DNA from: Escherichia phage vB_vPM_PD06 | Direction: 5' to 3' (one strand) | Sequence record: NC_052653.1 | Length of the DNA: 64,000 nucleotides | The notes under the pieces: generated by a model | What the model was told of the DNA's origin: nothing | Databases searched by the model: none | The model's input: the letters and a program-made list of their open reading frames with translations, nothing else | Translations under genes and position numbers: made by a program | Shown: positions 1 to 64,000 of the stretch, in pieces | Layout of the letters: each line of letters starts with the position of its first letter | Numbering within the stretch: position 1 is the stretch's first letter

Positions 1-99
1 CAACAAATAGGATAACTATGGGGGCAATAGTATGAAAAACCATCTATTCAGATGTAAATAATTTTGCGCAATAATGGTAATATTTTTCTTGACAAGAAA

Positions 100-140
100 G
101 ATTTCTTTGTGTTCACATAGCGCCCCCTGGAAGGTGGCGC
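100..140 (+). repeat. Inverted-orientation copy of the conserved box+hairpin element
   Basis: TTCACATAG box at 112-120 followed by GCGCC...GGCGC hairpin 120-140; same motif as the elements between leftward genes but reading on the + strand. Confidence 0.3.
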
Positions 141-1011
141 ATTATGATCATCAGGGTAATTATTCACTATGTTTATTATTGGATAGCTTATATTATAGCC
201 AATGTTCCAAACATTAGCTAATAATAACGCACCGCAACAATGTAAGGGAATACAATATACCATGTATATTGTTGCGCTTGCAATTGTTGCAAGCTACATA
301 AGCACAGATAATAACTATCGGTGATGGTTATTATGTGGGGTGTGTAGTTGCGTTATTATTAGCCGCCTATGTGTCCGGCATAGGCTGCTAATGATACGCT
401 TGCGAATTATATTTCTTGTTATAATTATTGTATGAAATGATTATTTAGGTAATAGATAGTAAGGTAAAGATTAGATCATAAATAGATAGGATATTAATTA
501 TTTAGTAATGTTACTAACAATTTAATAGTTACTTTGTGCAACAATTCGATAGATTATAGTTATAGTTTTAAAGGTTAGATAGATTATATTTAGCTTGGTA
601 ATGATTTATATTAGTTATTGTTGTTTAATATAAGGTTATCAATGAGATAATAACAGTAAGTTATAAATAAAAGTGAGATAATTAGCTTTAATTTAGTTAG
701 ATAGCTTATTATTTTATATGTTAGATGGCCTTAAGTTAAGAATGATTATCATTATTACATTATTCAGTTTATTGCATAAATAATCAGCTATAAATCAGAA
801 TGATTATTATTTAAGAGGAAAGAGAAGAAAAAGGCTGTTTTTGCCAGATAGTTGCATGAAGAAATTAAAAATAAGCGGTCTAAAACACGCTGTAAGCGCC
901 TTATGATCTTCATGGTATGGTTATTCATCTGCTCCTTGATTAGCTCGATACCGCGATCTATTCACTTTTTCGGTGAACGTTTTTGATAGGTAAAAGATAT
1001 CATCTTTATTG

Positions 1012-1042
1012 AGGTAAAAAGAAAGGGCGCTTATTGCGCCCT
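1012..1042 (-). terminator. Intrinsic terminator ending the leftward early-like array
   Basis: Hairpin AGGGCGC-TTATT-GCGCCCT at 1024-1042 with A-run on + (U-run on - strand) just downstream of the stop at 1058; identical hairpin recurs at 7470-7488. Confidence 0.5.
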
Positions 1043-1057
1043 TGTGTGAAATGTTAT

Positions 1058-1441
1058 TTACTTATAAGCCGGATCGTTTGTTATATCAAGCCAATGAGCT
1101 AAATTAATTTTATTTTTTGCTTTCATTTTCTCGATCAAACGTTCGGCTAATGTTTCTGAACGAATATAAACATAATCGCTAAAATCTTGCCCGGTTTCCT
1201 CGTCGATCATCTCGCGATATTCAATTTTCCCGATAAACGCATGATTCAGCGCATAAGTTTTACCCGTGTACCAGTTGTGCAAATGAATCTCACATTTATA
1301 ATCGTCGCTATAACCTTCGGTTGTTCTAACTTCAACCAAGTCACCTTTGAACACGGATAAGCACCACATAGGATCACGATCTACAGCGCCATTAAAATCT
1401 TTACCGTTTACAGTAGCCGCCAGGTTGATGATATTGCTCAT
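1058..1441 (-). CDS. Hypothetical protein (127 aa)
   Basis: Six-frame ORF; last gene of compact leftward array. Confidence 0.6.
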   Translation of the reverse strand: MSNIINLAATVNGKDFNGAVDRDPMWCLSVFKGDLVEVRTTEGYSDDYKCEIHLHNWYTGKTYALNHAFIGKIEYREMIDEETGQDFSDYVYIRSETLAERLIEKMKAKNKINLAHWLDITNDPAYK

Positions 1442-1474
1442 GGAGATTCCTCGTTTACCGTTTAAAATTGCTTG

Positions 1475-1501
1475 CCCTACACGATAACTATAAATTAACA
1501 G
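1475..1501 (-). repeat. Box-only copy of conserved intergenic element (no hairpin)
   Basis: CCCTACACGATAACTATAAATTAACAG resembles the box CCCTATGTGATAAACTATACCAG of the element at 8907-8947. Confidence 0.3.
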
Positions 1502-1516
1502 AGGCTATAAAGCAAG

Positions 1517-1825
1517 TTATTTTTCATAGAATTTTTCTACTGTGATATTCTTCCCGGTGGGATTAGCTACTTTCAAAATTTTATCATGTACTGGACGCCC
1601 AAAAGAATAAGATCCGTATACAGTAAACCAATAATCACCGTCAGGCTGTACTATCACCGCTGCATAAGGTACGCCTTTTTCGTTATTGCTGACAGAATAG
1701 ATCACATTGCCGTTAATAGCCTCAGCGCGTTTAATTTGTTCGATCATGATATGATTCCTATATTGAGCGGGAAACCACTTCCCGCCTACGTGATAAATAA
1801 TAGTGTAAGCGTGATCCGGTGTCAA
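1517..1825 (-). CDS. Hypothetical protein (102 aa)
   Basis: Six-frame ORF in leftward array. Confidence 0.6.
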   Translation of the reverse strand: MTPDHAYTIIYHVGGKWFPAQYRNHIMIEQIKRAEAINGNVIYSVSNNEKGVPYAAVIVQPDGDYWFTVYGSYSFGRPVHDKILKVANPTGKNITVEKFYEK

Positions 1826-1961
1826 TAGGTAGAATTGTAAAGATTTGATAGTTTATACCTTTGATGTTTTGTCGTTTGATAGGTATTAGCTATCAATATA
1901 TAGCGGGGTCTTCCGGTGATTACCTCCCCCCGTCACCAGGTGCCGCCCGTTCAATAAGCAT

Positions 1962-1990
1962 AACAAAAAACAGGACAAAAACAAGCCCTG
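1962..1990 (-). terminator. Putative intrinsic terminator (weak stem)
   Basis: CAGGAC...GCCCTG stem at 1971-1990 followed on - strand by T-run (plus-strand AACAAAAAA). Confidence 0.3.
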
Positions 1991-2001
1991 TTTTGTAAAG
2001 A

Positions 2002-2205
2002 TTAGATGATCTGCATATCCTCCATGATAATTTCTAATTTCCAAACAAGATGATCTAAGCTCCCTGATAAAAATGATTCCGATACATAACCGCCATCGGA
2101 CACCGTAGCAAGGATCTCGCCATTTGCTTGCTCTTTGATTTGAACATCCAGGCGGTTAGCCTTTGCTTTATTCAGGACGGCGATCAGGCGGTTAGCTGTA
2201 GTCAT
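2002..2205 (-). CDS. Hypothetical protein (67 aa)
   Basis: Six-frame ORF; box+hairpin element immediately upstream. Confidence 0.5.
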   Translation of the reverse strand: MTTANRLIAVLNKAKANRLDVQIKEQANGEILATVSDGGYVSESFLSGSLDHLVWKLEIIMEDMQII

Positions 2206-2227
2206 GGTGTTTTCCTTCCAGTTGTGA

Positions 2228-2264
2228 GCGGCACCATTGCCGCCCTACGTGATACATCTTACAC
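2228..2264 (-). repeat. Conserved box+hairpin intergenic element
   Basis: Hairpin GCGGCA-CCAT-TGCCGC then box CCTACGTGATACATCTTACACT; on - strand reads TAAGATGTATCACGTAGGGCGGCA. Confidence 0.6.
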
Positions 2265-2289
2265 TATCCGATACATTGTGCAAGCTATT

Positions 2290-2481
2290 TTAGATCTCGT
2301 CACCTATATAATCAGATCTATTCTTTTCTGTCATACGCTTAAGCAATTTTTGCATATGGCTTATGGCTTGCAATGTATCTTCTTCCAGGCTTGAATCGAG
2401 ATAATCAGGATCATTCTTTACCTTGCTATGATTGTGATACCGCAACGCTGCTAATACCTTTCTAACTTGTTCTGCATTCAT
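2290..2481 (-). CDS. Hypothetical protein (63 aa)
   Basis: Six-frame ORF in leftward array. Confidence 0.5.
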   Translation of the reverse strand: MNAEQVRKVLAALRYHNHSKVKNDPDYLDSSLEEDTLQAISHMQKLLKRMTEKNRSDYIGDEI

Positions 2482-2630
2482 TTTTATTACTCCTTAAAAC
2501 CAGGTGCCAACCGTTTCCAATAGGTCACTGACTACCAGGACAACATTAATCAGCACATATTCAACCAGGAAGGGAATAAGCGCCAGCGTTGCTACTACGA
2601 TCCCCATTGTGATGATTACCTTTCTCATGG

Positions 2631-2915
2631 TTAGCGGTTTACCTGGGCTTTACCGTTTACGGTCATCGGTATGGCCTCAAGGTCTGGATCTTCCTTAAGG
2701 TCGCGTGCAAGCTCACCGCACCGGACACCCTCGAATCCGTAGTACTCTGTTGTGCCGTCCTGGAAAGTTTTAGCGGCAAGGCATAGGCGATAATTAACGC
2801 CGATCCGGTTTATTGCGTTGATATCGGTTAGCGTGATGGATTCTGGCAACTCATTAGCCAGTACAGGCGCGTTAATACCAACAACCAGGGCAACTACTGC
2901 GATCATCTTTTTCAT
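2631..2915 (-). CDS. Hypothetical secreted protein (94 aa)
   Basis: N-terminus MKKMIAVVALVVGINAPVLA looks like a signal peptide. Confidence 0.6.
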   Translation of the reverse strand: MKKMIAVVALVVGINAPVLANELPESITLTDINAINRIGVNYRLCLAAKTFQDGTTEYYGFEGVRCGELARDLKEDPDLEAIPMTVNGKAQVNR

Positions 2916-2944
2916 GCGTCTATCCTCTTCCTATTGCGTTTAAT

Positions 2945-2960
2945 GGGGCGTTACCGCCCC
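2945..2960 (-). repeat. GC-rich intergenic hairpin (element family, hairpin only)
   Basis: GGGGCG-TTAC-CGCCCC. Confidence 0.45.
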
Positions 2961-2969
2961 GCTTATGGT

Positions 2970-3206
2970 TTATTGATTGATGTTATGATGAAAGTTATTT
3001 TCTTCAATAGCTTTTAAAATAAAAGCCGTGATCGCTTTCGTATCTACTTGTTCGAACGTATCAGAATAAGCCCAATAATAATCATCCCCTACTTTCGGCG
3101 GGTAAACCTGGACAAGGAGATCGCCACCTGGTTGATCTATAAGCTCAACATGCAAGCCGGATGATTCAGCGGTTTTAACGGCGTTTAATACTGTTGCAAT
3201 ACTCAT
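2970..3206 (-). CDS. Hypothetical protein (78 aa)
   Basis: Six-frame ORF. Confidence 0.55.
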   Translation of the reverse strand: MSIATVLNAVKTAESSGLHVELIDQPGGDLLVQVYPPKVGDDYYWAYSDTFEQVDTKAITAFILKAIEENNFHHNINQ

Positions 3207-3226
3207 AATCTTTTCCTTTCTGATGT

Positions 3227-3242
3227 GGGGCGTTGCCGCCCC
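3227..3242 (-). repeat. GC-rich intergenic hairpin (element family, hairpin only)
   Basis: GGGGCG-TTGC-CGCCCC. Confidence 0.45.
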
Positions 3243-3250
3243 TTTGTTGA

Positions 3251-3550
3251 TTAGATCGCTGTTTCCAGTAGTTCGGCTAACGTCTTACCGCCTGATAGTT
3301 GGTCTAACGTTTGCTCTTCTGGCAAGAAATTAGCTGATATTAAACCGACTTGATTCCCTTTGTGCCAGTTAGCCTGGCGGATGATTCCATCCTTTAAAGA
3401 TTTTACCGCCATTGTGCAACCGTCGCCAAATGATTCATTTTTATGATCCATTACTTCATAAGCGCCCAGCTTGCTGCTGTTAGGCACCATTAACGCGAAT
3501 ACATCACCAACAACCAGTTTTTCTACGGTAACAATAGCGATAGTTTCCAT
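3251..3550 (-). CDS. Hypothetical protein (99 aa)
   Basis: Six-frame ORF. Confidence 0.6.
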   Translation of the reverse strand: METIAIVTVEKLVVGDVFALMVPNSSKLGAYEVMDHKNESFGDGCTMAVKSLKDGIIRQANWHKGNQVGLISANFLPEEQTLDQLSGGKTLAELLETAI

Positions 3551-3568
3551 TTTACTTTCCTCATTATC

Positions 3569-3607
3569 GGCGGCACCATTGCCGCCCTACGTGGTAAATA
3601 TTAGCAC
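3569..3607 (-). repeat. Conserved box+hairpin intergenic element
   Basis: GGCGGCA-CCA-TTGCCGCC then CTACGTGGTAAATATTAGCAC. Confidence 0.6.
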
Positions 3608-3631
3608 ACTGGCGATCTGTGTCAATACTTT

Positions 3632-4018
3632 TTATTCAATATAAATCAAATTATCTTCACCAATGTAAGCCGACACGTTCGGCATAAACTTAGCTGCATT
3701 GGTTAGGCGGTTCGCCGTGTTAGTGGTGTATATTTCAGGGCGATCCCAAAAGCCTACGCCGTGACCGTTACGGGTAAAATGTAAATCATTCCCGATCTGG
3801 TTGGCTGTTGCGCCGTCGCTCATTGCCTCAGAGATAGCGGCAAGATTAGCATTAATAAAGGCTGTTACATCCTGGGCGATCCGTTCGTCCGCGCTAGGAG
3901 AAAAATCATAATCGTCTAAGTTTTCAATAAAATTACCTTCATGATCCCTTGCTGATTCAGCAAAAATAAAGGCTTCTTTATAACCGTTGATGATTTCAAT
4001 AATCATTTCTGTTTTCAT
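3632..4018 (-). CDS. Hypothetical protein (about 128 aa; start uncertain, track ORF extends to 4105)
   Basis: Internal ATG at 4018 (MKTEMIIEI) preferred because the longer N-terminal extension overlaps a separate small ORF. Confidence 0.5.
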   Translation of the reverse strand: MKTEMIIEIINGYKEAFIFAESARDHEGNFIENLDDYDFSPSADERIAQDVTAFINANLAAISEAMSDGATANQIGNDLHFTRNGHGVGFWDRPEIYTTNTANRLTNAAKFMPNVSAYIGEDNLIYIE

Positions 4019-4067
4019 GCTGTACGCTCGACAATAATAATAGTTTGCGGGATCTCGTTTTCTACTA

Positions 4068-4229
4068 CTAACAAGGCTTTTTCTGTGTGATAGATATTTT
4101 AACACGTTGTAAAGTAGCGGTAAAATCTTTCATTTCATTATGCGCGGATTTAGTACAATGCCAGATCTCAGGTTTACCAATTTGCAAGCCGCGTAAAAAT
4201 TCCGTTTTACCTGTCTTATTCGTGATCAT
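4068..4229 (-). CDS. Small hypothetical protein (53 aa; not in ORF track)
   Basis: ATG at 4229 preceded by AAGGTG RBS; hand translation MITNKTGKTEFLRGLQ... has no internal stop. Confidence 0.3.
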   Translation of the reverse strand: MITNKTGKTEFLRGLQIGKPEIWHCTKSAHNEMKDFTATLQRVKISITQKKPC

Positions 4230-4239
4230 TTGTTTCACC

Positions 4240-4344
4240 TTAGCCGATACCGTGGGAAGATAGGATCATATTAGCCATAGTTGCAACCATTCCAACCGAT
4301 AATGCCATGCCAACTACTACAACCGTGAAAATTTTTTCTAACAT
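4240..4344 (-). CDS. Small hydrophobic peptide (34 aa)
   Basis: Track ORF 4240-4440 overlaps the element; internal ATG at 4344 has GAGGATGG RBS; MLEKIFTVVVVGMALSVGMVATMANMILSSHGIG is one predicted TM helix. Confidence 0.35.
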   Translation of the reverse strand: MLEKIFTVVVVGMALSVGMVATMANMILSSHGIG

Positions 4345-4362
4345 GATTCCATCCTCATTAAT

Positions 4363-4406
4363 GGGCGTTGCCTTATTGCCCCGCCCTATGTCGTACACTT
4401 TACCAG
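4363..4406 (-). repeat. Conserved box+hairpin intergenic element
   Basis: GGGCG...CGCCC hairpin then CTATGTCGTACACTTTACCAG. Confidence 0.55.
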
Positions 4407-4507
4407 ATCCGCGCCTGGTGTCAACAATTATTTTGTACATTCTGAGATTGTCAAGGTTTTTGATAAAACAACAGAATTGAGAGTTTTTCCCATCTTCTGA
4501 TCCTCTG

Positions 4508-4771
4508 TTAGCATACGATAGCGATCACGCCGCCACAAATAAAAGGTAAATCAAAACGGTCTAACTTGCAAGCTATTTTTAAACGAAAGGCAACATAAAA
4601 GAAAAGTTGCAAACAATCGATCATTGTGTTAGCTGTTGAAACGCTGCCAGCATTAAACACCACCACGCCCACGGCGTTAAACGTTGCGTTACTCACGAAA
4701 GCGAAAAGGCAAGCGATCACGGTGGCGATCATAATGTTGCGTTTTGTCAATCTGTAAATGATGTTTTTCAT
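4508..4771 (-). CDS. Hypothetical membrane protein (87 aa)
   Basis: Six-frame ORF; hydrophobic segments. Confidence 0.55.
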   Translation of the reverse strand: MKNIIYRLTKRNIMIATVIACLFAFVSNATFNAVGVVVFNAGSVSTANTMIDCLQLFFYVAFRLKIACKLDRFDLPFICGGVIAIVC

Positions 4772-4782
4772 TCTGTCATGTT

Positions 4783-4820
4783 GGCGGCATCATTGCCGCC
4801 CTACGAAATACATTCTACCC
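4783..4820 (-). repeat. Conserved box+hairpin intergenic element
   Basis: GGCGGCA-TCA-TTGCCGCC then CTACGAAATACATTCTACCC. Confidence 0.6.
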
Positions 4821-4840
4821 GATTTATAATTGTTGTCAAA

Positions 4841-5110
4841 CTATTTTTTCAAGCTCGACCAGTCAAAACACGGGGCGATCTCGTTAAAACTTGTGCCCTG
4901 TAAAGCACATAATTTTTTAGCAATAGCCGCCGTAACCTGGCGCTGTACGCGCGGATCTGCTACTGATTGGAGAAAGTAGGCGGTTTTATATGTGATCATG
5001 CTTTCGCCTGTTTCCTTGTTAACGTGATGCACTATTTTAGCCTTATCATCTTTTACCAGGGTGTAACCGGATTCGATGGCCTTGATTGCAACGTCCAATG
5101 ATATTTTCAT
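4841..5110 (-). CDS. Hypothetical protein (89 aa)
   Basis: Six-frame ORF. Confidence 0.6.
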   Translation of the reverse strand: MKISLDVAIKAIESGYTLVKDDKAKIVHHVNKETGESMITYKTAYFLQSVADPRVQRQVTAAIAKKLCALQGTSFNEIAPCFDWSSLKK

Positions 5111-5129
5111 GATTTACCTCTTTATTGAC

Positions 5130-5150
5130 GGCGGGGAATACTCCCCCGCC
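5130..5150 (-). repeat. GC-rich intergenic hairpin (element family)
   Basis: GGCGGGG-AATACT-CCCCCGCC. Confidence 0.45.
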
Positions 5151-5157
5151 TCATTAA

Positions 5158-5328
5158 TTATTCTTCATCGTCGCCGTTATAGTATTCAATGCCATTTTCA
5201 TCGGTTACGGTGATGTTAACACCACCGATAGTAACACGATCACGGGCAAATGTCATGGCTTCATTTAAATCTTCAGACCAAAAAATATTGTGACCTTTGC
5301 GCGATACGTAAAACATAGTCGGGATCAT
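5158..5328 (-). CDS. Small hypothetical protein (56 aa; not in ORF track)
   Basis: Hand translation MIPTMFYVSRKGHNIFW...NGDDEE with no internal stop; ATG at 5328 after AAAAGAGAAACAAATC; fills an otherwise empty gap. Confidence 0.4.
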   Translation of the reverse strand: MIPTMFYVSRKGHNIFWSEDLNEAMTFARDRVTIGGVNITVTDENGIEYYNGDDEE

Positions 5329-5351
5329 GATTTGTTTCTCTTTTGTTGTGA

Positions 5352-5393
5352 GCGGGAAACCATTTCCCGCCCTATGTGGTAAACTTTACTACG
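5352..5393 (-). repeat. Conserved box+hairpin intergenic element
   Basis: GCGGGAAA-CCA-TTTCCCGC then CCTATGTGGTAAACTTTACTAC. Confidence 0.65.
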
Positions 5394-5412
5394 TTGTTTG
5401 CGTGCTGTCAAA

Positions 5413-5697
5413 TTATTTTTTAATGTTTTGCCCTACAAAATTGATCACTTCCTTAAGCTGTCTCTCTGTCATGATCGTACCTGGTAACTCTTCTTTAATT
5501 TCTTCCGGTAAATAGATATTACCGCGCCAGGTTAACAAACAACCGTTTTGATCTTCGCAGATAGAATAAGAAAACATCCACTCGCAATCATTTTCAAGCT
5601 CCCAAAAACACAAAAAGTCTTCTTTCCCTAAGTTTTCAACGGTTAAACATAATCCGCGACGTGCTGCATAATTAGTTAGGCTTTTTGTGATTTTCAT
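5413..5697 (-). CDS. Hypothetical protein (94 aa)
   Basis: Six-frame ORF. Confidence 0.6.
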   Translation of the reverse strand: MKITKSLTNYAARRGLCLTVENLGKEDFLCFWELENDCEWMFSYSICEDQNGCLLTWRGNIYLPEEIKEELPGTIMTERQLKEVINFVGQNIKK

Positions 5698-5718
5698 GAT
5701 TTTTCTCTCTTCTGTTAG

Positions 5719-5761
5719 GCGGGGAAACCATTTCCCCGCTCTATGAGATACAATATATTAC
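5719..5761 (-). repeat. Conserved box+hairpin intergenic element
   Basis: GCGGGGAAA-CCA-TTTCCCCGC then TCTATGAGATACAATATATTAC. Confidence 0.65.
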
Positions 5762-5780
5762 TTATCAGGTGTGCTGTCAA

Positions 5781-6104
5781 TCAATAATCTTTAAGATTTT
5801 CTACATTTACAAAAGGGCGTTTATTTTCTAAGTTTTCGCCGTACCATTGCCCCATGTTGATTTCTGCGGTGCGCAACCAGGACATGCCGCGTTCTATCTT
5901 TTTGCTCGCAATGTCGATCCGGCTTTTGCATAGTGCTTTCGCTTGCAATGTAAAAACACTATTGCCCTGTAATGCTTCCAGGTCATCATGTGCAAGGCGG
6001 TATTCTTTAAAGCCTGATTCTATCATTTCAATCGCATCAAGGAAACGCGCACGATGATAGAAAAAATCAGAGTTATCCAAATAAACACCGATCACAGATT
6101 TCAT
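5781..6104 (-). CDS. Hypothetical protein (107 aa; start moved to internal ATG)
   Basis: ATG at 6104 (MKSVIGVYL) preceded by AAAAGGG RBS. Confidence 0.55.
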   Translation of the reverse strand: MKSVIGVYLDNSDFFYHRARFLDAIEMIESGFKEYRLAHDDLEALQGNSVFTLQAKALCKSRIDIASKKIERGMSWLRTAEINMGQWYGENLENKRPFVNVENLKDY

Positions 6105-6204
6105 AATTTTACCCTTTTGTTTGCGGCCTTTGCCGTTTTCAAGATATAGTTTAAAGCATAACAAAAAATTATCAAGCCTTTAAAGCGTACAACTATAAAA
6201 CCTA

Positions 6205-6324
6205 TTAAAACACAATGTATAATAACATGGCTATAGTAGCAATACAACATAAAACCATGCTTGTTTTCCTTCCTTCCTCATATGCTGGATTTATTACGCT
6301 ATACTGTACGGGAATAATTTTCAT
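6205..6324 (-). CDS. Small membrane peptide (39 aa; not in ORF track)
   Basis: ATG at 6324 after TTAAGGAAACAGC RBS; hydrophobic C-terminus CCIATIAMLLYIVF. Confidence 0.35.
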   Translation of the reverse strand: MKIIPVQYSVINPAYEEGRKTSMVLCCIATIAMLLYIVF

Positions 6325-6333
6325 GCTGTTTCC

Positions 6334-6429
6334 TTAATGTCTTAAAACGTGGTTTACAATAGAAACAAGCATACAGAAGAAAAAAGATCCTGTCAATAAG
6401 ATACCGAAAAATAAATGTAAATAGGGCAT
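6334..6429 (-). CDS. Small membrane peptide (31 aa; not in ORF track)
   Basis: ATG at 6429 after TTTAAGGAGTAAAACC RBS; MPYLHLFFGILLTGSFFFCMLVSIVNHVLRH. Confidence 0.35.
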   Translation of the reverse strand: MPYLHLFFGILLTGSFFFCMLVSIVNHVLRH

Positions 6430-6433
6430 GGTT

Positions 6434-6736
6434 TTACTCCTTAAAAAAATCATTGACAATTAAACTGATAACGCCCAGCACCAGATCACCAGGTAGCGCC
6501 GCGCTTTCGTTGTTGCTTGTTTGCACTTCCTCACTAGTACCCGCATGATAGATCGCATGGTAAGCAATAGTATAATAACCTTTCGTTATTTCTTTAAGAT
6601 TAATGATTAGCACGTTATTTGTTTCATCTTGAAACAATTTAGCGGTGATAGTATTGTTTTCTTTTACACTATCGACTTTTATTGATGGATCATTTACACC
6701 AGAAAAAAGAAAAAACGTTTTAGCTATGCCGTTCAT
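6434..6736 (-). CDS. Hypothetical protein (100 aa)
   Basis: Six-frame ORF. Confidence 0.6.
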   Translation of the reverse strand: MNGIAKTFFLFSGVNDPSIKVDSVKENNTITAKLFQDETNNVLIINLKEITKGYYTIAYHAIYHAGTSEEVQTSNNESAALPGDLVLGVISLIVNDFFKE

Positions 6737-6783
6737 GTAGTTCTCCTTTGTTGGGTGTATCTTATAACGTGCTTTCTATATTG

Positions 6784-7185
6784 TCAACCTTTTATCTCGG
6801 TACATTTTGCTAGGGTATACGTTGCAAGTGCTGACACTAGTTTTTCATTGCTACGATCTGCGGCGGTGCTGTGTACCTTTTGAATACTTTTTAGCCACGG
6901 CGTAAAATTTTGAGTCGTTAGCACACTGGTAATAATTTCACATGGTACATCTTCATTTAAGCCATTAACAATAGATTTATCTATTTTTGCCGTTAATTGT
7001 GTAACAGCACCATAAGCGATCATGTGTGAATCCTCCATGATTTCATCGGGGATCGCGTTATTAATGATCATGACGTTTTCCATTGCATCAACGGCGCTTA
7101 ATTCTGCTACTGTGGAGGATATCGCCGCGCTAGATGTTCCAACCATGCCAAAAGAGATTAAACCAGCGATCAATAATTTTTTCAT
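6784..7185 (-). CDS. Hypothetical secreted protein (133 aa)
   Basis: Start MKKLLIAGLISFGMVGTSSAA (signal-peptide-like) with GAGG RBS. Confidence 0.6.
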   Translation of the reverse strand: MKKLLIAGLISFGMVGTSSAAISSTVAELSAVDAMENVMIINNAIPDEIMEDSHMIAYGAVTQLTAKIDKSIVNGLNEDVPCEIITSVLTTQNFTPWLKSIQKVHSTAADRSNEKLVSALATYTLAKCTEIKG

Positions 7186-7193
7186 TTCTTGCC

Positions 7194-7376
7194 TCATATA
7201 TGTTTTATTGAGATTATATTGTCACTATATACAACGTTTTTCAACGTGTCAATAAAAATTTTATTGCCTTCAATCCCCAGGATCACGCCGCTAGTTATGA
7301 AACCATATTGATCACGATATCGGGCGCATAACCTTTGTCCCTGGGCTAGTGCCTTGCTTATTTCGTCTAATTTCAT
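7194..7376 (-). CDS. Hypothetical protein (60 aa)
   Basis: ATG after ACAGGAGC RBS. Confidence 0.55.
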   Translation of the reverse strand: MKLDEISKALAQGQRLCARYRDQYGFITSGVILGIEGNKIFIDTLKNVVYSDNIISIKHI

Positions 7377-7465
7377 TTTTAAAGCTCCTGTAAAGCTGTC
7401 TAACGTGGTTTATAGGCTTATCCTGGCGTTACCCTTGCCTATAAGCAACAAGCCTCTATATAAGC

Positions 7466-7494
7466 TAAAAGGGCGCTTATTGCGCCCTTTTTGT
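7466..7494 (-). terminator. Intrinsic terminator (bidirectional in form)
   Basis: AGGGCGC-TTATT-GCGCCCT hairpin 7470-7488 flanked by A-run and T-run; same hairpin sequence as at 1024-1042. Confidence 0.5.
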
Positions 7495-7631
7495 TATTCG
7501 TTCCAGTATCTTTTGCTGCTGCGATCTCTTTTTGTTTTGTTCCGCTTATCGCCTTTCTTGGTGATCTCTTCGTTCCAATCTTTACGCGCTTTATTGCGGT
7601 TGAATTTTTCGATCTGCTGTGATGCGTTCAT
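7494..7631 (-). CDS. Small basic protein (45 aa; not in ORF track)
   Basis: ATG at 7631 after GAGAGGAAAAAC RBS; MNASQQIEKFNRNKARKDWNEEITKKGDKRNKTKRDRSSKRYWNE. Confidence 0.4.
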   Translation of the reverse strand: MNASQQIEKFNRNKARKDWNEEITKKGDKRNKTKRDRSSKRYWNE

Positions 7632-7645
7632 GTTTTTCCTCTCGA

Positions 7646-8005
7646 TTACGCTACGTTATGATATTTTGCCAAAGTTACGATCATGCTTGCAATATATAAC
7701 CAATAATTTTCCCGCTCACGGGTAACGGTTGTTTCTTTGCTTGTTTCTTTTATGTACTTCCATTCAATTAATAATTGATCGATCTCGTTATAATTAAAAG
7801 CGATATTGATATCTGACGGTAAACCTTGTAACCAGCTTTTAACAGCTTGTACCATATTGTTATTATAACGATCACGATTAGATTGATACCAGTATTCAGA
7901 GTTAAAACGGCGCATCAGTTCGGTGATTTTTTCTTTTTCGGTTGTAGTACCATCAAAAGAAATAGCCGACAAAATGTAAGTTTTAATTGCTTTTACTGAT
8001 TTCAT
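7646..8005 (-). CDS. Hypothetical protein (119 aa)
   Basis: Six-frame ORF. Confidence 0.6.
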   Translation of the reverse strand: MKSVKAIKTYILSAISFDGTTTEKEKITELMRRFNSEYWYQSNRDRYNNNMVQAVKSWLQGLPSDINIAFNYNEIDQLLIEWKYIKETSKETTVTRERENYWLYIASMIVTLAKYHNVA

Positions 8006-8025
8006 AATCTTATCTCTTTATTGAT

Positions 8026-8046
8026 GGCGGGAAACCATTTCCCGCC
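8026..8046 (-). repeat. GC-rich intergenic hairpin (element family)
   Basis: GGCGGGAAA-CCA-TTTCCCGCC, same hairpin as at 5352 and 8907. Confidence 0.55.
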
Positions 8047-8091
8047 GTTGTTGTTACTTTACTTATAAATGATGCTACTGTCAAGCGGATA

Positions 8092-8262
8092 TTATTTATT
8101 TTTTAACGTTAATGTTCCCAGCTTATCAGCGTGACGCAGACCAGGAAAGATCCATTTTCCTGATTCATCTTTCACCGGGGCTTTAAGCGTAGCGCCCAGG
8201 TTGGCGGCGTTAACTTTACGTGCAACGTTGCGAGCGGCTTCACGGGTGGCGAAAGTGATCAT
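8092..8262 (-). CDS. Small hypothetical protein (56 aa; not in ORF track)
   Basis: Hand translation MITFATREAARNVARKVNAANLGATLKAPVKDESGKWIFPGLRHADKLGTLTLKNK; RBS AAGAGAAGAGGAAA. Confidence 0.4.
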   Translation of the reverse strand: MITFATREAARNVARKVNAANLGATLKAPVKDESGKWIFPGLRHADKLGTLTLKNK

Positions 8263-8285
8263 GATGTTTCCTCTTCTCTTTGTTA

Positions 8286-8307
8286 GGCGGTGGGCTATTC
8301 CACCGCC
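8286..8307 (-). repeat. GC-rich intergenic hairpin (element family)
   Basis: GGCGGTGG-GCTATT-CCACCGCC; compensatory changes keep the stem. Confidence 0.5.
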
Positions 8308-8352
8308 TTAATGAATATAGTTTACTTTATTTTACCAGGTTTGCAAGTAGTT

Positions 8353-8568
8353 TTATGAAATAATTGTCAAAGTAAAATCATAATCTTTTGACAATTTATA
8401 TTGCACCTTGTTACCGTATATGTCACCTTTACGTAAAGATCCACGGATACCGATAACATCCTTCACGTCTTTTAAATTTTTCACGCCTGTAATGTCTTTG
8501 TTGAAATACTCGTCATCTGAAAATAAAACTTGACTTGCATTTTTTAACAGTGTGCGGATATTAGCCAT
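8353..8568 (-). CDS. Hypothetical protein (71 aa; start moved to internal ATG)
   Basis: Track ORF start overlaps the element; ATG at 8568 (MANIRTLLKN) has GAGAGAG RBS. Confidence 0.5.
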   Translation of the reverse strand: MANIRTLLKNASQVLFSDDEYFNKDITGVKNLKDVKDVIGIRGSLRKGDIYGNKVQYKLSKDYDFTLTIIS

Positions 8569-8588
8569 TTTGATAATCTCTCTCACTA

Positions 8589-8629
8589 GGGGCGGCACTA
8601 TTGCCGCCCTATGCATTACATTTTACTGA
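8589..8629 (-). repeat. Conserved box+hairpin intergenic element
   Basis: GGCGGCA-CTAT-TGCCGCC then CTATGCATTACATTTTACTGA. Confidence 0.6.
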
Positions 8630-8655
8630 TTTTAGTTATCTTGTCAATATTATTT

Positions 8656-8883
8656 TTAGTTTAATTGATCCAGGCACAACAAGCGATCAACATTTAGATC
8701 GGTTAGGCTAATCGTTGGCACCTGGTAGGATTCGATGTACTCAACGCTCGACCATTGCCCGAAATTAGCGACCGCCCAGCTATTCAAGGAAGAGTGAAGA
8801 TCATCGCCTTTCTTCTCGGTGATAACTGCTACTACCTGGGAGATTCCAACCGTACCGGATACGCGAACAATAACGATAGCCAT
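8656..8883 (-). CDS. Hypothetical protein (75 aa)
   Basis: Six-frame ORF. Confidence 0.6.
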   Translation of the reverse strand: MAIVIVRVSGTVGISQVVAVITEKKGDDLHSSLNSWAVANFGQWSSVEYIESYQVPTISLTDLNVDRLLCLDQLN

Positions 8884-8906
8884 AATGATAACCTTTCTTT
8901 GATTTG

Positions 8907-8947
8907 GCGGGAAACCATTTCCCGCCCTATGTGATAAACTATACCAG
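8907..8947 (-). repeat. Conserved box+hairpin intergenic element
   Basis: GGCGGGAAA-CCA-TTTCCCGCC then CTATGTGATAAACTATACCAG. Confidence 0.65.
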
Positions 8948-8974
8948 ATTAAAAAACGTTGTCAACTGTTTTTA

Positions 8975-9214
8975 TTACATTCCTACCATAGCGGCACGGA
9001 TTGCAGTTTTACTATACTTGAAACCATCAGGTGTATGAGTGATTCCGTCCTGTTTTAATCTGTAGCACATTAGATCCGCCGCTTTATCTTTATTGCCACA
9101 CTCATTTATTAAACCTACAGCGTATAAGTATAACGATTCATCGTTATTAATCCAAAGGCTTACATTCCAATGAGTTTTGTTTTTGTGACCGTTGTACATT
9201 TTAGATTTAGCCAT
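8975..9214 (-). CDS. Hypothetical protein (79 aa; start moved to internal ATG)
   Basis: ATG at 9214 (MAKSKMYNGHK); longer track ORF overlaps the element. Confidence 0.5.
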   Translation of the reverse strand: MAKSKMYNGHKNKTHWNVSLWINNDESLYLYAVGLINECGNKDKAADLMCYRLKQDGITHTPDGFKYSKTAIRAAMVGM

Positions 9215-9237
9215 GATGTTAATCTCTTTTTCAGTGA

Positions 9238-9278
9238 GGCGGGAACTATTCCCGCTCTCTATGTAATACATTTTACGC
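9238..9278 (-). repeat. Conserved box+hairpin intergenic element
   Basis: GCGGGA-ACTA-TTCCCGC then TCTCTATGTAATACATTTTACGC. Confidence 0.6.
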
Positions 9279-9303
9279 TTTTTATTCGTGCTGTCAATGC
9301 TTT

Positions 9304-9669
9304 TTATAAATCTTTTTTACGTTTAACATCGCTTGCATGACTGTATACAGCGATCCCATTATCACGGCAAAAACGGGAAAGATACGCGCCGCGTGAAAAC
9401 TCTTTACCTTCCATATTAACAACCTTGCTAAACTCTTCCAGGGCAACGGTATCAAAATGATCACCATAACCATATTGAAACGGAACGTTAACGACTTCAA
9501 TCAGTTTACCGCCGATCTCAACGTCAACCATCAAAGAGAAATAAGTATTACCATACGACTTTTGAAACCAGCGACGGGCGCTAATATGTACCGCTTCAAT
9601 GCTGGATAGCTCAATTTTAGCAGTGTTAGCCAGGGTAGCATAAGCAGAAACATTGATATTTTTAGCCAT
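9304..9669 (-). CDS. Hypothetical protein (121 aa)
   Basis: Six-frame ORF with consensus sigma70 promoter upstream. Confidence 0.65.
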   Translation of the reverse strand: MAKNINVSAYATLANTAKIELSSIEAVHISARRWFQKSYGNTYFSLMVDVEIGGKLIEVVNVPFQYGYGDHFDTVALEEFSKVVNMEGKEFSRGAYLSRFCRDNGIAVYSHASDVKRKKDL

Positions 9670-9706
9670 GATTTTATTCCTTAGTAACGCTTTAATTTAT
9701 ATAAGC

Positions 9707-9734
9707 ATTATAGCTTACTGATTTCAGGTGTCAA
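9707..9734 (-). promoter_or_regulatory. Consensus sigma70-type promoter (leftward)
   Basis: On - strand: TTGACA (9734-9729), 16-bp spacer, TATAAT (9712-9707). Confidence 0.6.
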
Positions 9735-9756
9735 GTGATTTTTTATTTCACTTTAT

Positions 9757-9792
9757 GGGGCGTTGCCCCGTTCTATGTGGTATATATTACGG
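9757..9792 (-). repeat. Conserved box+hairpin intergenic element
   Basis: GGGGC-GTT-GCCCC then GTTCTATGTGGTATATATTACGG; lies upstream of the sigma70 promoter, i.e. at the 3' side of the preceding gene. Confidence 0.55.
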
Positions 9793-9815
9793 TGCTTGTT
9801 TGCATATGTCAAGCC

Positions 9816-10370
9816 TTACACAATGCAATTTTCATAATTTTTTAAGGCTTGTCTTTTTTCCTCTTCCGTCGGCATGTATGGCTGGATCTCTTCCTCTTCC
9901 AGGGTAGGCATGATTTCTTCCTCTTCCTCCTGGTCGCCCTGGTCTTCCTCTTGCGCTATGGTAACAAGTTTATTGATCTTCTCCTGGGCTTTAATTAGTT
10001 TTGCATCTAGCACCATTTTAGCGGTGTTGTATACAGTCCATGCCATGCGCTTTTCTGCGTATGCCTTATCTAGTGCGGCTAATTTAGCGGGATACTCTTC
10101 CAACACCTTAAAAGCCGGATCAATGCTGTACAAGGGATTATTTTTAGCGTCATCGCTTGGATCTGCGGCGCTTGCAATGTCAGCGTTACCATTCGCCAGC
10201 CATCCAGGGCGAACGGATCTCGTCCTGGTGTTGCCGTTGCTCTTTGCCGCTCGATTTCCTATCTGCTCCCCGCTATACCCTACCATGTGATCGATCATGT
10301 CATCTGGTATTATGCGCGGATCATTTGCGTCATGCTTTACCCAGGACTGGATCACATATTCACGCCCCAT
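9816..10370 (-). CDS. Hypothetical acidic protein (184 aa)
   Basis: Six-frame ORF; Glu-rich C-terminal region. Confidence 0.65.
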   Translation of the reverse strand: MGREYVIQSWVKHDANDPRIIPDDMIDHMVGYSGEQIGNRAAKSNGNTRTRSVRPGWLANGNADIASAADPSDDAKNNPLYSIDPAFKVLEEYPAKLAALDKAYAEKRMAWTVYNTAKMVLDAKLIKAQEKINKLVTIAQEEDQGDQEEEEEIMPTLEEEEIQPYMPTEEEKRQALKNYENCIV

Positions 10371-10371
10371 G

Positions 10372-10632
10372 TTAGTTCGCCTCTTCTGTTAGTAGTTTAC
10401 ATACCTTAAACATGCTTGCCGCGTCTTTTGACGGTAGCCAGCCTATCCGATACACTCCAGGATCTGGATTAGTTACATCAGTCAGTTGCGCGTTACGATG
10501 ATTAAAAATAGTGTAACCGCCGCCAGCACGGGGATAAACATTATCTTTAAACCTGATAGCGTATCTCGCCAGGTCGAACGTTGTAGCATGTTCAAAAGCG
10601 ATCACATTATCAAAAACTTTTAGAAAAAACAA
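10372..10632 (-). CDS. Hypothetical protein (86 aa; TTG start)
   Basis: TTG start at 10632 preceded by GGGGAGGATAATC RBS. Confidence 0.55.
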   Translation of the reverse strand: MFFLKVFDNVIAFEHATTFDLARYAIRFKDNVYPRAGGGYTIFNHRNAQLTDVTNPDPGVYRIGWLPSKDAASMFKVCKLLTEEAN

Positions 10633-10668
10633 GATTATCCTCCCCAGCGTTTAAAGCCCGTTGCACGG

Positions 10669-10782
10669 TTATTTTTTAACTCTCGTTTTAGTCTCTTGCA
10701 ACGGTTTACAAGTGCAAACCGTGCCGGAGTCGTAACAGTAGCGCCGTTTTTGGTGTGGATACTCATTACATATTGTTTCATA
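10669..10782 (-). CDS. Small basic peptide (37 aa; not in ORF track; weak)
   Basis: ATG at 10782; MKQYVMSIHTKNGATVTTPARFALVNRCKRLKREVKK; weak RBS. Confidence 0.2.
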   Translation of the reverse strand, partial: YETICNEYPHQKRRYCYDSGTVCTCKPLQETKTRVKK

Positions 10783-10790
10783 AAGTTTTA

Positions 10791-10835
10791 CCCTATGTAA
10801 GCGGGAACAATTCCCGCTTTAAGATAGCTTATCAG
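10791..10835 (-). repeat. Variant box+hairpin element (hairpin splits the box)
   Basis: CCCTATGTAA + GCGGGAACAATTCCCGC + TTTAAGATAGCTTATCAG. Confidence 0.45.
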
Positions 10836-10859
10836 GTTTTAGTGCAATGTCAACCGTTT

Positions 10860-11222
10860 TTATTCGTAAATTTTACCGCTTTCTACCCATACCATAACAC
10901 GGCGCATGTTATCCCATGCATCTTGTCGCAGATTTAAGGCATGCAATTCTTCCGTGGTGCTCATACCTGGAACGGGCTTGCTATATGTTACAAAGAGATC
11001 GCCAGCATATTCATAAGCCAGGGTAAGATCACATTGAATCATCTTTTTAATCATAGCATCAAGCATCATATTAGCGGCATGTTGATCACGTTTCAGCGGT
11101 AACGTTGCGATCTGTGTGCGATAGCTTTCGATCCGTGCATCCACTGCATCACGCGAAAGGTTTTTCACGTCATCGCGGAAAGATACCAGATTAAACATGA
11201 TAGTATTGATTTGCTTGCTCAT
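10860..11222 (-). CDS. Hypothetical protein (120 aa; start moved to internal ATG)
   Basis: ATG at 11222 (MSKQINTIMFN) with AAGGG RBS; longer track ORF overlaps the element. Confidence 0.55.
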   Translation of the reverse strand: MSKQINTIMFNLVSFRDDVKNLSRDAVDARIESYRTQIATLPLKRDQHAANMMLDAMIKKMIQCDLTLAYEYAGDLFVTYSKPVPGMSTTEELHALNLRQDAWDNMRRVMVWVESGKIYE

Positions 11223-11244
11223 TGCATTACCCTTTTTTTGTTTT

Positions 11245-11287
11245 GGCGGGGAAGTATTCCGCCGCCCTATGTGATACATCTTATCAG
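11245..11287 (-). repeat. Conserved box+hairpin intergenic element
   Basis: GGCGGGG...CCGCC hairpin then CTATGTGATACATCTTATCAG. Confidence 0.6.
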
Positions 11288-11325
11288 TTTAAAAAACGTT
11301 GTCAAGAATATTTTTAAAAATAATT

Positions 11326-11607
11326 TTAGCTGTATGATCCGCACCGCTCGCAATAGTGATCATCGTCGTCATCTGCCACCTGGCTGATAAAATGATCTAC
11401 CTTTGTTTTTAGGTTATTGTAATTGTTTTCTACTTCCTTTAGTCGTTCCTGGTAGTATTCCAGGGCTTCAATATACGCCGCCTCTTCTGTTTTTTCACGC
11501 ATAGCTAAATTCATGCCGCGCGTATCATCATACAGCCAAAAGCCATCGGTGCACTCACTCATTGAAAGAGTAGGGCTTAACTCTTTATGACTAATTACCT
11601 TGCTCAT
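11326..11607 (-). CDS. Hypothetical protein (93 aa)
   Basis: Six-frame ORF; C-terminal CERCGSYS. Confidence 0.6.
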   Translation of the reverse strand: MSKVISHKELSPTLSMSECTDGFWLYDDTRGMNLAMREKTEEAAYIEALEYYQERLKEVENNYNNLKTKVDHFISQVADDDDDHYCERCGSYS

Positions 11608-11617
11608 AGTGTGCGCC

Positions 11618-11722
11618 TTATAGAATGATTGAAATAATAACTGACACTACAATCCAAAAGGGAACGGCAAGAATGATAGCGTTAATCGTTCCAACCGTCA
11701 AGCTATTCTCTTTCTTGATCAT
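11618..11722 (-). CDS. Small hydrophobic leader peptide (34 aa; not in ORF track)
   Basis: MIKKENSLTVGTINAIILAVPFWIVVSVIISIIL; first ORF downstream of the leftward sigma70 promoter. Confidence 0.3.
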   Translation of the reverse strand: MIKKENSLTVGTINAIILAVPFWIVVSVIISIIL

Positions 11723-11850
11723 CGTTATCAACCTTTTATAAGTAATGTTATTGTGACGGTGGATTGTGGAGATCCTCACCTTTGCCCGTCTTGCATTGCA
11801 CCCGCCTATTGTTTATTGTCGTTGTGCCTTGCCCCCCCTCGACAAGATGA

Positions 11851-11879
11851 ATACTACGCTACCAGGTGAGGAACGTCAA
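11851..11879 (-). promoter_or_regulatory. Sigma70-type promoter driving the leftward array
   Basis: On - strand: TTGACG (11879-11874), 17-bp spacer, TAGTAT (11856-11851). Confidence 0.5.
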
Positions 11880-11989
11880 CCATTTTTTTAATCTTTTTTC
11901 ATTTCTTTTTTGCTTGCTATATATGAAGGAAACGGCTATCATCTTTCTACCGCGCCAACCAGGGCGCACAACAAAGAAAGGGCGATACC

Positions 11990-12256
11990 ATGACAAATAC
12001 TCCTTTACATCTCATGTACTCACTGGGCTGGCAAGGCGGCACGGTGCACCAGGTAGCAAGCGCAACGGGCTTAAAGGTTGAAACCGTTCTCAACCTGGGC
12101 GATCATAAGGTGGAAGAGATAGATCATTTTGATACGTTCGCAAATGGTTATCTATGGGCTTGCAGTGGCGGCGGGGAAAGCAAGATCCCACCAGGGGCGC
12201 GGGGCGACATGTATTTTTGGTTAGGTGTCCTATCCTGGCAAGAAAACAAAAAATAA
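11990..12256 (+). CDS. Possible small protein (88 aa), uncertain
   Basis: Six-frame ORF in the divergent control region; weak RBS; overlapping alternative frames. Confidence 0.2.
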   Translation: MTNTPLHLMYSLGWQGGTVHQVASATGLKVETVLNLGDHKVEEIDHFDTFANGYLWACSGGGESKIPPGARGDMYFWLGVLSWQENKK

Positions 12257-12258
12257 TC

Positions 12259-12287
12259 TTGACAAGCCCAGGGATCGGGCTTATACT
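12259..12287 (+). promoter_or_regulatory. Consensus sigma70-type promoter (rightward) with no obvious ORF downstream
   Basis: TTGACA (12259-12264), 17-bp spacer AGCCCAGGGATCGGGCT, TATACT (12282-12287). Confidence 0.55.
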
Positions 12288-12520
12288 GTTTTACATACAG
12301 AAGAGGAAACGCCACCCCCACGGCGTAAAGGCGGGGCTAACATACCAGGGGGGGCACTGGTTGGAAGGTTGATCGCCGGTAGCTCGTCTAAAATAAATTT
12401 GTAAAGAAATGTAAAGATAAAAATAATCGCTTGCTTTTGTTGTTGGTTATGCTATTCTTATTGTATGGCGAGGGGACACGGGAGCGCGAGACAAACACCG
12501 CCCCTGCGCGTTATTCTGTA

Positions 12521-12631
12521 AATGAGAAAAATTCTCATTTGCTAATGATTCTCATTCTCTTAGTGAGAATGCTTATCATTTACATAATTAAATGATAATG
12601 ATTCTCATTTACAAATGAGAATGATTATCAT
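12521..12631. repeat. Cluster of three palindromes sharing a GAGAAT/ATTCTC core
   Basis: AATGAGAA-aaa-TTCTCATT (12521-12539); CATTCTC-ttagt-GAGAATG (12553-12571); ATGATAATGATTCTCAT...ATGAGAATGATTATCAT (12592-12631). Confidence 0.6.
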
Positions 12632-12655
12632 ACGCATACCCATAAAAACACGAAA

Positions 12656-12857
12656 TTGAACTTTTCATTTTTGATTTTTCTACGGAAAAAGGCAAAAAAA
12701 CTTTAAATAAACTGGGGAATTTTTAAAAAATTGAAGTTTTCATTTTCAAAATCTGGATAGAAATACGTACAAAAACTTTAAATAATTTTGACCAAACTTG
12801 AACTTTTCATTTTCAAAATTTGTACCCAAAAATCTGTAAAAACTTTAAATAATTTTG
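12656..12857. repeat. Three tandem ~67-75 bp direct repeats
   Basis: Units start at 12656, 12731, 12798; each TTGAAC/G-TTTTCATTTTCAAAAT...AAAAACTTTAAATAATTTTG. Confidence 0.6.
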
Positions 12858-13071
12858 TACTTTTTATAAAAATGATTTTACTGTTCTGTTATAAGTAGTA
12901 GTTAAGAGATAGTATGTCTTTTAAAGATCAGATACCATAGTCCAACAAACAAATTAAATACTTTATTAACAGGGTGTAGAATACTACTTACTCTGGATAT
13001 ACTGTGCAGAGGGTGAATTTCCGTACATGAAACCCACACCCCTTTTTATAAAAATAAAAATTTTCAAAATA

Positions 13072-13623
13072 TCAGGAAATATCAGATTGTGCTTTTAGAT
13101 AAACAGCAAGGTCTGTATGCCATTTTCCTAAAAGATTTTGTCCTTTCCAACAATCCTTATTTTCCACGTCCCGATCCCACATCCCCATTTTGATACCATA
13201 AATAGAATCATAAGGGCTTGCCTCTACGAACTCCTTATCTGCGTAAGCGATAAGTTTATTTTTGAGATCTTCATTTTGTGTGTATTTAAGATACAAACCA
13301 CGCTTGACAATCTTCTCCCGTAAAGAAGTCCAAGTAGCTTCATCGTAATCTTTAACTAATCTGCCTAGTCGTTTATAATATGCTTGTTCTTTTTCTCCTG
13401 TATATCTTAGATCTCCGGTTAAAATAGAAGATGCAATACTGTAATCATAAAACAAACATGCTTTTCTCCACATCATATATTGTTCCACACAAGTAAATTC
13501 AACAGAACTTGTAATAGAATTATTATACTTGGGAGCTAAAGGTTCAATAAAAGATGATAGATACCAGTTGCTAAATTCATCTTTTGCCGAGAAGAAGAAC
13601 ACATACTTATCAGTAATCCGCAT
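13072..13623 (-). CDS. NADAR (YbiA/DUF1768-like) domain protein
   Basis: FFFSAKDEFSNWYLSSF...EQYMMWRKA and GLYLKYTQNEDLKNKLIAYADKEFVEASPYDSIYGIKMG align with E. coli YbiA as recalled. Confidence 0.7.
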   Translation of the reverse strand: MRITDKYVFFFSAKDEFSNWYLSSFIEPLAPKYNNSITSSVEFTCVEQYMMWRKACLFYDYSIASSILTGDLRYTGEKEQAYYKRLGRLVKDYDEATWTSLREKIVKRGLYLKYTQNEDLKNKLIAYADKEFVEASPYDSIYGIKMGMWDRDVENKDCWKGQNLLGKWHTDLAVYLKAQSDIS

Positions 13624-14817
13624 TTACATCTCCTTATTATATACTAATTTGCCACCATGTTGTGTAATAATTTCTTGAAGATTTTCCAAATCAGAAACAC
13701 TTACTGTTTCTGTATAACCGTCTTTCAACTCTCTTTCCGTTAAAATACCAGTTTTTAATTTTTTCTTTATAGCTCTTTCAGCAGCCTTACATTGTTTCAC
13801 TGTGCTAAAATCATATAAACAAATACGCTCCATAAAAAACATATTACAACTATTTTGACTATTTAATCGCCTATCACTATCTTTAGCTATACCAAACTTA
13901 AGAGCCACTATAATATCATTATCTTTAACAATATTAATATATAATTGCTGTTGATTATGACCAGCACACTGTGGACAACCTTGACCGAGGCTTAATAAGT
14001 TATTAGCCCTCCCTGTCTGTTCCCCATGCACAAGACAAAGATATTTAAACTTACCGTGACTTCTAGACGGTTTACCGATCCAACCTACCCAGACATACCC
14101 TTGCCCTTCTACTTCCTTTTTTACCCTATAGGTGATCTGGTCTTCTGTATACCGATAGTTCCCACAACGACACGGAATGCACCCTCGTTTAAGGTTATTT
14201 CCTTCAGAGTAAAATTTACCATCACAAACACCTGCTTGAACATATTCATCATGAGAGCAAACAGGACATTCAACCATCCAGATACTATGCCTGCATCCTT
14301 TACTCCGTGTTCCTGTGTTAGTGAAGATAGTGCCTTCCTTAAATTTCCCTGTAGAAAAGAAATCTGCAATATGTTGATCGTCGGACATTGTTAGTGCCTT
14401 CCTTGTATTCTCCCCCCTACATTGTGGACAACCTCGACCGCCTTTAAATTGATGAATTGCTGTACTTTGCCATCTATTCCCACAATGGCACAACAAATCA
14501 AGTTTTGTTTTATTCCCTTTCCATTCTCCAACGTACCCTAACACCTGATACCCCTTCTTCTGTGCTATCTCTTCCAAGATCGGCAATTCTGTTTCCCATG
14601 TTAACGGCTTCTTACCAGAACAGATAGGACAACTGTTACCGTGCTTGAAATTACTAATACTACAAGTCTTCCATTCATGTTCCTGCCTACAGCGTAGAAT
14701 CATTTTCGTATCACAACCTATAAACGGTTCAACATATCCTAGGATCTCAATCCCTTTATTATTCGCAATAGGTTGACACTCTTCTTTATATTGTTCCCAT
14801 GATTTTGGTGCTGCCAT
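13624..14817 (-). CDS. Multi-zinc-ribbon protein with C-terminal T5orf172-like domain
   Basis: Five CPxC knuckles (SCPICSG, GCPQCRG, ECPVCSH, GCIPCRCG, GCPQCAGH); C-terminal ALKFGIAKDSDRRL resembles T5orf172/GIY-YIG-like. Confidence 0.5.
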   Translation of the reverse strand: MAAPKSWEQYKEECQPIANNKGIEILGYVEPFIGCDTKMILRCRQEHEWKTCSISNFKHGNSCPICSGKKPLTWETELPILEEIAQKKGYQVLGYVGEWKGNKTKLDLLCHCGNRWQSTAIHQFKGGRGCPQCRGENTRKALTMSDDQHIADFFSTGKFKEGTIFTNTGTRSKGCRHSIWMVECPVCSHDEYVQAGVCDGKFYSEGNNLKRGCIPCRCGNYRYTEDQITYRVKKEVEGQGYVWVGWIGKPSRSHGKFKYLCLVHGEQTGRANNLLSLGQGCPQCAGHNQQQLYINIVKDNDIIVALKFGIAKDSDRRLNSQNSCNMFFMERICLYDFSTVKQCKAAERAIKKKLKTGILTERELKDGYTETVSVSDLENLQEIITQHGGKLVYNKEM

Positions 14818-14891
14818 CTACTACTCCTCTTATTAAATCTGGCATTAATGCAAGAAAACCCGCCGAAGCGGGTTTTTATTTGCTGGCTTAC

Positions 14892-16019
14892 TTAAAACAC
14901 ACTTGCCAAAGTTGCACCATTGGTGATAGTTGGTTCCAGAACAATACGGAAAGAATCTTCTGGATTATCACTAAACACAACGATTTTACCGCCTGTAATA
15001 AGATCTGCTTTCATTTTTGTCGCATTCAATGGAATTCGAGCATCTCCTTCATCATCAAAAACCACGTAAGAGCTATTAGCAAGGGCTTCTTTAGAGTCTG
15101 CATCACTTGGAGATGACAAGTACACGTCTAGTGTGCACGAACCACCTAAAAAGATTGCAGGTGTGAAGTTATGCCAACTAGATACCCAGCTAACTTTCTG
15201 AAGTTTCCCATTAATAACAACGCTGCTGATATCCCATTTGTTACCACCACCCAAAGAAACGCCCATCATAGAGATGCATTCTTTAAAGGACAAATCAGGG
15301 TAGAAATTAAGTTCTTCTACTATACCTTGGATCACATCAAAGGACAACTCTAAACTTACATCCCAAAGCCTTTGGAAATTATCAAAGTGTGCTTTGTTAT
15401 CCAGGTTTTTATCTAAATAGTCAATCATAGTTTCTAGTGAGATTTTATCATAATTAAAATTATAAAACACACGACTAGGACGATTTAAAAAGAATTCAGA
15501 GATAAAACCACTGTTTTTAGTCAGAATAAACAGTTTATTACCACTGCCAGTACCATCTAACAAAGTGAGAAGTGCTTCTTGATCTTGTTTCTTCTCATAT
15601 ACTTTATCAAACTCGTCAAAAATAATCACTGCTTTGTCGGTGATCTTGCTAATAAGTTCAATGAAATTAGCATCACTGTAGGCTTGAGTAACCATAATAG
15701 TTGGAATACCTTCTTCTACAAGGTCACGACTAATGAGCTTGGCTAACATAGTTTTACCACTGCCCTTAGTTCCTGTCAGAAGCAAACCTGTATTTTTACC
15801 TTGTGCACTCCGGCGATGGAATGTACGGATAACGTGATTTGCTCGTTTTTCTGTTTCACCATACAGAACATCCGGTACACCTGTTAGATTACCACGGCTT
15901 AAAAAATAATTGCCAAGGGGATCACGACTAACAGTATAGAATCCAGGTGGAAGATAATTAGATTCCACACCCATATCTTTATTTACACTTACAATATCAC
16001 CATAAATCGTGTATTTCAT
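14892..16019 (-). CDS. AAA-type ATPase, paralog A
   Basis: Walker A GTKGSGKT, Walker B IIFDEFDK, LLTLLDG; paralog of 31305-32465. Confidence 0.7.
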   Translation of the reverse strand: MKYTIYGDIVSVNKDMGVESNYLPPGFYTVSRDPLGNYFLSRGNLTGVPDVLYGETEKRANHVIRTFHRRSAQGKNTGLLLTGTKGSGKTMLAKLISRDLVEEGIPTIMVTQAYSDANFIELISKITDKAVIIFDEFDKVYEKKQDQEALLTLLDGTGSGNKLFILTKNSGFISEFFLNRPSRVFYNFNYDKISLETMIDYLDKNLDNKAHFDNFQRLWDVSLELSFDVIQGIVEELNFYPDLSFKECISMMGVSLGGGNKWDISSVVINGKLQKVSWVSSWHNFTPAIFLGGSCTLDVYLSSPSDADSKEALANSSYVVFDDEGDARIPLNATKMKADLITGGKIVVFSDNPEDSFRIVLEPTITNGATLASVF

Positions 16020-16030
16020 TTTAACCCCTT

Positions 16031-16468
16031 TTATTTTTGTTGAGATGAACGAATTAAATCAGCAGCAAATTCAATCAGATACACTTTTGGTGCAATAATG
16101 ATTTTTAGCCAATCAAAATTCGAAAAGAAAATAACAAATCCTAAAAAGAAAAAGAAAGCACAGACAACAAGACCAACAATAGGTAAAGCAGATACTTCAC
16201 CATAGCGATCTCGTGACCACAGGCATTCTTTATCTTTAATTGCTTTTACGAGGTTCCGCACAGCAATAAAAGTAATAAACATAAAGCAAATACTAAAAAG
16301 TTGCCATAAACCTGCGGATACTGCTTTCCACACTAGTAATTGATGGATTACTTCTGGAATTTGTTGTTTTCCAAACTCTACAACATCACTCATTGTTTGA
16401 ATAGTGACGTTAACCATATTCAGAAGTACATCCGTTGCTTTATCTGCAATTGCGTTTGTTTTACTCAT
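16031..16468 (-). CDS. Hypothetical membrane protein (145 aa)
   Basis: Two or three hydrophobic helices. Confidence 0.6.
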   Translation of the reverse strand: MSKTNAIADKATDVLLNMVNVTIQTMSDVVEFGKQQIPEVIHQLLVWKAVSAGLWQLFSICFMFITFIAVRNLVKAIKDKECLWSRDRYGEVSALPIVGLVVCAFFFFLGFVIFFSNFDWLKIIIAPKVYLIEFAADLIRSSQQK

Positions 16469-16482
16469 TCTTTATTCCTCAC

Positions 16483-16656
16483 TTACCTTTTAAGGAAACC
16501 AATCATAATGAAGAACCACATCCAGGCAGGAGAGATAATAAAGCCAAAGAAACCGCAAATAACCGCTTTCTTAATCTCTTCCAGACAACCCACCAGGAAA
16601 AGAACGAGTGAGACTACAATCCAGATAGCCATAAATACTGTAACAAAGAAACTCAT
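16483..16656 (-). CDS. Small membrane protein (57 aa; not in ORF track)
   Basis: ATG at 16656 after GGGAGAAAGG RBS; MSFFVTVFMAIWIVVSLVLFLVGCLEEIKKAVICGFFGFIISPAWMWFFIMIGFLKR. Confidence 0.45.
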   Translation of the reverse strand: MSFFVTVFMAIWIVVSLVLFLVGCLEEIKKAVICGFFGFIISPAWMWFFIMIGFLKR

Positions 16657-16676
16657 ACCTTTCTCCCGTCTGTATT

Positions 16677-16928
16677 TTAAAATTCAACCACTACTTTATC
16701 GAGGTGCTCTGCTTCAACTTGATCTAATGTTAACACCTCAACTAAACCCTTGTCAATACCTAATTTAATAACATCAACATATTGTCCAAACAGATCCTGG
16801 ATAGATATCTTGTGTTCGACAACAACAACCACTTCATTTCCTTTTGTGAATTCTCTCCATACACGTCCACATTTGAAAATAAAGTCTGCTTCATCTTCCG
16901 TTATCATTTTAGGTTTGATACTTAACAT
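16677..16928 (-). CDS. Hypothetical protein (83 aa)
   Basis: Six-frame ORF in leftward cassette. Confidence 0.55.
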   Translation of the reverse strand: MLSIKPKMITEDEADFIFKCGRVWREFTKGNEVVVVVEHKISIQDLFGQYVDVIKLGIDKGLVEVLTLDQVEAEHLDKVVVEF

Positions 16929-17266
16929 TACATACTCCCGTACTCTGGTTCAATATTATGCTTACGACAAATGGCATCCCAACGCTCATTACCAAAACTT
17001 CTTCCATGTAGTGCATCGTATGCGAAATGTTCTGCCAACCACATTACTACACCATCTGGTTCAGTGTCAAGCGGAATTCGAAACTCTCGATCATAACGCA
17101 TACGGAGAACAAACTCATTACCGTCTTCCAGCAGGTACATATGACTTTTAGCTCGTGATGCCAAATCGAAGAAAGGAGGTTCATCGTTCCAAACGTGACG
17201 CTCAACTTCAACACCATGATCAACTACCAAAGTGGCAATTACTTCTCTCATTTCTTTACTAAACAT
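16928..17266 (-). CDS. Hypothetical protein (112 aa)
   Basis: Six-frame ORF. Confidence 0.6.
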   Translation of the reverse strand: MFSKEMREVIATLVVDHGVEVERHVWNDEPPFFDLASRAKSHMYLLEDGNEFVLRMRYDREFRIPLDTEPDGVVMWLAEHFAYDALHGRSFGNERWDAICRKHNIEPEYGSM

Positions 17267-17267
17267 A

Positions 17268-17519
17268 TTAAAGTCCTCCTAATTTAATAGTCCACTCAAC
17301 ACCTGTTGGGTAACTTCCACGGCAAATCTTACCATCAGAATGCCAATTGATACTATCAGGAAAGGTGTGGTTGGCTATTTTTTCATGTGGAAGCCAAGCC
17401 GTAGGCTTCTCTCCGCCGTTGATCCACACAAAACCTGCATCTTCGAGAAGTTCAAGTGCAAATTCCATATCTTTTGCGTCGTATACCGTCATCTTTTGAC
17501 CTTTTTGAAACTGAATCAT
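17268..17519 (-). CDS. Hypothetical protein (83 aa)
   Basis: Six-frame ORF. Confidence 0.55.
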   Translation of the reverse strand: MIQFQKGQKMTVYDAKDMEFALELLEDAGFVWINGGEKPTAWLPHEKIANHTFPDSINWHSDGKICRGSYPTGVEWTIKLGGL

Positions 17520-17595
17520 ATCTTCCCCTTAATTAGACCGATAACTTCTTTACACAAGTATACTAAGAACATATAAGTGATTTTACCAGATATGT

Positions 17596-17949
17596 TTAGC
17601 TCCACAAATTATGGAAATACTTAGCAAACAAAATACGACCTTCTAAACGCTCTTGCCGTTGTTTTTCATTAACTTCTTCCGGTGGAGTTGAATCTTTAAA
17701 AGAGGACTCCATTTTTTCAAGAATTTCTAACCAGTGTTCTGCTGCTCGTTCTTCCATATAAGGTAGATAGTCACCTTTAGCGTGTGGGTACATCCGACGA
17801 AGTAACCCACTAGGAATTTTAACATTGTTTGTGGCTATCACTTTTGCACGATATGCAGAAAGTGCGTTGTAGATCAGTTTACTTAGTGTCACATCCAGAT
17901 CAAGAAGATCACTGTCTTCAAATTGAATTTCATCGTGTACAATTTTCAT
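17596..17949 (-). CDS. Hypothetical protein (117 aa)
   Basis: Six-frame ORF. Confidence 0.6.
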   Translation of the reverse strand: MKIVHDEIQFEDSDLLDLDVTLSKLIYNALSAYRAKVIATNNVKIPSGLLRRMYPHAKGDYLPYMEERAAEHWLEILEKMESSFKDSTPPEEVNEKQRQERLEGRILFAKYFHNLWS

Positions 17950-17960
17950 ATCACTCTCCT

Positions 17961-18251
17961 TTATAGTAAAACACGTTTTGCACTGCTTGGTGCATTGTCG
18001 AACATGTTTATCACTTTGTCAAGTTTGTGTATTAACTCGTTCGTAATGTTCCACTCTTTGTATGATCTCCATTGTTTCTTATTCTCACCTACCTGGTGTA
18101 AAACTTTGATTGGTGCATTCAAACGTACATTGCGTTCTTTGTCCTCTTCAAAAGAGGCTAACCATTTTTCGTTATGCCCATGAACAGCAATAATAATGCC
18201 AAAACCATCAAAAGTTTCTGTAATATTCTTAGTTGCTAGTGTGATGTTCAT
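17961..18251 (-). CDS. Hypothetical protein (96 aa)
   Basis: Six-frame ORF; first gene of leftward cassette. Confidence 0.6.
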   Translation of the reverse strand: MNITLATKNITETFDGFGIIIAVHGHNEKWLASFEEDKERNVRLNAPIKVLHQVGENKKQWRSYKEWNITNELIHKLDKVINMFDNAPSSAKRVLL

Positions 18252-18310
18252 ATCTAACCTCTTTTGTTACGATACACACAGAGTACCAGAAACTAATTTC
18301 AAATCAAGTA

Positions 18311-18339
18311 TTGACATACATTTTTATTTTGTTAAGATT
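18311..18339 (+). promoter_or_regulatory. Sigma70-type promoter for the rightward block
   Basis: TTGACA (18311-18316), 16-17 bp spacer, TAAGAT. Confidence 0.45.
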
Positions 18340-18369
18340 AGCGCATACCAAATGAAAGGAGAAAAACAA

Positions 18370-18549
18370 ATGCAAAACATCGAACTAACTTCTATCGAAG
18401 CTAAAGAAGCAATGAAGGAAGATAGACGTGTTGAACATAGCCGTTTTTGCGGTGGTGAGTGGTTTGAGATGGAATTCAGATCGGAAGTTTGGCAAGGGAG
18501 TGATGGGGCTGTAATCAAAAAGGAAAGAAGAAATGATCTACAAAAATAA
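18370..18549 (+). CDS. Hypothetical protein (59 aa)
   Basis: ATG after AAAGGAGAAAAACAA; C-terminal part of track ORF 18196-18549. Confidence 0.5.
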   Translation: MQNIELTSIEAKEAMKEDRRVEHSRFCGGEWFEMEFRSEVWQGSDGAVIKKERRNDLQK

Positions 18550-18685
18550 GTTCACTGGCTGTCTGCGTAAATTTATTGACAAAAAAGGGTATGTTTCTGT
18601 TGACAATGGTGTTACGTGGGTGCAAAATGGCACTTCAGAACAACTGATCAAGGCTTTACCTTACTACGAGGAGTTTACAAAATGA
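18533..18685 (+). CDS. Small hypothetical protein (50 aa; not in ORF track)
   Basis: ATG after AAAGGAAAGAAGAA; stop overlaps next start. Confidence 0.4.
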   Translation: MIYKNKFTGCLRKFIDKKGYVSVDNGVTWVQNGTSEQLIKALPYYEEFTK

Positions 18686-18882
18686 CAGGATGGGTAAAAG
18701 TAGAAGATCCATACGATATCCCACTAGGTGAGTATGTGGTGGTAATGGAAGATGGTGGAAAAGGGTATTGTGAAGTGCATAAAAGTATGTCTGGTAAGAT
18801 TATTGTGGTGAACCATCATTTTCACTTTGATTACCCTCCTATTGTGGCATATATGCCTTTACCTAAATATGAAGGGGATTAA
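18682..18882 (+). CDS. Hypothetical protein (66 aa)
   Basis: ATG (MTGWVKV) after GAGGAG RBS. Confidence 0.55.
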   Translation: MTGWVKVEDPYDIPLGEYVVVMEDGGKGYCEVHKSMSGKIIVVNHHFHFDYPPIVAYMPLPKYEGD

Positions 18883-19029
18883 ATGTTATTCTTTAGACTT
18901 AATATTGCTTTTTGTTTGTTTGCAAACATTGCATTCTGGGTATTGGGTAGTGTAAAATTAGGCTACTTCTTTATTGTACTACAAGCTATTTGTTTAGCTG
19001 GTCAAATAATCACTAAGGGGCGAGTATGA
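18883..19029 (+). CDS. Small membrane peptide (48 aa; not in ORF track)
   Basis: ATG after GAAGGGGATTAA; hydrophobic; stop overlaps next ATG. Confidence 0.4.
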   Translation: MLFFRLNIAFCLFANIAFWVLGSVKLGYFFIVLQAICLAGQIITKGRV

Positions 19030-19454
19030 CGCAACAAATCCAAGACAAATTTAATGAACTCTATCCAGCAAGCGAAAGCGGCACTCATAACGTGCGTAAA
19101 TCGCTCTATAACGTCTTTAAAGCAGGATGGGAGGCTTGCCTTCAGGCTCAAGAAGAACCAGCGTCAGGGACGCGTAACGGCTTTTATATCCCGATTGTTG
19201 AAAGTGAGGAAGGATGGGGTAGCAAACATGATGGTTATATGGTAGGATTCACCATAGAAGATCTTGAAGAACGCCGTAAAGTCTTTGAGGCAGCTAATAC
19301 AGAAAAGTATGGCTACTATTATGAACGACCTGTTCGTTACATTCCTGTTGTGCTTAGTCCTAAAGCTGTTGAAACAATGTCTGCAACAGAAAAAGAAAGG
19401 ACTCGCCATTGTGTATGGTTTGATGATATTGACGATTTTCGATTTGGAGAATAA
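19026..19454 (+). CDS. Hypothetical protein (142 aa)
   Basis: Six-frame ORF. Confidence 0.65.
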   Translation: MTQQIQDKFNELYPASESGTHNVRKSLYNVFKAGWEACLQAQEEPASGTRNGFYIPIVESEEGWGSKHDGYMVGFTIEDLEERRKVFEAANTEKYGYYYERPVRYIPVVLSPKAVETMSATEKERTRHCVWFDDIDDFRFGE

Positions 19455-19457
19455 ATT

Positions 19458-19730
19458 ATGAAAAATAAACACCCTTACTATGAATTATTGTATGTACTGC
19501 GCCGTTTGCGTAACAGACAGATTGAAGATTTCCGTCACTTCAAGCGTGATCGGGTGAATCGTCAATGGATGGATCATCGTTTCTTCTCTCTAACTGTACG
19601 TAAGTTCCGTGAAGAGATTAAGAAGACAGACCAGGTAATTGCAGGTGTTAAACGTGCAATCTCTATGTCAAAAATCACAGGTGTAAATCATATGTACGAC
19701 TTCAAAACAGATTCTGTTGTACCTATGTAA
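19458..19730 (+). CDS. Hypothetical protein (90 aa)
   Basis: Six-frame ORF. Confidence 0.6.
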   Translation: MKNKHPYYELLYVLRRLRNRQIEDFRHFKRDRVNRQWMDHRFFSLTVRKFREEIKKTDQVIAGVKRAISMSKITGVNHMYDFKTDSVVPM

Positions 19731-19894
19731 AAGTATTTTGTAAAGTTTTGTGGAGAGTATTGACTTTTTCAGAAAAACATGCTACCCTAAACCTGAAAGG
19801 TGACGAGCGAAGCGAGTTAGTATTCTCTATAGATATTGTTCCTGTCACTCATGGAGGGGCAGGAACAGAGTATATTACTGTATAGGAGAATACT

Positions 19895-20161
19895 ATGGAT
19901 GTTACTACACTAAGGTTTATACTTCTCTTCTTACTTATAGTTATAGGATTAATTGTTATACCCTATCTATATGTCTACATGTTATCTCGTAAGTATGGTT
20001 ATGATCGTATACCATTTTACTATTTAATACCTGTCTTAATTATCTATCTATTTCTCTTTTGTAGATATTGCCCTGAATTAGTCCCTGAACACTGGAAGTT
20101 AGAACCTGTTGAAGTTTACCATTGTGAATGGAAGACAGAATACAGATCTAACAGTAATTAG
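19895..20161 (+). CDS. Hypothetical membrane protein (88 aa)
   Basis: Two hydrophobic helices. Confidence 0.6.
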   Translation: MDVTTLRFILLFLLIVIGLIVIPYLYVYMLSRKYGYDRIPFYYLIPVLIIYLFLFCRYCPELVPEHWKLEPVEVYHCEWKTEYRSNSN

Positions 20162-20164
20162 TTA

Positions 20165-20193
20165 TTGACTCTATCTACTAAATAATCTAGACT
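20165..20193 (+). promoter_or_regulatory. Sigma70-type promoter
   Basis: TTGACT, 17-bp spacer, TAGACT. Confidence 0.45.
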
Positions 20194-20221
20194 CTATGTA
20201 AAATTTACTAAGGAGACTACT

Positions 20222-20386
20222 ATGCAAAACATTTCTATCACTAAAACAAAAAGATCTGTACCTAAACTTACTCACTCTACATATCCTGTTATCATCCGTA
20301 AAGGAAAAGAATGGATTAAAGATGATCATGGTGGTTATGTAGAAGTGTCAAAGCTGAAAGAAGCAGAAGTTAACTTTGTACGCTAA
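20222..20386 (+). CDS. Small hypothetical protein (54 aa; not in ORF track)
   Basis: ATG after AAGGAGAC RBS; hand-translated without internal stop. Confidence 0.45.
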   Translation: MQNISITKTKRSVPKLTHSTYPVIIRKGKEWIKDDHGGYVEVSKLKEAEVNFVR

Positions 20387-20396
20387 GGAGTAGATT

Positions 20397-20669
20397 ATGA
20401 CCGAAGAATTTAAGCAATGGTTTGATAAAACCTTCCCACCACATATGTGGCCTAACGAAGAAGAACGTCAAGAGATGATGATCTACACTTGGCTTGCCTG
20501 GCGGGATGGTATCCGTAGCAAAGAAGCCCAGGAAGAGGAACCTATTGCCTACATCTTTAAACATCCAGCAGGTAAGTTGTTTTGGGCTTTAACAGATGAA
20601 AGTAATAAAGATCACGATGATGTTAATTCCTGTGTATACCAAGAGCAATGTAAAGGATCAATCAGATGA
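20397..20669 (+). CDS. Hypothetical protein (90 aa)
   Basis: AAGGAG RBS. Confidence 0.65.
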   Translation: MTEEFKQWFDKTFPPHMWPNEEERQEMMIYTWLAWRDGIRSKEAQEEEPIAYIFKHPAGKLFWALTDESNKDHDDVNSCVYQEQCKGSIR

Positions 20670-21148
20670 CAATGTACAGCATATGGGGTAGAATGGGCGA
20701 AGACCATGATTACTATTGCTTGAAAAGTAATGTTGAACAGGCAGATGTTGATAAAATTATAAAGCACTACCTAAAAACATGGCGTGAAGTGGAGTTTAGA
20801 GAGTTCGCTATCCTCCATAGTCAAGAAGGAGAAAAGGAGATAGACATGAGTACACTAACTAAAGCAGTACAAACGCATAAGGAGTATGAGGAAGCAGTTA
20901 AAGATGAAGTGAACCCTACTTCACTGACGTTCGAAAACCTCACCCCTTTGTTTTGGTCATATGATGGTAATGAAATTTTTACACATGATACACCAGAGGC
21001 TGTTAAAAATTGGGAAGGCTGTTGTAATTCCTATGAGGTGTTATATGTTGTAGAAGAAGATGATACGTACATTATGTTCCGCATAGATAACGGTTGTGGT
21101 GATCAGTGGGATATTGTTCTTTCTAAACATTTGCAATTGGGTGGTTAA
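20666..21148 (+). CDS. Hypothetical protein (160 aa)
   Basis: ATGA start-stop overlap with upstream gene. Confidence 0.65.
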   Translation: MTMYSIWGRMGEDHDYYCLKSNVEQADVDKIIKHYLKTWREVEFREFAILHSQEGEKEIDMSTLTKAVQTHKEYEEAVKDEVNPTSLTFENLTPLFWSYDGNEIFTHDTPEAVKNWEGCCNSYEVLYVVEEDDTYIMFRIDNGCGDQWDIVLSKHLQLGG

Positions 21149-21149
21149 A

Positions 21150-21512
21150 ATGCTAAAGTACCTGATGATCACTTGGTTATGTTTACTTTCATTTGCGGGG
21201 CATGCAACAGAAGGTTTTAAACTTGGTGCTGACGGTACTAAATTCTTTACATATTGGGGTGGGAAAGCCTTATACCAAGAAGAAAAGAATAGCATAGAAT
21301 GTACGGTTAGTAAGAAGATTAAATCAGTAGATCAATATGGGGATGCCTATACTGGTGTAGGTTTTAACTGTGGAAAAGATTTATTTCTATTTGTTAAGAA
21401 GTATTTAGATGTTAACCTTGTATTGCTTATTGTTGTAGATCCTGCTAAGTTTGAAGAGCGTAAAGCATATCGTGCAGATATGTTCCTAGAATATGATGAT
21501 AAGGAGAAATAA
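21150..21512 (+). CDS. Hypothetical secreted protein (120 aa)
   Basis: Start MLKYLMITWLCLLSFAGHA is signal-peptide-like. Confidence 0.6.
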   Translation: MLKYLMITWLCLLSFAGHATEGFKLGADGTKFFTYWGGKALYQEEKNSIECTVSKKIKSVDQYGDAYTGVGFNCGKDLFLFVKKYLDVNLVLLIVVDPAKFEERKAYRADMFLEYDDKEK

Positions 21513-21863
21513 ATGCTTGATGTAACTATTAATGGTGTTAAATATATTCCTTATGTAGAGAAAAGCAATCCTGATGCCCTGGATGTTATGTTTGAGGATT
21601 CAGATCTTGGTACTGTCACTGTACGGGAATATTTCCGACAACTACTCTCTACGTTATGGAGAGAAGAAGAGTGTTTTAATGGTAAACGTCCATTTGGTAA
21701 TTCATGCTGGCAATTTGACATGATCCGTGCCTTAATTGAGGCAGGGTATATTGAAGGTACAGTTGTGTACGATGAAGATGGATATCCAGAAGAAACTGAT
21801 TACGACAGTAAAGAAGCTAATAAATTTATACAGGGCTTGATTGCACAGATGTGTTTGGGTTAA
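21513..21863 (+). CDS. Hypothetical protein (116 aa)
   Basis: AAGGAG RBS. Confidence 0.65.
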   Translation: MLDVTINGVKYIPYVEKSNPDALDVMFEDSDLGTVTVREYFRQLLSTLWREEECFNGKRPFGNSCWQFDMIRALIEAGYIEGTVVYDEDGYPEETDYDSKEANKFIQGLIAQMCLG

Positions 21864-21864
21864 T

Positions 21865-22251
21865 ATGAAAGTATTAAATTTCTACCATTTAGGTAAAGTA
21901 ATACCTGAAGGTGCAGTGTACATTGGCAGAGCTATGCCTCATATGGGGTTAAAAGCCTCAAAGTTTGCAAATCCTTTTAAGTTAAAGGATGATGAACCAC
22001 GAGGATCAACTATACAAAGATATAAAGAGTGGTTGTGGGAACAAATTCGTTGTGGTAAAATCACTCTTGAGGATTTGTTAGAATTAGAAGGGAAAGACTT
22101 AGTTTGCTTCTGCTCACCTCAACCTTGTCATGGTGATGTATTGGTAGCAGCGGTTGCTTGGGCTAGAACAGAGTGGGATAAAAGGCATCCTACTTACACA
22201 GATGATTATTGGATTTGGGAGGATATTTATGAAGACTACACAAGAAATTAA
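21865..22251 (+). CDS. Hypothetical protein, DUF4326-like (128 aa)
   Basis: GAVYIGR...KFANPF pattern. Confidence 0.5.
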   Translation: MKVLNFYHLGKVIPEGAVYIGRAMPHMGLKASKFANPFKLKDDEPRGSTIQRYKEWLWEQIRCGKITLEDLLELEGKDLVCFCSPQPCHGDVLVAAVAWARTEWDKRHPTYTDDYWIWEDIYEDYTRN

Positions 22252-22594
22252 CGTATTTGATCTGTCAGGTTTAGATATGGAAAAAGCAACCCTGTATCAT
22301 CACGATAAAGATAACATTACGTACATCTACATCGGAGCAGATAAATATAACATTCCTGAAAACTCCCTGGCAGTAATGAAGGAAGGGGATATGCCTTTGC
22401 AAGAGAAGATGCTTGGTTTTTCCTTTCGTCAAGATGTTAAGATGGACGGTGTTATTGCTGTCTTCCAGGTAGACGAGTTTTATATGGTTACTTTTGTCAC
22501 ACCAAATTTCACCAATATCAATGGGGAAGAGGCAGCAAACGATGTTATTGTTCTAACGTTGGGTAATGCCTTAAAAGATTTAGAAAACGTTTAA
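22229..22594 (+). CDS. Hypothetical protein (121 aa)
   Basis: ATG at 22229 overlapping upstream gene end. Confidence 0.55.
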   Translation: MKTTQEINVFDLSGLDMEKATLYHHDKDNITYIYIGADKYNIPENSLAVMKEGDMPLQEKMLGFSFRQDVKMDGVIAVFQVDEFYMVTFVTPNFTNINGEEAANDVIVLTLGNALKDLENV

Positions 22595-22615
22595 CAAACC
22601 AATAAGGAAAATATA

Positions 22616-23131
22616 ATGTTTTTTGATGCTCAATCTCCACTTGTTGACTCTGTAAGCAGGGCGGTAATATATCCAGACTTTGATGAAAGAGAAATATGGC
22701 TTAAGGAACACCACTATGATCCAGAAAATGTCAACTGGTGTAATCTGGATGTTGGTAAGTATCCGCGAGATAAGGGCATCTTGAAATATTATGCTTGCTA
22801 TACGGTGGATAACATCTATGAATACTACGTGTTTCGTAGTTTGATTATCCATCTAAATAAATTGGGTGCTCTAACAGGGGATTCTCAATTCACTCTAGGC
22901 CACTATAAACCATTTAAGAAAGGTGGAGAGCACTTTCCAAGCAATTGGATTATACAAACATTAAAAGATAATTCTCGTGCTAGTGATGTTATCCCGGACA
23001 AAAAAGAAAAGTGGACATGGCATGAGCAAATGGAGTATATTATACAACATATGCCACAACGTGTATTGTACGATGAAAAGTTGGTCAACCGTTGTGCCGA
23101 GTTAATACAAATTGTTAAGGGGTTTTACTAG
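22616..23131 (+). CDS. Hypothetical protein (171 aa)
   Basis: AAGGAA RBS. Confidence 0.65.
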   Translation: MFFDAQSPLVDSVSRAVIYPDFDEREIWLKEHHYDPENVNWCNLDVGKYPRDKGILKYYACYTVDNIYEYYVFRSLIIHLNKLGALTGDSQFTLGHYKPFKKGGEHFPSNWIIQTLKDNSRASDVIPDKKEKWTWHEQMEYIIQHMPQRVLYDEKLVNRCAELIQIVKGFY

Positions 23132-23139
23132 GGGGAAAT

Positions 23140-23616
23140 ATGTCTAAACGTTTTGGTCGTAATCAAAAAAGAAAGTTAAGTGCTCAACTAGCAGCTTTGC
23201 AAAAAGAGGTTAACACTTTACAAAAAAGTGTTTGTGAACTTAAGGAACAAAACCAACTTGAAAAAGAGTGTATTCAGCTTACACAGGAAGTTATTGGGGA
23301 GTATTTCCCTTCACTAATTCCTAAGAAGGTGGCTCTTAGGGAAAATCTACCTTTTACCTTATCCTTGATGCAAACAAGGGATAGATTCCAAACTGAAACT
23401 GATGATTTGATGTTTGCAATGCATCAATTACGTGGTTTAGAATATACAGCACAAGTGGATAAACTTCGCAACATGTTATATGTGCGGGTAGAAACACCTA
23501 AAGGTGAAACAGTAGCGTTTAATTATAATTTCCAACAGCTACCTGATCATATTATTGAACAAATTTTAAAACGAGATTTTGTTCCTATGCTTGTTAAACA
23601 AATTAAGAGAGGTTGA
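23140..23616 (+). CDS. Hypothetical coiled-coil protein (158 aa)
   Basis: Six-frame ORF. Confidence 0.65.
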   Translation: MSKRFGRNQKRKLSAQLAALQKEVNTLQKSVCELKEQNQLEKECIQLTQEVIGEYFPSLIPKKVALRENLPFTLSLMQTRDRFQTETDDLMFAMHQLRGLEYTAQVDKLRNMLYVRVETPKGETVAFNYNFQQLPDHIIEQILKRDFVPMLVKQIKRG

Positions 23617-23617
23617 A

Positions 23618-26392
23618 ATGGCTAAGAAAGAGTTGAGTTTTACTCCAACAGAAGAGCAAACAGCTATTAAGGAGGCTTTTCCAGATCATCGGTTTTTAAC
23701 TATCCAAGCTAAATCTGGATCAGGAAAAACGTCAACACTTTATTTGCTGGCTAACAGTACAGAAGATCGCATTCTTTACTTAGCTTTCAATAAAAGCATG
23801 GCAGAAGAAGCACGGCGTAAGATGCCACCAAATGTAGAATGCCGTACATTGCATTCCATTTGCTATCAATTCCTGGATCATCGTTTACGTGCAAAACTGT
23901 CCCGACCAGAAGGACAGTATGTTAACGTTGCAGGTACAGGTAGTGAGATAGCAAAGAAATTTAAGATTAATAATCTTATTGATAAACGAGGGAAAACACT
24001 TTTAACTCGTGCTATGATTGGTTTAATGATCAAGCAAACCGTAGGTAAGTTTGAATTTTCGGATGATCCTTTTATCAGCCGTAAACATTTTCCTAGTGTA
24101 CATCTTGCAGATATTAAAAGAAAAGGTATTAACGAACACAAACTAATTACAGAAGTAGTTAAGTATGCAAAACAATTGTGGCGAGAGCGCATTGATCCTA
24201 ACACAGATACTTTGATGACGCATGACACCTATGTAAAATTGTTTGAATTGTCTGGTGCTGATCTTGGTTATGACATTATTTTTGGGGATGAATTCCAGGA
24301 TGTTAACCCTGCATTCTTGTCTATTCTGCGGAATGCTAAATCTGCCAAACAAATTGTGGTAGTTGGTGATGAATTCCAATGTGTATCAGAAAACACGGTA
24401 CTTAATACCGAAAATGGTCAGGTTACAATGAAAGACCTGCAAATCGGTGATAAGGTAGAGTCTTATTCTAACGGTAAAGTTACATTTAGAAAAGTAACAA
24501 ATAAGACTTTATCTACACGTACAAAAGGTAGGAATATTATTACTGCTAAAGGTAAGACTTTAGATATGACACATAACCATCGTATTTGGGCTTCACCTTA
24601 TGTTCTGAAAGATGATCAGATGGTGGTATACCTAATGTGGAGAAAAGATTTAGGTTTCCGAGTAGGGATCACTAACAAATTCGATGATAAAGAAGGTTTT
24701 TCTAAACTGGGGCAACGTACACGTTCTGAAAAAGCACAGAAGTTGTGGGTGTTGGATATTGTTGAAAACCGTGAAGCTGCTATGGAAAAAGAAATGGCAT
24801 ACAGTTTACAATATGGCATTCCTACTTGTGTATTTGAAGCAAGTTCACGCGGTATTAATCAAGAAAGGATCAACAATATCTTTGAACAATTCGGACAAAA
24901 TGGTTTTAAACTTTTAGAGGATAAAGACTATCATTTTGCTTATCCACATTGGCACAGCATCAATTGTGCAGTAGATGCAAGAAAAATGTTAACAGTGACT
25001 TTGCGAGCACAAGGTTGTAAAGGAACACAAGTTAGCTTTGAGTGGACAGAAAGTGAAATGCCAATCTATGCCTCACTCATTGAAGCAGGTGTAAGCGTAA
25101 GTGTTGCTAAATTGGAAGGTCGTTACCGTGTACGTAAATATTTCAATTCTTATCGTGAAGCATTGAGTTTTGCACAAAAGATCCTTGAAATAGTTCCGTT
25201 TGCATCTTTAAAAGAATGCATGTCCTCTGTGAACACTGCCAAATATAATTTAATTCCGGCAGCGGGTTTGTTTAAAGGCATGTCTGTGTTAGTAAAAGAT
25301 GGTGATACTGTAACGGCAGAAGAGATTGTGGACATTGTAGATAGTGAGGGTATCTATTATGATATTGAAGTAGAAGATACTGCTAACTTTTTTGGCAATG
25401 AAATTCTTAGCCACAACTGCATTTATCAATTTAGAGGTAGCTCTAATATGATGATTGAAACAGCTAAGTATGGGGCAGAGCTTCCATTAACTGCTTGCTT
25501 CCGTTTTGGCCCCAAAGTGGCAAACATTGCAAATATGATTTTAAGTGATAAAGAACCTTTGCGTCATCCTTTGGTTGGTAAAGGCTTTGATACTGTAGTA
25601 GGTAGCTACAAATCAGATGTTGTAGACTATACAAAACCTTACACTATCATCTTTCGCAAGAATTTAACCTTGCTTATGGAGGCAATGGATCGTATTGCAG
25701 ATGGGGAAGAAATTATTATTAACGTAGATACCAGGGATTTTATCTCTATGGTGGATAGTGTTAATGCCCTTCGGAGAGGAGATATTGAGAAAGTAAAACA
25801 TGAAACTGTATTACCTTACGCAGACTGGAATGAATTTGTTGAATGTGCAGAGGCTGATCCAGATGCTAAACGCTTGTTAAACATTGTAGTTTCTGGTAAG
25901 GCAAATACTATAGCACATACACTTAGAACGCATAGAAATTCTCCTACAGCAAAAGTCACACTGACTACAGCACATAAGTCTAAAGGTTTGGAGTGGGATC
26001 AGGTTATTGTTGCTAATGATTTTCCTTCCAACTATGATAAAAAGACTGGTGAATGGGTAGGACTAGAAGAGGCAGAGCGAAACCTACTGTATGTAGCGCA
26101 CACCCGTTGTGTTAAATGCTTACAATGGAATACAACCGTACAGGAGATTATAGATATCAACCGTGTTGCAACAGAGAAAGTACCCACAAGCCCTACTTTA
26201 CCGATCAATGGTATTAAACTTGGTGTATTTGGCGCTGGCACATCTCGAAAAACTGTAGAAAAATTTGTTGCAGATTCTTTTGATGGTAACTATAATCATG
26301 CACAAGCATATGAGAGTTGGCTAGAGGAAGGTGAAGGTGATTTCTTAGGTGAAATAAATCTTTTACCAGACATAAATAAACTGGTAAACTAA
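23618..26392 (+). CDS. SF1 UvrD/Rep-like DNA helicase, intein-containing precursor
   Basis: Walker A AKSGSGKT; DEFQD; motif III split (VVGDEFQ / CIYQFRGSS); motif V TTAHKSKGLEWD; motif VI LLYVAHTRC. Confidence 0.8.
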   Translation: MAKKELSFTPTEEQTAIKEAFPDHRFLTIQAKSGSGKTSTLYLLANSTEDRILYLAFNKSMAEEARRKMPPNVECRTLHSICYQFLDHRLRAKLSRPEGQYVNVAGTGSEIAKKFKINNLIDKRGKTLLTRAMIGLMIKQTVGKFEFSDDPFISRKHFPSVHLADIKRKGINEHKLITEVVKYAKQLWRERIDPNTDTLMTHDTYVKLFELSGADLGYDIIFGDEFQDVNPAFLSILRNAKSAKQIVVVGDEFQCVSENTVLNTENGQVTMKDLQIGDKVESYSNGKVTFRKVTNKTLSTRTKGRNIITAKGKTLDMTHNHRIWASPYVLKDDQMVVYLMWRKDLGFRVGITNKFDDKEGFSKLGQRTRSEKAQKLWVLDIVENREAAMEKEMAYSLQYGIPTCVFEASSRGINQERINNIFEQFGQNGFKLLEDKDYHFAYPHWHSINCAVDARKMLTVTLRAQGCKGTQVSFEWTESEMPIYASLIEAGVSVSVAKLEGRYRVRKYFNSYREALSFAQKILEIVPFASLKECMSSVNTAKYNLIPAAGLFKGMSVLVKDGDTVTAEEIVDIVDSEGIYYDIEVEDTANFFGNEILSHNCIYQFRGSSNMMIETAKYGAELPLTACFRFGPKVANIANMILSDKEPLRHPLVGKGFDTVVGSYKSDVVDYTKPYTIIFRKNLTLLMEAMDRIADGEEIIINVDTRDFISMVDSVNALRRGDIEKVKHETVLPYADWNEFVECAEADPDAKRLLNIVVSGKANTIAHTLRTHRNSPTAKVTLTTAHKSKGLEWDQVIVANDFPSNYDKKTGEWVGLEEAERNLLYVAHTRCVKCLQWNTTVQEIIDINRVATEKVPTSPTLPINGIKLGVFGAGTSRKTVEKFVADSFDGNYNHAQAYESWLEEGEGDFLGEINLLPDINKLVN
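24380..25417 (+). mobile_element. Intein (346 aa) in helicase motif III
   Basis: Starts Cys after DEFQ with N-terminal splicing blocks (CVSENTVLNTENG..., TxxH in DMTHNH); ends SHN followed by Cys of CIYQFRGSS. Confidence 0.7.
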
Positions 26393-26402
26393 GGGGGTTA
26401 AA

Positions 26403-26654
26403 GTGGCAGGGTATCATTTGAAGGAGATTAGCAAAGAGGAATATGGTTCTGTTGCTAAGATTCAAGAAGAGCTTTATGAACTTCAAGATGCTATTGATCA
26501 AGATTGCAAGCTGATGCAACTTATTGAGTTATCAGATATTGTAGGCGCTGTTGAAGGTGTTCTTGAACAGCATTTTCCTGAGATGACGCTTCAAGATTTG
26601 ATCACTATGTCAAACATTACTAAACGTGCATTCCGCAGCGGAGGTCGATCATGA
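26403..26654 (+). CDS. MazG-like NTP pyrophosphohydrolase (small)
   Basis: GTG start after AAGGGGG; helical EExxE/D pattern. Confidence 0.45.
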   Translation: MAGYHLKEISKEEYGSVAKIQEELYELQDAIDQDCKLMQLIELSDIVGAVEGVLEQHFPEMTLQDLITMSNITKRAFRSGGRS

Positions 26655-27223
26655 ATGTTGCAGTAATAGCTCAAGCTATTGATTACTATGGTCGGTTTGC
26701 ACAAATGTTGGAAGTTCCATATCTCGTGGATGCTGATATACTGGCGTACACACTACCAGAAAATAAAGAGGATCGCCCGTTAGGGCATCCTAACGGTAAA
26801 TACTATGTAGCTAGTGCAGAACAATCTTTCCTGCAAATGGAGAAGGATGGTTTTGAATTTGCAGCAGGTAATCCATATATGGCACTAACGCCATGTTACC
26901 GTACAGAAGAAAATTTAGATGATACCCATTTTAATATTTTCTTGAAATTGGAGTTGATTGAGTTCTACCCTGATGCTACAATTGAAGAGTATGCTAACGC
27001 TATGCGTTGTTTCTTCTCTACTTATTATGGAGTTAAAACATATTTAGTACCCACTAATATTGGGGTTGACGTAGAGGATGAATATGGTTTAGAATTAGGT
27101 TCATTCGGTATGAGGGAGTCTCCAAAAGGTCATCCTTATATCTATGCAACAGGTATTGCAGAGCCTAGGGCTTCACTGGCAATAAACCGTGTTGTAAATA
27201 ACATTCAAAGCATTAGCAAATAA
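26651..27223 (+). CDS. Hypothetical protein (190 aa)
   Basis: Six-frame ORF. Confidence 0.6.
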   Translation: MNVAVIAQAIDYYGRFAQMLEVPYLVDADILAYTLPENKEDRPLGHPNGKYYVASAEQSFLQMEKDGFEFAAGNPYMALTPCYRTEENLDDTHFNIFLKLELIEFYPDATIEEYANAMRCFFSTYYGVKTYLVPTNIGVDVEDEYGLELGSFGMRESPKGHPYIYATGIAEPRASLAINRVVNNIQSISK

Positions 27224-27235
27224 GAGGAGAATAGA

Positions 27236-27670
27236 ATGTCTATTGTGACACAAATGAAAGCAGATCGTATCTTAGCACGCACAACCGATAAAGGTGCTTT
27301 TGCTTTGTTAACTAATATTATTGGTGAGTTTGACCTTGCTCGTACTCAAAAGGCAAATCTAAACAAATCAGAAGACGATATTATGATTAACATTGTTAAG
27401 ATTGGTATTGCACACGCTAAAGAGGAACTAGACTCGCTTAAGAAAGTTAATGCCTCCATTAGCAAATGTGAGCGAGCTATGCGTGATATCACCACTCTGG
27501 AAAAATATTTACCAGAAATGCTATCTGAAGATGATCTTCGCGCTATTGCTGAAGAATTTGCCTTGACAGGCAAGAAAATGCCAGATATGATGAAACACCT
27601 TAAAGCAGAGTATCCGAATCAATATGATGGAAAACTTGCTTCTACCATTGCAAAAGAAATTTTAAACTAA
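27236..27670 (+). CDS. GatB/YqeY-domain protein
   Basis: LEKYLPEMLSEDDLRAIAEE...DGKLASTIAKEIL resembles YqeY. Confidence 0.5.
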   Translation: MSIVTQMKADRILARTTDKGAFALLTNIIGEFDLARTQKANLNKSEDDIMINIVKIGIAHAKEELDSLKKVNASISKCERAMRDITTLEKYLPEMLSEDDLRAIAEEFALTGKKMPDMMKHLKAEYPNQYDGKLASTIAKEILN

Positions 27671-27687
27671 TTTAGAAGGAGAACATA

Positions 27688-28638
27688 ATGATTGCATTTT
27701 ACGCTAATAAACTGGAAGTTAAAAAAGCAGCAGAAGAGATGGGTATCCTGCATATTCTTAACGAAGCAATTCACAAGAGTTTTGGCTACACAACTGAAGC
27801 AGAAATCAATGATCTGATTCACAGTGTTAATGATTTGTTCTTCTACCCTAACTTTCTACAGCAGTTAGATGGTTGTGGATTTGAATATATGGAACTTCAT
27901 CCTGAATATACATTTATGGAAGTAACACCTGAAAATTTTCTGGAGATTATTCGTACTGAATATCTTGCTAAAGAGGATAAAGAAAAAGATATGGCTGAAA
28001 AAGTACAACTGACTGTGCATAATACGTGTTTCGTGGATACTGATGCCACGGAAGAAGATATTAGTTATCTGCTTTCCGTTTGTAATCCTCGTTGTCCACA
28101 ACCACATTGGAAAAATGCAGATCATTATCTAATGTATTCAAATGAAGAAAACATTACTTTCTTCGATGAAAACAGTGGTATTAATGGTGCACATAAGAAT
28201 TCTCCATATCGGAAAGATCGGTTTGTAGTTGATGTAAAAACATTTACTAAACTGTTTGAGGAGTATTATTCAAAAGATGAAAGTAAAACTGAATCTTCAC
28301 CAAAACCACGTTTTCGCCGACCGCGTAAACCTGTACCTACTCGTTCTGTAAGTTATGTTCGTATCATTTACACTACACAGCAGGTATATACTCTTAAGAA
28401 CGTAAGTGTTCTTACTGTACAAGAAGATGCAATTAATATTGTGCGCAATAATGTTATTACAGAGGGTATTGAGGAAAAGATTATGTCTGTTATCGATCCT
28501 AAACTTGTTATGGCAATCATTATTAATGAACCAAAAGGTGTAACAACATTGTTCCGAAATATTCATGGTACTTGGGAAACTCAAGTTGACGGTTTGACTT
28601 CTGATGGTTGTACACGTATTACCAAAAACCTTGACTAA
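27688..28638 (+). CDS. Hypothetical protein (316 aa)
   Basis: GAAGGAG RBS. Confidence 0.65.
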   Translation: MIAFYANKLEVKKAAEEMGILHILNEAIHKSFGYTTEAEINDLIHSVNDLFFYPNFLQQLDGCGFEYMELHPEYTFMEVTPENFLEIIRTEYLAKEDKEKDMAEKVQLTVHNTCFVDTDATEEDISYLLSVCNPRCPQPHWKNADHYLMYSNEENITFFDENSGINGAHKNSPYRKDRFVVDVKTFTKLFEEYYSKDESKTESSPKPRFRRPRKPVPTRSVSYVRIIYTTQQVYTLKNVSVLTVQEDAINIVRNNVITEGIEEKIMSVIDPKLVMAIIINEPKGVTTLFRNIHGTWETQVDGLTSDGCTRITKNLD

Positions 28639-28686
28639 GATCAAGGACAATCTTACGAAAAAGATTTAAAATAAAGATCCACCCTA

Positions 28687-28716
28687 AAGCCAGCTTAATG
28701 CTGGCTTTTATTTTCC
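28687..28716 (+). terminator. Intrinsic terminator
   Basis: AAGCCAGC-TTAAT-GCTGGCTT then TTATTTTCC. Confidence 0.55.
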
Positions 28717-28727
28717 ACGGAGGATTA

Positions 28728-29585
28728 ATGACCCAAAAACTATATGAGGATGTAATCGGATTCCTCGAACAAACATCCGAAGAATTTACTCGTGAAAATG
28801 CAAACAAACCTGCAATGATTGTTAATACTCACCGAGACTTACTAGCAGGTATCCTAAGCAAGCACATGGCAATGACCCATATTTTACCGGAAGATCTGGC
28901 AGAATGGCATAAAAGCGGGTATGGTCACATTCACGATTTAGATTATTTACTCTCACCTCTAACTAACTGTTGCCTGGTAAATTACCAAGATATGCTTGAG
29001 AACGGTTTCCGTATTGGTAATGCACATATTGAAAAACCAAAATCTATCGGTGTAGCAACTACTGTCCTAACTCAAATTATTCAAGCAGTGGCTTCTAGCC
29101 AATATGGTGGACAAACTTGTGCACATATTGATACTGGGCTTAGTCAATACGTTAAAGCAAGTTTTAATAAAATCTATGCTGATGTTGGTGATTATGATAT
29201 TGCTATGCGTATGGTAGATAAACAGGTGTACGATGCAATGCAAACTTTAATCTACCAGGTGAACACCCTAATGAGTGTAAATGGTCAGTCACCTTTTATA
29301 ACAATTAGTTTAGGTTTGGATACCTCTGCTTTTGGTAGAATGATCACTAAAAACTACCTAATGGTGCACAAACAAGGTTTAGGGAAAGATAGGGTAACTC
29401 CTGTATTTCCTAAAGTTATCTTCTTCTTGGAAGATGGTGTTAACATGAAAGCTGGCGATCCAAACTATGATTTGAAGCAACTGGCAATGGAGTGTTGTGC
29501 TGAACGCATTTATCCTGATTTTATCTCTGTACCTTTAAACAAAGAAGTTACAGGATCTTCAGATGGTCGCGTCACAAGCATGGGT
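28728..29585 (+). CDS. nrdD: Anaerobic ribonucleoside-triphosphate reductase, exon 1
   Basis: ATG at 28728 after GGAGGA RBS; class III RNR N-terminal half; exon ends ...VTSMG at U29585. Confidence 0.8.
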
Positions 29586-29875
29586 AAACTATAACTGCTC
29601 ATGTAAAATCTGCCTAAACGGGGGAACTCTCAACGAGACAATCCCGTGCTAAACGTAACAGAACTCCCAACACAGAAGAAGGGTTATGATTATGAGTTCT
29701 GTTACGAAATGCCTAACGACTAGCTGTGATGAATGTAGCAGCGTAGGGTGTAAGCCTATGACACCCCAAATGGTAGACATGCTTTAAGCATGAAGATATA
29801 GTCTGATCTGCATGGTGACATGCAGCAGCACGTAATGGTGCGAGAGTGGCCTTGCGAACCACTTTGAACATAATG
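29586..29875 (+). mobile_element. Group I self-splicing intron (290 nt, no ORF) in nrdD
   Basis: P1 exon CAUGGGU pairs with internal guide GCUCAUG (29597-29603) with U-G at splice site; P7 GACUA (29718-29722) / UAGUC (29799-29803); S-like AAGATATAGTC; P9 hairpin CTGCATG-GTGA-CATGCAG (29808-29825); terminal G at 29875. Confidence 0.75.
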
Positions 29876-30817
29876 TGTAGAAGTTTCTTGTCATACTATG
29901 CAACAGAGCAAGGTGAAAAATATGATGGTCGTTTCAACTTAGGCGTAGTTTCTTTAAACTTACCTATCATTGCAGCGGAGTCCCGTGAAAAGGGCATCTT
30001 ATTTACTGAACTGTTGGAACAACATATGGAGATGGCGTATAAGGCACATATGCTACGTGTTAACCGTATTAGACATACCAAAGCATCTCAAAACCCTACA
30101 TTGTTTATGGAAGGGGCTTTAGCTCGACTAGAAGCTAATGAAGAGATTGGTAAACTATTTGAAGGTGGTTATGCCTCTATTAGTATCGGTTATGTAGGTT
30201 TAGCAGAAGCTATGGAGATTTTATACCCAAATAACACCAATCCAAAAGCAATGGGTAAAAACATCCTTCAATATATGAAGGATATCTGTTGCACATTTAA
30301 AGAACGTTCTGGTTTAGCTTTTAGTTTGTATGGAACACCAGCAGAATCCTTGTGCTATAAATTTGCCAAAGCGTTAAATGATCGCTACCCTGGTTCTATT
30401 GATCGTGACTACTTGACAAACTCTTTCCATCAACCTGTATGGATGCACACTACCCCGTTCCAAAAATGGGATTATGAGGAAGGTTTTGCACAAATTAGTA
30501 ATGGTGGGAACATAGGTTATGTAGAAACACCGAACCTTAAAAATAACTTGCAAGCACTGGAAACTCTTGTAGATTATGCCTACAATAAAATTCCTTATTT
30601 TGGCGTGAACCAACCTGTAGATCAGTGTTTCAAATGTGGTTTTCATGGTGAATTTAAAGCAACGGCTAAAGGCTTCGAGTGTCCAAGTTGCGGTAATCAT
30701 GAAGAAGAATCCATATCTGTGATCAGAAGAGTGTCAGGATACCTTTCTGCCCCTAACTCTCGCCCTTATAACAAAGGTAAAATGCAAGAGGTACTAGAAA
30801 GGGAGAAACATTTTTGA
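29876..30817 (+). CDS. nrdD: Anaerobic ribonucleoside-triphosphate reductase, exon 2
   Basis: Frame resumes at CRSFLS...DGRFNLGVVSLNLP; C-terminal CxxC zinc site (CFKCGF...CPSCG). Confidence 0.8.
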   Translation, partial: CRSFLSYYATEQGEKYDGRFNLGVVSLNLPIIAAESREKGILFTELLEQHMEMAYKAHMLRVNRIRHTKASQNPTLFMEGALARLEANEEIGKLFEGGYASISIGYVGLAEAMEILYPNNTNPKAMGKNILQYMKDICCTFKERSGLAFSLYGTPAESLCYKFAKALNDRYPGSIDRDYLTNSFHQPVWMHTTPFQKWDYEEGFAQISNGGNIGYVETPNLKNNLQALETLVDYAYNKIPYFGVNQPVDQCFKCGFHGEFKATAKGFECPSCGNHEEESISVIRRVSGYLSAPNSRPYNKGKMQEVLEREKHF

Positions 30818-31284
30818 ATTACGCCGGATATGAACCTGTTGACATGCTCAACGGTGACGGTGTAAGATGCTCTTTGTGGGTGAGCGGTTGTAGCCACGGT
30901 TGCCGTGGCTGCTTTAACCAGAAAGCCTGGTCGTATAATTACGGACAAGAGTTCACTGCTGAAACATTAGATCTTATCTTGGAAGATTTATCTCGACCTT
31001 TCATTAAAGGATTAACAGTTTTAGGTGGTGAACCTCTTGACAAAGAGAACATTGACACTGTAGAGTATGTTCTTGAGAAGGTAAGAGATTGTTTTGGAAA
31101 CAAAAAAGATATTGTCTTATATACAGGATATCTTTTTGAAGAAATTCCAGAGAAAATTAAAAAACTGGTTGACATAGTGATAGATGGTAAGTATGATATG
31201 AATCAACCAACAACGAAACGTTATAGAGGTTCAGATAATCAACGAATGTGGGTTAAGAAAGACAACATTTGGGAATCTGACTAA
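30814..31284 (+). CDS. nrdG: Anaerobic RNR activating protein (radical SAM)
   Basis: NYAGYEPVDMLNGDGVRCSLWVSGCSHGCRGCFNQKAW; TTG start overlapping nrdD stop. Confidence 0.8.
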   Translation: MNYAGYEPVDMLNGDGVRCSLWVSGCSHGCRGCFNQKAWSYNYGQEFTAETLDLILEDLSRPFIKGLTVLGGEPLDKENIDTVEYVLEKVRDCFGNKKDIVLYTGYLFEEIPEKIKKLVDIVIDGKYDMNQPTTKRYRGSDNQRMWVKKDNIWESD

Positions 31285-31304
31285 ATTAAATAGAGGAGAA
31301 AACT

Positions 31305-32465
31305 ATGTTTACAGTATTCGGCAATCAAATCTTCCTGCGTCAGAAGTCTGGTACAGATATTGAAGAAATTCCAGCAGGAACTTTTGGTGTAGGTGTTACT
31401 CAAAGTGGCGAGTTCTTCTTGTATCCTAAAAACGATATGGAAGTCCCTTCAGTAACATACGGTGATACTGATGATAAATCAGAACGTATTATCAAGACGT
31501 TCCTTAGCCGCAAAGGTAAAAACACAGGTGTTCTCCTTGAGGGTACGAAAGGTAGTGGTAAAACTTTGCAAGCTAAAATGTTGTCTTCTGCTCTTCGTGA
31601 AATGGGTATTCCTACTATTTCTATCGGTAGTGCTTTTAATGGTGAAGGCTTTATCAACTTTATGTCTAAAATCACACAACCTGTGATGATTATGATCGAT
31701 GAATTTGATAAACTGTATGCTGAAAAAGATGCACAAGATGGTTTGCTTACCCTGCTGGATGGTGTTGGTGGTTATGACAAGCTGTTTGTATTGACTAAAA
31801 ATGATGGTTATGTATCAGAATTTTTGCGTAATCGTCCTAGCCGTATTTTCTACAGTTTTAGCTATAAGAAACTACCTAAAGCTACTATGGATGATTATCT
31901 GGCTAAAAATCTGGAGAACAAAGCCTTCTTGCCAGATTTTGAAACGCTTTATAATCTTTCTGTGGACTTGAACTTTGATATTGTTCAGTCATTAGTAGAA
32001 GAACTTAACCGTTATCCTAATGACAAATTCTCTGATGCACTTGCATTAATGGGTATCAGTATTACTGAACACGGCTATGCTGCAAAAGAAGTTAAACTTC
32101 TGAAAGTTAACGGTGTAGATCGTACAGCAGATGTTTCGTCAGATACCGATATTGACGGTATGACAGCACAAGGTTTGTTTAGCGGTAATCGTTATGTTGT
32201 AGCTGTAGATCATAAGTCAGGAGAAGAGCATCTTCCTGAAATGGAAGGGATTGTTACCGTAGAAGATAAAGATGAAGAAGGTGACTACTACTGGGGTGTA
32301 GACCGTATCTTGCTAACGTATGATGAAAAACACATTCGTACAATGGGTGGTGACGGTTATCACTTTATGTTCACCGATGATAAAGGTAACAACATTGAAG
32401 TTGTTATTAAAAACAAAGAACGTAAAAACTACACAGAGTATGTGTTTGGTGGTCGTTCTTACTAA
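31305..32465 (+). CDS. AAA-type ATPase, paralog B
   Basis: Walker A GTKGSGKT, Walker B IMIDEFDK, LLTLLDG; paralog of 14892-16019. Confidence 0.7.
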   Translation: MFTVFGNQIFLRQKSGTDIEEIPAGTFGVGVTQSGEFFLYPKNDMEVPSVTYGDTDDKSERIIKTFLSRKGKNTGVLLEGTKGSGKTLQAKMLSSALREMGIPTISIGSAFNGEGFINFMSKITQPVMIMIDEFDKLYAEKDAQDGLLTLLDGVGGYDKLFVLTKNDGYVSEFLRNRPSRIFYSFSYKKLPKATMDDYLAKNLENKAFLPDFETLYNLSVDLNFDIVQSLVEELNRYPNDKFSDALALMGISITEHGYAAKEVKLLKVNGVDRTADVSSDTDIDGMTAQGLFSGNRYVVAVDHKSGEEHLPEMEGIVTVEDKDEEGDYYWGVDRILLTYDEKHIRTMGGDGYHFMFTDDKGNNIEVVIKNKERKNYTEYVFGGRSY

Positions 32466-32471
32466 GTGATA

Positions 32472-32497
32472 AAAGGAGGCGAAAGCCTCCTTTATTT
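32472..32497 (+). terminator. Intrinsic terminator (GNRA loop)
   Basis: GGAGGC-GAAA-GCCTCC then TTTATTT. Confidence 0.6.
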
Positions 32498-32511
32498 ATA
32501 TGGAGGGTATT

Positions 32512-32703
32512 ATGGATCATTATTTTGTTTTTAAAGATAAAGTTGATACAGCAGGTGGTCACGTTGCTAAAAATGATCGTGACATTAAAGAAGTATTAGG
32601 AGATCTGATTAACATTTTAGAACAAAAAGAGTTGCTTTTAGATAAGGATATTGCTAGACTTCTTGGTGTGGGGACAAGTGATATACAAAGATTACCATTC
32701 TAA
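32512..32703 (+). CDS. Hypothetical protein (63 aa)
   Basis: Second in-frame ATG with GGAGGG RBS. Confidence 0.5.
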   Translation: MDHYFVFKDKVDTAGGHVAKNDRDIKEVLGDLINILEQKELLLDKDIARLLGVGTSDIQRLPF

Positions 32704-32714
32704 AGGGGAAGAAA

Positions 32715-32870
32715 ATGCTTACAGATGATGAATATAAAGCTATCCAGGAAAAACTAACGGAGCTTGAAACTCTTGCTGCAAATCTTAAAGATCAATCACA
32801 TGCTGGAAAGTTACTACGTCAAGAGATTAATAAAATTAAGCAGATGATATTCTTTTGGACGGAGGATTAA
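32715..32870 (+). CDS. Small hypothetical protein (51 aa; not in ORF track)
   Basis: ATG after AAAGGGGAAGAAA; MLTDDEYKAIQEKLTELETLAANLKDQ... Confidence 0.4.
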   Translation: MLTDDEYKAIQEKLTELETLAANLKDQSHAGKLLRQEINKIKQMIFFWTED

Positions 32871-32872
32871 AA

Positions 32873-33529
32873 ATGACTGTTAAGCATATTTCTTTTGATG
32901 TATGGAATACTCTTATTACTGCTAATCCTTTGTATGCAGAAGAACGCAACAAGGTTATTGCCGAGTATACCTCTTGTTCTGAGGCAGAAGCAGCTACCGT
33001 ATATAAAGAGGTAAAAACTCTCCTGGATTTAAAAGCAGAAAAAGGCGTTTGTGGAACGTCTAGGAATGCTTGGGAAACACTTTCTACTCGTTTGAACATT
33101 GATCTTGATAAGGTGGATGGATTAAAAAGAGACTGTTTAGCAATGTTTATAAAACATCCTCCAATATTGAACCCTGAGCTTTGCAAGAAGTTGGAAGAGC
33201 TAAGTTCAACCTATTCTTTGAGTATTAAGAGCAATACTAATTTTGTACCAGGTAGTTTCTTAGCTGTATATTCTGGCTTAACAAAATTACCATTTGACTT
33301 TATGCATTTTTCTGATGAGTTTTGCTTGTGTAAACCAGATCCTAGGTTTTTTAAACTCTCTTTTGATGAAATGGTAACGTTTGATCTCGCACCAGAGGAG
33401 ATTTTACACGTTGGAGATAGTTTGATCTATGATGGAAAAGCTGTTGACATAGGGATGAAGTTCTGTCATATTATTAATCCAGAAGATTTGTTGGCTAAAC
33501 TTAAAAAAGAGGAACTTATTAATGCGTAA
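32873..33529 (+). CDS. HAD-superfamily hydrolase (haloacid-dehalogenase-like)
   Basis: Motif I FDVWNTL (DxYxT-type variant); motif IV VGDSLIYDG. Confidence 0.55.
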   Translation: MTVKHISFDVWNTLITANPLYAEERNKVIAEYTSCSEAEAATVYKEVKTLLDLKAEKGVCGTSRNAWETLSTRLNIDLDKVDGLKRDCLAMFIKHPPILNPELCKKLEELSSTYSLSIKSNTNFVPGSFLAVYSGLTKLPFDFMHFSDEFCLCKPDPRFFKLSFDEMVTFDLAPEEILHVGDSLIYDGKAVDIGMKFCHIINPEDLLAKLKKEELINA

Positions 33530-34379
33530 TCAAATTCAACATTTTGCTAATACTTTTACTAACCTGAAGGAAGCAAAATTTAACATTGCAGATTATTCCA
33601 AACTAAAGTTTGGTAGTAACCAGGCAGCAAAAAGAATGGGACGCATTCTGGCTGAAAGTTTCTTTTCTAAATATGAAGAACGACTAGTAAATGAAAGTTT
33701 TGTTGTTATTCCATCTCCATACAACTATGTGAAAAATGCAGCTACAGTGTTATCTGAACATTTTGTAGATCACCTCAACTACCTAATCTCTATCAAAGGA
33801 GGTAAAGCAGTAGAGTGGGATATCGTTCATCGTAAAGTGAGTTATATCAATGATTATGGATTTCTTAGCAAAGAAGATCGTAAGGCTTTGATCGATGGTG
33901 ACACTTTCTCTATCAATCGTGATTTCTGGGGTAATAAAACTCTGATTTTCATTGATGATGTTAATATTACAGGAACACACGAAGAAAAACTTATTGAAAT
34001 TTTAGACAAAGAAGGTGTTGAAAACGATACGTTTTTCCTGTACTTTGCAAAGTATGAAGGTACAGAAGCCAACACCGAAGCTGCGCTTAACTTCAACTAT
34101 ATCAATAACTTGGCAGCTTTTATTAAAATGATTAAGCAAGAAACTGATGCTAAATGTTTGGTTCGTCCTATTAAGTATCTAATGAGTCAAAGCGAAGTTG
34201 ATTTTAAAATTGCACTTTCACAACTTCCTTTGTATTATGTAGAACAACTGTTCTTTGGTTGCCTTGCAGAAGGTTACAATAATATTGAAAAATACAAAGA
34301 GAACTTTGATTTCCTGCGTCAATTTTTTGAAAGCAACATTATCAACAAATCTAATGTTAAAGGGGATTATTATGTCTAA
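33522..34379 (+). CDS. Phosphoribosyltransferase-like protein
   Basis: PRTase signature TLIFIDDVNITGTHEE. Confidence 0.55.
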   Translation: MRNQIQHFANTFTNLKEAKFNIADYSKLKFGSNQAAKRMGRILAESFFSKYEERLVNESFVVIPSPYNYVKNAATVLSEHFVDHLNYLISIKGGKAVEWDIVHRKVSYINDYGFLSKEDRKALIDGDTFSINRDFWGNKTLIFIDDVNITGTHEEKLIEILDKEGVENDTFFLYFAKYEGTEANTEAALNFNYINNLAAFIKMIKQETDAKCLVRPIKYLMSQSEVDFKIALSQLPLYYVEQLFFGCLAEGYNNIEKYKENFDFLRQFFESNIINKSNVKGDYYV

Positions 34380-35088
34380 TAAAGTGACGACTTTCGGAGA
34401 TCCTATCACCAATATTACAGAAAAAGATTTTGGGCGTGTAGCAACAGATAAAGATGGTGTCTTAAGAATTCGTGTACAAGGCATTACAGCACAGGATGAA
34501 TATGCTGTGTATGTTTCAGGTCTTAATTATATTGATGATCGCATTACACAAAACTTTGCACTGATCGGTGGTGTAGAGAAAATGTACTGGGAAGATGAAA
34601 TTGTAACAAGTTATCCAGCAGGTATCATTGAGGTACACGGTGATCTTTTAGCAGCAGCCGAGAGAGGCGATATAGACGCTATAGCACACTGCTGTAACTG
34701 TTTTTGCACTATGGGTAGTGGTATTGCACCAAAAATTAAAAGCAAGTGGCCTGGTGCGTTTAAAGCAGATTGTGCCACTAAGCGTGGTGATTATAAAAAA
34801 TTAGGTACGTTTACTAAGTATACAGAAAACAATTTGACAATTTATAATTTATATGGACAATATGGTTATAGTCGTCGTGAGGAAGGTAAGCGTGACCTGA
34901 ATTATGAAGCTATCTACAATGCGTTAGATAGTATGGGAGACGATGTTGTATCTTCAGGCGGTAAAATTGTAGGTTTACCAATGCTTGGTTGTGGTTTGGC
35001 TGGAGGTTCTTGGAATATTGTAAAACTTATGATCGAAGAAACTCTAGTGAACAAAGGTTTAAATGTAATTGTTTACAAACTGAAATAA
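34372..35088 (+). CDS. Macro-domain (ADP-ribose binding/processing) protein
   Basis: GDIDAIAHCCNCFCTMGSGIA aligns with macro consensus DAIVNAANxxLxxGGGV. Confidence 0.55.
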   Translation: MSNKVTTFGDPITNITEKDFGRVATDKDGVLRIRVQGITAQDEYAVYVSGLNYIDDRITQNFALIGGVEKMYWEDEIVTSYPAGIIEVHGDLLAAAERGDIDAIAHCCNCFCTMGSGIAPKIKSKWPGAFKADCATKRGDYKKLGTFTKYTENNLTIYNLYGQYGYSRREEGKRDLNYEAIYNALDSMGDDVVSSGGKIVGLPMLGCGLAGGSWNIVKLMIEETLVNKGLNVIVYKLK

Positions 35089-35097
35089 GGAGAAAGT

Positions 35098-35304
35098 ATG
35101 GCAGGTGTTTTAGCAGTATTAGGTTGTTTTATTGTTGTATTCTTGATTGTGTTAATCCCTAGTTGGCTACTGCTTTTAGCATACAACTATATGATTGACA
35201 TTATCGGTTTAGACTGGCATCATGTTCCTGTAACGTTTTGGAGTGTAGTCTGTGTGACGTTCATTCTTGCGGTACTTCGTGGTATCTTTCAATCTAACAA
35301 ATAA
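35098..35304 (+). CDS. Small membrane protein (68 aa)
   Basis: AAGGAG RBS; two hydrophobic helices. Confidence 0.6.
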   Translation: MAGVLAVLGCFIVVFLIVLIPSWLLLLAYNYMIDIIGLDWHHVPVTFWSVVCVTFILAVLRGIFQSNK

Positions 35305-35318
35305 GAGAGGATCTTTAT

Positions 35319-35567
35319 ATGCGTAAAGTAAATGTTGAAGTGCTTGAAAAATTTAAAAACACTCGTGATTGTACTATTGGTAAGGTTTATGAGGCTATTC
35401 TCCTTGAAGATGGAGATATTGTTCCTGCCCCGTATCACGCCTTTAATGGTCAGGTTAGCAAAGTGGAAGGTGGTCTTGCTGTTTGCTTTATTGATGATGT
35501 AGGTGATGCTGTAGCTTTCCCTATCATTAACAAAGAAGATAAACTTAAAATTACAGAACTGAACTAG
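35319..35567 (+). CDS. Hypothetical protein (82 aa)
   Basis: Six-frame ORF. Confidence 0.6.
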   Translation: MRKVNVEVLEKFKNTRDCTIGKVYEAILLEDGDIVPAPYHAFNGQVSKVEGGLAVCFIDDVGDAVAFPIINKEDKLKITELN

Positions 35568-35644
35568 TTGACTTTCTTTAAAAACAGTTTATAGTATACG
35601 ACATATAGCGGAGGATTGTCCTCCGCATTAAAGAGGAGAAAAGA

Positions 35645-36622
35645 ATGCAACTGGGTTTCCCAATTATTGATGTGGTTGTTTTAGTGGGTATTTTAGTCTT
35701 GTCGATTTGTATTGATTTCTTCGGACACAGAGAAAACAAAGAAATCTCATTTAAATCTGCAATTGGCTGGTCAATTTTCTGGATTGGGGTATCATTAGCC
35801 TACTATGGTTTTGTATACTTCCAACACGGTGCTGATTTCGCGAGCTTGTTCTTGAGTGGGTATGTGTTGGAGAAATCTCTTTCTGTAGATAACTTAGTAG
35901 TATTTGTGGCAGTATTCGCAAGTTTTGGTATTAAAAGCACACACTTGCAACACAAGATTCTACTTTGGGGTATTGCAGGTGCGATTGTCTTCCGAGGTGT
36001 GTTTGTAGCAGTAGGCACTTACTTGTTGAGTTTGGGCTGGTATGTTAATATCTTCTTCGGTGCTGTCATCCTTTTCTGTGCAGCTAAAATGGTATTCGCT
36101 GGAGATAATGACGCAGAAGTTGATTACTCTAAACACTGGGCTACTCGCATTGTTCGTAAGCTGTTCCCTGTATCTGATCAGATGGATGGTGAGAAGTTCT
36201 TCACAATCAAAAATGGTGTTCGTGTAGCAACTCCTGCATTGGTTTGTGTGTTTGTAATGGAAATGGTTGACGTAATCTTTGCAGTAGACTCTGTTCCAGC
36301 AGTAATTGCAGTGACACAAGAACCTCTGCTTGTATTTTCTTCAATGCTGTGTGCAATTTTAGGTCTACGTGCTCTGTTCTTTGTCCTTAGTGTTGCACTG
36401 AAATATTTGGTTCATCTGGAGAAAGCAGTTATCGTAGTCCTGGTATTTGTGGGTGTAAAACTGATGTATCACCCGTTTGCAGAAACTCTGCACGCAAAAG
36501 TGAGTTTCCTGCCAGCACACATTGATCCGACGATCAGTATGTATATTGTGTTAGGTACTCTGGGGCTGGGTGTTATTGCAAGTTTAATCTTCCCTGAAAA
36601 AGAAGACCAGGCTGTTGCTTAA
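35645..36622 (+). CDS. TerC-family integral membrane protein
   Basis: Duplicated TerC motifs EKSLSVDNLVVF and VDVIFAVDSVPAVIAV; multiple TM helices. Confidence 0.75.
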   Translation: MQLGFPIIDVVVLVGILVLSICIDFFGHRENKEISFKSAIGWSIFWIGVSLAYYGFVYFQHGADFASLFLSGYVLEKSLSVDNLVVFVAVFASFGIKSTHLQHKILLWGIAGAIVFRGVFVAVGTYLLSLGWYVNIFFGAVILFCAAKMVFAGDNDAEVDYSKHWATRIVRKLFPVSDQMDGEKFFTIKNGVRVATPALVCVFVMEMVDVIFAVDSVPAVIAVTQEPLLVFSSMLCAILGLRALFFVLSVALKYLVHLEKAVIVVLVFVGVKLMYHPFAETLHAKVSFLPAHIDPTISMYIVLGTLGLGVIASLIFPEKEDQAVA

Positions 36623-36628
36623 TTCATT

Positions 36629-36650
36629 AAGCCCCTTCGGGGGCTTTGTT
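36629..36650 (+). terminator. Intrinsic terminator (UUCG loop)
   Basis: AAGCCCC-TTCG-GGGGCTT then TGTT. Confidence 0.55.
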
Positions 36651-36661
36651 GAGGTGATCTG

Positions 36662-36868
36662 ATGGTGGTTTTACGTGTTCTTTGGATTCTGTTTGAAAAT
36701 ATTTGTTTTGCTTTAGGGTTATTTTGTTTGATTTTTATCTTGACAACATACATTGATAACCATACAATTACTATCAACAGGAACGGAGAACAGATGTATT
36801 GTTTCTCTAGGGATTTTAAAAATTGTGTCGAGACTTTAAATGAGAGGGTTACAAATGAAAAACATTAA
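36662..36868 (+). CDS. Small membrane protein (68 aa)
   Basis: GAGGTG RBS; hydrophobic N-terminus. Confidence 0.5.
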   Translation: MVVLRVLWILFENICFALGLFCLIFILTTYIDNHTITINRNGEQMYCFSRDFKNCVETLNERVTNEKH

Positions 36869-37445
36869 ATCTTTTATTGTTGCAGTTGTTTTAGGTAGTG
36901 CATTGCTGGTAGGTTGTGATGATTCTGAAAATGTACAAAACCAACGTTACCAACAAACACCAAATCAGATGGTAGATGAACAATATGTAAATCAACCTGC
37001 ACCTCAAGTTGTTCAAGCAGCACCTGCACAACCTTCAACAGTTGTTGTGCAAGGAGGCGGTAGTGGTTCTTCTGGTGTAGGTGAATTTGCTACAGGTATG
37101 CTTCTTGGTCATATGTTGAGTGGTAATAGTGGCGGTGGTGGTTATAGAGATGGCGGTAGCAATACAACAATTATTAATAACAACGCTGCTCCTACAACTA
37201 ACAGTAAATCATATACAACACAAAAGCATAGTTTTTATGATAAACAAGGGAATACATATACAACAACTAAACAAAACACAATTAAGCAGCAAAGTGTACA
37301 AACGTATTCACGCCCATCAACAACAAAAGTGAATAGTGATTACTCTGCTCGTAAGTCTTACTCAAGCCCTATTAGCTCTTATAGTAAGTCTTCGAAAAGT
37401 TATTCTTCGTCGAAACGTAGTTTTAGTAGCTCACGTCGTCGTTAA
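36855..37445 (+). CDS. Lipoprotein, Gly/Ser-rich (196 aa)
   Basis: MKNIKSFIVAVVLGSALLVGC with lipobox LVGC. Confidence 0.6.
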   Translation: MKNIKSFIVAVVLGSALLVGCDDSENVQNQRYQQTPNQMVDEQYVNQPAPQVVQAAPAQPSTVVVQGGGSGSSGVGEFATGMLLGHMLSGNSGGGGYRDGGSNTTIINNNAAPTTNSKSYTTQKHSFYDKQGNTYTTTKQNTIKQQSVQTYSRPSTTKVNSDYSARKSYSSPISSYSKSSKSYSSSKRSFSSSRRR

Positions 37446-37480
37446 TAATTTAATACAGATTAAATAAGAAGGAGAAACAG

Positions 37481-38332
37481 ATGAAACTAGAAGTTGGTAA
37501 AGTGTATCGCCTGGAAGGTTGGATCTTTAATCAAGAAATTCTTGAGAAGAATAAAGATGGTTTTGAGTTTGTTGGTACTACCAAAGAAAGTATGCACGAT
37601 GACGAATACTGTAAATTCGTTGGTAAAAATACAGGTCAAGAACAATTTTGCTTTAAAAGCGCAATCGGTGATTATGCTTCTGTAATGCCAACGCCAGAAA
37701 AAACTTCGAAACAATATACTGTCTTTGGTGTAAAACTTGAAGAGCTTGTAGAACACCCACGTTTTGAAGAGTTTAAGGTTGCTGCAATGTGCAAGCATTC
37801 TGAAATTAAGATACATAATTTGTTTGATTTAGAAGATCGGTTTGATATCTTTATGTATGATCGCAGGGGAAAGCATTTTGATGCAACGACTTCAAAATTT
37901 GCTGCAACAGAGGATATTAAAATCCTTGATGTTGATACCTTTCTTGAGAGTGTATCGTTTGTATTCATTCCTAAATACAAAAAACGTAGTGATCATAAAC
38001 GTGTGAAAGGAACTCCTCGTAAAAAACGTACTGTAAACAAAGCAACTTTGCACTTCACTTCTGGTGATAAATATACTCTCAAAGGGTTTGAAAGTGTTTT
38101 GTATGATGCGGGAACGGGTAATATCAAGTTTATCATTAAGGCAACCTACAAAGGTACGGTATTGCACGAAGAGGCTGTTACACTACCTGTATTCGATATC
38201 TCTCGTGTTGAGGTACGGGGTGTTAAAGAGTCCTTCGATCTGGATTTCTTAACCACTAATGCTACTGGTTATGTTAACCTGGAAGCAGATGGAGCATTTA
38301 TTACTACAAATTATTTAGATATGTTTGTTTAA
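37481..38332 (+). CDS. Hypothetical protein (283 aa)
   Basis: AAGGAG RBS. Confidence 0.65.
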   Translation: MKLEVGKVYRLEGWIFNQEILEKNKDGFEFVGTTKESMHDDEYCKFVGKNTGQEQFCFKSAIGDYASVMPTPEKTSKQYTVFGVKLEELVEHPRFEEFKVAAMCKHSEIKIHNLFDLEDRFDIFMYDRRGKHFDATTSKFAATEDIKILDVDTFLESVSFVFIPKYKKRSDHKRVKGTPRKKRTVNKATLHFTSGDKYTLKGFESVLYDAGTGNIKFIIKATYKGTVLHEEAVTLPVFDISRVEVRGVKESFDLDFLTTNATGYVNLEADGAFITTNYLDMFV

Positions 38333-38400
38333 TACTTAATTTGTGTTATGATGGTGGTACAGAGGTATCACCATCTACTAAAGAATATGGAGGAAATTGA

Positions 38401-39504
38401 ATGTCCAGTCCTTTTATCAGTGCCGTAAAAAGCAAACCGTCTGAAACGAGTGTATTCACGGCAACAACAGAAAAAAGTAAGTCTTTGTTTGCTCCAAGTG
38501 CTATGGATGCAAGCCCTGTATATGCCCCTGCTGTTGCACGACCTGTACAAATGCTGCCTCCAATGTCTCGTGAAGAGATTGAACAGGTTGGTGCTGATGC
38601 AGGACTTACTCTTCGTAACCTTAATGCGGAAGTGCTTAAACACCAGCGTTCATCTCAGGGAGATGAAATGAGTGAGCGTTTAACCGCACTTATTAAGCAA
38701 GCAAAGCAACTTGATCCTAATTCTATTAAACAATCTAAAGGTTTAGGTAAGCTAGTTAAGAAAGTATTAGGTATGAAAGAAGATTTGTTTGGAGAATTTG
38801 ACACCATCAATAATCGTATTGAAGGTTTGGTAAAGACACTCCAAACAGACTTGAAAAAAGAAGAAGATTCTTTACGATATCTGCAACGTTTAGAAGAGGC
38901 TATTGCAAAATATGCTCTTAGCTTAAACAGGGATATAGAGCTTCTAACAGCTACTTATGAAAAAGAAGAAGTTCACCTTAATACACTACCTGAAAATGAA
39001 GTAGAAGAGCGTCAACGTACTCGTGATACTATGGATCTGCTTGAAATTCGTATTGCAGACCTGAAAGCCTTGCGTTTACTGTGTGTTCAGATGGGGCCAC
39101 GTGTACAAAGTATGCAGAAAGTATCTGCAAGTTTGATGCGATCAGCCCGTAATATTGTGAATAATGTTATTCCTGCTTACTCTGCAAACTTTTCTATGTA
39201 TATTGAAAGTCTACGCCAGAAGAAAGCAGCCGATACACAGAACAATGTACTGAATGAATTTAATGCTGCTATTGCAATGGGTAGTGATCTGGCTGCACAA
39301 AACCAAATTGAAGCTACACAACTTGCTAATCGTCAAGTATTGGATATTGAGACATTACGTCGCGATCAAGAAAACTTAGTTAAAATGTTGGAAGAAACTA
39401 ATCGGATCAACACTGAAGCCCGTGCTGCTCGTATTGATTACATTCAAGAAGTGCAATCTCTTGAAGATGGTATGATTCAAACTGTTAAACGTGGTCTACT
39501 TTAA
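38401..39504 (+). CDS. TelA-like (toxic anion resistance family) coiled-coil protein
   Basis: About 367 aa, extended coiled-coil, size and pattern resemble TelA/KlaA; GGAGG RBS. Confidence 0.45.
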   Translation: MSSPFISAVKSKPSETSVFTATTEKSKSLFAPSAMDASPVYAPAVARPVQMLPPMSREEIEQVGADAGLTLRNLNAEVLKHQRSSQGDEMSERLTALIKQAKQLDPNSIKQSKGLGKLVKKVLGMKEDLFGEFDTINNRIEGLVKTLQTDLKKEEDSLRYLQRLEEAIAKYALSLNRDIELLTATYEKEEVHLNTLPENEVEERQRTRDTMDLLEIRIADLKALRLLCVQMGPRVQSMQKVSASLMRSARNIVNNVIPAYSANFSMYIESLRQKKAADTQNNVLNEFNAAIAMGSDLAAQNQIEATQLANRQVLDIETLRRDQENLVKMLEETNRINTEARAARIDYIQEVQSLEDGMIQTVKRGLL

Positions 39505-39517
39505 GGAGAAATATATT

Positions 39518-39724
39518 ATGAATATTAAAATTTACAAACTGTCTGGTTCTATGATCGCTGTCCAGTACGACAATGAAGATCGTTATGTTCTCCTCCAGGA
39601 TGCTTGGTTAGATGATCCTAATGTATTTACTGTCCTGCGAGAACTACGTTCTGTCTATACCTATTCTTCTAAAGATGGTTTTGATAGTTCAACGATGGAT
39701 TTGGTAAAAGAGGAGAATGTGTAA
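39518..39724 (+). CDS. Hypothetical protein (68 aa)
   Basis: AAGGAG RBS. Confidence 0.55.
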   Translation: MNIKIYKLSGSMIAVQYDNEDRYVLLQDAWLDDPNVFTVLRELRSVYTYSSKDGFDSSTMDLVKEENV

Positions 39725-39927
39725 TGAATAAAGATATTCACTTAACTCGTGAAGAATTACAAACCATTATGGAAGATGCTTTCATTGATGGTTGGAAACA
39801 ATGTCAAGAGTCAAATTGGTATGATGCCGAAAACTTTTTGTATTATCATATGACTGCACCTGTAGACGAGCCAACACATTCTGAAACAACTTTGGCCTTA
39901 ATTGATCTTAAGGCTGGTGTATTTTAG
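39724..39927 (+). CDS. Hypothetical protein (67 aa)
   Basis: Start overlaps upstream stop. Confidence 0.55.
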   Translation: MNKDIHLTREELQTIMEDAFIDGWKQCQESNWYDAENFLYYHMTAPVDEPTHSETTLALIDLKAGVF

Positions 39928-40011
39928 TTGTAACTATCTCTTTAAACGAGTTACAAAAGATCACCAGAGAGGCTTTCTATTTAGGCTGGAGGGCAGGTAA
40001 AGGAGAAGACA

Positions 40012-40281
40012 GTGCTTAAATTTAATATCAAAGACGATAAATCAGATGAACCTAAATGTTTTGGAGAACTTGACGCAGGTGATACATTCGTATATTATGT
40101 TGCGTATCAAGATTCTGGTTTAGATACGTTCAGAAACTTAGTGTTTATTAAAGTTAATACAAACCAAGCAATGTGTCTGAACGGTTCACAAAGAGGTCAA
40201 CTTAGCTGTATTTCATATGATACAGAAATGGTAGAAGTGGATTTAGAAGTTACTAACATTACACTCAGAAAGGAGAAATAA
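40012..40281 (+). CDS. Hypothetical protein (89 aa; GTG start)
   Basis: GTG after AAAGGAGAAGACA. Confidence 0.55.
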   Translation: MLKFNIKDDKSDEPKCFGELDAGDTFVYYVAYQDSGLDTFRNLVFIKVNTNQAMCLNGSQRGQLSCISYDTEMVEVDLEVTNITLRKEK

Positions 40282-40282
40282 T

Positions 40283-41077
40283 ATGTCCAATAAAATCAGT
40301 CTTAAAAAACGTCAAGAAACTCTTACTGTATCTCTGCGTAAGAAAAAGATTAACGATGTTGTTCTTCGTGTCGGTAGCGCCTTAGATATTTCGGGTAGTA
40401 TGTGTGAGCTGTATCGTGATGGCACTGTTAGTGATTTTGTAGGTAAACTGCTGCCGTTTGGTATGAAGTTTGATGACAATGCACAGATTGACATGTGGGC
40501 TTTCAATAGTTCTTCTTTTGAACTGCCTCCTGCAACGGCTGATGTGTATGATGATTATGTCGGCTCTTGCATGTCTAATGTTTGCATCAACGGTGGTACT
40601 GCTTATGCTCCAGTAATGCAAGAGATCTATGATACATACTTCGGTAGTGTACCTATGAAAAATATTACACGCGAAGTCGTTGAGTATGAAGAAGTCCCGG
40701 CTAAGGGTTTCCTTGCTAAACTAACTGGTAAAAAAGAACTTGTAGAAGTAACACGTACTATTGTAGAACAGGTTGTAGATACTGATGCACAAGTTGATCG
40801 TACTCCTGCAATGATTTTCTTCCAAACTGACGGGGAAAACATGGATACTTCAGCAGTACGTAGCTTACTGAACAAACACCGCAATACGCCTGTTTACTGG
40901 TTTATGGTTGGTGTAGGTAATGCAAACTTTAAATTCCTGAAAGACTTGGCAAAAGAGTACGATAATGTTGATTTTATCGGTATTGCAGATTTGTCCTTGT
41001 CTGATGAAGAACTTTACGATAAACTGTTATCCGAAGAGTTTGGTGAGTGGGTTAAAAAATTCGGAGCAAAAGCGTAA
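40283..41077 (+). CDS. vWA-domain protein (TerY-like) with TerD-like N-terminal strand
   Basis: MIDAS DISGSM, GGTAY, FFQTDGEN; N-terminus ISLKKRQETLTVSLRK. Confidence 0.6.
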   Translation: MSNKISLKKRQETLTVSLRKKKINDVVLRVGSALDISGSMCELYRDGTVSDFVGKLLPFGMKFDDNAQIDMWAFNSSSFELPPATADVYDDYVGSCMSNVCINGGTAYAPVMQEIYDTYFGSVPMKNITREVVEYEEVPAKGFLAKLTGKKELVEVTRTIVEQVVDTDAQVDRTPAMIFFQTDGENMDTSAVRSLLNKHRNTPVYWFMVGVGNANFKFLKDLAKEYDNVDFIGIADLSLSDEELYDKLLSEEFGEWVKKFGAKA

Positions 41078-41084
41078 AAAACGC

Positions 41085-41112
41085 TTGACTTTGTAGAAAA
41101 GATTAGTAAAAT
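41085..41112 (+). promoter_or_regulatory. Sigma70-type promoter
   Basis: TTGACT, 16-bp spacer, TAAAAT. Confidence 0.5.
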
Positions 41113-41149
41113 AGACAACGTAAATTAACAACAAAGGAGATAATAAATT

Positions 41150-41746
41150 ATGACTCAGAAAATTTCCCTGAAAAAAGGTTCTAGCGAAAAAGTTTCTCTG
41201 AAAAAGATCGCACCAGCACTGAAACGCATTCGTCTGGAATTCTCTTGGAAATCTAACGAAAAACTGGATCTGGATGTTAGTGCTCTGATTTGCCGACACA
41301 ATGCATCTGGTCTGCCGGAACTGTTGTCTCCTCGTCACCTGGTGTGCTACGCGCAGAAATTTGATCCTGAACGTTCTACTTTTGCAGGTGAAGATGTTCG
41401 TGATGGTGTAGGACAGATGGAGCAGATTGATGTTACACTGGATAATATCTCTGCTGAAGCACAGGAAATTGCATTCGTAATTACTATTGATGACGAAACG
41501 GGTAAGAAACGCCTTGGTCACGCTACCGAAGGTTTCCTTAAAATCTTCGATGATGAACGTAATGTTGAACTGCTGGACTTTGACTTCTTGGCTCCAGAAC
41601 TTGCAGGTAACACCATTTGCCACGTTGCCTCCCTGGTGCGAGAAGATAGCGAATGGAAACTGAAAGCGTATGGTGTAGGTAAAGCTGGGCTTGACATTTA
41701 CGATGTAGTTAAAGCGTTTGGCGCTGGCGACGATTGGTTCGAGTAA
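41150..41746 (+). CDS. TerD-domain protein
   Basis: MTQKISLKKGSSEKVSLKK...DLDVSAL...FVITIDD...WKLKAYGVG matches TerD layout; own promoter and terminator. Confidence 0.75.
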   Translation: MTQKISLKKGSSEKVSLKKIAPALKRIRLEFSWKSNEKLDLDVSALICRHNASGLPELLSPRHLVCYAQKFDPERSTFAGEDVRDGVGQMEQIDVTLDNISAEAQEIAFVITIDDETGKKRLGHATEGFLKIFDDERNVELLDFDFLAPELAGNTICHVASLVREDSEWKLKAYGVGKAGLDIYDVVKAFGAGDDWFE

Positions 41747-41767
41747 TACGTCAAGTAATAAATCATA

Positions 41768-41790
41768 GCGCCCTTCGGGGCGCATATTTT
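41768..41790 (+). terminator. Intrinsic terminator (UUCG loop)
   Basis: GCGCCC-TTCG-GGGCGC then ATATTTT. Confidence 0.6.
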
Positions 41791-41810
41791 AAATAAAAGA
41801 GGAGAAAACA

Positions 41811-42413
41811 ATGGGTATTACTTTAGAAGGTCAAAAACTTATTCGTAGCGGCAATTTTCTTGTAGATATTGACAACAATGAAGATTATGCTTTAGAAGTT
41901 AGTGATGTGCTGTTTGATGCTTTGCAGTCTGGTTTCAATTTTGAAGTTTATGAAGTAATCCGTGGAACTAAACTCAGAGAAACCCTTGGATCATCTAGTG
42001 ATGTTTATCCGGCAATCTGGCAATATTTCGGGTTGATGGAGGGTAAGACATATCTTACTGATAGTTATTCTGAAGATGTTGTTTATCTTGATATGGAAGA
42101 GTTTCGTCGTCTGTTCAAAAGTGAAGAAAATGAAGAAGAGGGTGAACTTTTTGAAGGAATTACTCTCGAAGGTAATGTTGAAATTGTGTACAAAGCAGGA
42201 AAAACATTCCACCTACGCGAAAACGGTAAAGCAAAAGTTGATTTTGTAAACAAGACAGTGACAACTGAACATAATTATCTTAAAGATGGTCAACCAGCTT
42301 TTGAGCGTGTAAAAATTAAATTTAAAGTGTTGTCTGCACTAGTTACGGATCAAGAACGTATTGATTTTGTAGAAGATGGTGTAGTAACTCATACAAAGGT
42401 TTACAATATCTAA
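41811..42413 (+). CDS. Hypothetical protein (200 aa), possibly Ter-module associated
   Basis: GAGGAG RBS; adjacent to TerD gene. Confidence 0.6.
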   Translation: MGITLEGQKLIRSGNFLVDIDNNEDYALEVSDVLFDALQSGFNFEVYEVIRGTKLRETLGSSSDVYPAIWQYFGLMEGKTYLTDSYSEDVVYLDMEEFRRLFKSEENEEEGELFEGITLEGNVEIVYKAGKTFHLRENGKAKVDFVNKTVTTEHNYLKDGQPAFERVKIKFKVLSALVTDQERIDFVEDGVVTHTKVYNI

Positions 42414-42423
42414 CAGAGTGTAA

Positions 42424-42442
42424 GAGGGGGATAATCCCCCTC
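42424..42442 (+). other. GC hairpin without U-tract
   Basis: GAGGGGG-ATAAT-CCCCCTC. Confidence 0.3.
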
Positions 42443-42505
42443 CACTTGCAAAATAGCCTCTTCTGTGTTACAATAAAAGTTCGTTTAACAAAATAGGAGG
42501 CAAGT

Positions 42506-43015
42506 TTGTCAATAAAAACCTTTGTCGCAATTGCGTTACTATCCTTAACTGCTTTTACATTTACACCTGTTGTGGCGCAAGCCGAAGCTGCAAACGTAAA
42601 AACTGCTAAAGTAGTTCACAAGTGTACAAAGCGTGATAGTAAAGAAAATCTATTAGCTTGTGCAATCTATGCAGAAAGTCGTAATCAAGGAAAGCGCGGT
42701 ATGTCTGCTGTTGGTAATGTAGTATTGAATAGGGCTAGAGATTCATATTTCCCTGATACTATAAAAGAAGTTTTGTTTCAGAAAGGACAATTCTCTTACA
42801 CGAAGACATTCAACGTTATGGAACACGATAAGTGGAAGGAAGCTAAGGCTATAGCAGAACGTCTACTTTATCTCGATAACCATTTTCCAGAACTACGAAT
42901 TGCATTAGATATTACAAAAGGAGCATTATACTTTAAAAAATCTACAATAAGAGCACACTGGGAAAAAGATATGGTTCTAGTGTACCGCTACAAAGAACAT
43001 CAATTCTATCGCTAA
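42506..43015 (+). CDS. Secreted cell-wall hydrolase (SleB-like); candidate endolysin
   Basis: TTG start after AGGAGG; signal peptide; LACAIYAESRNQGKRGMSAVGNVVLNRA...QKGQFS. Confidence 0.55.
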   Translation: MSIKTFVAIALLSLTAFTFTPVVAQAEAANVKTAKVVHKCTKRDSKENLLACAIYAESRNQGKRGMSAVGNVVLNRARDSYFPDTIKEVLFQKGQFSYTKTFNVMEHDKWKEAKAIAERLLYLDNHFPELRIALDITKGALYFKKSTIRAHWEKDMVLVYRYKEHQFYR

Positions 43016-43025
43016 GGAGATATAG

Positions 43026-43304
43026 ATGAAAGATGGCGTTATCGTTGCAAGTTATCTTGTTATTGGTCTTACAGAAGAGGATGTACATTACATTAGGAAA
43101 CATTTAGAACAGTTTGCAATGATGTTCATCGAAGACGAAGACAATGTGGATGTTTATTCAATTGAAATGATCAATGATAACGTCTATCCTTGTATAGCTT
43201 TACGAGTCGATGAAGATGTTTGGGAACGTTTTTCACGTAGTCACGATAATGTTGAATGTTCTATGGTTATGTCACAAAACAACATACTGGGAGTGTTACA
43301 CTGA
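43026..43304 (+). CDS. Hypothetical protein (92 aa)
   Basis: AAGGAG RBS. Confidence 0.6.
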   Translation: MKDGVIVASYLVIGLTEEDVHYIRKHLEQFAMMFIEDEDNVDVYSIEMINDNVYPCIALRVDEDVWERFSRSHDNVECSMVMSQNNILGVLH

Positions 43305-43534
43305 TGGCTGATGTTATTGAAGTTAACTTTAAAACAAAAAAGAAAGTTGATAAGTATACAATCTTAAAAAATATTTGCGTTGTGTGCTTCAATTCTGTAA
43401 TATATGACTCACGTAAGGGCGAAGATGAAAATGAACCTTACATCCAGATTTCTAAAGGTAAAGGGCAGTGTATCTGCAAAAACTGTGCTGTAGCAATTAA
43501 GGAGGTTGTAGATGAAAACCATTGGGATCAATGA
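43304..43534 (+). CDS. Small zinc-binding protein (76 aa)
   Basis: ATG overlapping upstream stop; CVVCFNS...CICKNC. Confidence 0.5.
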   Translation: MADVIEVNFKTKKKVDKYTILKNICVVCFNSVIYDSRKGEDENEPYIQISKGKGQCICKNCAVAIKEVVDENHWDQ

Positions 43535-43706
43535 TACTGGTGAAGTTGTAAAATCTTGGGATGATCTTAGTGGTATCCCTACAGATAAACTGATTAAACT
43601 GCGTGATGTTTGTCGTGATCATCTTAATGAAACATATAAAGAGTATATGGAAGCACGAGATCACAGTTTAGCTATCCAAATGGAACTCGCAAAACGTAAT
43701 CAATAG
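43512..43706 (+). CDS. Hypothetical protein (64 aa)
   Basis: GGAGG RBS. Confidence 0.55.
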   Translation: MKTIGINDTGEVVKSWDDLSGIPTDKLIKLRDVCRDHLNETYKEYMEARDHSLAIQMELAKRNQ

Positions 43707-43763
43707 GTAAAACCATTTGGACTTTTTAGTCTAAAAATGCTAAAGTAATAATACGGAGGGAGT

Positions 43764-44327
43764 ATGATATTTCACATAACTCCCTATCTTTCTGGAGATA
43801 TTGGAAAAGGTATCAATGACACAATAAGTGTCTTACCAGAAGATAGTTGGATTTGCCTAAGAGACATTGATACAATGTTTCTTCTTCCAGAACAACCTGC
43901 TTGGTTGGAATCAATAGTCCGTTCAAATCCTGATTTTGATGTTCTTGGTGCATCTTGTAATAGATTGGGATCAACATATCAATTATTTAATAATGAAAGA
44001 AGTGAAGATCCAAATATATTACACCACATTGAGATTGCAAAAAGAGCACATCTAGAATGGGGAAACTCAATAGAGGAAGTACCTACAGATGCTATCTTAG
44101 CAGGATTCTTTCTTCTCTTTCGTAAGAGTCTGTGGAATGAAATCCCTTTTGAGGAAAGATCAATACAGTTTGATATAATTTTCTCTAAAGCATTACACGC
44201 TAACAATAAAAGGCTAGGTTTACTACGTGGGTTATATTTATTTCACACATACCGTTTAGGTAATGATGATCCTAGAAAAGCTGTTTCACACCTTTTACAT
44301 TGTCAAGACATGAATAAAATTATTTAA
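43764..44327 (+). CDS. Hypothetical protein, possibly glycosyltransferase-like (187 aa)
   Basis: GGAGGGAG RBS; first gene of GT cluster. Confidence 0.4.
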   Translation: MIFHITPYLSGDIGKGINDTISVLPEDSWICLRDIDTMFLLPEQPAWLESIVRSNPDFDVLGASCNRLGSTYQLFNNERSEDPNILHHIEIAKRAHLEWGNSIEEVPTDAILAGFFLLFRKSLWNEIPFEERSIQFDIIFSKALHANNKRLGLLRGLYLFHTYRLGNDDPRKAVSHLLHCQDMNKII

Positions 44328-44336
44328 GGAGTTATT

Positions 44337-45023
44337 TTGGAAAATACAAAAATTGGTGTTGGTGTTATTACTGTAGGTAAGCGTCCTCTTAAAGATTATC
44401 TTGTGACTGATCCTAATGCTACTTTTGTTGTGCAGTATGATCGGGAACGAAAAGGTGTTGCATATGCCCGTAATGAACTGATGAAAAAGTTTTATGATGA
44501 AGGGTATGATTACTGGTTTATTTTTGATGATGATTGCTATCCGGTTGTGCCAGGTTGGGAAACATATTTTGTAAAACAGGCTAAGGAAAATGGTTGGGAT
44601 TTCTTTGGTATGCCTGAATATTTTAAAGATAAAGTAAAAGGTATTGAGGGTGAAGTGGTTATTTGGGAACTAGGTATGTGTCAGTTTGGTATGTATTCCC
44701 GTGCAGTTATTGAGAAAGCTGGCTATTTCCGCTCATACACCCACGGTTATGGATATGAAGATGCAGAGTGGATTCAGCGCGTTCCACTGGCAGGTTTGAA
44801 CCGAGGTATTCAGGGCGTACCATGTCCTATTCGAATTATGGCGTTTATCCATCCTGACGATGTGTTTGGAGATAATCCTTTACCTTTTGCGAATCTGTCA
44901 AAAGAAGAGAAAGAACAGGGGATTGGTGTAAACTGGGAACAATATAAACAATCACTGGAGGATCTTCGCAATGGTAAAACTTTTATCTCTTATGAGGAGG
45001 CTCAAAAATATGGTAAGTGCTAA
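44337..45023 (+). CDS. Glycosyltransferase, GT-A fold (GT2-like)
   Basis: TTG start after AAGGAG; GVAYARNELMK and FIFDDDCYP. Confidence 0.55.
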   Translation: MENTKIGVGVITVGKRPLKDYLVTDPNATFVVQYDRERKGVAYARNELMKKFYDEGYDYWFIFDDDCYPVVPGWETYFVKQAKENGWDFFGMPEYFKDKVKGIEGEVVIWELGMCQFGMYSRAVIEKAGYFRSYTHGYGYEDAEWIQRVPLAGLNRGIQGVPCPIRIMAFIHPDDVFGDNPLPFANLSKEEKEQGIGVNWEQYKQSLEDLRNGKTFISYEEAQKYGKC

Positions 45024-45984
45024 TACTCCTGTACTTAAGTGTGATAATAAGTTAGGCAGTGGTTGTGATTACCATCGTATTGTAATGCCGTTTGCGGGAA
45101 ATACGTTCAAACCTAAGAAAGACGTTTTAGTTTTTAATAGAGTGTACTCTCGTGGATCAGACGAGGTTAAACGCCTGAAGGCACAAGGTGTTAAGATTAT
45201 TGTTGACTTAGATGACTTTTATTCACTTAATCCTGAACATTATATGGCTGGCGTATTTACTAATCACTCAAAGACTATTGTAGAGATGGTTAAGTTAGCA
45301 GATGTTGTTACAGTAACAACAGAATACCTGGCTTACAAAATTCGTCATTTAAACCGTAATGTTGTCGTTATTAGAAACGCACTACCTTACGACGAAGGTC
45401 AATTTACTTTGACAAAAGACCGTTATTCTGACACGCCTATTATTTGGGCTGGAGGAGCAAGCCATGAACCTGATTTATCTCTTGTAGCTAATACATTTGA
45501 TGATACACTATTGACAATTGCAGGGTATGAAGTGTATCCTTCTGCACCTGTTGGAAATAATAGTCAGTATCTAACTACTGCGGAGTGGGTTAAAATAAAA
45601 CGTAAAATTCCAAATGCACAGTATAAACCAGCTATTAAAAATTTAGGTGAGTATATGTCTGTGTATGACGGTCACAGTATTGCAATTGCTCCTCTGGTAG
45701 ATAATGACTTCAACAACTGTAAAAGCAATTTGAAGATTTTGGAAGCAGGTGCAAAGGGTCTTCCTATTATCTGTTCTCCTGTGCTGCCGTACTTCAATCC
45801 GGTAGATGCAAAGGCTGTTATTTATGCAGACTCTAAAGCATCTTGGCATTATGAAGTTGTCAAGCTAATGAGGAACCCTAGATACACAGAAGATCGTGGT
45901 ATGATGCTTGCAGAACACGTTCGTCTTAATTATAATCTTGCAGATGCCAATGAACTGCGTCGTCAAGTTATTGAAAGTCTTTAA
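45010..45984 (+). CDS. Glycosyltransferase, GT-B fold, paralog 1
   Basis: C-terminal NLKILEAGAKGLPIICSP; GAGGAGG RBS. Confidence 0.5.
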   Translation: MVSANTPVLKCDNKLGSGCDYHRIVMPFAGNTFKPKKDVLVFNRVYSRGSDEVKRLKAQGVKIIVDLDDFYSLNPEHYMAGVFTNHSKTIVEMVKLADVVTVTTEYLAYKIRHLNRNVVVIRNALPYDEGQFTLTKDRYSDTPIIWAGGASHEPDLSLVANTFDDTLLTIAGYEVYPSAPVGNNSQYLTTAEWVKIKRKIPNAQYKPAIKNLGEYMSVYDGHSIAIAPLVDNDFNNCKSNLKILEAGAKGLPIICSPVLPYFNPVDAKAVIYADSKASWHYEVVKLMRNPRYTEDRGMMLAEHVRLNYNLADANELRRQVIESL

Positions 45985-45995
45985 CAAGGAGCCAT

Positions 45996-46940
45996 ATGCC
46001 TAATATTATTCTTGACACACGTGGACATGAGAGGTATAGTGTATGTGATTTTCATAGAATCATTTTGCCATATAAACGCAAACTGACCATTAATCCTAAG
46101 CATAATATTTTTGTGTTCAATGGAGTACCAACTCGTGGAAAGCCAGGTTTCCTGGCTCTTAAACAACTTGGGTTTAAATTGGTAATGGATCTGGATGATT
46201 CTTTAATTATTCCTGAAGGGCATATGCTTGAAGGATTATTTGAAAATCAAATCCGAGATGACCTAAAATGGTTCCTTGAAAGAAGCGATCTTGTAACTAC
46301 AACAACTCCAGCATTAAAGGTTGAATTAAGCCAATACAATGATAATGTACATATTGTGCCTAACGGACTACCTTTTGATGAAGGACAGTTTGTTCTTACG
46401 AAAGATCGTTATTCTAAAAGTCCACTGGTTTGGGCGGGAAGTGAAACACATAAACATGATTTAGCAATTCTCCCTGCTTTTGGTAAAGAGTTAACTTTAT
46501 GTGGATTTCGTAGAGATCACGAAGAGTTAAGTAGTGCTCAATGGTTGCAAATTAAAGAAGAGATTCAACCAGATTGTGTTTATGAAGGTATTCGTCCTTA
46601 TGAGTGTTATATGGAAGCATACGATGGTCATCAAATCTCCATAGCTCCATTAGTAAATAATCATTTTAATAATGCCAAAAGTAATTTAAAAATTCTTGAA
46701 GCTGGTGCTAAAGGTTTGCCACTCGTTTGTTCACCAAGAGAGAACTATTATACTGAAGAGTTTAAAGATCTAATCTTCTTTGCTGATTCAGTTAAAGAGT
46801 GGAAAGATATTGTAGAATACTTAATCGAATCTCCTGATGTTTGTATTGAGAAAGGATTGGCTCTTGCTAAGTATGTAAGAGATAACTACAATATTGATGA
46901 TTTAAATGAAACCCGCAGACTGCTTATCGAGGATTTATAA
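45996..46940 (+). CDS. Glycosyltransferase, GT-B fold, paralog 2
   Basis: Tandem paralog; NLKILEAGAKGLPLVCSP. Confidence 0.5.
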   Translation: MPNIILDTRGHERYSVCDFHRIILPYKRKLTINPKHNIFVFNGVPTRGKPGFLALKQLGFKLVMDLDDSLIIPEGHMLEGLFENQIRDDLKWFLERSDLVTTTTPALKVELSQYNDNVHIVPNGLPFDEGQFVLTKDRYSKSPLVWAGSETHKHDLAILPAFGKELTLCGFRRDHEELSSAQWLQIKEEIQPDCVYEGIRPYECYMEAYDGHQISIAPLVNNHFNNAKSNLKILEAGAKGLPLVCSPRENYYTEEFKDLIFFADSVKEWKDIVEYLIESPDVCIEKGLALAKYVRDNYNIDDLNETRRLLIEDL

Positions 46941-47209
46941 TGAACACTTTTGATTTTGAGTATAAACAAGATAATAAAGAACCTATTATTGTTGAAGTAG
47001 ATTACTATTATGAAGAACCTAATCCTTTCTCACGAGAAAGTGATTGGGATTATTATGGTGGCCTTATTGTTGATGGTATTAGGTTCTATTCTGGTACAAA
47101 AGAACTTTTTGATATAGATATTTCCCCATCGGAAATTGTTTACCAATTTAAGAAACATATGGAAGATTTGGAAATGCAATATATTATGGAGACAAACGAA
47201 TCATTTTAG
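46940..47209 (+). CDS. Hypothetical protein (89 aa)
   Basis: ATG overlapping upstream stop. Confidence 0.55.
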   Translation: MNTFDFEYKQDNKEPIIVEVDYYYEEPNPFSRESDWDYYGGLIVDGIRFYSGTKELFDIDISPSEIVYQFKKHMEDLEMQYIMETNESF

Positions 47210-47221
47210 TAGGAGAATCAT

Positions 47222-48994
47222 GTGTCTTATGTTGTAAATAAATATGGGTATAACATTGACCTAAGTCAAGAAGGACATACTGGGTGTCCTCGTTGTATGA
47301 AAGGAGGGCGTGATCGATCACAAAACAATTTGATGGTATACGGCTTAGATGCCGATGAAGACCATCGAGGCGCACATTGTTTTTCTTGTGGCTTTACTAT
47401 CCCTGATCAAAAATGGTTAAATGCACACGGCGAAGAAATTGAAGAGGAGGATATCTTGGGTAGTGAGTTTAATCCAGAAGTACATGATAAACTAAAAGCC
47501 AGCACTGGAACTAATCCAAAAGGTTATCGCGGTATTCGTGAAGATATCTCTAAACCTTTCGGTGTACGCTATATGTACGATGAAGCTACTGGCGAAGTAA
47601 TTTCAACACTATACCCTACAACTAAAGATTACAATATTGCTGGGTATAAACAACGTATTGATCCAAAAGATTTTTCGCATCCTATCGGTGAAACAGGAAA
47701 GGATTGTGATCTCTTTGGGGAGTTTAAATATCGTAACCACAGCGGTACTATTCTAATCGTTGGTGGTGAACACGATATGCTGGCTGCAACACAGATGCTA
47801 AAAGATTATAACAAGGGCGGTAAATATCCTGTTCCTGCTGTAGTATCTGGTACTTGTGGCGAAACATCTCTGCATAAGCAGCTTCAACATCGTTATAAAT
47901 TCTTAGATCAATTTAAAAAGATTGTTCTGTGTATGGATAATGATGAAGCTGGACGTGCAGCAGTTGAGAAATGTGTTAAAATCTTACCACGTAATAAAGT
48001 TTACGTGATGGAACTAACAGATGTTAAAGATCCTAACCAGGCACTAGTAGAAGGAAAAATTGATCACTTTCTTGATCGCTTTTTCAAAGCTAAACTGTAC
48101 ACACCTGCTGGTGTTTATGCTTCTAACGTACTGTATGAAGCAGCCTTGGAATGTCTGGAAGCTAAAATGATTACTCTTCCTCCATTCATGCGTGTTGCTT
48201 CTAATATGTTAGGTGGAGGCTTGGTAGAAGAAGAAATTACTGTTATACTTGCAAAAACAAGTATTGGTAAGACACTGTTGGTTAACGAGATTACGAAACA
48301 CATTATTCTTGCACACCCAGAACATACTCTTGGTATTTTATCTTTGGAGGCAACGTATAAGAAGTATTCTCGTAACTTACTGTCTTCATTCTTGCACATC
48401 CCTCTTCACCGTAAAACAAAAGAAGAGAAGGAAAAGATTTTAAAAGATAATGAAGAAAAGATTCGTGATTTTTACGAACGAGAAGATGGAACACCACGTT
48501 TCTATGTTTGTGATGATCGTGGAGCTAACGTAGATGTGATTAAAGAGAAGGTTCTGGAAATGATTATTTATTTCGGAGTAACCATTCTTGTTATCGACCC
48601 TTATTCTGATTTGCTTTCTGGTATGGACGTGTCACAACAAGAGGAACTTGCGACGTGGCTCAAACGCATTATGAAAGAGTACGCAATTACCATTGTTGTA
48701 ATTTCACACGTTAAAAAGTCTTCTAACAATAGTAATGAACATATTGTAGAAGATGATGCAATGGGTAGTAGCTTCCTTGCTAAAGGTGCTGGTATCACAA
48801 TTGCGCTGGAGCGTGATAAACAAGCTGAAGATCCTATGGAACGTAACCGCACATATTGCTACATTCTAAAGAACCGTGAGTTCTCAGAGACTGGTGCAGC
48901 AGGTAGTTTCTTCTATGAGATTAAAACAGCTACACTTCACGATTACGATCAATACACAAGTAACCCAGAGAATATTCCTGATGGTTCTTATTAA
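47222..48994 (+). CDS. Bifunctional primase-helicase (T7 gp4-like)
   Basis: Zinc ribbon CPRCMKGG...CFSCGF; helicase Walker A ILAKTSIGKT; GTG start after TAGGAGAA. Confidence 0.75.
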   Translation: MSYVVNKYGYNIDLSQEGHTGCPRCMKGGRDRSQNNLMVYGLDADEDHRGAHCFSCGFTIPDQKWLNAHGEEIEEEDILGSEFNPEVHDKLKASTGTNPKGYRGIREDISKPFGVRYMYDEATGEVISTLYPTTKDYNIAGYKQRIDPKDFSHPIGETGKDCDLFGEFKYRNHSGTILIVGGEHDMLAATQMLKDYNKGGKYPVPAVVSGTCGETSLHKQLQHRYKFLDQFKKIVLCMDNDEAGRAAVEKCVKILPRNKVYVMELTDVKDPNQALVEGKIDHFLDRFFKAKLYTPAGVYASNVLYEAALECLEAKMITLPPFMRVASNMLGGGLVEEEITVILAKTSIGKTLLVNEITKHIILAHPEHTLGILSLEATYKKYSRNLLSSFLHIPLHRKTKEEKEKILKDNEEKIRDFYEREDGTPRFYVCDDRGANVDVIKEKVLEMIIYFGVTILVIDPYSDLLSGMDVSQQEELATWLKRIMKEYAITIVVISHVKKSSNNSNEHIVEDDAMGSSFLAKGAGITIALERDKQAEDPMERNRTYCYILKNREFSETGAAGSFFYEIKTATLHDYDQYTSNPENIPDGSY

Positions 48995-49004
48995 GGAGAG
49001 AAAT

Positions 49005-49400
49005 ATGAAAGACAACGAAAATATCCTCTATGGGGTATCCCCTTCTGCGTTAGGGTATGATTATACGAAAACTGTTGCTAAGTTTAAATTTCAAGATGGA
49101 TCGGAGTTAGAACCATATGGTTATGCTTATGGTGAACATTTGTGGTTTGAGGATGGTTGCCTATACCTTCTCATTCAAACTACCAGTGGTTTTGTGGGAG
49201 AGCTTGTAGATCGTATGCTGAAAAATGTTAGTGATAAAGTTGTTCTTGATATCGCTAGTAAGGATGAAAACATTAATAACATTGTTTCCACTTTTAGTGG
49301 CTTAACAGGGACAGTTAAAATTGACCGTGTAGGCTTGAGAAATACCAATGGTGTCCCTAATTGCCTTATTAAAGTACAATTAAGTGCTGACAATAAATAA
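49005..49400 (+). CDS. Hypothetical protein (131 aa)
   Basis: ATG after AAGGAGAG; track ORF begins upstream inside primase gene. Confidence 0.6.
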   Translation: MKDNENILYGVSPSALGYDYTKTVAKFKFQDGSELEPYGYAYGEHLWFEDGCLYLLIQTTSGFVGELVDRMLKNVSDKVVLDIASKDENINNIVSTFSGLTGTVKIDRVGLRNTNGVPNCLIKVQLSADNK

Positions 49401-49404
49401 CAAG

Positions 49405-49425
49405 AAGGGGCGAAAGCCCCTTTAC
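49405..49425 (+). terminator. Intrinsic terminator (GNRA loop)
   Basis: GGGGC-GAAA-GCCCC then TTTAC. Confidence 0.55.
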
Positions 49426-49490
49426 AAAACAATTAATTTATGGTACAGTATTAACAAATTAAGACTTTAGAAATATTTTAAGGAGGGAGA

Positions 49491-52400
49491 ATGGGAGCTT
49501 TTACTTTCGACATTGAAAGTAACAACTTGCTTAATGACGAAAGTGTAGATTACTTGGCAAGTCCATATCGTTTAAAAGATAGTTTTGCAATGCACTGTAT
49601 TGTGTGCGAAAGTCATGATACTGGAGAGATTATTGCTTTCCATGATGGTGATAAATATCTTTTCGATGGTCGTCCGTATATTGAGACTGACGGAAAGTAT
49701 GAATACCGACTGGAGGAATATGAGCATTTAGAATATACCCATTTCCCTCTTAAAGATTTTCCTGATTTTGTAAATGGAACAGGTAAATTTAAAGGTAATT
49801 CAAACTATAAAATTACCAAAGTAGTTGGACACAACATCATTAACTTCGACTTACTGGCAATTAAATTATTTTTTAAACTCAACTACAGTATTAAGTACAA
49901 TACTTGGGGTAATAGTAACATTGAAATTTGTGATACTATGATCTTAAGTAAGACACTAAACCCTGATCGCTTCGGTGGTCATAGTCTGGCAGAGTTATCT
50001 AAGAAAGCTGGAGGGGATGTTAAAATTGATTTTAGAAAAAACATTCCTGAAACTGAAAGATTTAGAACATTTGCAGCAGATATGCTGTATTACTGTATTT
50101 ACGATAACAAAGCTAACACCGCAGTGTTCCGTTATTTGATGGAAGAGTGGGGTGATTATAACAAGTGGTCTGAACCATTTAACTTAGAACAACGTGTAGC
50201 TGATATTATTACACGTCAAGAGCACCGTGGCTTTGCTTTCAATATGAAACAAGCAGAAGATAATATTCGTGATCTGGATGCTCGAATGGAAGCATGTCGT
50301 TTAGAGGCAGAACCTGTGCTACCTCCTAAACCTGCTACTAAAGGTTATTTGAAATCATTCATTCCACCTAAACTACAGTTTAAAAAGAATGGTGAGCCTT
50401 CAAGTAACATGATAAAGTTTGCAGAGAAACATTCTGGTGAACTTGTACAAAAAGAAGATGGTTGGTGGTTATTTGCATTAGGTAAAGAGTTTAAACTACC
50501 TATTCCAGCAGAAGAACCTATTTGTGATCCTACAGTACCTGCTACTTTAGACGACACTACACATATTAAAAATTGGTTAGTTGGTTTAGGTTGGAGTCCA
50601 TCTGAATATAAAGATAAAGATATCACTCTTAAATCTGGCACTAAGATTAAGAAAGATGAAGCACAAATGGAGAAAGCTATTCGTGACTATGTTGATCAAA
50701 CATTAGCATCTAACTTCTGCCAGGATAGATGTGATCATCTGGAGTGCACACCAGAAACTTTGGAATGGAAACTAAGAGATCGTATTGCTAAAGCTAAAGG
50801 TCGTGGTGTTAAAGTGCTTACTAACCCTTCCTTTACAAAAGGGCAAGAGAAGGATATTTGTCCTAACTTGGAAGCACTGGGTGAAAAGTTCCCTTATGCT
50901 ACGCAGATTGTGCAGTATCTTACGTATAAACATCGTAGAAACTCTATTCTAGGTGGTGGTGCTGATTGGGAAGAGGATGAAGAGGATTACGATAAAGGTT
51001 ATCTGGCGGCAGTAAGAGCTGATGGTCGTATACCAACTCCTGCTGCAACGTGTGATGCAGCTACGTCTCGTATGAAACATAGGTTAGTAGCAAATATCCC
51101 ACGTGTAACATCTCTGTACGGATATGAAATGCGTAACTTATTTGGTGTAGAAGTTCCAAAATACTTCCAAATTGGTTATGACTTTGATTCTCTTGAGGCA
51201 AAAATAGAATCACACTACTGTGTACCTATGGATGCACAAGCACTAACCCGTAAAGGTTGGGTTGGTTATCACGATCTACAAGAAGGGGATGAAATCTTAG
51301 GATATAACCCAGAAACAGGACTTAAAGAATGGACTAAAGTAAAAGGTAAGGTCTTCTATAAAAATAGTAAGACGTTTGAGATTAAAGGAAAATCCCATAC
51401 TTATCGTGCAACAGCAGATCACCGTTGGTATGTTAATACTCGTAGTACAGGGAATACTTATGTGCCTAAAGTCAGAACAACTGCCGAGCTTTGCACAGGA
51501 GATAACATTATTTGTAATGCTCCATTTAACATGGAACAAGATCAAGTAAATAGTTTAACTTCTGTTCAACAAGGTAAATGGGATGTTCCGTGGGTAGAAC
51601 GTGTAGTTAATATGTCTCATGCCGAGCGTGTGGCTTTCTTGGAAGGTTTTTTGATTGCGGATGGTTACTGGCACAAACATAAACAAAAACCTGTTTGGCG
51701 CTGGGCGCAGAACCCAGGAGAACTTTTTGAAGCAGCCTTAACTGCCTCATACCTGGTTCATGGGGGTAATATTTCTGTAGCCTTCAATACGAAAGACCAG
51801 AAAGTAAAAGTGGCAACGTTGGCTAACCGCTCTCACATCCCTGTTCAAAGTCTGACTATTGAAGAATGGGGTGTAGAAGATGTTTGGTGTCCACAAACAG
51901 AACTCGGTACATGGGTTATGCGTCAGAAAGACTGCATCACGATTACAGGGAATTGTTGGCGGTACGAGCAGGAACCACACGAATATTGTAATGCTCTATT
52001 GTTGGAAAAACCTAATGATGTTCATACAATGATGGCTCGACGTATTTCTGACACTATTGGTCGTAAGTTTGAACGAAGCCCTGCTAAATCTGTTAAGTAT
52101 GGTATTACTTATGGTGCTCAAGCTGCAAAAGTAGCAAAAACTATAGGTAGTGATATGTATACAGGACAGCTTGTATACGATGCTTTCTGGGAAGCTGCAA
52201 AACCTCTTGCGCTTCTTAAAGAACGTCTGCATGACTTTTGGGTTAAAACAGGTAAGAAATACATTCTTGGTATTGATGGTAGGAAAGTACCTACACGATC
52301 TGCACACGCAATACTTAACTCTCTGTTCCAGAGTGGTGGTGTTATTTGTGCAAAAAGAGCAATGGTTATCTACGATGATCTTATCGAAGAAGAAGGATTA

Positions 52401-52805
52401 GCTGTTGACTTTTTTGTTGATGACTGGAAAAATAAGTCATTCGTTCAACAAATGATTGCATATCACGATGAAGCACAGCTTGAAGTAACTCGTGATCTGG
52501 TGCATTTTAAATGGTTCTCTAAAGAATCTTTAGGTTGGACTCAAGTTGATGATCCAGAAGAACAAAAGAAAATTGATAAAGAATGTTTGGATAAAGTTAA
52601 TGCCTGGAAAGAAGAGGAAGAGAAACGTACTGGCAAGATTTGGGCTAACGTACATGAATCTCCGAAAGGTGGTTGGTTTACAGCCTACAGTCGTGCTGGA
52701 GAATTAGCATCTATCGCTGTTAATAAAGCTGGTGAGTATTACAATCTTAATGTACCTCTAACTGCTGGTTACGATGTTGGTAGTTCATGGTCAACTTGTC
52801 ACTGA
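49491..52805 (+). CDS. Family A DNA polymerase, intein-containing precursor
   Basis: Exo I TFDIES; motif A GYDFDSLEAKIESHY; motif B RSPAKSVKYGITYGAQ; motif C IAYHDEAQ. Confidence 0.85.
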   Translation: MGAFTFDIESNNLLNDESVDYLASPYRLKDSFAMHCIVCESHDTGEIIAFHDGDKYLFDGRPYIETDGKYEYRLEEYEHLEYTHFPLKDFPDFVNGTGKFKGNSNYKITKVVGHNIINFDLLAIKLFFKLNYSIKYNTWGNSNIEICDTMILSKTLNPDRFGGHSLAELSKKAGGDVKIDFRKNIPETERFRTFAADMLYYCIYDNKANTAVFRYLMEEWGDYNKWSEPFNLEQRVADIITRQEHRGFAFNMKQAEDNIRDLDARMEACRLEAEPVLPPKPATKGYLKSFIPPKLQFKKNGEPSSNMIKFAEKHSGELVQKEDGWWLFALGKEFKLPIPAEEPICDPTVPATLDDTTHIKNWLVGLGWSPSEYKDKDITLKSGTKIKKDEAQMEKAIRDYVDQTLASNFCQDRCDHLECTPETLEWKLRDRIAKAKGRGVKVLTNPSFTKGQEKDICPNLEALGEKFPYATQIVQYLTYKHRRNSILGGGADWEEDEEDYDKGYLAAVRADGRIPTPAATCDAATSRMKHRLVANIPRVTSLYGYEMRNLFGVEVPKYFQIGYDFDSLEAKIESHYCVPMDAQALTRKGWVGYHDLQEGDEILGYNPETGLKEWTKVKGKVFYKNSKTFEIKGKSHTYRATADHRWYVNTRSTGNTYVPKVRTTAELCTGDNIICNAPFNMEQDQVNSLTSVQQGKWDVPWVERVVNMSHAERVAFLEGFLIADGYWHKHKQKPVWRWAQNPGELFEAALTASYLVHGGNISVAFNTKDQKVKVATLANRSHIPVQSLTIEEWGVEDVWCPQTELGTWVMRQKDCITITGNCWRYEQEPHEYCNALLLEKPNDVHTMMARRISDTIGRKFERSPAKSVKYGITYGAQAAKVAKTIGSDMYTGQLVYDAFWEAAKPLALLKERLHDFWVKTGKKYILGIDGRKVPTRSAHAILNSLFQSGGVICAKRAMVIYDDLIEEEGLAVDFFVDDWKNKSFVQQMIAYHDEAQLEVTRDLVHFKWFSKESLGWTQVDDPEEQKKIDKECLDKVNAWKEEEEKRTGKIWANVHESPKGGWFTAYSRAGELASIAVNKAGEYYNLNVPLTAGYDVGSSWSTCH
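51219..51953 (+). mobile_element. Intein (about 245 aa) with LAGLIDADG-like motif, after Pol motif A
   Basis: Begins CVPMDAQALTRKGW; TxxH block TADH; LEGFLIADGYW; ends ITITGN + Cys (non-canonical GN; C-terminal boundary approximate). Confidence 0.65.
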
Positions 52806-52832
52806 CATCTCTTTGATTTTAAAGGAGTTTTT

Positions 52833-53429
52833 ATGCTTACCGTGTATGGTGAAGGTATTAATGATTTGGAAGGCGAGAGTACACTACCTGGTAGTAAGAA
52901 ACTAACGCCGCATTATATGAAATGGATGGCTATGTTGGGGAGGTGTTACTCCCCTTGTCAACAAGAACGTGATCCTTGTTATAAGGGGGTGACGGTTTGT
53001 GAAGAATGGAAGTTGTTCTCCAATTTCTATTCCTGGTTGCAAACTTGGGATAACTGGGAAAACTTAGAACTTGATAAAGATATTATAGGAGGGAGAGTTT
53101 ACTCTCCCGATACCTGTCTTTTAGTAACAGGAGATCTTAATAAGTTCTTAGCTTATAGAGTAAGTAAAAGATCTCATGGGACTATGGTAGGCTGTAGTTA
53201 CGAGAAAGATCGTAAAAAGTATAAAGCCAACATAAAAGTAGGCAGTCGCATGAAAACGCTGGGACGTTTTAATACTGAAATTGAAGCGCATCTTTGCTGG
53301 TTGAAAGCTAAGGCAGAGCAGCTTACAAAATTCTTTGAAACTGAAGATGAAAGAGTTGTTCCACATCTTAAAGCACTATGTAATGAAATGCTTGAGCATG
53401 TAGAACAACATAAAGAGTGGACACGATAG
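52833..53429 (+). CDS. AP2-like DNA-binding protein, possible homing-endonuclease relative
   Basis: KYKANIKVGSRMKTLGRFNTEIEAHLCWLKA resembles AP2 domain; no catalytic motif identified. Confidence 0.4.
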   Translation: MLTVYGEGINDLEGESTLPGSKKLTPHYMKWMAMLGRCYSPCQQERDPCYKGVTVCEEWKLFSNFYSWLQTWDNWENLELDKDIIGGRVYSPDTCLLVTGDLNKFLAYRVSKRSHGTMVGCSYEKDRKKYKANIKVGSRMKTLGRFNTEIEAHLCWLKAKAEQLTKFFETEDERVVPHLKALCNEMLEHVEQHKEWTR

Positions 53430-53437
53430 GAGAAAAT

Positions 53438-54031
53438 ATGAATATTGAAGATCAAAAAGTACGAGCTTTAGAAGTATTACGTATGTGCCAACTGGTAGAT
53501 CCGTTTGCAATTGTAGCTGGCGGCGCTGTACGCGACTGGCGATTAGAAACACCTGCGCAAGATATTGACATTTACTTGCGTATGCCTAACCACAATACAA
53601 CCGTACTGGTAGAGAAATTTTTGATGTTGGGTGTTGGTGCACGTAATGTTAAACAACTTACTAAGCAAACAGAACACACTTATGCCGAACTACCACATTT
53701 GAAATGGGTATTTGAAGCATACTATAAAGATCTTAAGTTTAACTTTATGATCATGGAAGAAGGTGTACGCAGTGAAATCGTATGGAACTTTGACGTAGCT
53801 ATTTGCCTGTGTTACTGGGATGGTCTAAATTATGTATATCATCCAGATTTTGAATTTGCATTGAAAACTAATATTTGCACTATTAATCACCGATACACAG
53901 GTAAAGAAGCACACGTCCGTAAAATGGCAGAACGTTTCCCTATGTTCCGCTTTGTAAAAGACGTTTTCATTCCCAAAGAACCAGAAGTACGTACACTGGA
54001 TTCGTTTAACAACGAAGAATTTAAGATTTAA
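53438..54031 (+). CDS. Small nucleotidyltransferase (poly(A) polymerase/CCA-adding head-domain-like)
   Basis: GGAVRD...DIDIY motif. Confidence 0.5.
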   Translation: MNIEDQKVRALEVLRMCQLVDPFAIVAGGAVRDWRLETPAQDIDIYLRMPNHNTTVLVEKFLMLGVGARNVKQLTKQTEHTYAELPHLKWVFEAYYKDLKFNFMIMEEGVRSEIVWNFDVAICLCYWDGLNYVYHPDFEFALKTNICTINHRYTGKEAHVRKMAERFPMFRFVKDVFIPKEPEVRTLDSFNNEEFKI

Positions 54032-54034
54032 GTG

Positions 54035-54064
54035 TTGACAAACCTTACAATTATGTGTTATTAT
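54035..54064 (+). promoter_or_regulatory. Sigma70-type promoter with extended -10
   Basis: TTGACA, 18-bp spacer, TGtTATTAT. Confidence 0.55.
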
Positions 54065-54074
54065 GAGGACTTGA

Positions 54075-54473
54075 ATGACAGACAATCGTTCTAAAATCTT
54101 AGTCGAGACGTTCTACAGTAGAGAAACTAATCGTCTTGAACTAACTAAAAAAGATGTTGAACCTCAAGATAATACCTTTTTTATTCAAATACTATGTCTC
54201 TTTGGTGGATACAACCGTTTAACAGTGCGGGTAGAAGACAAAGAGATATCTGAAACCACTATCACAAAACGTGAACTAATGCTACTACAGGACACAATAC
54301 GAGATGTTTTGGACAATCCTGGAAAAGCAAAAGTAATTAACCTTGGTGGAGAAAAGATACAAATTCTCCATTTTGAAAGTGGTGAAATAGGATTTGGTAT
54401 TGGTCTTGGTAAATACCTGTTGGAAGAAACTGACGCTACTCTTTTACGAGAGTTTTGTGTTAAAGTAATGTAA
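54075..54473 (+). CDS. Hypothetical protein (132 aa)
   Basis: Six-frame ORF downstream of promoter. Confidence 0.6.
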   Translation: MTDNRSKILVETFYSRETNRLELTKKDVEPQDNTFFIQILCLFGGYNRLTVRVEDKEISETTITKRELMLLQDTIRDVLDNPGKAKVINLGGEKIQILHFESGEIGFGIGLGKYLLEETDATLLREFCVKVM

Positions 54474-54489
54474 TTATAGAGGAGAATTT

Positions 54490-55437
54490 ATGCCAGTAAT
54501 TAATTCTGAAATCGACCGTCGTACTAAAAAAGAAGCATTCTGGGCTGAAGGTATTGTCGAATATGTCAAACTAGATAAGTTTGATGAAATGAAAGTCTCT
54601 TATATTAAGGTTGCAGGTCAACCAGATAAGAAAATTGAATCAACTCACAAAGCATCTCTGCTTATTAAAGAGAAAGGTGCTGGTGCTGATGATAAAGGTG
54701 TTTGGGTTAGCCTAGGTGAAGTTAAACTGCACCCAGAACATGAAAACCTGCAAGTTAAAGATGGTGATAAGTGGGTTACTATCGAAAAAGGTGTAGAATT
54801 AACTATGGATGTTAAACCTTCCGAATGGAATGGCAAAACATACTACAATTCCTCTAAAGGTAAAATCACTATTCTTTCAACAGAAGGTGTTCAGCAAGCA
54901 CAATCCTCTTCAAAAGGTGGAAATAAGCCATCTAATAATGACGGTAGCAAGCCTAACTACAAAAAACGTGATACCGTAGGGATTGAAACAGGACACGCTG
55001 TAAACGGCGCTCTGGAGCTTCTACGTGCTGGTGTGAAAGGTGATGCTTTCGACTTGGCTGGTGTGGTACAATCTGCAACTGTTACTCTGAAAGCTGAAAT
55101 TGCTAAAGATCGTGGCGTTGATGTGACTGATTATGATCTTGGTGCTTCAGTTGGACACGCAATTCTTAACGCTTGTCGTGATCATACAGGTAAAACTGTA
55201 ACGGCAGAAGAGATTATTGAAGCTGCTCGTGAAGTTCTTGCTTTGTCTGATAAAGTAGCTGCTGCTATCCGTGGAATGTCTACTCCAGTACAAGAAGTTA
55301 AGAAAGAAACTAAAAAAGTAGAGAAGAAAGAGCCAGCACCGAAAGAACCAGAACCTGTTGTTCAAGATTTCGATGATGATATCCCATTTGCTCCTATTGG
55401 TTTGCAATATGGTCGAAACTTCCTGCACTGTTTCTAA
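54490..55437 (+). CDS. SSB-like protein with acidic DFDDDIPF motif
   Basis: DFDDDIPF near C-terminus, followed by 15 more residues ending in Phe; N-terminal region not clearly a canonical OB fold. Confidence 0.4.
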   Translation: MPVINSEIDRRTKKEAFWAEGIVEYVKLDKFDEMKVSYIKVAGQPDKKIESTHKASLLIKEKGAGADDKGVWVSLGEVKLHPEHENLQVKDGDKWVTIEKGVELTMDVKPSEWNGKTYYNSSKGKITILSTEGVQQAQSSSKGGNKPSNNDGSKPNYKKRDTVGIETGHAVNGALELLRAGVKGDAFDLAGVVQSATVTLKAEIAKDRGVDVTDYDLGASVGHAILNACRDHTGKTVTAEEIIEAAREVLALSDKVAAAIRGMSTPVQEVKKETKKVEKKEPAPKEPEPVVQDFDDDIPFAPIGLQYGRNFLHCF

Positions 55438-55460
55438 TAGTTAAATATTGTGTGAATATA

Positions 55461-55485
55461 AGGAGCCTAACGGCTCCTTTTCTTT
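55461..55485 (+). terminator. Intrinsic terminator
   Basis: AGGAGCC-TAAC-GGCTCCT then TTTCTTTG. Confidence 0.6.
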
Positions 55486-55497
55486 GAAGGAGATATA

Positions 55498-56229
55498 ATG
55501 AGCGAATTTGTAAACAACACTGCATTAAACTACCTGCAAACCCTCGAAAGCAATAGTGTAGATTTGATTCTTACTGACCCACCATATGCTATTTCTCGTG
55601 ACACAAATTTTCAATCTGGAGAGCCTACTGGAAAAGATACGGATAGATTCCGTGTATCTTACAACTTTGGTGACTGGGACGTTGTAGATATTCCTTACTT
55701 TAAAGAAGTATTCAAAGAAGCCTATAGGGTGCTTAGAAAAGGTGGTACTTGCATAGTTTGGTATGATATCTGGAAGATCCAGGAGCTACGTGAAATCCTT
55801 GAACCGCTTGGTTTTCGTATGTTCCGTACTATTGAATGGATTAAAACAAACCCTGTACCCATCAACAGTGGTGTTAACTACCTTAGTAACGCTAAAGAGA
55901 TGGCTATTGTTTGTGTTAAAGGTTCGAAGCCAACCTTCAATGCTTCCTACCATAAGGGTGTGTTTGAGTATCCTATCTATCAAGGAGCAGATCGTTTTCA
56001 TCCGACACAAAAACACTTGACTTTGTTTTGTGACCTTATTAATATACATACCAACGAAGGAGATGTAGTCTTAGACTTCTTCTCTGGAAGTGCAACAACA
56101 CAAGTTGCGGCACTTTTAACAGGTAGAGAATACTTAGGCTGTGAAGCCGATGTAAATATTTTTAAGCAAGCGGAGGAACGACTAAATGAGTACACTGAAC
56201 AGCAAAATCACCCTGAAAGCACTGATTAA
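55498..56229 (+). CDS. DNA N6-adenine (or N4-cytosine) methyltransferase
   Basis: LILTDPPYAIS (DPPY) and FFSGSATT. Confidence 0.7.
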   Translation: MSEFVNNTALNYLQTLESNSVDLILTDPPYAISRDTNFQSGEPTGKDTDRFRVSYNFGDWDVVDIPYFKEVFKEAYRVLRKGGTCIVWYDIWKIQELREILEPLGFRMFRTIEWIKTNPVPINSGVNYLSNAKEMAIVCVKGSKPTFNASYHKGVFEYPIYQGADRFHPTQKHLTLFCDLINIHTNEGDVVLDFFSGSATTQVAALLTGREYLGCEADVNIFKQAEERLNEYTEQQNHPESTD

Positions 56230-56617
56230 CAACGGTATGAATTTGGACTCTGGTCTGTCTCCAAAGATTTCTATGGCACGACTGGAACAAGTTACTGGTC
56301 TTCGTCAAGTAAGTAATGGCGGTAAGATTATTCGTGATGACGCTGTACCTTTTAATAAATTTCAGATTGAACGTCACTACGATCCTGTAACTGCAAGTCT
56401 TACTGGTGTAACTTTCTCAGGTTATCGTACTGCTGGATACCAACGTAAGGTTGTAGCTGAACGTATTAAGAGTCGCAAACAGAAAATTGCAACATTGAAG
56501 AAACTGGTAGAGAAAGATGTTTCAGAACTTCTTAACTTGTATGAAACTCTTGAAACAAAAGGTGAAAATCATAAACTCTTCTCTAAAGAAGATGTGAGCG
56601 TAATTTTCACTGATTAA
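56186..56617 (+). CDS. Hypothetical protein (143 aa)
   Basis: ATG after GGAGGAACG; 44-nt out-of-frame overlap with MTase 3' end. Confidence 0.55.
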   Translation: MSTLNSKITLKALINNGMNLDSGLSPKISMARLEQVTGLRQVSNGGKIIRDDAVPFNKFQIERHYDPVTASLTGVTFSGYRTAGYQRKVVAERIKSRKQKIATLKKLVEKDVSELLNLYETLETKGENHKLFSKEDVSVIFTD

Positions 56618-56620
56618 GAT

Positions 56621-56655
56621 AAAAGAAAAGGAGCCAATAGGCTCCTTTTTGTTTA
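56621..56655. terminator. Bidirectional terminator between convergent units
   Basis: A-run, GGAGCC-AATA-GGCTCC, T-run. Confidence 0.6.
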
Positions 56656-58539
56656 TGTAACATTGACTGTAAATCTGACAAGAGGTGATAACACGTCATT
56701 ATCAGCATCATAATGTGCAACATCAAACACTGCTGTACCTGCTGCAAACCCGTATTGTTCAACCTGATCTGCATAAGTAAATGTGTAAGTGTTAGTATCA
56801 AGAGTTTGTTCTGTAAGAATTGCTGCTGTGAGGACGTTTACATTTCGGAAGTAATGTTTGGTATATCCTGCTGGTTCCCAAGAAATAATTGCATCTTGGT
56901 TAGCTTGTCTTACAGCGGCTCCTCCTGTTGGAACAGCCATATCAACCCAAACAGGTGACGTTGATGTTAGGTCTGTACCGTCTGCTGCTGATTTAGCAAG
57001 TTTTGTAGCTGCTGTCTGGTATATAGAAGAAATATAATGGATACGACCATCAATACCTTCTTCATAAACATAACCACTGTAGCGTTCAGCACCATCCACC
57101 CAAGAACCAATGATAACATCGTCACGTGCTGTAGAGATGGTTCTTTGTACATTTCTGTATTTCTGCCAATCCACACCATTAACTTCTACACCATATAGAT
57201 AAGAACGTCCTAGGATCTGCCAAACAATTTTTGCTTGAGAAGCAGGAACTATTGTACGCATCTTATCAAAGATAGCTATCGTAGCATCATGGTAACGTGT
57301 AGTGTTACTGTATCTACCTGCAACAGTCGAAGATGCTGATACAGCATCATTTTCACCTTGTCCCCAAATAATTGCTTTAACCTTACTTGCATAAGGTGTG
57401 ACTTTAGTGATAAAGTTAGTTAAGCATGGCCCGTCTGCTGTGTTATCCAGATCATACCAGTAGTTGTCTGGTGTACCTGTTCCGGCTTTATCATCTGCAT
57501 ATTTATCTGCTGCTGACGATCCAGAAGCTGCATTTAACGGAAGAACTTCAGCATTTGCTAAACCACGTTGCGTAGCATATGCATTACGGGTTGTTGTGCT
57601 ACTCATTGCTGCTTTATTTGCACCAGATAATTCTGTAAAGTGTGCATTTACGTTATCTTGTCCAGCAAAGACAATAACTTCTTTAATGAATGAATCATCT
57701 GTAGCTATTGAGTTATTAAAGATAACGGCTGCTGCTTTGGTGCTCTTAACGCTAATTTTAAGGTATGTTGGAGCAAACCCATAAAGAGGAATAGAGTCAG
57801 AGATATCAAAGTAGGCGTAAGTATTCGTGGTTGTTGTAGTCCACTGGACACTGTTATTACTTAAATCTAATACTTCTACAGTATAAGTATCACCATCTAG
57901 CGGATCAGCTACATCCCAAGCAACACGAATGTCTCCATAGCTGTTTGCCACGGCTGTTACATTAGAAATAACAGGAACAGCATTAACACCTAAATAAGAA
58001 CTATCAGAGGCCACCACTGTTCCTTGATAAGTTGCAGTGCAACCTATACGGCAACTGCCATCTTTAAGAGCAGTTATTAATCCTGTAGGACTTACAGTAG
58101 CTACTTCTGGATCTGTTGTGGTGTACGTAATTACCATATCTGGAAGGTCTTTAGCACCTTCTGGACTGATTGTAGCAACCAATTGTTGAGTAGTTCCTGC
58201 ATCCATAGCAGACAGACTTTCAGTGTACACACTTAATTCTGAAGCATAGCCACCAGATTGATCAGTTAAGACAGCACCTAAATTATTTTTAGCTGTCATT
58301 ATTGCATCAAAACCGCCTTCAGCAACAAACTCCATCATACCGTTATTATCTATAACCATTTTGGTATTATCTGAAGATGAAAAAGCTATATCAAATAACG
58401 CACCATCTTCTGGTGAAACTGTGTATGTCAGTTGCTTTTTACTACCAACTATTGCAATACCAATAGAGGAAGTGGTTATAGATGTAGCTGTTACTACTGA
58501 AGCTGATGTTGTTGACATAAATAAAGGAATAGGATACAT
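56653..58539 (-). CDS. Tail fiber/tailspike protein with Ig-like and SGNH/SASA esterase-like domains
   Basis: Big_2-like repeats; GQDN and WGQGEND resemble sialate O-acetylesterase motifs. Confidence 0.55.
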   Translation of the reverse strand: MYPIPLFMSTTSASVVTATSITTSSIGIAIVGSKKQLTYTVSPEDGALFDIAFSSSDNTKMVIDNNGMMEFVAEGGFDAIMTAKNNLGAVLTDQSGGYASELSVYTESLSAMDAGTTQQLVATISPEGAKDLPDMVITYTTTDPEVATVSPTGLITALKDGSCRIGCTATYQGTVVASDSSYLGVNAVPVISNVTAVANSYGDIRVAWDVADPLDGDTYTVEVLDLSNNSVQWTTTTTNTYAYFDISDSIPLYGFAPTYLKISVKSTKAAAVIFNNSIATDDSFIKEVIVFAGQDNVNAHFTELSGANKAAMSSTTTRNAYATQRGLANAEVLPLNAASGSSAADKYADDKAGTGTPDNYWYDLDNTADGPCLTNFITKVTPYASKVKAIIWGQGENDAVSASSTVAGRYSNTTRYHDATIAIFDKMRTIVPASQAKIVWQILGRSYLYGVEVNGVDWQKYRNVQRTISTARDDVIIGSWVDGAERYSGYVYEEGIDGRIHYISSIYQTAATKLAKSAADGTDLTSTSPVWVDMAVPTGGAAVRQANQDAIISWEPAGYTKHYFRNVNVLTAAILTEQTLDTNTYTFTYADQVEQYGFAAGTAVFDVAHYDADNDVLSPLVRFTVNVT

Positions 58540-58555
58540 TTAATCTCCTTAAATA

Positions 58556-58578
58556 ATAAGCCCCCGAAGGGGCTTTGA
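58556..58578 (-). terminator. Intrinsic terminator (leftward)
   Basis: GCCCC-CGAA-GGGGC followed on - strand by TTATTATTT. Confidence 0.45.
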
Positions 58579-60549
58579 TTATGTGCGTTTAGCAACAATA
58601 GCATCCACGTAATCGCCAACACCACAATATGTTAGTTGTAGTATTGTTACTCCGTTAGGATCTGTATTAATATCACTGGAACCAATTACTTTGTAAGATG
58701 GATCTAAAGTAACAGTACGACCTCCAGTGGCATCTTGGATAAGATAAACTATTGCAGAGAATGGTTTAGGTTTTGTACTATCTTCGACACCAGGCCATGC
58801 TTTTATAGTAGCGTTACCAGTAAGATTCAACACATTCATGTTATGTGTTCCTGGAGGTGTCCAGTCCCCTGTAACAGAATTGTTGGTATATGCTGTAACC
58901 TCTATAAAATTAGTTGTTACTTTTGTTGGAACTATATCTTGACCATCTACAGAATTAGTGAGTTCTTCCCATGCCCCATCTTTACGAGCATAAGTCTTAC
59001 CATCACTAGGTGCATCTGTGATACTAGGTAGTGTACCTTGAGAAGTCCAGACAGTTGCAGATGTTTTTAAGAACACCTCGCCAGTGGAGATATTAAAGGC
59101 ATAATCACCTTGTTTACCATCACTAGAGATTGGATCTGTTGTTTTAACAATCCAAGTTGCACCGTCTGTACCGTTAGTACCAGCGTCACCTTTCTCACCT
59201 TTTTCACCCTTATCACCTTTCAAACTACCCATATCTACATATTCAGCAGTTTGAGTTTGTTCATTATAGGTGTAAATGTAAAGATGACCTGTATCTTCCG
59301 TCAGATAAGCATCACCGTAATTGGCTGTAGGAGGAAGCGCACTTGCAGACGCAACGTGTCCTTTTGCAGTGATTGGAGTACCAGCTAAACGACCAACATT
59401 TGTCCACTCTGTGGCTCCTTGCAACCAGACCCAAAGTTCATTATTGATCAGATAACCATCACCCTCTTCTCCAGTTTGTGGTAGTTCAGAAGTGTTAGTC
59501 AGAATGTCAATAATGGTCAACCCTGCACCAGTTGGCCCCGTCAAGCCTTGTATACCCTGTGCACCTTGATCACCCTTGTCTCCCTTATCACCTTTTTCTC
59601 CTTTCAGAGAGGCAATATATTCGTCAATAGTACCAACGTTACCAGCATTTAACCAGACTTGATAAGCTGAATCACCAGTGTTACCCTTATCACCTTTGTC
59701 GCCTTTATCTCCTTTTGGCCCCACTATAGCACCCATATTGATCCATTCTACACCGTTTGACACGTATAGATATGTACCAACACTCCATGCTTGAGATGTG
59801 TTTCCATGAGATGCAGAAGGAAGATCTGAAACGGAATTAGCTGCGCCTTGGTAATCAAAACCATTAGCATTATTACCTGGCACACCTTGTGGCCCCTCTG
59901 GGCCAGGCTCCCCTTTATCACCTTTAATTGAAGCAAGATAATCTAGTTCTGTACCTTCATTTCCTGCTGCAAGCCATACTTCATAAGCAGATTTACCTTC
60001 TGGCCCCTGTGAGTTTACTTTTCTCCAAGCAGTACCATCCCAAGCATACATATTCTCGCCTACAATCCATGCATCCCCTGCATTGTTTCCACTTGTAGGT
60101 AATTGGTTGGTATTAGATAGTGTCCCTAATAGCTTTAATGGAGCACCTGGATCACCTTTTAAAGAAGCCAACCACTGTGTCTCAGTACCTTGGAAACCAT
60201 TGTCTACGGCAATCTGGTAAGCTGATTTACCAGCTTCTGGGATGGATTCTCTAAGATCTTCAATTTCAGCTTCAATAGCATCTAATTCTGATTCTATTTG
60301 AGCAATGTCATCTGCATTACCCACATTTTTCCAAGCTGTATCTGAAATCCCTCCAGTAGATGTAGGAGTAGAGTTAGCAGGTACAACTTTAGGTAGAGAA
60401 CCTTTCCACTGATAGTAGTTACCGTCAGCTTCAAAGAGCAATGCTTCACGAGCATCTCTTAAGGTAAAACCACTTGCAAAACTTCTACGCTTTCTATAGC
60501 GAGACTCTACCATGTCTGCAATGGCACTATTTGGACGTGTTAAAATCAC
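58579..60549 (-). CDS. Tail fiber protein with collagen-like Gly-X-Y repeats
   Basis: GDKGEPGPEGPQGVPG, GPKGDKGDKGDKGNTG, KGEKGDKGDKGDQGAQGIQGLTGPTG, GDKGEKGEKGDAGTNGTDG. Confidence 0.7.
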   Translation of the reverse strand: MILTRPNSAIADMVESRYRKRRSFASGFTLRDAREALLFEADGNYYQWKGSLPKVVPANSTPTSTGGISDTAWKNVGNADDIAQIESELDAIEAEIEDLRESIPEAGKSAYQIAVDNGFQGTETQWLASLKGDPGAPLKLLGTLSNTNQLPTSGNNAGDAWIVGENMYAWDGTAWRKVNSQGPEGKSAYEVWLAAGNEGTELDYLASIKGDKGEPGPEGPQGVPGNNANGFDYQGAANSVSDLPSASHGNTSQAWSVGTYLYVSNGVEWINMGAIVGPKGDKGDKGDKGNTGDSAYQVWLNAGNVGTIDEYIASLKGEKGDKGDKGDQGAQGIQGLTGPTGAGLTIIDILTNTSELPQTGEEGDGYLINNELWVWLQGATEWTNVGRLAGTPITAKGHVASASALPPTANYGDAYLTEDTGHLYIYTYNEQTQTAEYVDMGSLKGDKGEKGEKGDAGTNGTDGATWIVKTTDPISSDGKQGDYAFNISTGEVFLKTSATVWTSQGTLPSITDAPSDGKTYARKDGAWEELTNSVDGQDIVPTKVTTNFIEVTAYTNNSVTGDWTPPGTHNMNVLNLTGNATIKAWPGVEDSTKPKPFSAIVYLIQDATGGRTVTLDPSYKVIGSSDINTDPNGVTILQLTYCGVGDYVDAIVAKRT

Positions 60550-60560
60550 TTTACTACTCC

Positions 60561-60592
60561 TTTTATAAAGGGGCGAAAGCCCCTTTTAATTA
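60561..60592. terminator. Terminator hairpin (GNRA loop)
   Basis: GGGGC-GAAA-GCCCC flanked by A/T runs. Confidence 0.5.
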
Positions 60593-63004
60593 AGCATTAT
60601 TGACAGTAACAAAAGTAACAGGGTTCAGAGCTTTAATTTGTGTATTCTCTGCTGTAGGTGTTACAATTGGATCTGCAATATCTATTGTGTACAAACTATT
60701 TGTCACATATGTAGCACGTGCTATAGTTGTCACAAGATCGCCGCCATTTGCACCTGCACCTGGAATAACAATCTTAGTACCTGCTGCTTTAGCGTAGCCA
60801 TTACTAGCCCAGTTTAAAGCATTAGACTGTAGATAGGTTTGACCTGTAACAGTTGCTTTTATTTTCTCATTATCACTAAAGAAAGCACCACCTGCTGTAA
60901 CAACGTGTTTTTTACCGCTTGCACAATGAATAACTGTTCCAGTAGGGAAGTCACGCCCACCTGGGAATTCATCATAATCTGTAAAATATTGTTCAGAAAT
61001 AGTGGTTAAGACTGGCCCACGATGACCTGTACCATCAACAGCAGTTGGAACACCAAAGTTATTTCCAACCTGATCGCAACGATCCGTGTAGATTTTAGCA
61101 AAAGAAACTGTTGTTTCATCTCCGCTAAGTGCTGTACATCCTACCCACTTCATATAAGTGAATTGGCTGCGAGTATAGAAACCGCCACCACTTCCTTCTC
61201 CGCTCCCGTGTTGACCAATAAAGTCAATACTACGGCAACGAATATTATTAAAAGTAGAGCTAGATGGTAGCCCACGCCATTTAAAATCATTACAATTGAT
61301 GTTACTAACAATTGTAGAGTTTTCCCAGGCGTCTGATCCAGCCGTTGCAATCTCAATCGAAGATTCTGGAATATCCAAATTCTTAATTGTAAAGTTAATT
61401 GGTGGCCCCGCATATCTTCCACCGTTAACACCCCAGTCAATAAAGACCATGCGTGTTGAAACAGACGGATCATTAAGCAGATAACCAGTTAAACCATCAA
61501 CTTCAAAGTCTTGGCATCCGTATAATGCAACACCACAAGTAGTTAAACCTGTACCTGTTGAAACTGCTGTGTTAGGATAAACTTCGTTATCACGTATTGT
61601 GAAGTTTTTACCCATTTCAACGTGTAGACATTGACGGCAATTGTAAACTCTATTTCCAACGATACTGAAGTTACGTACATATTGTGAATCAGGAGCATCA
61701 ACACCATATGGGCCACTACCTGCTACACCAATACCAATACCCCAGTTTGCACCTTGTCCAGAAGCATCTACGTTAGCAATGTGGTTATTCTCGATGATCA
61801 AACCTTCAGTGTAGTGTCTTTGAACTACGTTAAGTTCAATAGCATCACCTTTAATATCGTGAATATAGTTGTTAGAGTAACGCCCATAGGTCATTACTTC
61901 TCCAGTACCTTGTTGCAGGATCGCATATTTACAACCATACATTTCGTTGTAACTGAAGTCCAACGTACCTTCACTTGTCATTGCTTGCATTAAAAATGCT
62001 GCTGTAGATGTTGCGTTGGAGAAGATATTACGATAGAATCGGCAATCACCACCTAACATCTTAACATAACATTTTTCAAAGCGAACGTTTTCAATCCAAC
62101 AGGACACAGTAGAAATCATTGTTCCACCGTTACCAGTGAATGTACCACCATACCAACGAATACCAGACATAGCAATTGAGCTTGTGAATCTATAATTCTT
62201 ATCTGCACGTACTTGAATGTTATTCGTGTTAGCGAAAGTAATGGTTTTTAGAATTGCTTGAGTATCATCGGTAACTCCATCACCAATTGCACCAAACTGC
62301 TCAGGCGTTACAAAGTATTGAGCTTGTAACAGGTTGCCTCCAGATGGAAGACCAACCATTGCTGCACCAGTGGTAGATGACAAAAGGTTTTTCTCTACGT
62401 AAGAAGTAGAGGCTGTTGTTTTACCAATAAAAGCAAACAATTTGTTAGGTAGACCAGTAGACGGATCTAAACCTAATGGTTCTGCCAGAATAATTTTACT
62501 ATCTTTGATAGTAAATGCTTCACCTTGAATCTGAATTACACCGTTAATGGTGACAATAGCATTATCAAAGATATAAGGAGGACTGATTTCTGTTTCATAT
62601 CCTGTAGCACCTTTAAAATACCAAGGATACACATCTGAAGCTAACTGTTCAGTTTTAAGAGCGTACAGAGTCCAGTTACTGTCCCCTACAGGTGTGCCCC
62701 GCATAGGTACAGGGTTCGCAGTAGTGGCAGATGGGGCATAATAGTACCCACTCAAGATACCGTTTTCAAAATAACGTAACTGGTTAAATACAGTTTCAGT
62801 TGATCCTGCTGACCAAGCAACAGGACTCTTAAAGAAGAAGTTATCAACAAGTGCTTTACGCAGTGTAGGTATTAAACCTGTTTCGGTTTCTACAGTTGCT
62901 GTAGCATCCCCATTAATAACATCATGCATCTGGTTAGACGAGAATATAACCAGATCAACACCTTGTTCTAGTGTCGTAGCAGGATATGTTGGAAAATTCG
63001 CCAT
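60590..63004 (-). CDS. Large tail fiber/tailspike protein (804 aa), beta-helix-like
   Basis: Gly/Asn/Thr-rich repetitive beta-strand composition typical of receptor-binding proteins. Confidence 0.5.
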   Translation of the reverse strand: MANFPTYPATTLEQGVDLVIFSSNQMHDVINGDATATVETETGLIPTLRKALVDNFFFKSPVAWSAGSTETVFNQLRYFENGILSGYYYAPSATTANPVPMRGTPVGDSNWTLYALKTEQLASDVYPWYFKGATGYETEISPPYIFDNAIVTINGVIQIQGEAFTIKDSKIILAEPLGLDPSTGLPNKLFAFIGKTTASTSYVEKNLLSSTTGAAMVGLPSGGNLLQAQYFVTPEQFGAIGDGVTDDTQAILKTITFANTNNIQVRADKNYRFTSSIAMSGIRWYGGTFTGNGGTMISTVSCWIENVRFEKCYVKMLGGDCRFYRNIFSNATSTAAFLMQAMTSEGTLDFSYNEMYGCKYAILQQGTGEVMTYGRYSNNYIHDIKGDAIELNVVQRHYTEGLIIENNHIANVDASGQGANWGIGIGVAGSGPYGVDAPDSQYVRNFSIVGNRVYNCRQCLHVEMGKNFTIRDNEVYPNTAVSTGTGLTTCGVALYGCQDFEVDGLTGYLLNDPSVSTRMVFIDWGVNGGRYAGPPINFTIKNLDIPESSIEIATAGSDAWENSTIVSNINCNDFKWRGLPSSSTFNNIRCRSIDFIGQHGSGEGSGGGFYTRSQFTYMKWVGCTALSGDETTVSFAKIYTDRCDQVGNNFGVPTAVDGTGHRGPVLTTISEQYFTDYDEFPGGRDFPTGTVIHCASGKKHVVTAGGAFFSDNEKIKATVTGQTYLQSNALNWASNGYAKAAGTKIVIPGAGANGGDLVTTIARATYVTNSLYTIDIADPIVTPTAENTQIKALNPVTFVTVNNA

Positions 63005-63345
63005 TAATTTTTGTCCTTACTTTGTGTGCGCTTTGTAATCTCCTCTAGCATTAATTGAACAGGAGCATTTTTTAAATCCATTATTTTTTCAATCTTCTGT
63101 TCTAAGGCAGTATTATTTGCCATTAATGTAGAGTTGATCTGGTTAAGCATTTGAGCAAGTTCTGCTTTGGTAGCATAAGTGGATTCAACAAACACCAACT
63201 TCTTTTCTAGTTCACGGTATTTCTCTTCCATTTTGTCCAAATCACTTGCCATATCATCTATCTTCTGTTTGAAGACCACCCAGATTACACCAATAAGAGG
63301 GATAATCGCCTCTTTAGCGATATCCCATACTTCTGTTAGCTCCAT
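63004..63345 (-). CDS. Hypothetical coiled-coil protein (113 aa)
   Basis: N-terminal hydrophobic segment then coiled coil. Confidence 0.5.
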   Translation of the reverse strand: MELTEVWDIAKEAIIPLIGVIWVVFKQKIDDMASDLDKMEEKYRELEKKLVFVESTYATKAELAQMLNQINSTLMANNTALEQKIEKIMDLKNAPVQLMLEEITKRTQSKDKN

Positions 63346-63354
63346 ACATTACCC

Positions 63355-63906
63355 CTATTTCTTAGGTCTTGTAGGCCAAGTTATATTAGGTGCATCTTCA
63401 ACGTTAATTTGAATCAGTGTTGCACGATATAGTTTAACTTTTCCTAACCAATCTTTTTGTTCTTGAGATAAACCTTGTAATTCCTCTAAATCTTGAATCG
63501 CAGACACTTGATTCGTAGCCCAAGTTAACTCCTTTTCTAACTTAAGAGTAGCATCTTCAATAGCAAGACTATTGTGAGGAACAAATTTACCTTCAACATA
63601 TTGCCAAGAGCCAATATTACTTTCATCTTCTATTTTATCTGGTGCATTATATGTAACTAAAATAGATTGTCCGGCAGGGAAATAGGTAGTAACATCTTTA
63701 GTAGCACCACGTACAATATTATTATCATCTAAGGTAATGAAATAAGCGTCGGGATATTCAGCCATCAAAGTTTTTTGAAGTTGATACCAATCATTACCAT
63801 CCTTGTCTTGCAAAAAACCACCGCCAACAGAAAGATAAAGAATGTTCTCCTCTGTTAATTCCGGTTCGTACAATTCAAAACCTGTAAAAATAACATCTTT
63901 TTTCAT
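63355..63906 (-). CDS. Putative tail fiber assembly/chaperone protein
   Basis: AAGGAGAG RBS; C-terminal region resembles Tfa-like chaperones. Confidence 0.45.
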   Translation of the reverse strand: MKKDVIFTGFELYEPELTEENILYLSVGGGFLQDKDGNDWYQLQKTLMAEYPDAYFITLDDNNIVRGATKDVTTYFPAGQSILVTYNAPDKIEDESNIGSWQYVEGKFVPHNSLAIEDATLKLEKELTWATNQVSAIQDLEELQGLSQEQKDWLGKVKLYRATLIQINVEDAPNITWPTRPKK

Positions 63907-63915
63907 AGACTCTCC

Positions 63916-64000
63916 TTATGAAACGTTGGTTACTGTTATCCAGCTACCATTAATATAATATTGTAGCGGGGCTGACCAATACCAAGCACCACGAAGTTCT
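63916..64000 (-). CDS. C-terminal fragment of a leftward gene truncated by the window edge
   Basis: Open frame from window end to TAA at 63918-63916 (...YYINGSWITVTNVS*). Confidence 0.4.
   Translation of the reverse strand, partial: ELRGAWYWSAPLQYYINGSWITVTNVS

What the first reader, a model, noticed from the sequence alone, without database searches (positions are those of the whole stretch)
32873..42413. Phage-borne Ter-like module: HAD + PRTase + macro + TerC + TelA-like + vWA(TerY-like) + TerD
About 9.5 kb of co-directional genes bounded by terminators encode a HAD-type hydrolase, a phosphoribosyltransferase, a macro-domain protein, a TerC-family membrane protein, a lipoprotein, a TelA-like coiled-coil protein, a vWA (TerY-like) protein and a TerD-domain protein with its own promoter (41085) and terminator (41768). 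In bacteria TerD/TerC/TelA/TerY co-occur with PRTase/HAD genes in tellurite-resistance-type stress systems proposed to make a nucleoside-like metabolite. Finding the set together in a lytic phage, fused to an ADP-ribose-handling macro domain, suggests a phage-carried metabolite or ADP-ribose pathway, possibly a counter-defence or host-manipulation system. The function is unknown.
Basis: partly seen in the sequence, partly recalled or inferred. Interest (0 to 1): 0.85.

Follow-up and report, generated by a model that had tools for sequence, protein, structure and literature searches.

The report
Phage-borne Ter stress system plus macrodomain
A phi92-like E. coli phage carries a compact copy of the bacterial "tellurite-resistance" (Ter) membrane-stress system with its two-enzyme small-molecule unit. 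This kind of module is already described in phages but has never been tested, and the neighbouring macrodomain gene is most likely a separate anti-DarT counter-defence gene.

Summary
All seven domain calls hold: PRTase_3 1e-41, TerC 1e-38, TelA 5e-34, vWA-TerF-like 1.5e-38, TerD 5e-28, Macro 3e-7, and HAD just under Pfam's cutoff but with intact family motifs.

The window is a phi92-like myophage (Justusliebigvirus, 99% identical to ECGD1). The gene set is syntenic in the sister genus Phapecoctavirus and under purifying selection.

HAD→PRTase_3 is a tight two-gene cassette. It sits beside TerC, TerD, vWA or TelA in shuffled orders in at least 7 other viral lineages and in an actinobacterial chromosome, so the Ter link is real.

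- The vWA is TerF-type, not TerY-type.
- The macro protein is not part of the pathway. It is a homologue of T4 Tk.4/AdfM (anti-DarTG2), found in about 2,900 phage genomes against 154 with the PRTase.
- Phage Ter modules, including ones with PRTase and HAD, were already described (Iyer et al. 2021 and several genome papers).

New details: the HAD has D-x-W instead of D-x-D, the TerD Ca²⁺ motif is degenerate, and there are separate σ70-like promoter units.

The function is untested. The most likely role is envelope protection and superinfection or colicin exclusion in the infected cell. Interest is moderate; this is a new member of a known kind.

The parts
32472..32493 (+). Terminator-like hairpin after the upstream AAA-ATPase gene. 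It is the probable 5' limit of the first transcription unit.
   Evidence: 9-bp stem, then ATTTAT; sequence.
32512..32870 (+). Two small ORFs (63-67 aa and 51 aa) of unknown function between the hairpin and the HAD gene. They are probably co-transcribed with it.
   Evidence: annotated in relatives; phrog_17780; no Pfam family. The first ORF is conserved in Phapecoctavirus.
32873..33529 (+). HAD-superfamily hydrolase with an atypical motif I, D-x-W (SFDVWNTL). Its stop overlaps the PRTase start.
   Evidence: Pfam 25.5 bits; PHROG 1.5e-119; NCBIfam HAD-IA hits. The alignment of 21 cassette HADs shows D-x-W/Y and intact motifs II-IV. The closest solved structure, 2om6, has the same DVWNTL.
33522..34379 (+). 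Type I phosphoribosyltransferase of the PRTase_3 (ComF-like) family, with an intact PRPP loop (LIFIDDVNITGTHE) and a C-terminal all-helical domain.
   Evidence: Pfam 1.1e-41; invariant D145 D146 T150 G151 H153 E154 in 62 homologues. The AF2 model has pLDDT 91.9. Foldseek hits HGXPRT, PyrR and ComF at prob 1.0. There is no solved sequence homologue.
34372..35088 (+). Macrodomain protein of the T4 Tk.4/AdfM - SCO6735 - BT1257 group, with an ~85-aa N-terminal extension found only in Justusliebigvirus. It is probably an independent anti-DarT2 (ADP-ribose eraser) gene.
   Evidence: Pfam Macro 2.8e-7; DarG models at 50 bits; PDB 5e3b 1.8e-15 and TARG1 2.8e-10. tblastn to T4 tk.4 gives 9e-10; alignment. 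The extension has no relatives outside the genus.
35098..35304 (+). 68-aa protein with two predicted transmembrane segments, conserved in Phapecoctavirus (60% identity).
   Evidence: phrog_16065, function unknown.
35319..35567 (+). 82-aa ORF of unknown function, specific to Justusliebigvirus.
35568..35626 (+). σ70-like promoter (TTGACT-16-TATAGT, 35568-35595) and a 5'-UTR hairpin (35608-35626) ahead of TerC.
   Evidence: A promoter-like site sits at the same place in Phapecoctavirus (L003 12554-12581). No Rfam riboswitch was found.
35645..36622 (+). TerC-family inner-membrane protein of the Alx subtype.
   Evidence: Pfam 1.2e-38; TIGR03718 322.8 bits against a cutoff of 246.4; multiple hydrophobic segments; 72% identical in Phapecoctavirus.
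36630..36645 (+). GC-rich hairpin (AGCCCC-TTCG-GGGGCT, then TTGTTG) right after the TerC stop.
   Evidence: Sequence. An equivalent terminator follows TerC in L003 (13611-13628).
36662..36868 (+). 68-aa ORF with an N-terminal transmembrane segment. It contains a strong σ70-like promoter (36740-36768, TTGACA-17-TACAAT, 11/12) for the next gene.
   Evidence: A promoter-like site sits at the equivalent place in L003 (14063-14091).
36840..37445 (+). Predicted inner-membrane lipoprotein (lipobox LVGC, then DD). The mature part is rich in S/Q/T/G/N and probably disordered.
   Evidence: phrog_21570; 36% identical in Phapecoctavirus; no Pfam family.
37481..38332 (+). 283-aa protein of unknown function. 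It is restricted to this phage lineage and under purifying selection.
   Evidence: No Pfam, NCBIfam or PADLOC family. Only 2 and 17 relatives were found in two large searches. Synonymous to nonsynonymous changes against PaulScherrer are 15:1.
38401..39504 (+). TelA-family protein covering the full-length domain.
   Evidence: Pfam 5.5e-34 over aa 57-362; PHROG 'tellurite resistance' 2.7e-136; 79% identical in Phapecoctavirus.
39491..39927 (+). Two small ORFs (77 and 67 aa) of unknown function. The second ends at the deletion junction at 39922/39923.
40012..40281 (+). 89-aa ORF immediately upstream of the vWA gene. A paralogue sits upstream of TerD in Phapecoctavirus.
   Evidence: phrog_11278.
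40283..41077 (+). vWA domain protein of the TerF-C-terminal type. The MIDAS residues are present (D-I-S-G-S, T, D), and there is an insertion in the middle.
   Evidence: Pfam PF10138 1.5e-38, matched in two stretches. The motif is read from the translation. 67% identical in Phapecoctavirus.
41085..41112 (+). σ70-like promoter (TTGACT-16-TAAAAT) for TerD.
   Evidence: In Phapecoctavirus the TerD unit has a 12/12 consensus promoter (L003 19278-19305).
41150..41746 (+). Single TerD-domain protein with a degenerate Ca²⁺-binding motif (GEDVRDGV..GQMEQ against the canonical GDNRTGEGDGDDES).
   Evidence: Pfam 5.1e-28; PDB 2kxt 8.6e-15; alignment with 15 other TerDs; 81% identical in Phapecoctavirus.
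41768..41783 (.). Intrinsic-terminator-like hairpin (GCGCCC-TTCG-GGGCGC) flanked by T-rich sequence on both strands.
41811..42413 (+). 200-aa protein of unknown function. It is absent from Phapecoctavirus, and its membership in the module is doubtful.
   Evidence: A hairpin without a T-tract follows at 42424-42442.

Best explanation
The region is a phage-borne copy of the bacterial Ter stress/defence system in reduced form, with an unrelated counter-defence gene lodged inside it.

Shown:
- A membrane-proximal set is present: Alx-type TerC, TelA, a TerF-type vWA protein with intact MIDAS residues, and one TerD.
- A translationally coupled enzyme pair is present: an HAD-fold hydrolase and a type I PRTase (PRTase_3) with an intact PRPP loop.
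- Both sets are conserved under purifying selection.
- They are found together, in shuffled gene orders, in many independent phage lineages and in bacteria.
- They are organised in several units with σ70-like promoters whose positions are kept between genera.
- They are embedded in the nucleotide-metabolism/replication gene block.

Inferred:
- The genes are transcribed by host RNA polymerase early to mid infection.
- The PRTase uses PRPP to ribosylate a small base-like molecule. The HAD partner processes the product, possibly not as a classical phosphatase, because its motif I is D-x-W.
- TerC, TelA, vWA and TerD assemble at the inner membrane as a metal-dependent complex.
- The net effect is to protect the infected cell's envelope and ion balance, and to exclude superinfecting phages and pore-forming colicins until programmed lysis. 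This mirrors the phage-inhibition and colicin-resistance phenotypes of plasmid ter operons.
- The macro protein is a separate AdfM-type ADP-ribosyl hydrolase that removes DarT2 marks from phage DNA. It complements the NADAR (AdfN-type, anti-DarT1) gene at 13072-13623.
For: - Domain identities.
- Phage identity: 99% to ECGD1 and other phi92-like phages.
- Synteny: conserved with Phapecoctavirus at 50-81% amino-acid identity.
- Cassette: HAD lies directly upstream of PRTase_3 in every locus but one of 48.
- Ter genes within 10 kb, in different orders: viral contigs L007, L034, L037, L039, L041, L042 and L046, and a Pedococcus chromosome with TelA-TerD-TerD-TerC-vWA-TerD-HAD-PRT-PRT.
- Co-occurrence where not adjacent: Rhizobium and Brevundimonas phages carry both sets at distant sites in the same genome, and in the Caulobacter phage group both sets are recorded. 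The organism breakdown of the 154 PRTase records nearly matches that of the 180 vWA records.
- Purifying selection: 154 synonymous to 37 nonsynonymous changes against PaulScherrer, with dN/dS 0.01-0.19.
- Catalytic motifs: intact PRPP loop, PRTase fold, MIDAS residues.
- Promoter and terminator positions shared with Phapecoctavirus.
- Bacterial ter phenotypes: phage inhibition and colicin resistance need terC, terD and terZ. A Klebsiella terC deletion gives larger plaques (PMC12054061; PMC8386662).
- The same functional proposal has been made for jumbo-phage Ter systems (PMC7824862).
- Macro: homologous to T4 Tk.4/AdfM, whose knockout sensitises T4 to DarTG2. Chimallivirus AdfM removes DarT2 marks.
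- NADAR gene in the window; its Bas60 homologue was reported to reverse DarTG1.
Against: - No experiment exists for any phage Ter module, so the function is entirely by analogy.
- The phage set lacks TerB, TerZ/A/E paralogues, and the ATP-grasp and other biosynthetic genes of full bacterial systems.
- The TerD Ca²⁺ motif is degenerate here.
- The HAD lacks the Asp+2 general acid, so 'phosphatase making a nucleoside' is uncertain.
- HAD-PRTase also occurs alone within 10 kb in about 9 viral lineages and on Rhizobium plasmids.
- Promoter and terminator motif counts are not above chance.
- The macro stays adjacent to the PRTase in two genera, so a link to the enzyme pair cannot be fully excluded.
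- The macro lacks the catalytic Lys of DarG/TARG1, although T4 AdfM lacks it too.
Confidence: 0.5

Rival explanations
1. HAD, PRTase and macro form one ADP-ribose/NAD-linked metabolite pathway that acts as counter-defence, for example by rebuilding or destroying a nucleotide signal. The Ter membrane proteins would be accessory.
For: - The three genes are contiguous in both Stephanstirmvirinae genera.
- Macro domains bind ADP-ribose derivatives.
- Phage NAD⁺-reconstitution pathways exist (abstract).
- In a Rhizobium phage, HAD-PRTase lies next to an NMNAT/Nudix gene.
Against: - The macro is absent next to HAD-PRTase in all 7 other Ter-linked viral lineages. It lies 6-8 kb away in two loci (one of those 7, plus XaC1, which has no Ter gene nearby).
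- It occurs in about 2,900 phage records that mostly lack the PRTase.
- Its T4 homologue has a defined, unrelated role against DarTG2.
- The known NARP pathways use other enzyme families.
Confidence: 0.12
2. The module is an auxiliary homeostasis gene set. Alx-type TerC exports Mn²⁺ or other metal ions, and TerD, vWA and TelA buffer Ca²⁺ or other metals. This would keep the infected cell metabolically competent under metal, oxidative or xenobiotic stress, with no role in excluding competitors.
For: - TerC matches the Alx subfamily above the curated cutoff.
- Alx is described as a Mn²⁺ exporter (title of PMC10197570).
- Klebsiella terC contributes to Zn/Mn resistance.
- Iyer et al. also mention xenobiotic resistance.
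Against: - It does not explain the tight link with a PRTase/HAD pair.
- The TerD Ca²⁺ motif is degenerate.
- A lytic phage with a short cycle gains little from metal resistance.
- No riboswitch of the alx type was found.
Confidence: 0.15
3. HAD-PRTase is a nucleotide-metabolism cassette used for base salvage or for making a modified nucleotide for phage DNA or RNA. It would only be co-located with Ter genes, not functionally linked to them.
For: - The module follows nrdD/nrdG and precedes replication genes.
- In other phages the cassette lies among PurA, DHFR, RNA ligase and NT5C genes.
- The closest folds are purine and pyrimidine PRTases.
Against: - The cassette recurs next to Ter genes in shuffled orders in phages and bacteria.
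- It co-occurs with vWA-TerF at the genome level.
- PRTase_3 is far from any salvage enzyme in sequence.
Confidence: 0.1
4. The module controls lysis timing. The membrane proteins stabilise the inner membrane so that the signal-peptide-bearing SleB-type endolysin encoded just downstream is not released prematurely.
For: - The endolysin gene (42506-43015; Pfam Hydrolase_2 5.8e-20), with an N-terminal signal-like sequence, directly follows the module in both genera and lies near it in L037.
- Several small membrane proteins sit inside the module.
Against: - Most other Ter-bearing phage loci show no endolysin nearby.
- No holin family hit was found for the small membrane proteins.
- The idea rests on adjacency only.
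Confidence: 0.08

Closest known systems
Bacterial Ter systems with the associated PRTase/HAD genes (terZABCDEF-type loci; Anantharaman, Iyer & Aravind 2012, as summarised in PMC7824862)
   Same: - It has TerC, TerD, a TerF-type vWA and TelA together with a HAD and a PRTase_3.
- The same HAD→PRTase order and the same D-x-W HAD motif occur in the Pedococcus chromosomal cluster L030.
   Different: - It is carried by a virulent phage.
- It has only one TerD.
- It has no TerB, no TerZ/A/E paralogues, and no ATP-grasp or other biosynthetic genes.
- Its TerD Ca²⁺ motif is degenerate.
- It has extra lineage-specific small membrane proteins, a lipoprotein and a 283-aa orphan protein.
Phage-borne Ter modules: Acinetobacter phage vB_AbaM_ME3, Caulobacter/Brevundimonas jumbo phages, ΦPsa374, φKp34
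   Same: - These are also lytic phages carrying terC, terD, terF(vWA) and telA.
- ME3 is reported with PRTase and HAD as well.
- They are proposed to act against superinfecting phages.
- They are hit directly by the window's TelA, vWA and PRTase.
   Different: - Here the module sits in a ~146-kb, non-jumbo E. coli myophage that is genetically tractable (BASEL Bas60-62).
- All parts are contiguous within 9.5 kb.
- ΦPsa374 and φKp34 are described without the HAD-PRTase pair.
T4 Tk.4 = AdfM and chimallivirus AdfM (anti-DarT factor, macrodomain); DarG antitoxin
   Same: - It has a macro fold.
- It shows direct sequence homology to T4 Tk.4 (E 9e-10, about 29-33% identity).
- It shares the NLY[GT]Q motif with T4 Tk.4.
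- It hits the DarG models.
   Different: - It has an ~85-aa N-terminal extension of unknown fold that is unique to Justusliebigvirus.
- It has no DarT-binding C-terminal domain.
- It lacks the catalytic Lys reported for DarG and PhiKZ AdfM.
- Its activity is untested.
TerY-P triad (PADLOC/Gao 2020 candidate defence system)
   Same: Both contain a vWA-domain protein with 'Ter' in the name.
   Different: - The vWA here is the TerF-C-terminal type (PF10138).
- There is no kinase or phosphatase partner.
- PADLOC gives no hit.

Membership tests
Ter system (membrane-associated core) | TerD-domain protein | tested here: met
   PF02342 5.1e-28; PDB TerD 2kxt 8.6e-15.
Ter system (membrane-associated core) | TerC-family integral membrane protein | tested here: met
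   PF03741 1.2e-38; TIGR03718 322.8 bits against a cutoff of 246.4.
Ter system (membrane-associated core) | TelA and a TerF-type vWA protein in the same neighbourhood | tested here: met
   PF05816 5.5e-34 and PF10138 1.5e-38. The MIDAS residues DxSxS/T/D are present in the translation.
Ter system (membrane-associated core) | Canonical TerD Ca²⁺-binding motif GDN(R/L)TG(E/A)GDGDDE (motif recalled from the TerD structure literature) | tested here: inconclusive
   The window has GEDVRDGV..GQMEQ, which is three residues shorter and has fewer acidic residues. Most other phage and bacterial TerDs in the alignment keep the motif. The DLD motif is kept.
Ter system (full terZABCDEF type) | TerB and multiple TerD paralogues (TerZ/A/E) | tested here: not met
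   All 18 ORFs from 32512 to 42413 were scanned with Pfam. There is one TerD and no TerB.
Ter system | Confers tellurite, phage and colicin resistance | not testable with these tools
   This needs expression or deletion experiments.
Ter-associated metabolite module | PRTase with a functional PRPP-binding loop, next to a HAD hydrolase | tested here: met
   PF15610 1.1e-41; invariant DDVxITGTHE; type I PRTase fold. HAD is adjacent in all loci but one.
Ter-associated metabolite module | Further biosynthetic enzymes (ATP-grasp, second PRTase and others) of complete bacterial clusters | tested here: not met
   There are no such Pfam hits in the region. Pedococcus L030 has two PRTases.
HAD phosphatases | Motif I D-x-D (nucleophile plus Asp+2 general acid/base) | tested here: not met
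   Motif I is D-V-W. Trp is at +2 in 20 of 21 cassette HADs and Tyr in one. Motifs II (SNT), III (K) and IV (GDxxxD) are kept. The same motif occurs in PDB 2om6.
AdfM / DarG-type macrodomain (DNA ADP-ribosyl hydrolase) | Macro fold with homology to a validated AdfM | tested here: met
   PF01661 2.8e-7; tblastn to T4 tk.4 gives 9e-10; alignment. The T4 tk.4 knockout is DarTG2-sensitive.
AdfM / DarG-type macrodomain (DNA ADP-ribosyl hydrolase) | Catalytic Lys (DarG K80 / TARG1 K84) | tested here: not met
   Gln is at this position and Ala is at TARG1 D125. T4 Tk.4/AdfM also has Gln, so this residue does not define the T4-type subgroup.
AdfM / DarG-type macrodomain (DNA ADP-ribosyl hydrolase) | Protects the phage against DarTG2 and removes ADP-ribose from thymidine in ssDNA | not testable with these tools
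   This needs a phage knockout and an enzyme assay.
TerY-P defence triad | TerY-type vWA with a Ser/Thr kinase and a PP2C phosphatase | tested here: not met
   No PADLOC hit was found for any of the ten main module proteins scanned (only the macro hit DarG, and u283 a weak Cas12g). The vWA is PF10138, TerF-type.

The most novel reading that the evidence does not exclude
The HAD(D-x-W)/PRTase_3 pair makes a PRPP-derived nucleoside-like small molecule inside the infected cell. That molecule gates a TerC-TelA-vWA-TerD complex at the inner membrane and closes the cell to later invaders (other phages, colicins). This would be a phage-run, small-molecule-controlled exclusion system, and it would also give the first mechanistic function for Ter systems in general.
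Probability: 0.2. Interest if true: 0.8.

Novelty: new member of a known kind. Interest (0 to 1): 0.45.

Why it matters
Ter operons have been known since the 1990s to give tellurite, phage and colicin resistance, yet their mechanism is still unknown. The predicted 'nucleoside-like metabolite' of the associated PRTase/HAD genes has never been identified.

A complete, compact version (six core genes in 9.5 kb) in a lytic E. coli phage with close relatives in a public laboratory collection (BASEL Bas60-62) would be a convenient system for testing both questions by deletion, expression and metabolomics.

The analysis also separates out the macro gene as a likely AdfM-type anti-DarT2 factor. Together with the NADAR gene elsewhere in the window, this predicts that these phages resist both DarTG types.

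It also flags that the Ter-associated HAD lacks the usual phosphatase general acid. This questions the standard 'phosphatase' assignment.

Tried and rejected
- A single-sequence AlphaFold run on the macro protein failed (pLDDT 36.6). The fold of the N-terminal extension therefore remains unknown.
- Searches for relatives of the 283-aa protein gave only 2 hits and 17 hits and no family, so I did not model it.
- PADLOC gave no Ter-type defence hit.
- Rfam found no alx-type or other riboswitch ahead of TerC.
- Sequence and profile searches of the PDB gave no solved relative of PRTase_3 beyond the PRPP loop.
- Foldseek confirms the PRTase fold but does not reveal the substrate.
- I checked whether the module could be the newly described NARP3 NAD⁺ pathway. 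It is not, because NARP3 is PnuC plus NadR.
- A paralogy search among module proteins and the macro N-terminus found nothing.
- The Rhizobium plasmid context of HAD-PRTase was uninformative.
- Anantharaman et al. 2012 and the phi92 genome paper were not held in the library. Statements about them rest on how later papers summarise them.
- I did not check whether Xanthomonas phage XaC1 has Ter genes elsewhere in its genome.

Full report
**What is in the sequence.** The + strand between 32.5 and 42.4 kb carries 18 close-packed ORFs.
- PRTase_3: 1.1e-41
- TerC: 1.2e-38
- TelA: 5.5e-34
- vWA-TerF-like: 1.5e-38
- TerD: 5.1e-28
- Macro: 2.8e-7

The HAD hit (25.5 bits) is 0.9 bit under Pfam's cutoff. 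It is supported by a PHROG 'hydrolase' family at 1.5e-119, by NCBIfam HAD-IA models and by conserved HAD motifs. TerC scores above the curated cutoff of the Alx subfamily. The vWA protein is of the TerF-C-terminal type, not TerY, and PADLOC finds no TerY-P or other Ter-type defence component. The remaining ORFs have no Pfam family. These are two small membrane proteins, a lipoprotein with lipobox LVGC followed by DD, a 283-aa and a 200-aa protein, and several proteins of 50-90 aa. All of them match phage-only PHROGs of unknown function.

**Where it comes from.** The region is 97.6-99.2% identical over its full length to the 30 best-listed of some 50 phi92-like E. coli myophages of genus Justusliebigvirus, subfamily Stephanstirmvirinae. 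These include ECGD1, PHB05 and BASEL phage PaulScherrer/Bas60. In their GenBank records the genes are already labelled tellurite resistance, TerC, phosphoribosyltransferase, macrodomain, HAD and vWA. The module sits in a long co-directional block between the anaerobic ribonucleotide reductase genes and the endolysin, glycosyltransferase, primase/helicase and DNA polymerase genes.

**Is the linkage real?** The evidence comes from several sources:
- In the sister genus Phapecoctavirus the order is kept: HAD-PRTase-macro-2TM protein-TerC-...-lipoprotein-...-TelA-...-vWA-...-TerD-endolysin. Amino-acid identity is 50-81%.
- Against PaulScherrer the module shows 154 synonymous and 37 nonsynonymous differences, with dN/dS of 0.01-0.19 per gene, including the orphan proteins. 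The genes are therefore maintained by selection.
- I collected 48 loci around PRTase_3 homologues from GenBank phages, IMG/VR contigs, metagenomes and GTDB genomes and searched their ORFs with iterated profiles.
- A HAD gene lies immediately upstream of the PRTase in every locus but one. In the window the HAD stop overlaps the PRTase start.
- TerC, TerD, vWA-TerF and/or TelA lie within 10 kb, in different orders, in seven further viral lineages (L007, L034, L037, L039, L041, L042, L046).
- In Bacteroidota metagenome bins, TerD copies (L025, L026) or TerD plus TerC (L028) lie within 10 kb of the cassette; a Candidatus Peribacteria bin (L029) also has TerD nearby.
- A Pedococcus chromosome has TelA-TerD-TerD-TerC-vWA-TerD-HAD-PRT-PRT.
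- About nine viral lineages and the Rhizobiaceae replicons have HAD-PRTase alone within 10 kb.
- However, Rhizobium and Brevundimonas phages carry the vWA and/or TelA genes elsewhere in the same genome, and in the Caulobacter phage group both sets are recorded in related genomes.
- The organism breakdown of the 154 phage records with the PRTase almost matches that of the 180 with the vWA protein.

Neighbourhood retention despite shuffling, plus genome-level co-occurrence, is what a functional link predicts.

**The macro gene is a different matter.** Homologues occur in 2,907 phage records, but only 70 cover the full length. The gene is next to the PRTase only in Stephanstirmvirinae.
- The protein belongs to the TARG1/DarG/SCO6735/BT1257 class.
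- It is homologous to T4 Tk.4 (E 9e-10).
- A 2025 preprint shows that tk.4 is the single T4 gene needed on DarTG2-expressing hosts and names it adfM.
- A 2026 paper shows that chimallivirus AdfM removes DarT2 ADP-ribose marks from DNA.
- The window protein has Gln and Ala where TARG1 has the catalytic Lys84 and Asp125 (residue roles from my own knowledge; alignment). T4 Tk.4 has the same Gln within a shared NLY[GT]Q motif, so this does not argue against the assignment.
- The window also encodes a NADAR protein at 13072-13623 on the minus strand (3e-36). Its Bas60 homologue was reported as an AdfN that reverses DarTG1.

The simplest reading is that the macro gene is an independent anti-DarT2 factor that happens to sit inside the Ter module. 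Its ~85-aa N-terminal extension is confined to Justusliebigvirus and could not be modelled.

**Details of the Ter parts.**
- *PRTase.* It keeps the PRPP loop (LIFIDDVNITGTHE), which is invariant in 62 homologues. A confident model (pLDDT 91.9) has a type I PRTase core closest to 6-oxopurine PRTases, PyrR and H. pylori ComF, plus a C-terminal helical domain. No solved structure is related by sequence, so the substrate is unknown.
- *HAD.* The partner has the nucleophile Asp and motifs II-IV, but motif I reads D-x-W. Trp is at +2 in 20 of 21 cassette HADs, including the bacterial one, and Tyr in one. By established knowledge of the HAD superfamily, Asp+2 is the general acid/base of the phosphatases, and its absence is typical of dehalogenases and other non-phosphatase members. 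The usual label 'phosphatase' is therefore not secure. The closest solved protein, 2om6 from Pyrococcus, shares DVWNTL and has no demonstrated function.
- *TerD.* It aligns over its whole length with Klebsiella TerD. Its acidic Ca²⁺-binding stretch is shortened and partly neutralised, unlike most other phage TerDs.
- *vWA.* The MIDAS residues are present (translation).

**Transcription signals.** Counts of σ70-like promoters and intrinsic terminators are no higher than in shuffled sequence, so each site is only a prediction. The best intergenic sites lie just upstream of TerC (35568), the lipoprotein (36740, 11/12) and TerD (41085). Hairpins follow TerC (36630-36645) and TerD (41768-41783). 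Phapecoctavirus has promoter-like sites at the three equivalent places, including a 12/12 consensus before its TerD unit, and a terminator after TerC. This suggests several host-polymerase-driven units rather than one operon bounded by terminators.

**How it most likely works.** What is shown is gene content, motif integrity, selection and linkage. The rest is inferred from what is known of bacterial ter operons. [quoted passage not shown] It is also inferred from the Aravind group's model of Ter systems. My proposal has four steps:
- The module is expressed early to mid infection.
- The PRTase/HAD pair converts PRPP and an unknown base-like compound into a small ribosylated product.
- TerC with TelA, vWA and TerD forms a metal-dependent complex at the inner membrane.
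- The outcome is protection of the infected cell's envelope and exclusion of superinfecting phages and pore-forming colicins until lysis.

I put about 0.5 on this package. Identity as a Ter system is near certain, and the biological role is roughly even odds. The rivals are:
- a single HAD-PRTase-macro counter-defence pathway (0.12)
- metal homeostasis only (0.15)
- a nucleotide-metabolism cassette merely co-located with Ter genes (0.10)
- control of lysis timing for the signal-peptide SleB-type endolysin just downstream (0.08)

**Comparison with what is known, and novelty.**
- Iyer et al. 2021 described Ter systems in jumbo phages. They reported a 'relatively complete' one with PRTase and HAD in Acinetobacter phage ME3, mentioned 'certain other related smaller tailed phages', and proposed competition with superinfecting phages.
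- ΦPsa374 and φKp34 papers list terC, terD, terF and telA.
- A 2015 cocktail metagenome paper lists phi92 gp172, gp173 and gp178 as TerD/tellurite proteins.
- I found no paper that treats the phi92-like module as a unit or tests any phage Ter module.

The finding is therefore a new, well-preserved member of a known kind. This analysis adds the separation of the macro gene, the D-x-W HAD, the degenerate TerD motif, the two separable sub-modules and the multi-promoter layout. Its value lies in tractability: a compact Ter system in a culturable E. coli phage could make the long-open Ter mechanism testable.

Noticed in passing
window 39922/39923: A clean 468-bp deletion relative to PaulScherrer removes most of a 187-aa gene (phrog_14928, phi92 gp175 homologue). 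That gene is annotated in PaulScherrer and BME3, the 30 best-matching genomes all carry ~460 extra bp here, and a same-sized 186-aa CDS sits at the syntenic position in Phapecoctavirus. The upstream 67-aa ORF now ends in a new stop codon. This conserved module gene is therefore dispensable, at least in this isolate.
   Followed up: yes
window 29540-29825 (+): A group I intron (Rfam RF00028, 70.4 bits, E 8e-16) lies inside the anaerobic ribonucleotide reductase gene nrdD. The PaulScherrer nrdD is uninterrupted.
   Followed up: partly
window 13072-13623 (-): A NADAR-domain protein is present (Pfam 3.1e-36). Its Bas60 homologue ('YbiA-like N-glycosidase') was reported as AdfN, which reverses DarTG1. 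Together with the AdfM-like macro gene, the phage may carry erasers for both DarT types.
   Followed up: partly
window 32873-33529 and 20 related loci: The HAD partner of PRTase_3 has motif I D-x-W (Tyr once) instead of D-x-D, in phages and bacteria alike. PDB 2om6 (Pyrococcus, function unproven) shares DVWNTL. The 'phosphatase' assignment of Ter-associated HADs may be wrong.
   Followed up: partly
window 42506-43015 (+): The SleB-type cell-wall hydrolase (endolysin, Pfam Hydrolase_2 5.8e-20) has a signal-peptide-like N-terminus (...TPVVAQA/EA) and follows the Ter module in both genera. A σ70-like promoter with an extended -10 lies at 42446-42474.
   Followed up: no
GenBank MG065639, MG065645, MG065656, MG065689 (hits H13-H16): Four records named 'Campylobacter phage' (host C. 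jejuni) are 98% identical to this E. coli phage region over its full length. This is probably a host mislabel or contamination.
   Followed up: no
L010 (JAEZZU010000022.1, 'MAG: Proteobacteria bacterium'): A contig binned as a bacterial MAG carries HAD-PRTase-macro at 65% identity in Phapecoctavirus order. It is most likely a phage contig mis-binned into a genome.
   Followed up: no
window 44337-45023 (+): A glycosyltransferase downstream of the module gives a weak, sub-threshold hit to TET-associated glycosyltransferase (PF20691, 23.3 bits against a cutoff of 27.5). It may relate to the DNA or sugar modification genes noted for phi92-like phages.
   Followed up: no
window 35608-35626 (+): A 7-bp GC-rich hairpin lies in the short 5' UTR of TerC, between the predicted promoter and the ribosome-binding site. 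It matches no Rfam family.
   Followed up: no

Follow-up and report, generated by a model that had tools for sequence, protein, structure and literature searches.

A conserved glycosyltransferase cluster in phi92-like coliphages, co-occurring dTDP-rhamnose genes and the possibility of virion protein glycosylation

Escherichia phage vB_vPM_PD06 carries four glycosyltransferase (GT) genes beside its replication genes, and the question raised by this locus is which molecule their products glycosylate. We analyzed a 64,000-nt stretch of sequence record NC_052653.1 (hereafter, the window), and the program-made list of its open reading frames confirmed the four-gene cluster of the original prediction, with every ORF at its predicted coordinates on the + strand. 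P1 (43764-44327, 187 aa) starts with ATG, preceded by GGAGGGAG, and encodes a compact GT-A protein, while P2 (44337-45023, 228 aa) starts with TTG, preceded by AAGGAG, and encodes a GT2-like GT-A protein; both are predicted to be soluble. P3 (44971-45984, 337 aa as annotated; PF13524/PF13692-type) and P4 (45996-46940, 314 aa) are putative GT-B paralogs of GT4-like type. The annotated start of P3 overlaps P2 by 53 nt, and an internal ATG at 45010, which follows a better-placed AGGAGG and would yield 324 aa, appears from these signals to be at least as probable a start.

The cluster and the replication genes share one strand. As predicted, the primase-helicase (47222-48994; Toprim and DnaB_C Pfam domains) lies downstream; the DNA polymerase is also nearby. 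An 89-aa ORF (phrog_4240; 46940-47209, + strand), whose first base is the last base of the P4 ORF, stands between P4 and the primase-helicase; a small CDS in the same position follows the GT-B gene of the Klebsiella phage KP2025. The upstream lysis genes of the original prediction fit only loosely: a SleB-type cell wall hydrolase (42506-43015; PF07486) adjoins the cluster, and another lysozyme and the spanins are located elsewhere in relatives. Scans for promoters and terminators in the surrounding sequence did not rise above background.

The assignment of P1 and P2 to the GT-A fold with a conserved DxD motif is well founded. Each consists of a single Rossmann-like alpha/beta/alpha nucleotide-sugar-binding fold, and their best structural neighbours are the polysaccharide GTs GlfT2, K4CP, TarP and RmlT. 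In the family alignments, the DxD motif of P1 (D34 and D36) is invariant, together with H161 and H176; P2 displays the motif set R16...D64-D65-D66...E141-D142, whose aspartate triplet and E141-D142 pair are invariant. Sequence searches were less informative: P1 had no Pfam match, none of P1-P4 matched NCBIfam, and a PDB sequence search gave no meaningful match for P1 or P2. Foldseek comparison of P2 with BFVD retrieved only generic or unnamed viral GT2/GT25 proteins.

P3 and P4 share 41% identity (E 3e-82) and the common motif SNLKILEAGAKGLP(I/L)(I/V)CSP, in line with the predicted tandem paralogs having a shared C-terminal motif, and phrog_7162 includes both (P3 at E 3e-149, with the match beginning at residue 20). 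Pfam matches were weak overall for P2-P4: P4 exceeds the gathering cutoff of 25 for PF13524 Glyco_trans_1_2 with 26.8 bits and has weak Glyco_transf_4 matches in its N-terminal domain, and P3 has weak GT1 matches below the cutoffs. A profile of the family weakly matched the GT4 structures MshA (E 0.003) and TreT (E 0.01) in the PDB. These sequence matches point to a GT-B, GT4-like fold for P3 and P4, so that the predicted folds of all four proteins (GT-A, two GT-B paralogs and a fourth GT) appear correct. The likeness to GT4-type GT-B enzymes (Glyco_trans_1_2/1_4; MshA, WaaG-like) is nevertheless partial. Among the residues invariant in the P4 alignment (which include D67-D68, H152, K228, S229, K232 and E235), E235, within ...KILEAGAKG..., preserves the second E of the EX7E signature, whereas a K228/S229 pair stands in place of the first. 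The N-terminal domain, moreover, contains invariant DLDD and H motifs not shared with GT4-type enzymes such as MshA, and most subfamily members come from viruses or metagenomes. An exhaustive profile search with the GT-B alignment returned 4027 cluster representatives at E<=1e-30; larger members are multi-GT proteins, TPR- and methyltransferase-fused ones among them, and the search yielded no functional label. We consider it almost certain that all four proteins are active GTs.

The original prediction, like Olsen et al. 2020, looked first to DNA as the substrate. On this reading, the GTs would add sugars to a base that carries a hydroxyl or some other modification, perhaps confined to particular sequence motifs; one variant would have an unrecognised enzyme oxidise the 5mC that a phage C5-methyltransferase produces. 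The position of the cluster among replication genes, directly upstream of the primase-helicase and DNA polymerase, fits this idea, as does the location of the rml genes in a nucleotide-metabolism region (PMC7552041). P2 has the R...DDD...ED motifs by which TAGT/JGT enzymes have been characterized (10.1101/2023.12.21.572611), and it matches, below threshold, both TAGT (PF20691, E 7e-5) and phrog_842, the beta-glucosyl-HMC-alpha-glucosyltransferase. Against this, the TAGT match reaches 23.3 bits with a cutoff of 27.5 and spans only about 60 residues around the DxD. None of P1-P4 could be placed in a family whose members are proven DNA GTs (T4 AGT/BGT, TAGT), and Stephanstirmvirinae do not appear in the accessible portion of a published catalogue of viral genomes that encode TAGT-like GT-A enzymes. 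In tblastn searches with P1, P2 and P4, no T-even phage was found at E<=1e-3, whereas P2 matches 341 mycobacteriophages. Four GTs are also more than any known DNA glycan needs, and the acidic pI of P1, P2 and P4 (5.1-5.6) likewise speaks for a non-DNA acceptor.

The gene content of the window and its relatives bears on the same question. As predicted, no base-hydroxymethylating enzyme was detected by Pfam among the larger ORFs of the 22-56 kb section of the window. The suggested extension of this search to the rest of the genome, carried out on the close relative Eryne (complete genome), recovered no ThyA-type hydroxymethylase, the sole thymidylate synthase being of ThyX type (PF02511). A TET_JBP/Thymidylat_synt scan of 20 further Eryne proteins, mostly hypothetical, gave no match; it left out small ORFs and the CDS at 99783-100382. 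Relatives do carry a C5-cytosine methyltransferase (PF00145) and a divergent ThyX-like protein (36.9 bits, putative specificity), which would suit a modified base.

Phenotypes of close relatives argue against modified DNA. The near-identical phages Bas60-62 are 'exceptionally susceptible' to RM systems (PMC8594841), and ARMADA II and Zorya act on Bas61/62 and not on hypermodified Straboviridae (PMC13463889). BREX restricts PATM, which is 98.3% identical over the GT cluster region, by 10^7-fold, and PATM is absent from the set of phages sensitive to the modification-dependent BrxU (PMC8565348). Bas60-62 and PATM thus behave like phages with unmodified DNA. A motif-restricted modification, however, need not shield against the RM systems tried, and our literature search found no nucleoside LC-MS data on virion DNA for this genus. 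Taken together, with ThyX as the only such enzyme in Eryne, no T-even matches and RM-, BREX- and ARMADA-sensitive relatives, the earlier proposal of modified-base glycosylation as an anti-restriction device is unsupported. DNA glycosylation by the cluster is unlikely, its modified-base form being the least probable of the readings weighed here, and the acceptor is probably something other than bulk DNA.

What sugar might then be transferred? All four GT genes are present in ~52 Justusliebigvirus and ~77 Phapecoctavirus genomes, with 66-76% amino-acid identity of the GT proteins between the two genera, and rmlC has the same distribution among phages as the GT genes. Eryne possesses rmlB(A), rmlC and rmlD, and in the genus of our phage RmlB and RmlA are likewise present besides RmlC/RmlD; the GTs thus co-occur with a dTDP-L-rhamnose supply. 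KP2025, which is more distant, retains P1 with a single GT-B in the syntenic position and has a P2 homolog (HMM E 1e-75) elsewhere; its only dTDP-rhamnose genes are rmlC and rmlD. Because KP2025 keeps just these, we take P1, P2, one GT-B and RmlC/RmlD as the conserved core, and this combination of two GT-A enzymes, a GT-B enzyme and RmlC/RmlD suggests a rhamnose-containing glycan as the product, with rhamnose as the presumed donor sugar. The original prediction mentioned neither the dTDP-rhamnose genes, which lie elsewhere in the genome, nor the head-module link of relatives described below.

Among non-DNA acceptors, host envelope glycans, the second suggestion of the original prediction, are the main rival to virion proteins. 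Here, the soluble GTs would add rhamnose or other sugars to lipid-linked or core intermediates at the cytoplasmic face, with LPS core, ECA, O-unit, colanic acid and NGR precursors as proposed targets. Receptor masking could then cause superinfection exclusion, with fewer progeny lost on debris; alternatively, undecaprenyl-phosphate could be trapped and the envelope weakened. The host ECA pathway has dTDP-4-keto-6-deoxyglucose as an intermediate, which RmlC/D would presumably divert. The polysaccharide GTs that are the top structural neighbours of P1/P2 agree with this scheme, as do the closest solved sequences to the GT-B paralogs (MshA, TreT-type enzymes), which have small or lipid-linked acceptors. 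One GenBank record names a GT-B paralog 'RfaG', the large multi-GT members of the GT-B family are typical of polysaccharide synthesis, and LPS core and ECA/NGR glycans serve as receptors of these phages (PMC8594841; PMC11990801). The physical properties of the proteins argue otherwise: P1-P4 lack membrane segments, with no hydrophobic 19-mer above 1.21 KD, and neither the ORF list nor Pfam revealed a flippase, polymerase or Gtr-type partner near the cluster. The phage is taken as strictly lytic, and envelope turnover in one lytic cycle is limited; the Eryne gene tables contain no gene annotated as integrase or repressor and do contain a 'DNA invertase'. Envelope remodelling also leaves unexplained why relatives in small phages lie inside head-assembly operons, and we regard it as rather doubtful.

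Solubility, together with acidic pI values of 5.1-5.6 for P1, P2 and P4 and a place in the early/middle gene arm, would also suit enzymes that disable or divert a host factor, a defence protein or an immune signalling molecule, or that glycosylate a metabolite. The GT-A fold with DxD is that of many protein-glycosylating toxins, and EarP is a GT-B enzyme that uses dTDP-rhamnose. These phages also encode other anti-defence metabolism (Prs and Nampt), and a Ter-PRTase-HAD-Macro block is syntenic with the GT cluster in both this phage and KP2025, so that a metabolite target might possibly be tied to the neighbouring Ter/PRTase genes. We found no specific similarity of the cluster GTs to known protein-glycosylating toxins or EarP, however, and four GTs point to oligosaccharide assembly over a single-sugar switch. 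Proximity is the sole connection between the Ter genes and the GTs: a functional tie was weighed, and nothing was found beyond conserved synteny. We consider this explanation unlikely, more so than envelope remodelling and less so than one based on DNA.

The genomic contexts of distant relatives (25-35% identity) point to virion proteins instead. P1 relatives occur between terL and portal genes with a GT2, a deacetylase and two Methyltransf_24 genes (L007), between terS and terL with TOD1/MUCI70 and Methyltransf_24 (L022), and after terL with a GT2 (L023). In Cellulophaga phage phi18:1, the C-domain of gp41 is a P1 relative; the gene lies between portal/MuF and protease/MCP, adjoined by a Methyltransf_24 gene. 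GT-B relatives immediately precede terS in the company of a P2-like GT-A (L015), stand before terS with an acetyltransferase and a GT2 (L018), and come directly after terL (L024). Relatives at four other loci (L008, L017, L019, L025) occupy non-structural contexts. In this phage itself the GT genes fall in the hydrolase-primase-helicase interval, and GT genes inside a virion structural module occur in the distant relatives only. The argument is limited to those relatives because the present cluster sits in the replication/nucleotide-metabolism arm, and the association is suggestive rather than statistical proof, since such insertion sites are common moron sites too.

Further clues to a protein acceptor are of similar kind. 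Most GT-B family members are unnamed metagenome proteins, and two matches bear bacterial-style source names; the one bacterial relative whose context was examined adjoins an intimin/invasin-type adhesin, which suggests protein glycosylation. The Eryne tail sheath and portal have Ser/Thr-rich C-termini, which MCP and tube lack, and as glycan sites these are only suggestive. Eryne CDS0003, labelled 'DNA methyltransferase' and located in the portal-protease gap, was considered as a Corndog-like O-methyltransferase and rejected, since Pfam identifies an XkdF-type protease domain.

We therefore propose, tentatively, that the cluster builds a rhamnose-fed oligosaccharide on a non-DNA acceptor, most likely a virion protein; this is a plausible account of the locus that we would stop short of calling probable. 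The four soluble cytoplasmic GTs (P1 and P2 of GT-A type, P3 and P4 of putative GT-B type) would act one after another and assemble a short glycan containing at most about four sugars. At least one step would probably use dTDP-L-rhamnose, secured by the phage RmlC/RmlD. One or more virion proteins would then acquire a glycan coat, by analogy with mycobacteriophage virion glycosylation. Sequential action, rhamnose as donor and the acceptor are the steps that we infer, and a virion protein as acceptor is in itself a reasonable candidate, although an uncertain one. The more specific form, a rhamnose-containing O-glycan on capsid/tail proteins of phi92-like and phAPEC8-like coliphages, is possible and somewhat less likely; to our knowledge, no such system has been reported for these phages.

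If correct, phages of Gram-negative hosts could here have their first known system for virion glycosylation, and the many inserts of GT and Methyltransf_24 genes in the head modules of uncultured phages would look like virion-glycan cassettes. Justusliebigvirus and Phapecoctavirus infect a very wide range of hosts, which makes them of interest for therapy and biocontrol, and phi92, Bas60-62 and PATM are publicly available. Glycans on virions would bear on how immunogenic and stable therapeutic preparations are and on their pharmacokinetics, with relevance to antibody shielding and mucus adherence. Should host glycans be remodelled instead, the cluster would give a lytic coliphage a new means of superinfection exclusion or of supporting lysis. 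The idea of DNA hypermodification by rhamnose/GT genes recurs in the literature; phenotypes and gene content argue against it, which redirects the question from DNA to proteins or envelope glycans.

Comparison with known systems places the cluster apart from DNA-glycosylating and prophage types. T4 alpha/beta-GT, T2/T6 TAGT and 5mYOX-linked GTs are similarly phage GT-A/GT-B enzymes near DNA metabolism genes, and P2 shares with TAGT its motif set and a match under the family cutoff. Unlike T-even and TET-associated systems, however, no precursor-base enzyme was found in the scans of the window and Eryne; T-even GTs show no tblastn similarity to P1, P2 or P4 at E<=1e-3, and DNA of near-identical phages is restricted as if unmodified. 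Prophage GtrABC likewise provides phage-encoded sugar transfer that could change host surface glycans, but Gtr proteins sit in the membrane and are encoded by temperate phages, whereas P1-P4 have no hydrophobic segments or Gtr Pfam matches and the phage is taken as lytic.

An analogy for virion glycosylation is offered by the Che8, Corndog and Fruitloop clusters, which are also phage-encoded sets of several cytoplasmic GT-A-type GTs. Corndog gp35-38 comprise an O-methyltransferase and three GTs between portal and protease (PMC4351075), and this head-module layout of Methyltransf_24 and GTs is matched by distant P1 relatives. Che8 gp108 is a GT2-Methyltransf_24 fusion (Pfam). In Fruitloop gp99, which belongs to a Cluster F mycobacteriophage glycosylation cluster, the GT domain at the N-terminus is matched by the P2 profile (E 4e-22); gp102, the partner of gp99, shares 85% identity with Che8 gp110 and 47% with Corndog gp38. 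P1-P4 gave no significant match to Che8 gp108-110 or Corndog gp36-38, the proteins implicated by experiment, and P2 resembles the Fruitloop-type variant only. Che8 virions bear capsid glycans, as stated in PMC11256854 (citing Freeman 2023), and our literature search turned up no description of glycan-bearing virions in phi92-like phages. The Freeman 2023 abstract reportedly notes that evidence for glycosylation beyond the actinobacteriophages is scarce. The phi92-like cluster further differs in having no GT25-like member and no methyltransferase, and in including two putative GT-B enzymes, a type (GT1) without Pfam match among the scanned Che8, Corndog and Fruitloop GTs. Finally, it serves a phage of a Gram-negative host and lies in the replication arm, whereas the mycobacteriophage clusters occupy structural or right-arm positions.

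The glycosyltransferase cluster, comprising the genes P1 to P4, is real, conserved and already annotated. Region 43500-47300 matches over its full length, with 98-99% identity, some 50 complete Justusliebigvirus genomes (phi92-like myophages of the Stephanstirmvirinae), including pEC-M2929-1AR.1, PHB05, EmilieFrey/Bas61, PATM, Eryne and alia. Several of these records label all four genes as glycosyltransferases, and EmilieFrey carries two as "putative glycosyltransferase" and two as "putative disaccharide synthase". By blastn, the window corresponds, reversed, to approximately 26.6-88.4 kb of Eryne. The four ORFs of the original prediction were recovered on the plus strand: P1 at 43764-44327 (187 aa, with an ATG start preceded by GGAGGGAG), P2 at 44337-45023 (228 aa, with a TTG start preceded by AAGGAG), P3 with an annotated start at 44971, overlapping P2 by 53 nt, and P4 at 45996-46940, whose last base is also the first base of an 89-aa ORF (46940-47209, +). 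For P3, a shorter product starting at the ATG at 45010 appears at least as likely, because this codon follows a stronger AGGAGG and the match to its PHROG family starts only at residue 20. A scan around the cluster found no promoter or terminator signals above background between its genes, which belong to a long plus-strand block extending from approximately 18 to 56.6 kb.

The predicted make-up of a GT-A enzyme, two paralogs of probable GT-B type and a further glycosyltransferase was borne out, the latter (P1) being a genuine compact GT-A protein. P3 and P4 share 41% identity (E 3e-82) and the motif SNLKILEAGAKGLP(I/L)(I/V)CSP; P4 exceeds the gathering score of PF13524, both show weak GT1/GT4 Pfam matches, and a profile of their family weakly retrieves the GT4 enzymes MshA and TreT from the PDB (E 0.003-0.01). 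Sequence comparison thus points to GT-B enzymes of a GT4-like type. None of the four proteins contains membrane-like segments, and P1, P2 and P4 are acidic.

The cluster is part of the replication arm: a Toprim/DnaB-type primase-helicase lies 3' of the 89-aa ORF, followed further downstream by DNA polymerase A, an SSB-like gene and a Dam-like methylase. Upstream of the cluster lies a Ter-type block (32855-41746, +) encoding a HAD hydrolase, a ComF-like PRTase, a Macro domain protein, TerC, TelA, vWA-TerF and TerD, which is syntenic in the more distant Klebsiella phage KP2025; the phage carrying it is lytic. After this block come a SleB-type cell wall hydrolase (42506-43015, +; PF07486) with a signal-peptide-like N-terminus (MSIKTFVAIALLSLTAFTFTPVVAQA) and three small ORFs of no assigned function. 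The earlier description of the upstream neighbors as lysis genes is therefore only loosely right: the hydrolase is there, but a second lysozyme and the spanins are encoded away from this site in relatives, so the SleB-type protein may not be the main endolysin.

Elsewhere in the window, DNA polymerase A (49491-52805, +) is 1104 aa long, compared with 859 aa for its EmilieFrey and Eryne counterparts, and its extra segment (~51221-51954) looks like an intein, since it begins with Cys, contains the LAGLIDADG-like motif LEGFLIADGY and ends in TGN followed by Cys. The UvrD-like helicase (23579-26392, +) carries an intein at ~24374-25445, with matches to PF14890 (Intein_splicing) and Hint, that is missing from Eryne. 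A segment at 29540-29825 (+), between ORFs 28698-29594 and 29846-30817, likewise has no counterpart in Eryne (blastn gap 29585-29885). On the minus strand, 13072-13623 encodes a NADAR domain protein, 13624-14817 a CapR/T5orf172 protein and 14892-16019 an AAA/STAND-like ATPase; these three genes could represent anti-defence or homing elements. Outside the window, Eryne encodes an NAD salvage pair at 137076-139774 (in relatives, ribose-phosphate pyrophosphokinase and nicotinamide phosphoribosyltransferase), a Sir2 protein (102114-102926) and a C5-cytosine DNA methylase (104258-105247).

We examined the distribution of the cluster by tblastn against 50,697 phage records. P1 homologs with 64-78% identity occur in roughly 52 Justusliebigvirus genomes and in roughly 77 of the Phapecoctavirus type; the same distribution holds for P2 and for the GT-B pair, the GT-B gene being present twice per genome in both groups. 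At the syntenic site of KP2025 (TelA, vWA, TerD ... primase), the cluster consists of a P1 homolog and one GT-B alone, and the P2 homolog (HMM E 1e-75) is encoded some 58 kb from there. Two records labeled as Campylobacter phages carry GT-B genes close to those of the coliphages: A110a (MG065689.1) has a GT-B with 98.4% aa identity to P4, and B15 (MG065650.1) a Phapecoctavirus-type copy with 75.7% aa identity; these host labels are probably wrong.

A dTDP-rhamnose pathway is encoded by these phages (PMC7552041; PMC8594841), and our analysis of Eryne verified the presence of RmlC and RmlD as well as an RmlB joined to a fragment of RmlA. The Eryne dTDP-glucose 4,6-dehydratase ORF (15716-17026, -) runs into a C-terminal nucleotidyltransferase fragment (PF00483, residues 306-388), which suggests a truncated or fused rmlA. 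The rml genes lie outside the window; rmlC shares the phage distribution of the glycosyltransferases, and KP2025 retains rmlC and rmlD without rmlA/B. From this distribution and the KP2025 retention, the conserved set is P1, P2, a GT-B and RmlC/RmlD. The ECA precursor dTDP-4-keto-6-deoxyglucose is produced in all Enterobacterales by RffH/RffG, so we infer that RmlC and RmlD alone would suffice for phage dTDP-L-rhamnose in any such host. Rhamnose is accordingly a probable donor for one or more of the glycosyltransferases. The best-supported interpretation is a putative rhamnose-linked glycosylation pathway whose acceptor is not DNA.

The original prediction had proposed DNA bases as one acceptor. 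Known phage DNA glycosylation requires a hydroxylated base, which comes either from a hydroxymethylase of the ThyA type or from the action of a TET/JBP dioxygenase on 5mC (10.1101/2023.12.21.572611). As the original prediction had stated, the window shows no base-hydroxymethylating enzyme, judged by Pfam matches of its larger ORFs at 22-56 kb, and no TET/JBP dioxygenase either. The sole thymidylate synthase in the complete Eryne genome is ThyX-like (PF02511, 36.9 bits); Eryne encodes a C5-cytosine methylase, and no TET/JBP match occurred among the neighbors of that gene and the other larger hypothetical proteins scanned. P2 scores under the curated cutoff of the TAGT family, aligning only over ~60 residues around the DxD, and a published compilation of viral genomes that encode TAGT-like GT-A enzymes does not list Stephanstirmvirinae in its accessible part. 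In tblastn searches of phage records, P1, P2 and P4 gave no match to T-even phages at E<=1e-3, and P2 matched 341 mycobacteriophages. The restriction phenotypes agree with this gene content: Bas60-62 are "exceptionally susceptible" to RM systems (PMC8594841); PATM, whose copies of the four genes are 98.3% identical in nucleotide sequence, is restricted by BREX by a factor of 10^7 and does not appear among phages sensitive to the modification-dependent BrxU (PMC8565348); and ARMADA II and Zorya II restrict Bas61/62 while leaving the hypermodified Straboviridae untouched (PMC13463889). Bulk DNA glycosylation by the cluster is therefore unlikely, and DNA in any form is an improbable acceptor, a sparse, motif-specific modification being the possible form left of this proposal. 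The popular assumption of DNA hypermodification in these phages looks wrong, and the non-DNA alternative is easily testable in phages already available.

Remodeling of host envelope glycan precursors, akin to the originally proposed modification of host surface glycans, ranks second with limited credence and is a serious rival because the LPS core and ECA/NGR glycans are receptors of these phages (PMC8594841; PMC11990801). Polysaccharide or lipid-linked acceptors would be suited equally well by the structural neighbors of the GT-A enzymes and by the apparent GT4-like nature of the GT-B enzymes. A host protein or a metabolite as the target ranks third, above DNA, and seems rather doubtful.

Virion proteins are, tentatively and by analogy, the most likely acceptor. 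Small, unrelated phages carry P1 family members (25-35% identity), usually within the packaging/head block. One lies between terL and portal along with GT2, a polysaccharide deacetylase and a pair of Methyltransf_24 genes (locus L007), one between terS and terL along with TOD1/MUCI70 and Methyltransf_24 (L022), and one after terL with GT2 (L023); in Cellulophaga phage phi18:1, the family member forms the C-terminal domain of gp41, which is encoded between portal/MuF and protease/MCP and adjoins a Methyltransf_24 gene. Another lies in a large sugar-biosynthesis cluster adjoining a primase gene (L008). GT-B relatives occur directly upstream of terS with a P2-like GT-A (L015; P2 profile E 6e-21), upstream of terS in the company of an acetyltransferase and GT2 (L018), directly after terL (L024) and in non-structural contexts (L017, L019, L025); a bacterial member in Burkholderia dolosa adjoins an intimin/invasin-type adhesin gene. 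The head/packaging module is touched in 7 of 11 independent phage contexts and entered in 5, an association weakened by the common insertion of accessory genes at head-module junctions. We found no literature report of glycosylated phi92-like virions.

Corndog gp35-38, an O-methyltransferase and three glycosyltransferases between portal and protease (PMC4351075), have the same head-module layout as the distant P1 and GT-B relatives. This placement is not shared by the cluster of vB_vPM_PD06, and P1-P4 show no significant similarity to the validated enzymes of Che8 and Corndog themselves. Che8 virion capsids bear glycans, according to the statement in PMC11256854 that cites Freeman et al. 2023. 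Che8 gp108 is a GT2-Methyltransf_24 fusion. The Che8 glycans reportedly sit on the C-termini of capsid and tail tube and are said to require gp108-110. The N-terminal glycosyltransferase domain of Fruitloop gp99 is the best match of P2 among cultured phages outside its own group (E 4e-22). The partner protein of gp99, gp102, shares 85% identity with Che8 gp110 and 47% with Corndog gp38. Together with the head-module contexts, these links to Che8, Corndog and Fruitloop favor an acceptor among the virion proteins in the wider glycosyltransferase families.

Follow-up and report, generated by a model that had tools for sequence, protein, structure and literature searches.

The DNA polymerase gene of Escherichia phage vB_vPM_PD06 is interrupted by an intein of 245 aa, the boundaries of which are exact. 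This element is probably a mobile, splicing-competent intein that starts with Cys1, ends with a functional Gly-Asn pair and encodes a LAGLIDADG endonuclease acting as a homodimer. As an object the intein is not new: it has already been annotated in a well-known phage group, and its existence changes little. It is an ordinary kind of element, the details of which are uncommon.

Location and boundaries of the intein

We analyzed a stretch of 64,000 nucleotides (sequence record NC_052653.1), referred to below as the window. The phage carrying the polymerase is a phi92-like coliphage. A single DNA_pol_A ORF was found in the window (Pfam match, E=1.1e-10). It is 99.2% identical in nucleotide sequence to the phi92 gene encoding gp159, and its spliced form could be aligned with T7 DNA polymerase (E=4.6e-18). 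The parts of this gene are as follows (positions are those of the window):

49491..52805, + strand: ORF of the intein-containing family A (T7-like) DNA polymerase precursor, 1104 aa plus stop (ORF list)
51177..51218, + strand: motif A and the end of the N-extein, YDFDSLEAKIESHY (translation; alignment to 1skr/2ajq)
51219..51953, + strand: intein, 245 aa, Cys1 to Asn245 (exact 735-nt presence/absence; AF2; Foldseek)
51954..52805, + strand: C-extein (fingers and palm, including motif B, ...KSVKYGITYGAQ) and the stop codon (ORF list; T7 alignment)

The alignment to 1skr/2ajq ('igydfdsleakieshy' of the window against 'aGiDasgLElrclaHF' of T7 DNA polymerase) paired D564 (51180-51182) with the motif A Asp of the T7 enzyme and placed the insertion site at ...LAHF|MARF. 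The intein interrupts the palm domain, 12 residues past the motif A Asp, and a normal polymerase chain can arise only after splicing. It comprises residues 577-821 of the precursor (CVPMDAQALT...DCITITGN), followed by Cys+1.

Comparison with related records revealed that phage W22 and approx. 88 others contain the same gene minus exactly 735 nt, whereas the intein is carried by 31 of the 119 records. The intein-less junction reads IESHY|CWRYEQ (e.g. in W22), and the exteins of such alleles are 98.5-99.9% identical to those of the window; the only ambiguity left at the DNA level is a 3-nt TGT repeat. The original prediction, which had proposed this very comparison, placed an intein of about 245 aa directly after motif A, with Cys at its start and ITITGN followed by Cys at its end. 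All of this agrees with the indel; only the description of the C-terminal boundary as approximate has to be corrected.

The AF2 model of the whole intein (pLDDT 82, pTM 0.80) resembled solved LAGLIDADG inteins, with TliVMA and PI-SceI as the top Foldseek matches, and all 46 PDB matches at E≤1e-3 were inteins or other Hint-fold domains (hedgehog, bacterial intein-like). The junction residues C1, T65/H68, N245 and C+1 fit the intein pattern (Cys/Ser at the start, T-x-x-H, Asn, and Cys/Ser/Thr at +1). A search of the segment against Pfam, NCBIfam and PHROGs yielded no Hint or intein match, only LAGLIDADG_3 (E=0.084), and the identification was therefore made by comparative genomics and structure prediction.

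The failure of these curated models is what might be expected of a lineage-specific structural insertion kept in the mature polymerase. Such an explanation is extremely improbable and is already refuted by the polymerases with nearly identical exteins that are devoid of exactly this segment; a segment conserved as a structural insertion in homologous polymerases, the outcome which the original prediction had named as contradicting it, was thus not what we found. [quoted passage not shown] Segment 51219-51953 is thus a real intein. Its G+C content (41.5% versus 37-39% in the exteins) is only slightly higher and was not useful as a signal of transfer.

The same element, at the same site and with an identical 245-aa sequence (100%), is present in PaulScherrer (MZ501100, bas60_0044) and SD2 (PQ821640), where the gene product is annotated as 'intein-containing DNA polymerase precursor'. 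The mat_peptide of PaulScherrer is off by one codon (Val2...Cys+1), and the BASEL paper says only that inteins came from comparative genomics. As had been predicted, the window carries two further interruptions of genes:

24380-25417: second intein, in a UvrD-like helicase
29540-29825: group I intron in nrdD (Rfam-confirmed)

Splicing blocks and family signature

The following splicing blocks were distinguished in the intein:

51219..51257, + strand: block A, CVPMDAQALTRKG; Cys1 invariant in 126/126 full-length family inteins
51411..51428, + strand: core of block B, T65-A-D-H68-R69-W70 (Thr at B:7, His at B:10, Arg at B:11, Trp at B:12), recognized from family conservation
51882..51926, + strand: block F, VWCPQTELGTWVMRQ; C224, 100% conserved, at putative position F:4
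[quoted passage not shown]

Besides Cys1, the residues T65, H68, C224, T243 and N245 are each conserved in 100% of the 126 full-length members, and W70 and G244 in 99%; position B:11 is Arg or Lys in 95%. The T-x-x-H block of the original prediction is thus T65-A-D-H68. The combination H-(R/K)-W...T-G-N occurs in 118 of the 126, and position +1 is occupied by Ser in 64 members, by Cys in 31 and by Thr in 31. The clade is therefore defined by Cys1, T-x-x-H-(R/K)-W in block B, V-W-C in block F, and T-I-T-G-N followed by Ser, Thr or Cys in block G.

When 1.84 billion cluster representatives were searched with the family profile, 8079 matches were obtained at E≤1e-3 and 567 at E≤1e-30, and at least 10 different insertion sites were recognized. 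The family is large, phage-borne, metagenomic and barely described, and it is undetected by Pfam, NCBIfam and PHROGs.

The family HMM places H-x-W on H65/W67 of the class 3 MP-Be intein. Local HMM alignments to MP-Be and 6zgq left block F unaligned, and those to solved class 3 structures covered the N-terminal half only or mis-aligned the C-terminal part. Block F was therefore placed by its spacing from the terminal Asn, with the MP-Be intein of mycobacteriophage Bethlehem gp11 as the reference (published numbering). The distance from C224 to the terminal Asn is 21 residues, as in MP-Be (C320/N341), Msm DnaB1 (118/139) and Mle DnaB (124/145). This spacing, the motif pattern and the strand layout of the AF2 model suggest that C224 corresponds to position F:4.

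The Gly-Asn terminus

The penultimate residue of the intein is Gly244 instead of His, and the His of block F is also absent. The original prediction rightly noted the Gly, as uncommon; it is not a quirk of this copy but the family-wide trait described above. Both His residues are common in inteins but not obligatory, and functional exceptions are known (PMC1635734, PMC5050341, PMC7891396). Gly replaces the penultimate His in the Ceu ClpP, Ctr/Cpa ThrRS, Pno RPA2 and Cre RPB2 inteins (PMC1635734), which are eukaryotic or organellar; the penultimate Gly is the feature that they are seen to share with the window intein. We regard the Gly-Asn end as functional and maintained by selection in the family rather than as a defect.

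Among PDB sequences, the Hint-only family profile matched best (E=1e-6) the AceL NrdHF intein (PDB 6zgq), a split intein assigned experimentally to class 3, which contains H68-R69-M70, C124 and T144-G145-N146 (PMC7891396). It shares with the window intein H68-R69-x70, a Cys at F:4, the T-G-N end and the lack of both His residues. In AceL NrdHF, R69 lies within hydrogen-bond distance of the C-scissile carbonyl, and the substitution G145H, for which a clash with R69 was modelled, abolished activity (PMC7891396). By analogy with this one solved relative, Arg69 of block B most likely substitutes for the usual penultimate His, and Gly244 would leave space for the Arg side chain. The two inteins differ in other respects: position 1, B:12 and position +1 are occupied by Ala, Met and Ser in AceL NrdHF but by Cys1, Trp70 and Cys+1 in the window intein, and AceL NrdHF is naturally split and devoid of an endonuclease domain, whereas the window intein forms one contiguous chain with a LAGLIDADG unit.

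The intein of the Bethlehem RDF (gp52), matched by the family HMM at E=4e-13, shows a similar combination of features: Cys1, His-Arg in block B, V-W-C with the block F Cys 21 residues ahead of Asn, and an L-T-G-N end (HLTGN|S). Its splicing in E. coli is fast and complete, whereas the G316H variant needs more than 5 h; the endonuclease of this intein is toxic to E. coli (PMC5050341). It differs from the window intein in its length (317 aa), two LAGLIDADG units, Val at B:12, host protein and phage lineage, and has been handled as class 1 (Kelley et al. 2016). A counter-case to the pairing of Arg and Gly is provided by the motif B relative in phage nieznany, which ends with TGN despite Met at B:11.

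Splicing competence and mechanistic class

Class 1 inteins usually possess Asp at block F:4. In the window intein the residue assigned to this position is the fully conserved Cys224, which together with W70 (B:12) and T243 (G:5) makes up a WCT triplet. The block F Cys had been overlooked in the original prediction, and with it the coexistence of this triplet with Cys1. The lack of an N-terminal nucleophile, by which class 3 was originally defined (Tori et al. 2010), is not observed, since every one of the 163 clade inteins that we examined, whether mini, single-unit or double-unit, begins with Cys1. With the WCT triplet and an invariant Cys1 present together, the sequence is compatible with a first attack by either Cys.

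The intein sequence is 100% identical in phi92 and PaulScherrer, and both phages are viable with this intein in their polymerase. The host used to isolate PaulScherrer, a member of the BASEL collection, was E. coli K-12. Between the window and phage anhysbys the intein shows 52 synonymous versus 6 non-synonymous differences (dN/dS 0.024). From the viability of the two phages and this low ratio we infer that the intein is able to splice.

Splicing most likely begins as in class 1, the invariant Cys1 undergoing an N-S acyl shift. Cys224 would act next, either by accepting the acyl group to form a second thioester or by replacing the Asp that coordinates the two junctions, after which Asn245 would cyclise and Cys+1 would finish the ligation.

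[quoted passage not shown] This pathway, which we regard as rather unlikely, is suggested by the full WCT triplet at the defining positions (W70 lying two residues past His68), by spacings equal to those of MP-Be, Msm DnaB1 and Mle DnaB, and by the experimental class 3 assignment of AceL NrdHF, the nearest solved relative by sequence. Moreover, three WCT inteins with Ser1 or Cys1, noted as early as 2009, are on record, their class left open (Tori et al. 2010), and a later paper of the same group describes the N-terminal nucleophile as 'not required' in class 3. A dispensable Cys1 would, however, be expected to drift, in contrast to its invariance in the 163 clade inteins, and accepted class 3 inteins have a non-nucleophilic residue at position 1. 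Thr65 (B:7), too, is fully conserved here, yet it is not required in MP-Be. The canonical class 3 inteins (MP-Be 'DnaB' of gp11, Msm/Mch DnaB1) share with the window intein W at B:12, C at F:4, T at G:5, the spacings and a phage origin; they differ in having Pro1 or Ala1 and a T-H-N end and in residing mostly in P-loop ATPases, as opposed to the Cys1, T-G-N end and polymerase host of the window intein.

A further possibility, which we put forward with considerable reserve, is that the clade represents natural 'two-nucleophile' inteins (a Cys1→Cys224→+1 relay, or redundant entry points) that carry a homodimeric endonuclease in the form of their LAGLIDADG unit. Beyer et al. (2020) considered a two-nucleophile state too improbable to have existed and therefore proposed convergent evolution of the Hint fold.

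The LAGLIDADG unit and transfer of the intein

The features bearing on mobility are as follows:

51573..51851, + strand: single LAGLIDADG-fold unit, aa 119-211 (AF2; Foldseek; weak match to Pfam LAGLIDADG_3, E=0.084)
51639-51665, + strand: LEGFLIADG motif, aa 141-149, with conserved D148-G149 (translation; family conservation)
51708-51710, + strand: conserved Q164
880 nt downstream: free-standing HNH endonuclease gene

The LAGLIDADG-like motif had been recognized correctly in the original prediction, and it lies within a LAGLIDADG fold, but this constitutes only half of the canonical two-motif intein endonuclease. AF2 modelling of the unit alone (pLDDT 92.3) gave the order helix-helix-strand-strand-helix-strand-strand, the core of which is one alpha-beta-beta-alpha-beta-beta fold headed by the LAGLIDADG helix. 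D148 is the acidic residue that ends the motif, at the metal-ligand position, and Q164, the Gln ending strand 2, is presumably the counterpart of Gln47 of I-CreI. Across the 126 diverse members D148 is conserved in 89%, and G149 and Q164 each in 98%.

The structural matches of the unit found with Foldseek were I-CeuI, PI-SceI, I-DmoI, I-OnuI and WhiA (probability 0.93-1.0, TMq 0.50-0.63, with E-values of only 0.015-0.2), as well as the bI3 maturase; the best of them was the homodimeric I-CeuI. PI-SceI, TliVMA and PI-PfuI, the best structural matches of the whole model, carry their LAGLIDADG domain at the same loop of the Hint fold, but contain two units (blocks C and E) per chain and act as monomers, in contrast to the window intein, whose chain carries one unit only. 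Alignment indicated that this unit corresponds to the second unit of two-motif relatives.

Transfer of the intein was observed in anhysbys. Outside a short tract around the insertion site, its polymerase gene shares 95-100% identity with that of nieznany, a phage of the same genus; within the tract, which extends for approx. 40 nt on the upstream side of the site and 80 nt on the downstream side, it carries window-type alleles. The intein is 92% identical in nucleotide sequence between the window and anhysbys, versus 68-82% for the exteins, and its distribution among related records is sporadic. The co-conversion tract shows that the intein was transferred by gene conversion, but not which nuclease broke the DNA. 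The HNH gene was considered as the source of the main mobilising nuclease and rejected: its presence shows no correlation with that of the intein, and the centre of the conversion tract lies at the intein insertion point.

In the window-anhysbys comparison the unit contains 15 synonymous versus 3 non-synonymous changes, and its dN (0.063) equals that of the Hint N-domain (0.063), as opposed to 0.34 for the linker. Purifying selection thus acts on the unit as strongly as on the splicing domain. We infer that it is most likely a homing endonuclease, predicted to act as a homodimer on intein-less polymerase alleles. The best symmetry of the intein-less target was 7 of 11 positions, no higher than the background in the gene (mode 6-7); this test of palindromy, which has little power, does not favour a homodimer. 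A literature search for published single-motif LAGLIDADG inteins returned no relevant match and no description of a homodimeric intein-borne form.

The unit might instead be a decayed or non-nucleolytic remnant, for example a structural or DNA-binding module that survived when the first unit was lost. The intein would then spread only passively, either by ordinary recombination between phages or at DNA breaks introduced by another nuclease, e.g. the adjacent HNH enzyme. This explanation, unlikely on balance, would account for the missing half of the two-motif domain, the poor Pfam match of the motif and the non-palindromic target; an HNH homing-endonuclease-like gene does lie just downstream of the polymerase gene, and nuclease-inactive LAGLIDADG folds exist, WhiA and the bI3 maturase being among the structural matches. 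A remnant would not, however, be expected to be as constrained as the splicing domain, nor to retain the motif Asp-Gly and the strand-2 Gln at 89-98% across the family, and the spread of the single-unit form to at least 10 unrelated insertion sites is hard to explain without a nuclease. The position of the conversion tract points away from the HNH gene, which, in addition, is present in the intein-less W22 and missing from the intein-containing anhysbys.

Significance

What is new here is the signature of a large clade, with a near-invariant Gly accompanied by a basic residue at B:11, the WCT triplet in combination with Cys1, a single LAGLIDADG unit, and co-conversion. The family unites traits that the literature holds as class-defining opposites, namely an N-terminal Cys and the WCT triplet. 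Because both are combined in one intein, the mutants C1A, C224A, R69A and G244H could probe the origin of class 3 from class 1, and the same mutants could probe the Arg/Gly pair as a general stand-in for the penultimate His.

The phages phi92 and PaulScherrer, which are cultivable on E. coli, and the natural intein-plus and intein-minus alleles, the latter in phages such as VEcB and W22, make this a tractable system, and an intein as compact as this one (245 aa), in which the endonuclease is half-size, could reveal whether intein endonucleases work as dimers. Metagenomic members of the family number in the hundreds to thousands and are missed by standard profile libraries, and family A polymerase genes split by such inteins are likely to be mis-annotated in phage metagenomes.

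Insertion site and boundaries of the polymerase intein

The window originates from a phi92-like coliphage (Stephanstirmvirinae, Justusliebigvirus) with a polymerase gene that shares 99.2-99.3% identity with its counterparts in phi92, PD114 and SD2. The following features were located in this region:

49491-52805, + strand: polymerase ORF (1104-aa product), the C-terminal part of which matches Pfam DNA_pol_A
51219-51953, + strand: intein (residues 577-821), CVPMDAQALT...QKDCITITGN, followed by Cys
51519-51572: fast-evolving, low-confidence linker (intein aa 101-118) joining the Hint N-lobe to the LAGLIDADG unit
52833-53429, + strand: free-standing HNH endonuclease-like gene (phrog_953, E=2e-73; no Pfam match), immediately 3' of the polymerase gene

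The whole polymerase gene was covered in 31 of 119 related phage records, and the near-identical remaining records (rows H10-H30) produced two-piece alignments that skip 22% of it. In the intein-less phage W22 the gene has 2580 nt, versus 3315 nt in the window. Every base is equal up to ...CACTAC TGT, and the sequences rejoin at TGT TGGCGG...; the difference is exactly 735 nt, and its sole ambiguity, a 3-nt TGT repeat, is settled by splicing chemistry as Cys1...Asn245 with Cys+1. Across the insertion point the W22 product reads IESHY/CWRYEQ. The gap coincides with 51219-51953, and the coordinates of the original prediction are therefore exact, including the C-terminal boundary that it had called approximate. 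Its reading of the segment as an intein is also correct, since near-identical polymerases lack the segment and a Hint fold is predicted for it.

In an alignment of the intein-less protein with T7 DNA polymerase (E=4.6e-18), igYDFDSLEAKIESHY/CWRY lies opposite aGiDasgLElrclaHF/MARF. This places the intein in the palm, 12 residues past the motif A aspartate, in agreement with the position directly after motif A proposed previously. The unspliced precursor presumably cannot be a normal polymerase.

The intein family and its predicted fold

Only nine relatives were retrieved by a word-indexed search. In a profile search against 1.84 billion cluster representatives, 8079 matches reached E<=1e-3, of which 567 reached E<=1e-30. 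Conservation was determined for 126 full-length single-unit inteins (228-281 aa) from the best 150 proteins.

Table. Conservation at intein block positions among the 126 family inteins (position; residue in the window; conservation)
A:1; Cys1; 100%
B:7; Thr65; 100%
B:10; His68; 100%
B:11; Arg69; Arg or Lys 95%
B:12; Trp70; 99%
F:4; Cys224; 100%
G:5; Thr243; 100%
G:6; Gly244; 99%
G:7; Asn245; 100%
+1; Cys; Ser 64, Cys 31, Thr 31 inteins

The family occupies at least 10 insertion sites, among them a small phage protein (FDVYP/SAYANGW), motif B of family A polymerases (K..YA/TLYGAG), the polymerase TGR../SPN loop and, as in the window, polymerase motif A (..HY before T or C). The same scaffold also occurs as mini-inteins (138-165 aa) and two-unit inteins (approx. 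300-375 aa), all of which start with Cys and, with one exception among those listed, end with TGN.

The AlphaFold2 model of the whole intein, built with an 8-sequence family alignment (pLDDT 82, pTM 0.80), consists of a Hint beta-fold with one helix-strand-strand-helix-strand-strand insert. Foldseek comparison of this model with the PDB placed LAGLIDADG inteins on top (TliVMA 7qsu, PI-SceI), followed by mini-inteins of all classes. A separate model of the insert (aa 119-211; 35 sequences, pLDDT 92.3) matched I-CeuI, the PI-SceI endonuclease domain, WhiA, I-DmoI and I-OnuI. The small size of the domain keeps the E-values weak (0.015-0.2), and the top matches are mostly of the LAGLIDADG fold, together with some de novo designed or unrelated proteins. 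The linker is the sole part of the intein that is both fast-evolving and of low confidence (pLDDT ~49 at aa 111-120).

The C-terminal junction and the mechanistic class

The penultimate Gly, previously described as uncommon, is indeed present, and such ends are on record for the Ceu ClpP, Candida ThrRS, Pno RPA2 and Cre RPB2 inteins (PMC1635734); it is no one-off, being conserved at 99% in the family. Two characterized inteins resemble that of the window. The Bethlehem RDF intein, which we located in gp52 of mycobacteriophage Bethlehem (C1, ...NHRV..., ...EVWCLRV..., ...HLTGN/S; Cys-to-Asn spacing of 21 residues), matches the family HMM at E=4e-13. In E. coli it splices completely, and its G316H variant needs >5 h for 50% (PMC5050341). 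The split intein AceL NrdHF, which is experimentally class 3, is the best PDB match of the family profile with the endonuclease removed (E=1e-6). It lacks the block F His and the penultimate His, and its H68-R69-M70, C124 and T144-G145-N146 parallel the H68-R69-x70, Cys and T-G-N module of the window intein. Arg69 of AceL NrdHF lies 2.5 A from the C-scissile carbonyl, R69A slows splicing, and the G145H exchange, modelled to clash with Arg69, abolishes activity (PMC7891396). By homology with these two inteins, Gly244 is probably a selected partner of the basic residue at B:11 rather than a degenerate junction. The pairing is not absolute, as the motif B intein of phage nieznany carries Met at B:11.

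According to Tori et al., class 3 inteins are marked by a WCT triplet, i.e. Trp B:12 (two residues past the block B His), Cys F:4 and Thr G:5, which these authors tie to a missing N-terminal nucleophile; three WCT inteins with Ser1 or Cys1 were listed as unresolved. We recovered the class 3 intein MP-Be from Bethlehem gp11 and reproduced its published numbering (P1, H65, W67, C320, T339, H340, N341, T+1); the family HMM sets H-x-W onto H65/W67. Going by residue spacing and this HMM alignment, the window intein combines the triplet (W70 two residues past H68, C224 21 residues ahead of N245, and T243 at G:5) with an invariant Cys1. MP-Be, Msm DnaB1 and Mle DnaB have the same spacing of 21. A purely class 3 mechanism, to which the triplet would point, nevertheless seems rather unlikely: Cys1 is kept in 163 of 163 clade inteins, which argues that it is in use and that class 1 initiation at Cys1 is most likely the first step. 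Cys224 is as invariant as Cys1 and occupies the position where class 1 inteins have the Asp coordinating the two junctions; it must presumably matter too, by forming a relay thioester or by assisting catalysis.

The published MP-Be "DnaB intein" lies in gp11 (Bethlehem AY500153 7260-9971). The gene for gp11 immediately precedes that of the portal, which makes it a probable large terminase gene. Gp62, annotated in Bethlehem as a DnaB-like helicase, has only 273 aa and no intein.

The LAGLIDADG unit and mobility

In canonical intein endonucleases, blocks C and E each hold a motif. The single unit of the family aligns to the second LAGLIDADG unit of two-unit relatives (Bethlehem RDF and the nieznany motif B intein); their first unit, located at the position of the linker, is simply missing from the window intein. 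The remaining unit does not appear to be decaying, judging from its conservation and low dN. Conservation among the 126 inteins is 89-98% for Asp148-Gly149 in the motif and for Gln164, located where strand 2 ends, and comparison with anhysbys, an intein-containing phage of another genus, revealed 15 synonymous and 3 non-synonymous changes within the unit. Versus the more distant KP13-16, dN was 0.063 for the unit, equal to that of the Hint N-domain, and 0.34 for the linker. As one unit provides one active site, a homodimer would be the simplest route to a double-strand break; I-CeuI, the best structural match, is homodimeric. A palindrome was not detectable in the intein-less target around the insertion point.

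The distribution of the intein among near-identical phages is sporadic. Between the window and anhysbys the intein shares 92% nucleotide identity, versus 68-82% for the exteins. Along the polymerase gene, anhysbys is 95-100% identical to its genus-mate nieznany except around the insertion site, where it is window-type at discriminating positions for ~40 nt upstream and ~80 nt downstream (e.g. CWRYEPEPHEY in place of TWRYDNPDHAY). Such a tract is the footprint of co-conversion that homing through double-strand-break repair would leave, whichever nuclease is responsible. The HNH gene is present in the intein-less W22 and in nieznany and absent from anhysbys, and therefore looks like an independent mobile element. 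The conversion tract of anhysbys is centred on the intein site.

Nieznany (NC_052659), ukendt, nepoznato, phiWec187 and AV126 lack the motif A intein and have Thr at the position of Cys+1. Their polymerases instead contain, at motif B, a 324-aa intein with two motifs that belongs to the same clade (nieznany polymerase aa 633-956, SVKYG/CVPVDNTE...FITLTGN/CTYGAQ), and a second run of divergent sites flanks this insertion. In three records that lack annotation and are labelled as phages of Campylobacter jejuni (A150, A145 and A110a; MG065639, MG065645 and MG065689), the polymerase with its motif B intein is the same as in Phapecoctavirus phages of E. coli and gives identical tblastn scores, which suggests a labelling or host-assignment problem.

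Other intervening elements of the window

Besides the polymerase, two further genes of replication or nucleotide metabolism are interrupted, as originally proposed:

29540-29825, + strand: group I intron (Rfam RF00028, 70.4 bits, model matched over its full length) in nrdD, the gene for anaerobic ribonucleotide reductase
24380-25417, + strand: second intein (346 aa) in ORF 23570-26389, UvrD-like helicase, GDEFQ/CVSENTV...NEILSHN/CIYQFRG

The ORFs flanking the intron (28635-29591 and 29819-30814) correspond to Pfam NRDD positions 1-263 and 263-562. The helicase intein ends canonically in His-Asn, contains Asp at F:4 and is unrelated to the polymerase intein clade; its sole profile match is Pfam Intein_splicing, just under the cut-off.

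Relation to annotated inteins

Phi92, SD2, PD114 and PaulScherrer contain the identical 245-aa sequence. In the last of these (BASEL collection, MZ501100) the gene carries the annotation "intein-containing DNA polymerase precursor", and a mat_peptide feature marks the intein. The window element belongs to a known kind of intein, and a sister genome already has it annotated. On inteins, the BASEL paper mentions only their identification by comparative annotation; according to a 2024 paper, there have been no reports of inteins in coliphages. The PaulScherrer mat_peptide (3232-3966) is one codon out of register, VPMD...TGNC (Val2...Cys+1) instead of CVPMD...TGN, an ambiguity due to the TGT codon repeated at both junctions. 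None of the Pfam, NCBIfam and PHROG models identifies the polymerase segment as an intein. What is less ordinary is the size of the family and its invisibility to standard profile libraries, the single-unit LAGLIDADG domain under selection, and the family-wide Cys1, WCT and Arg/Gly signature.
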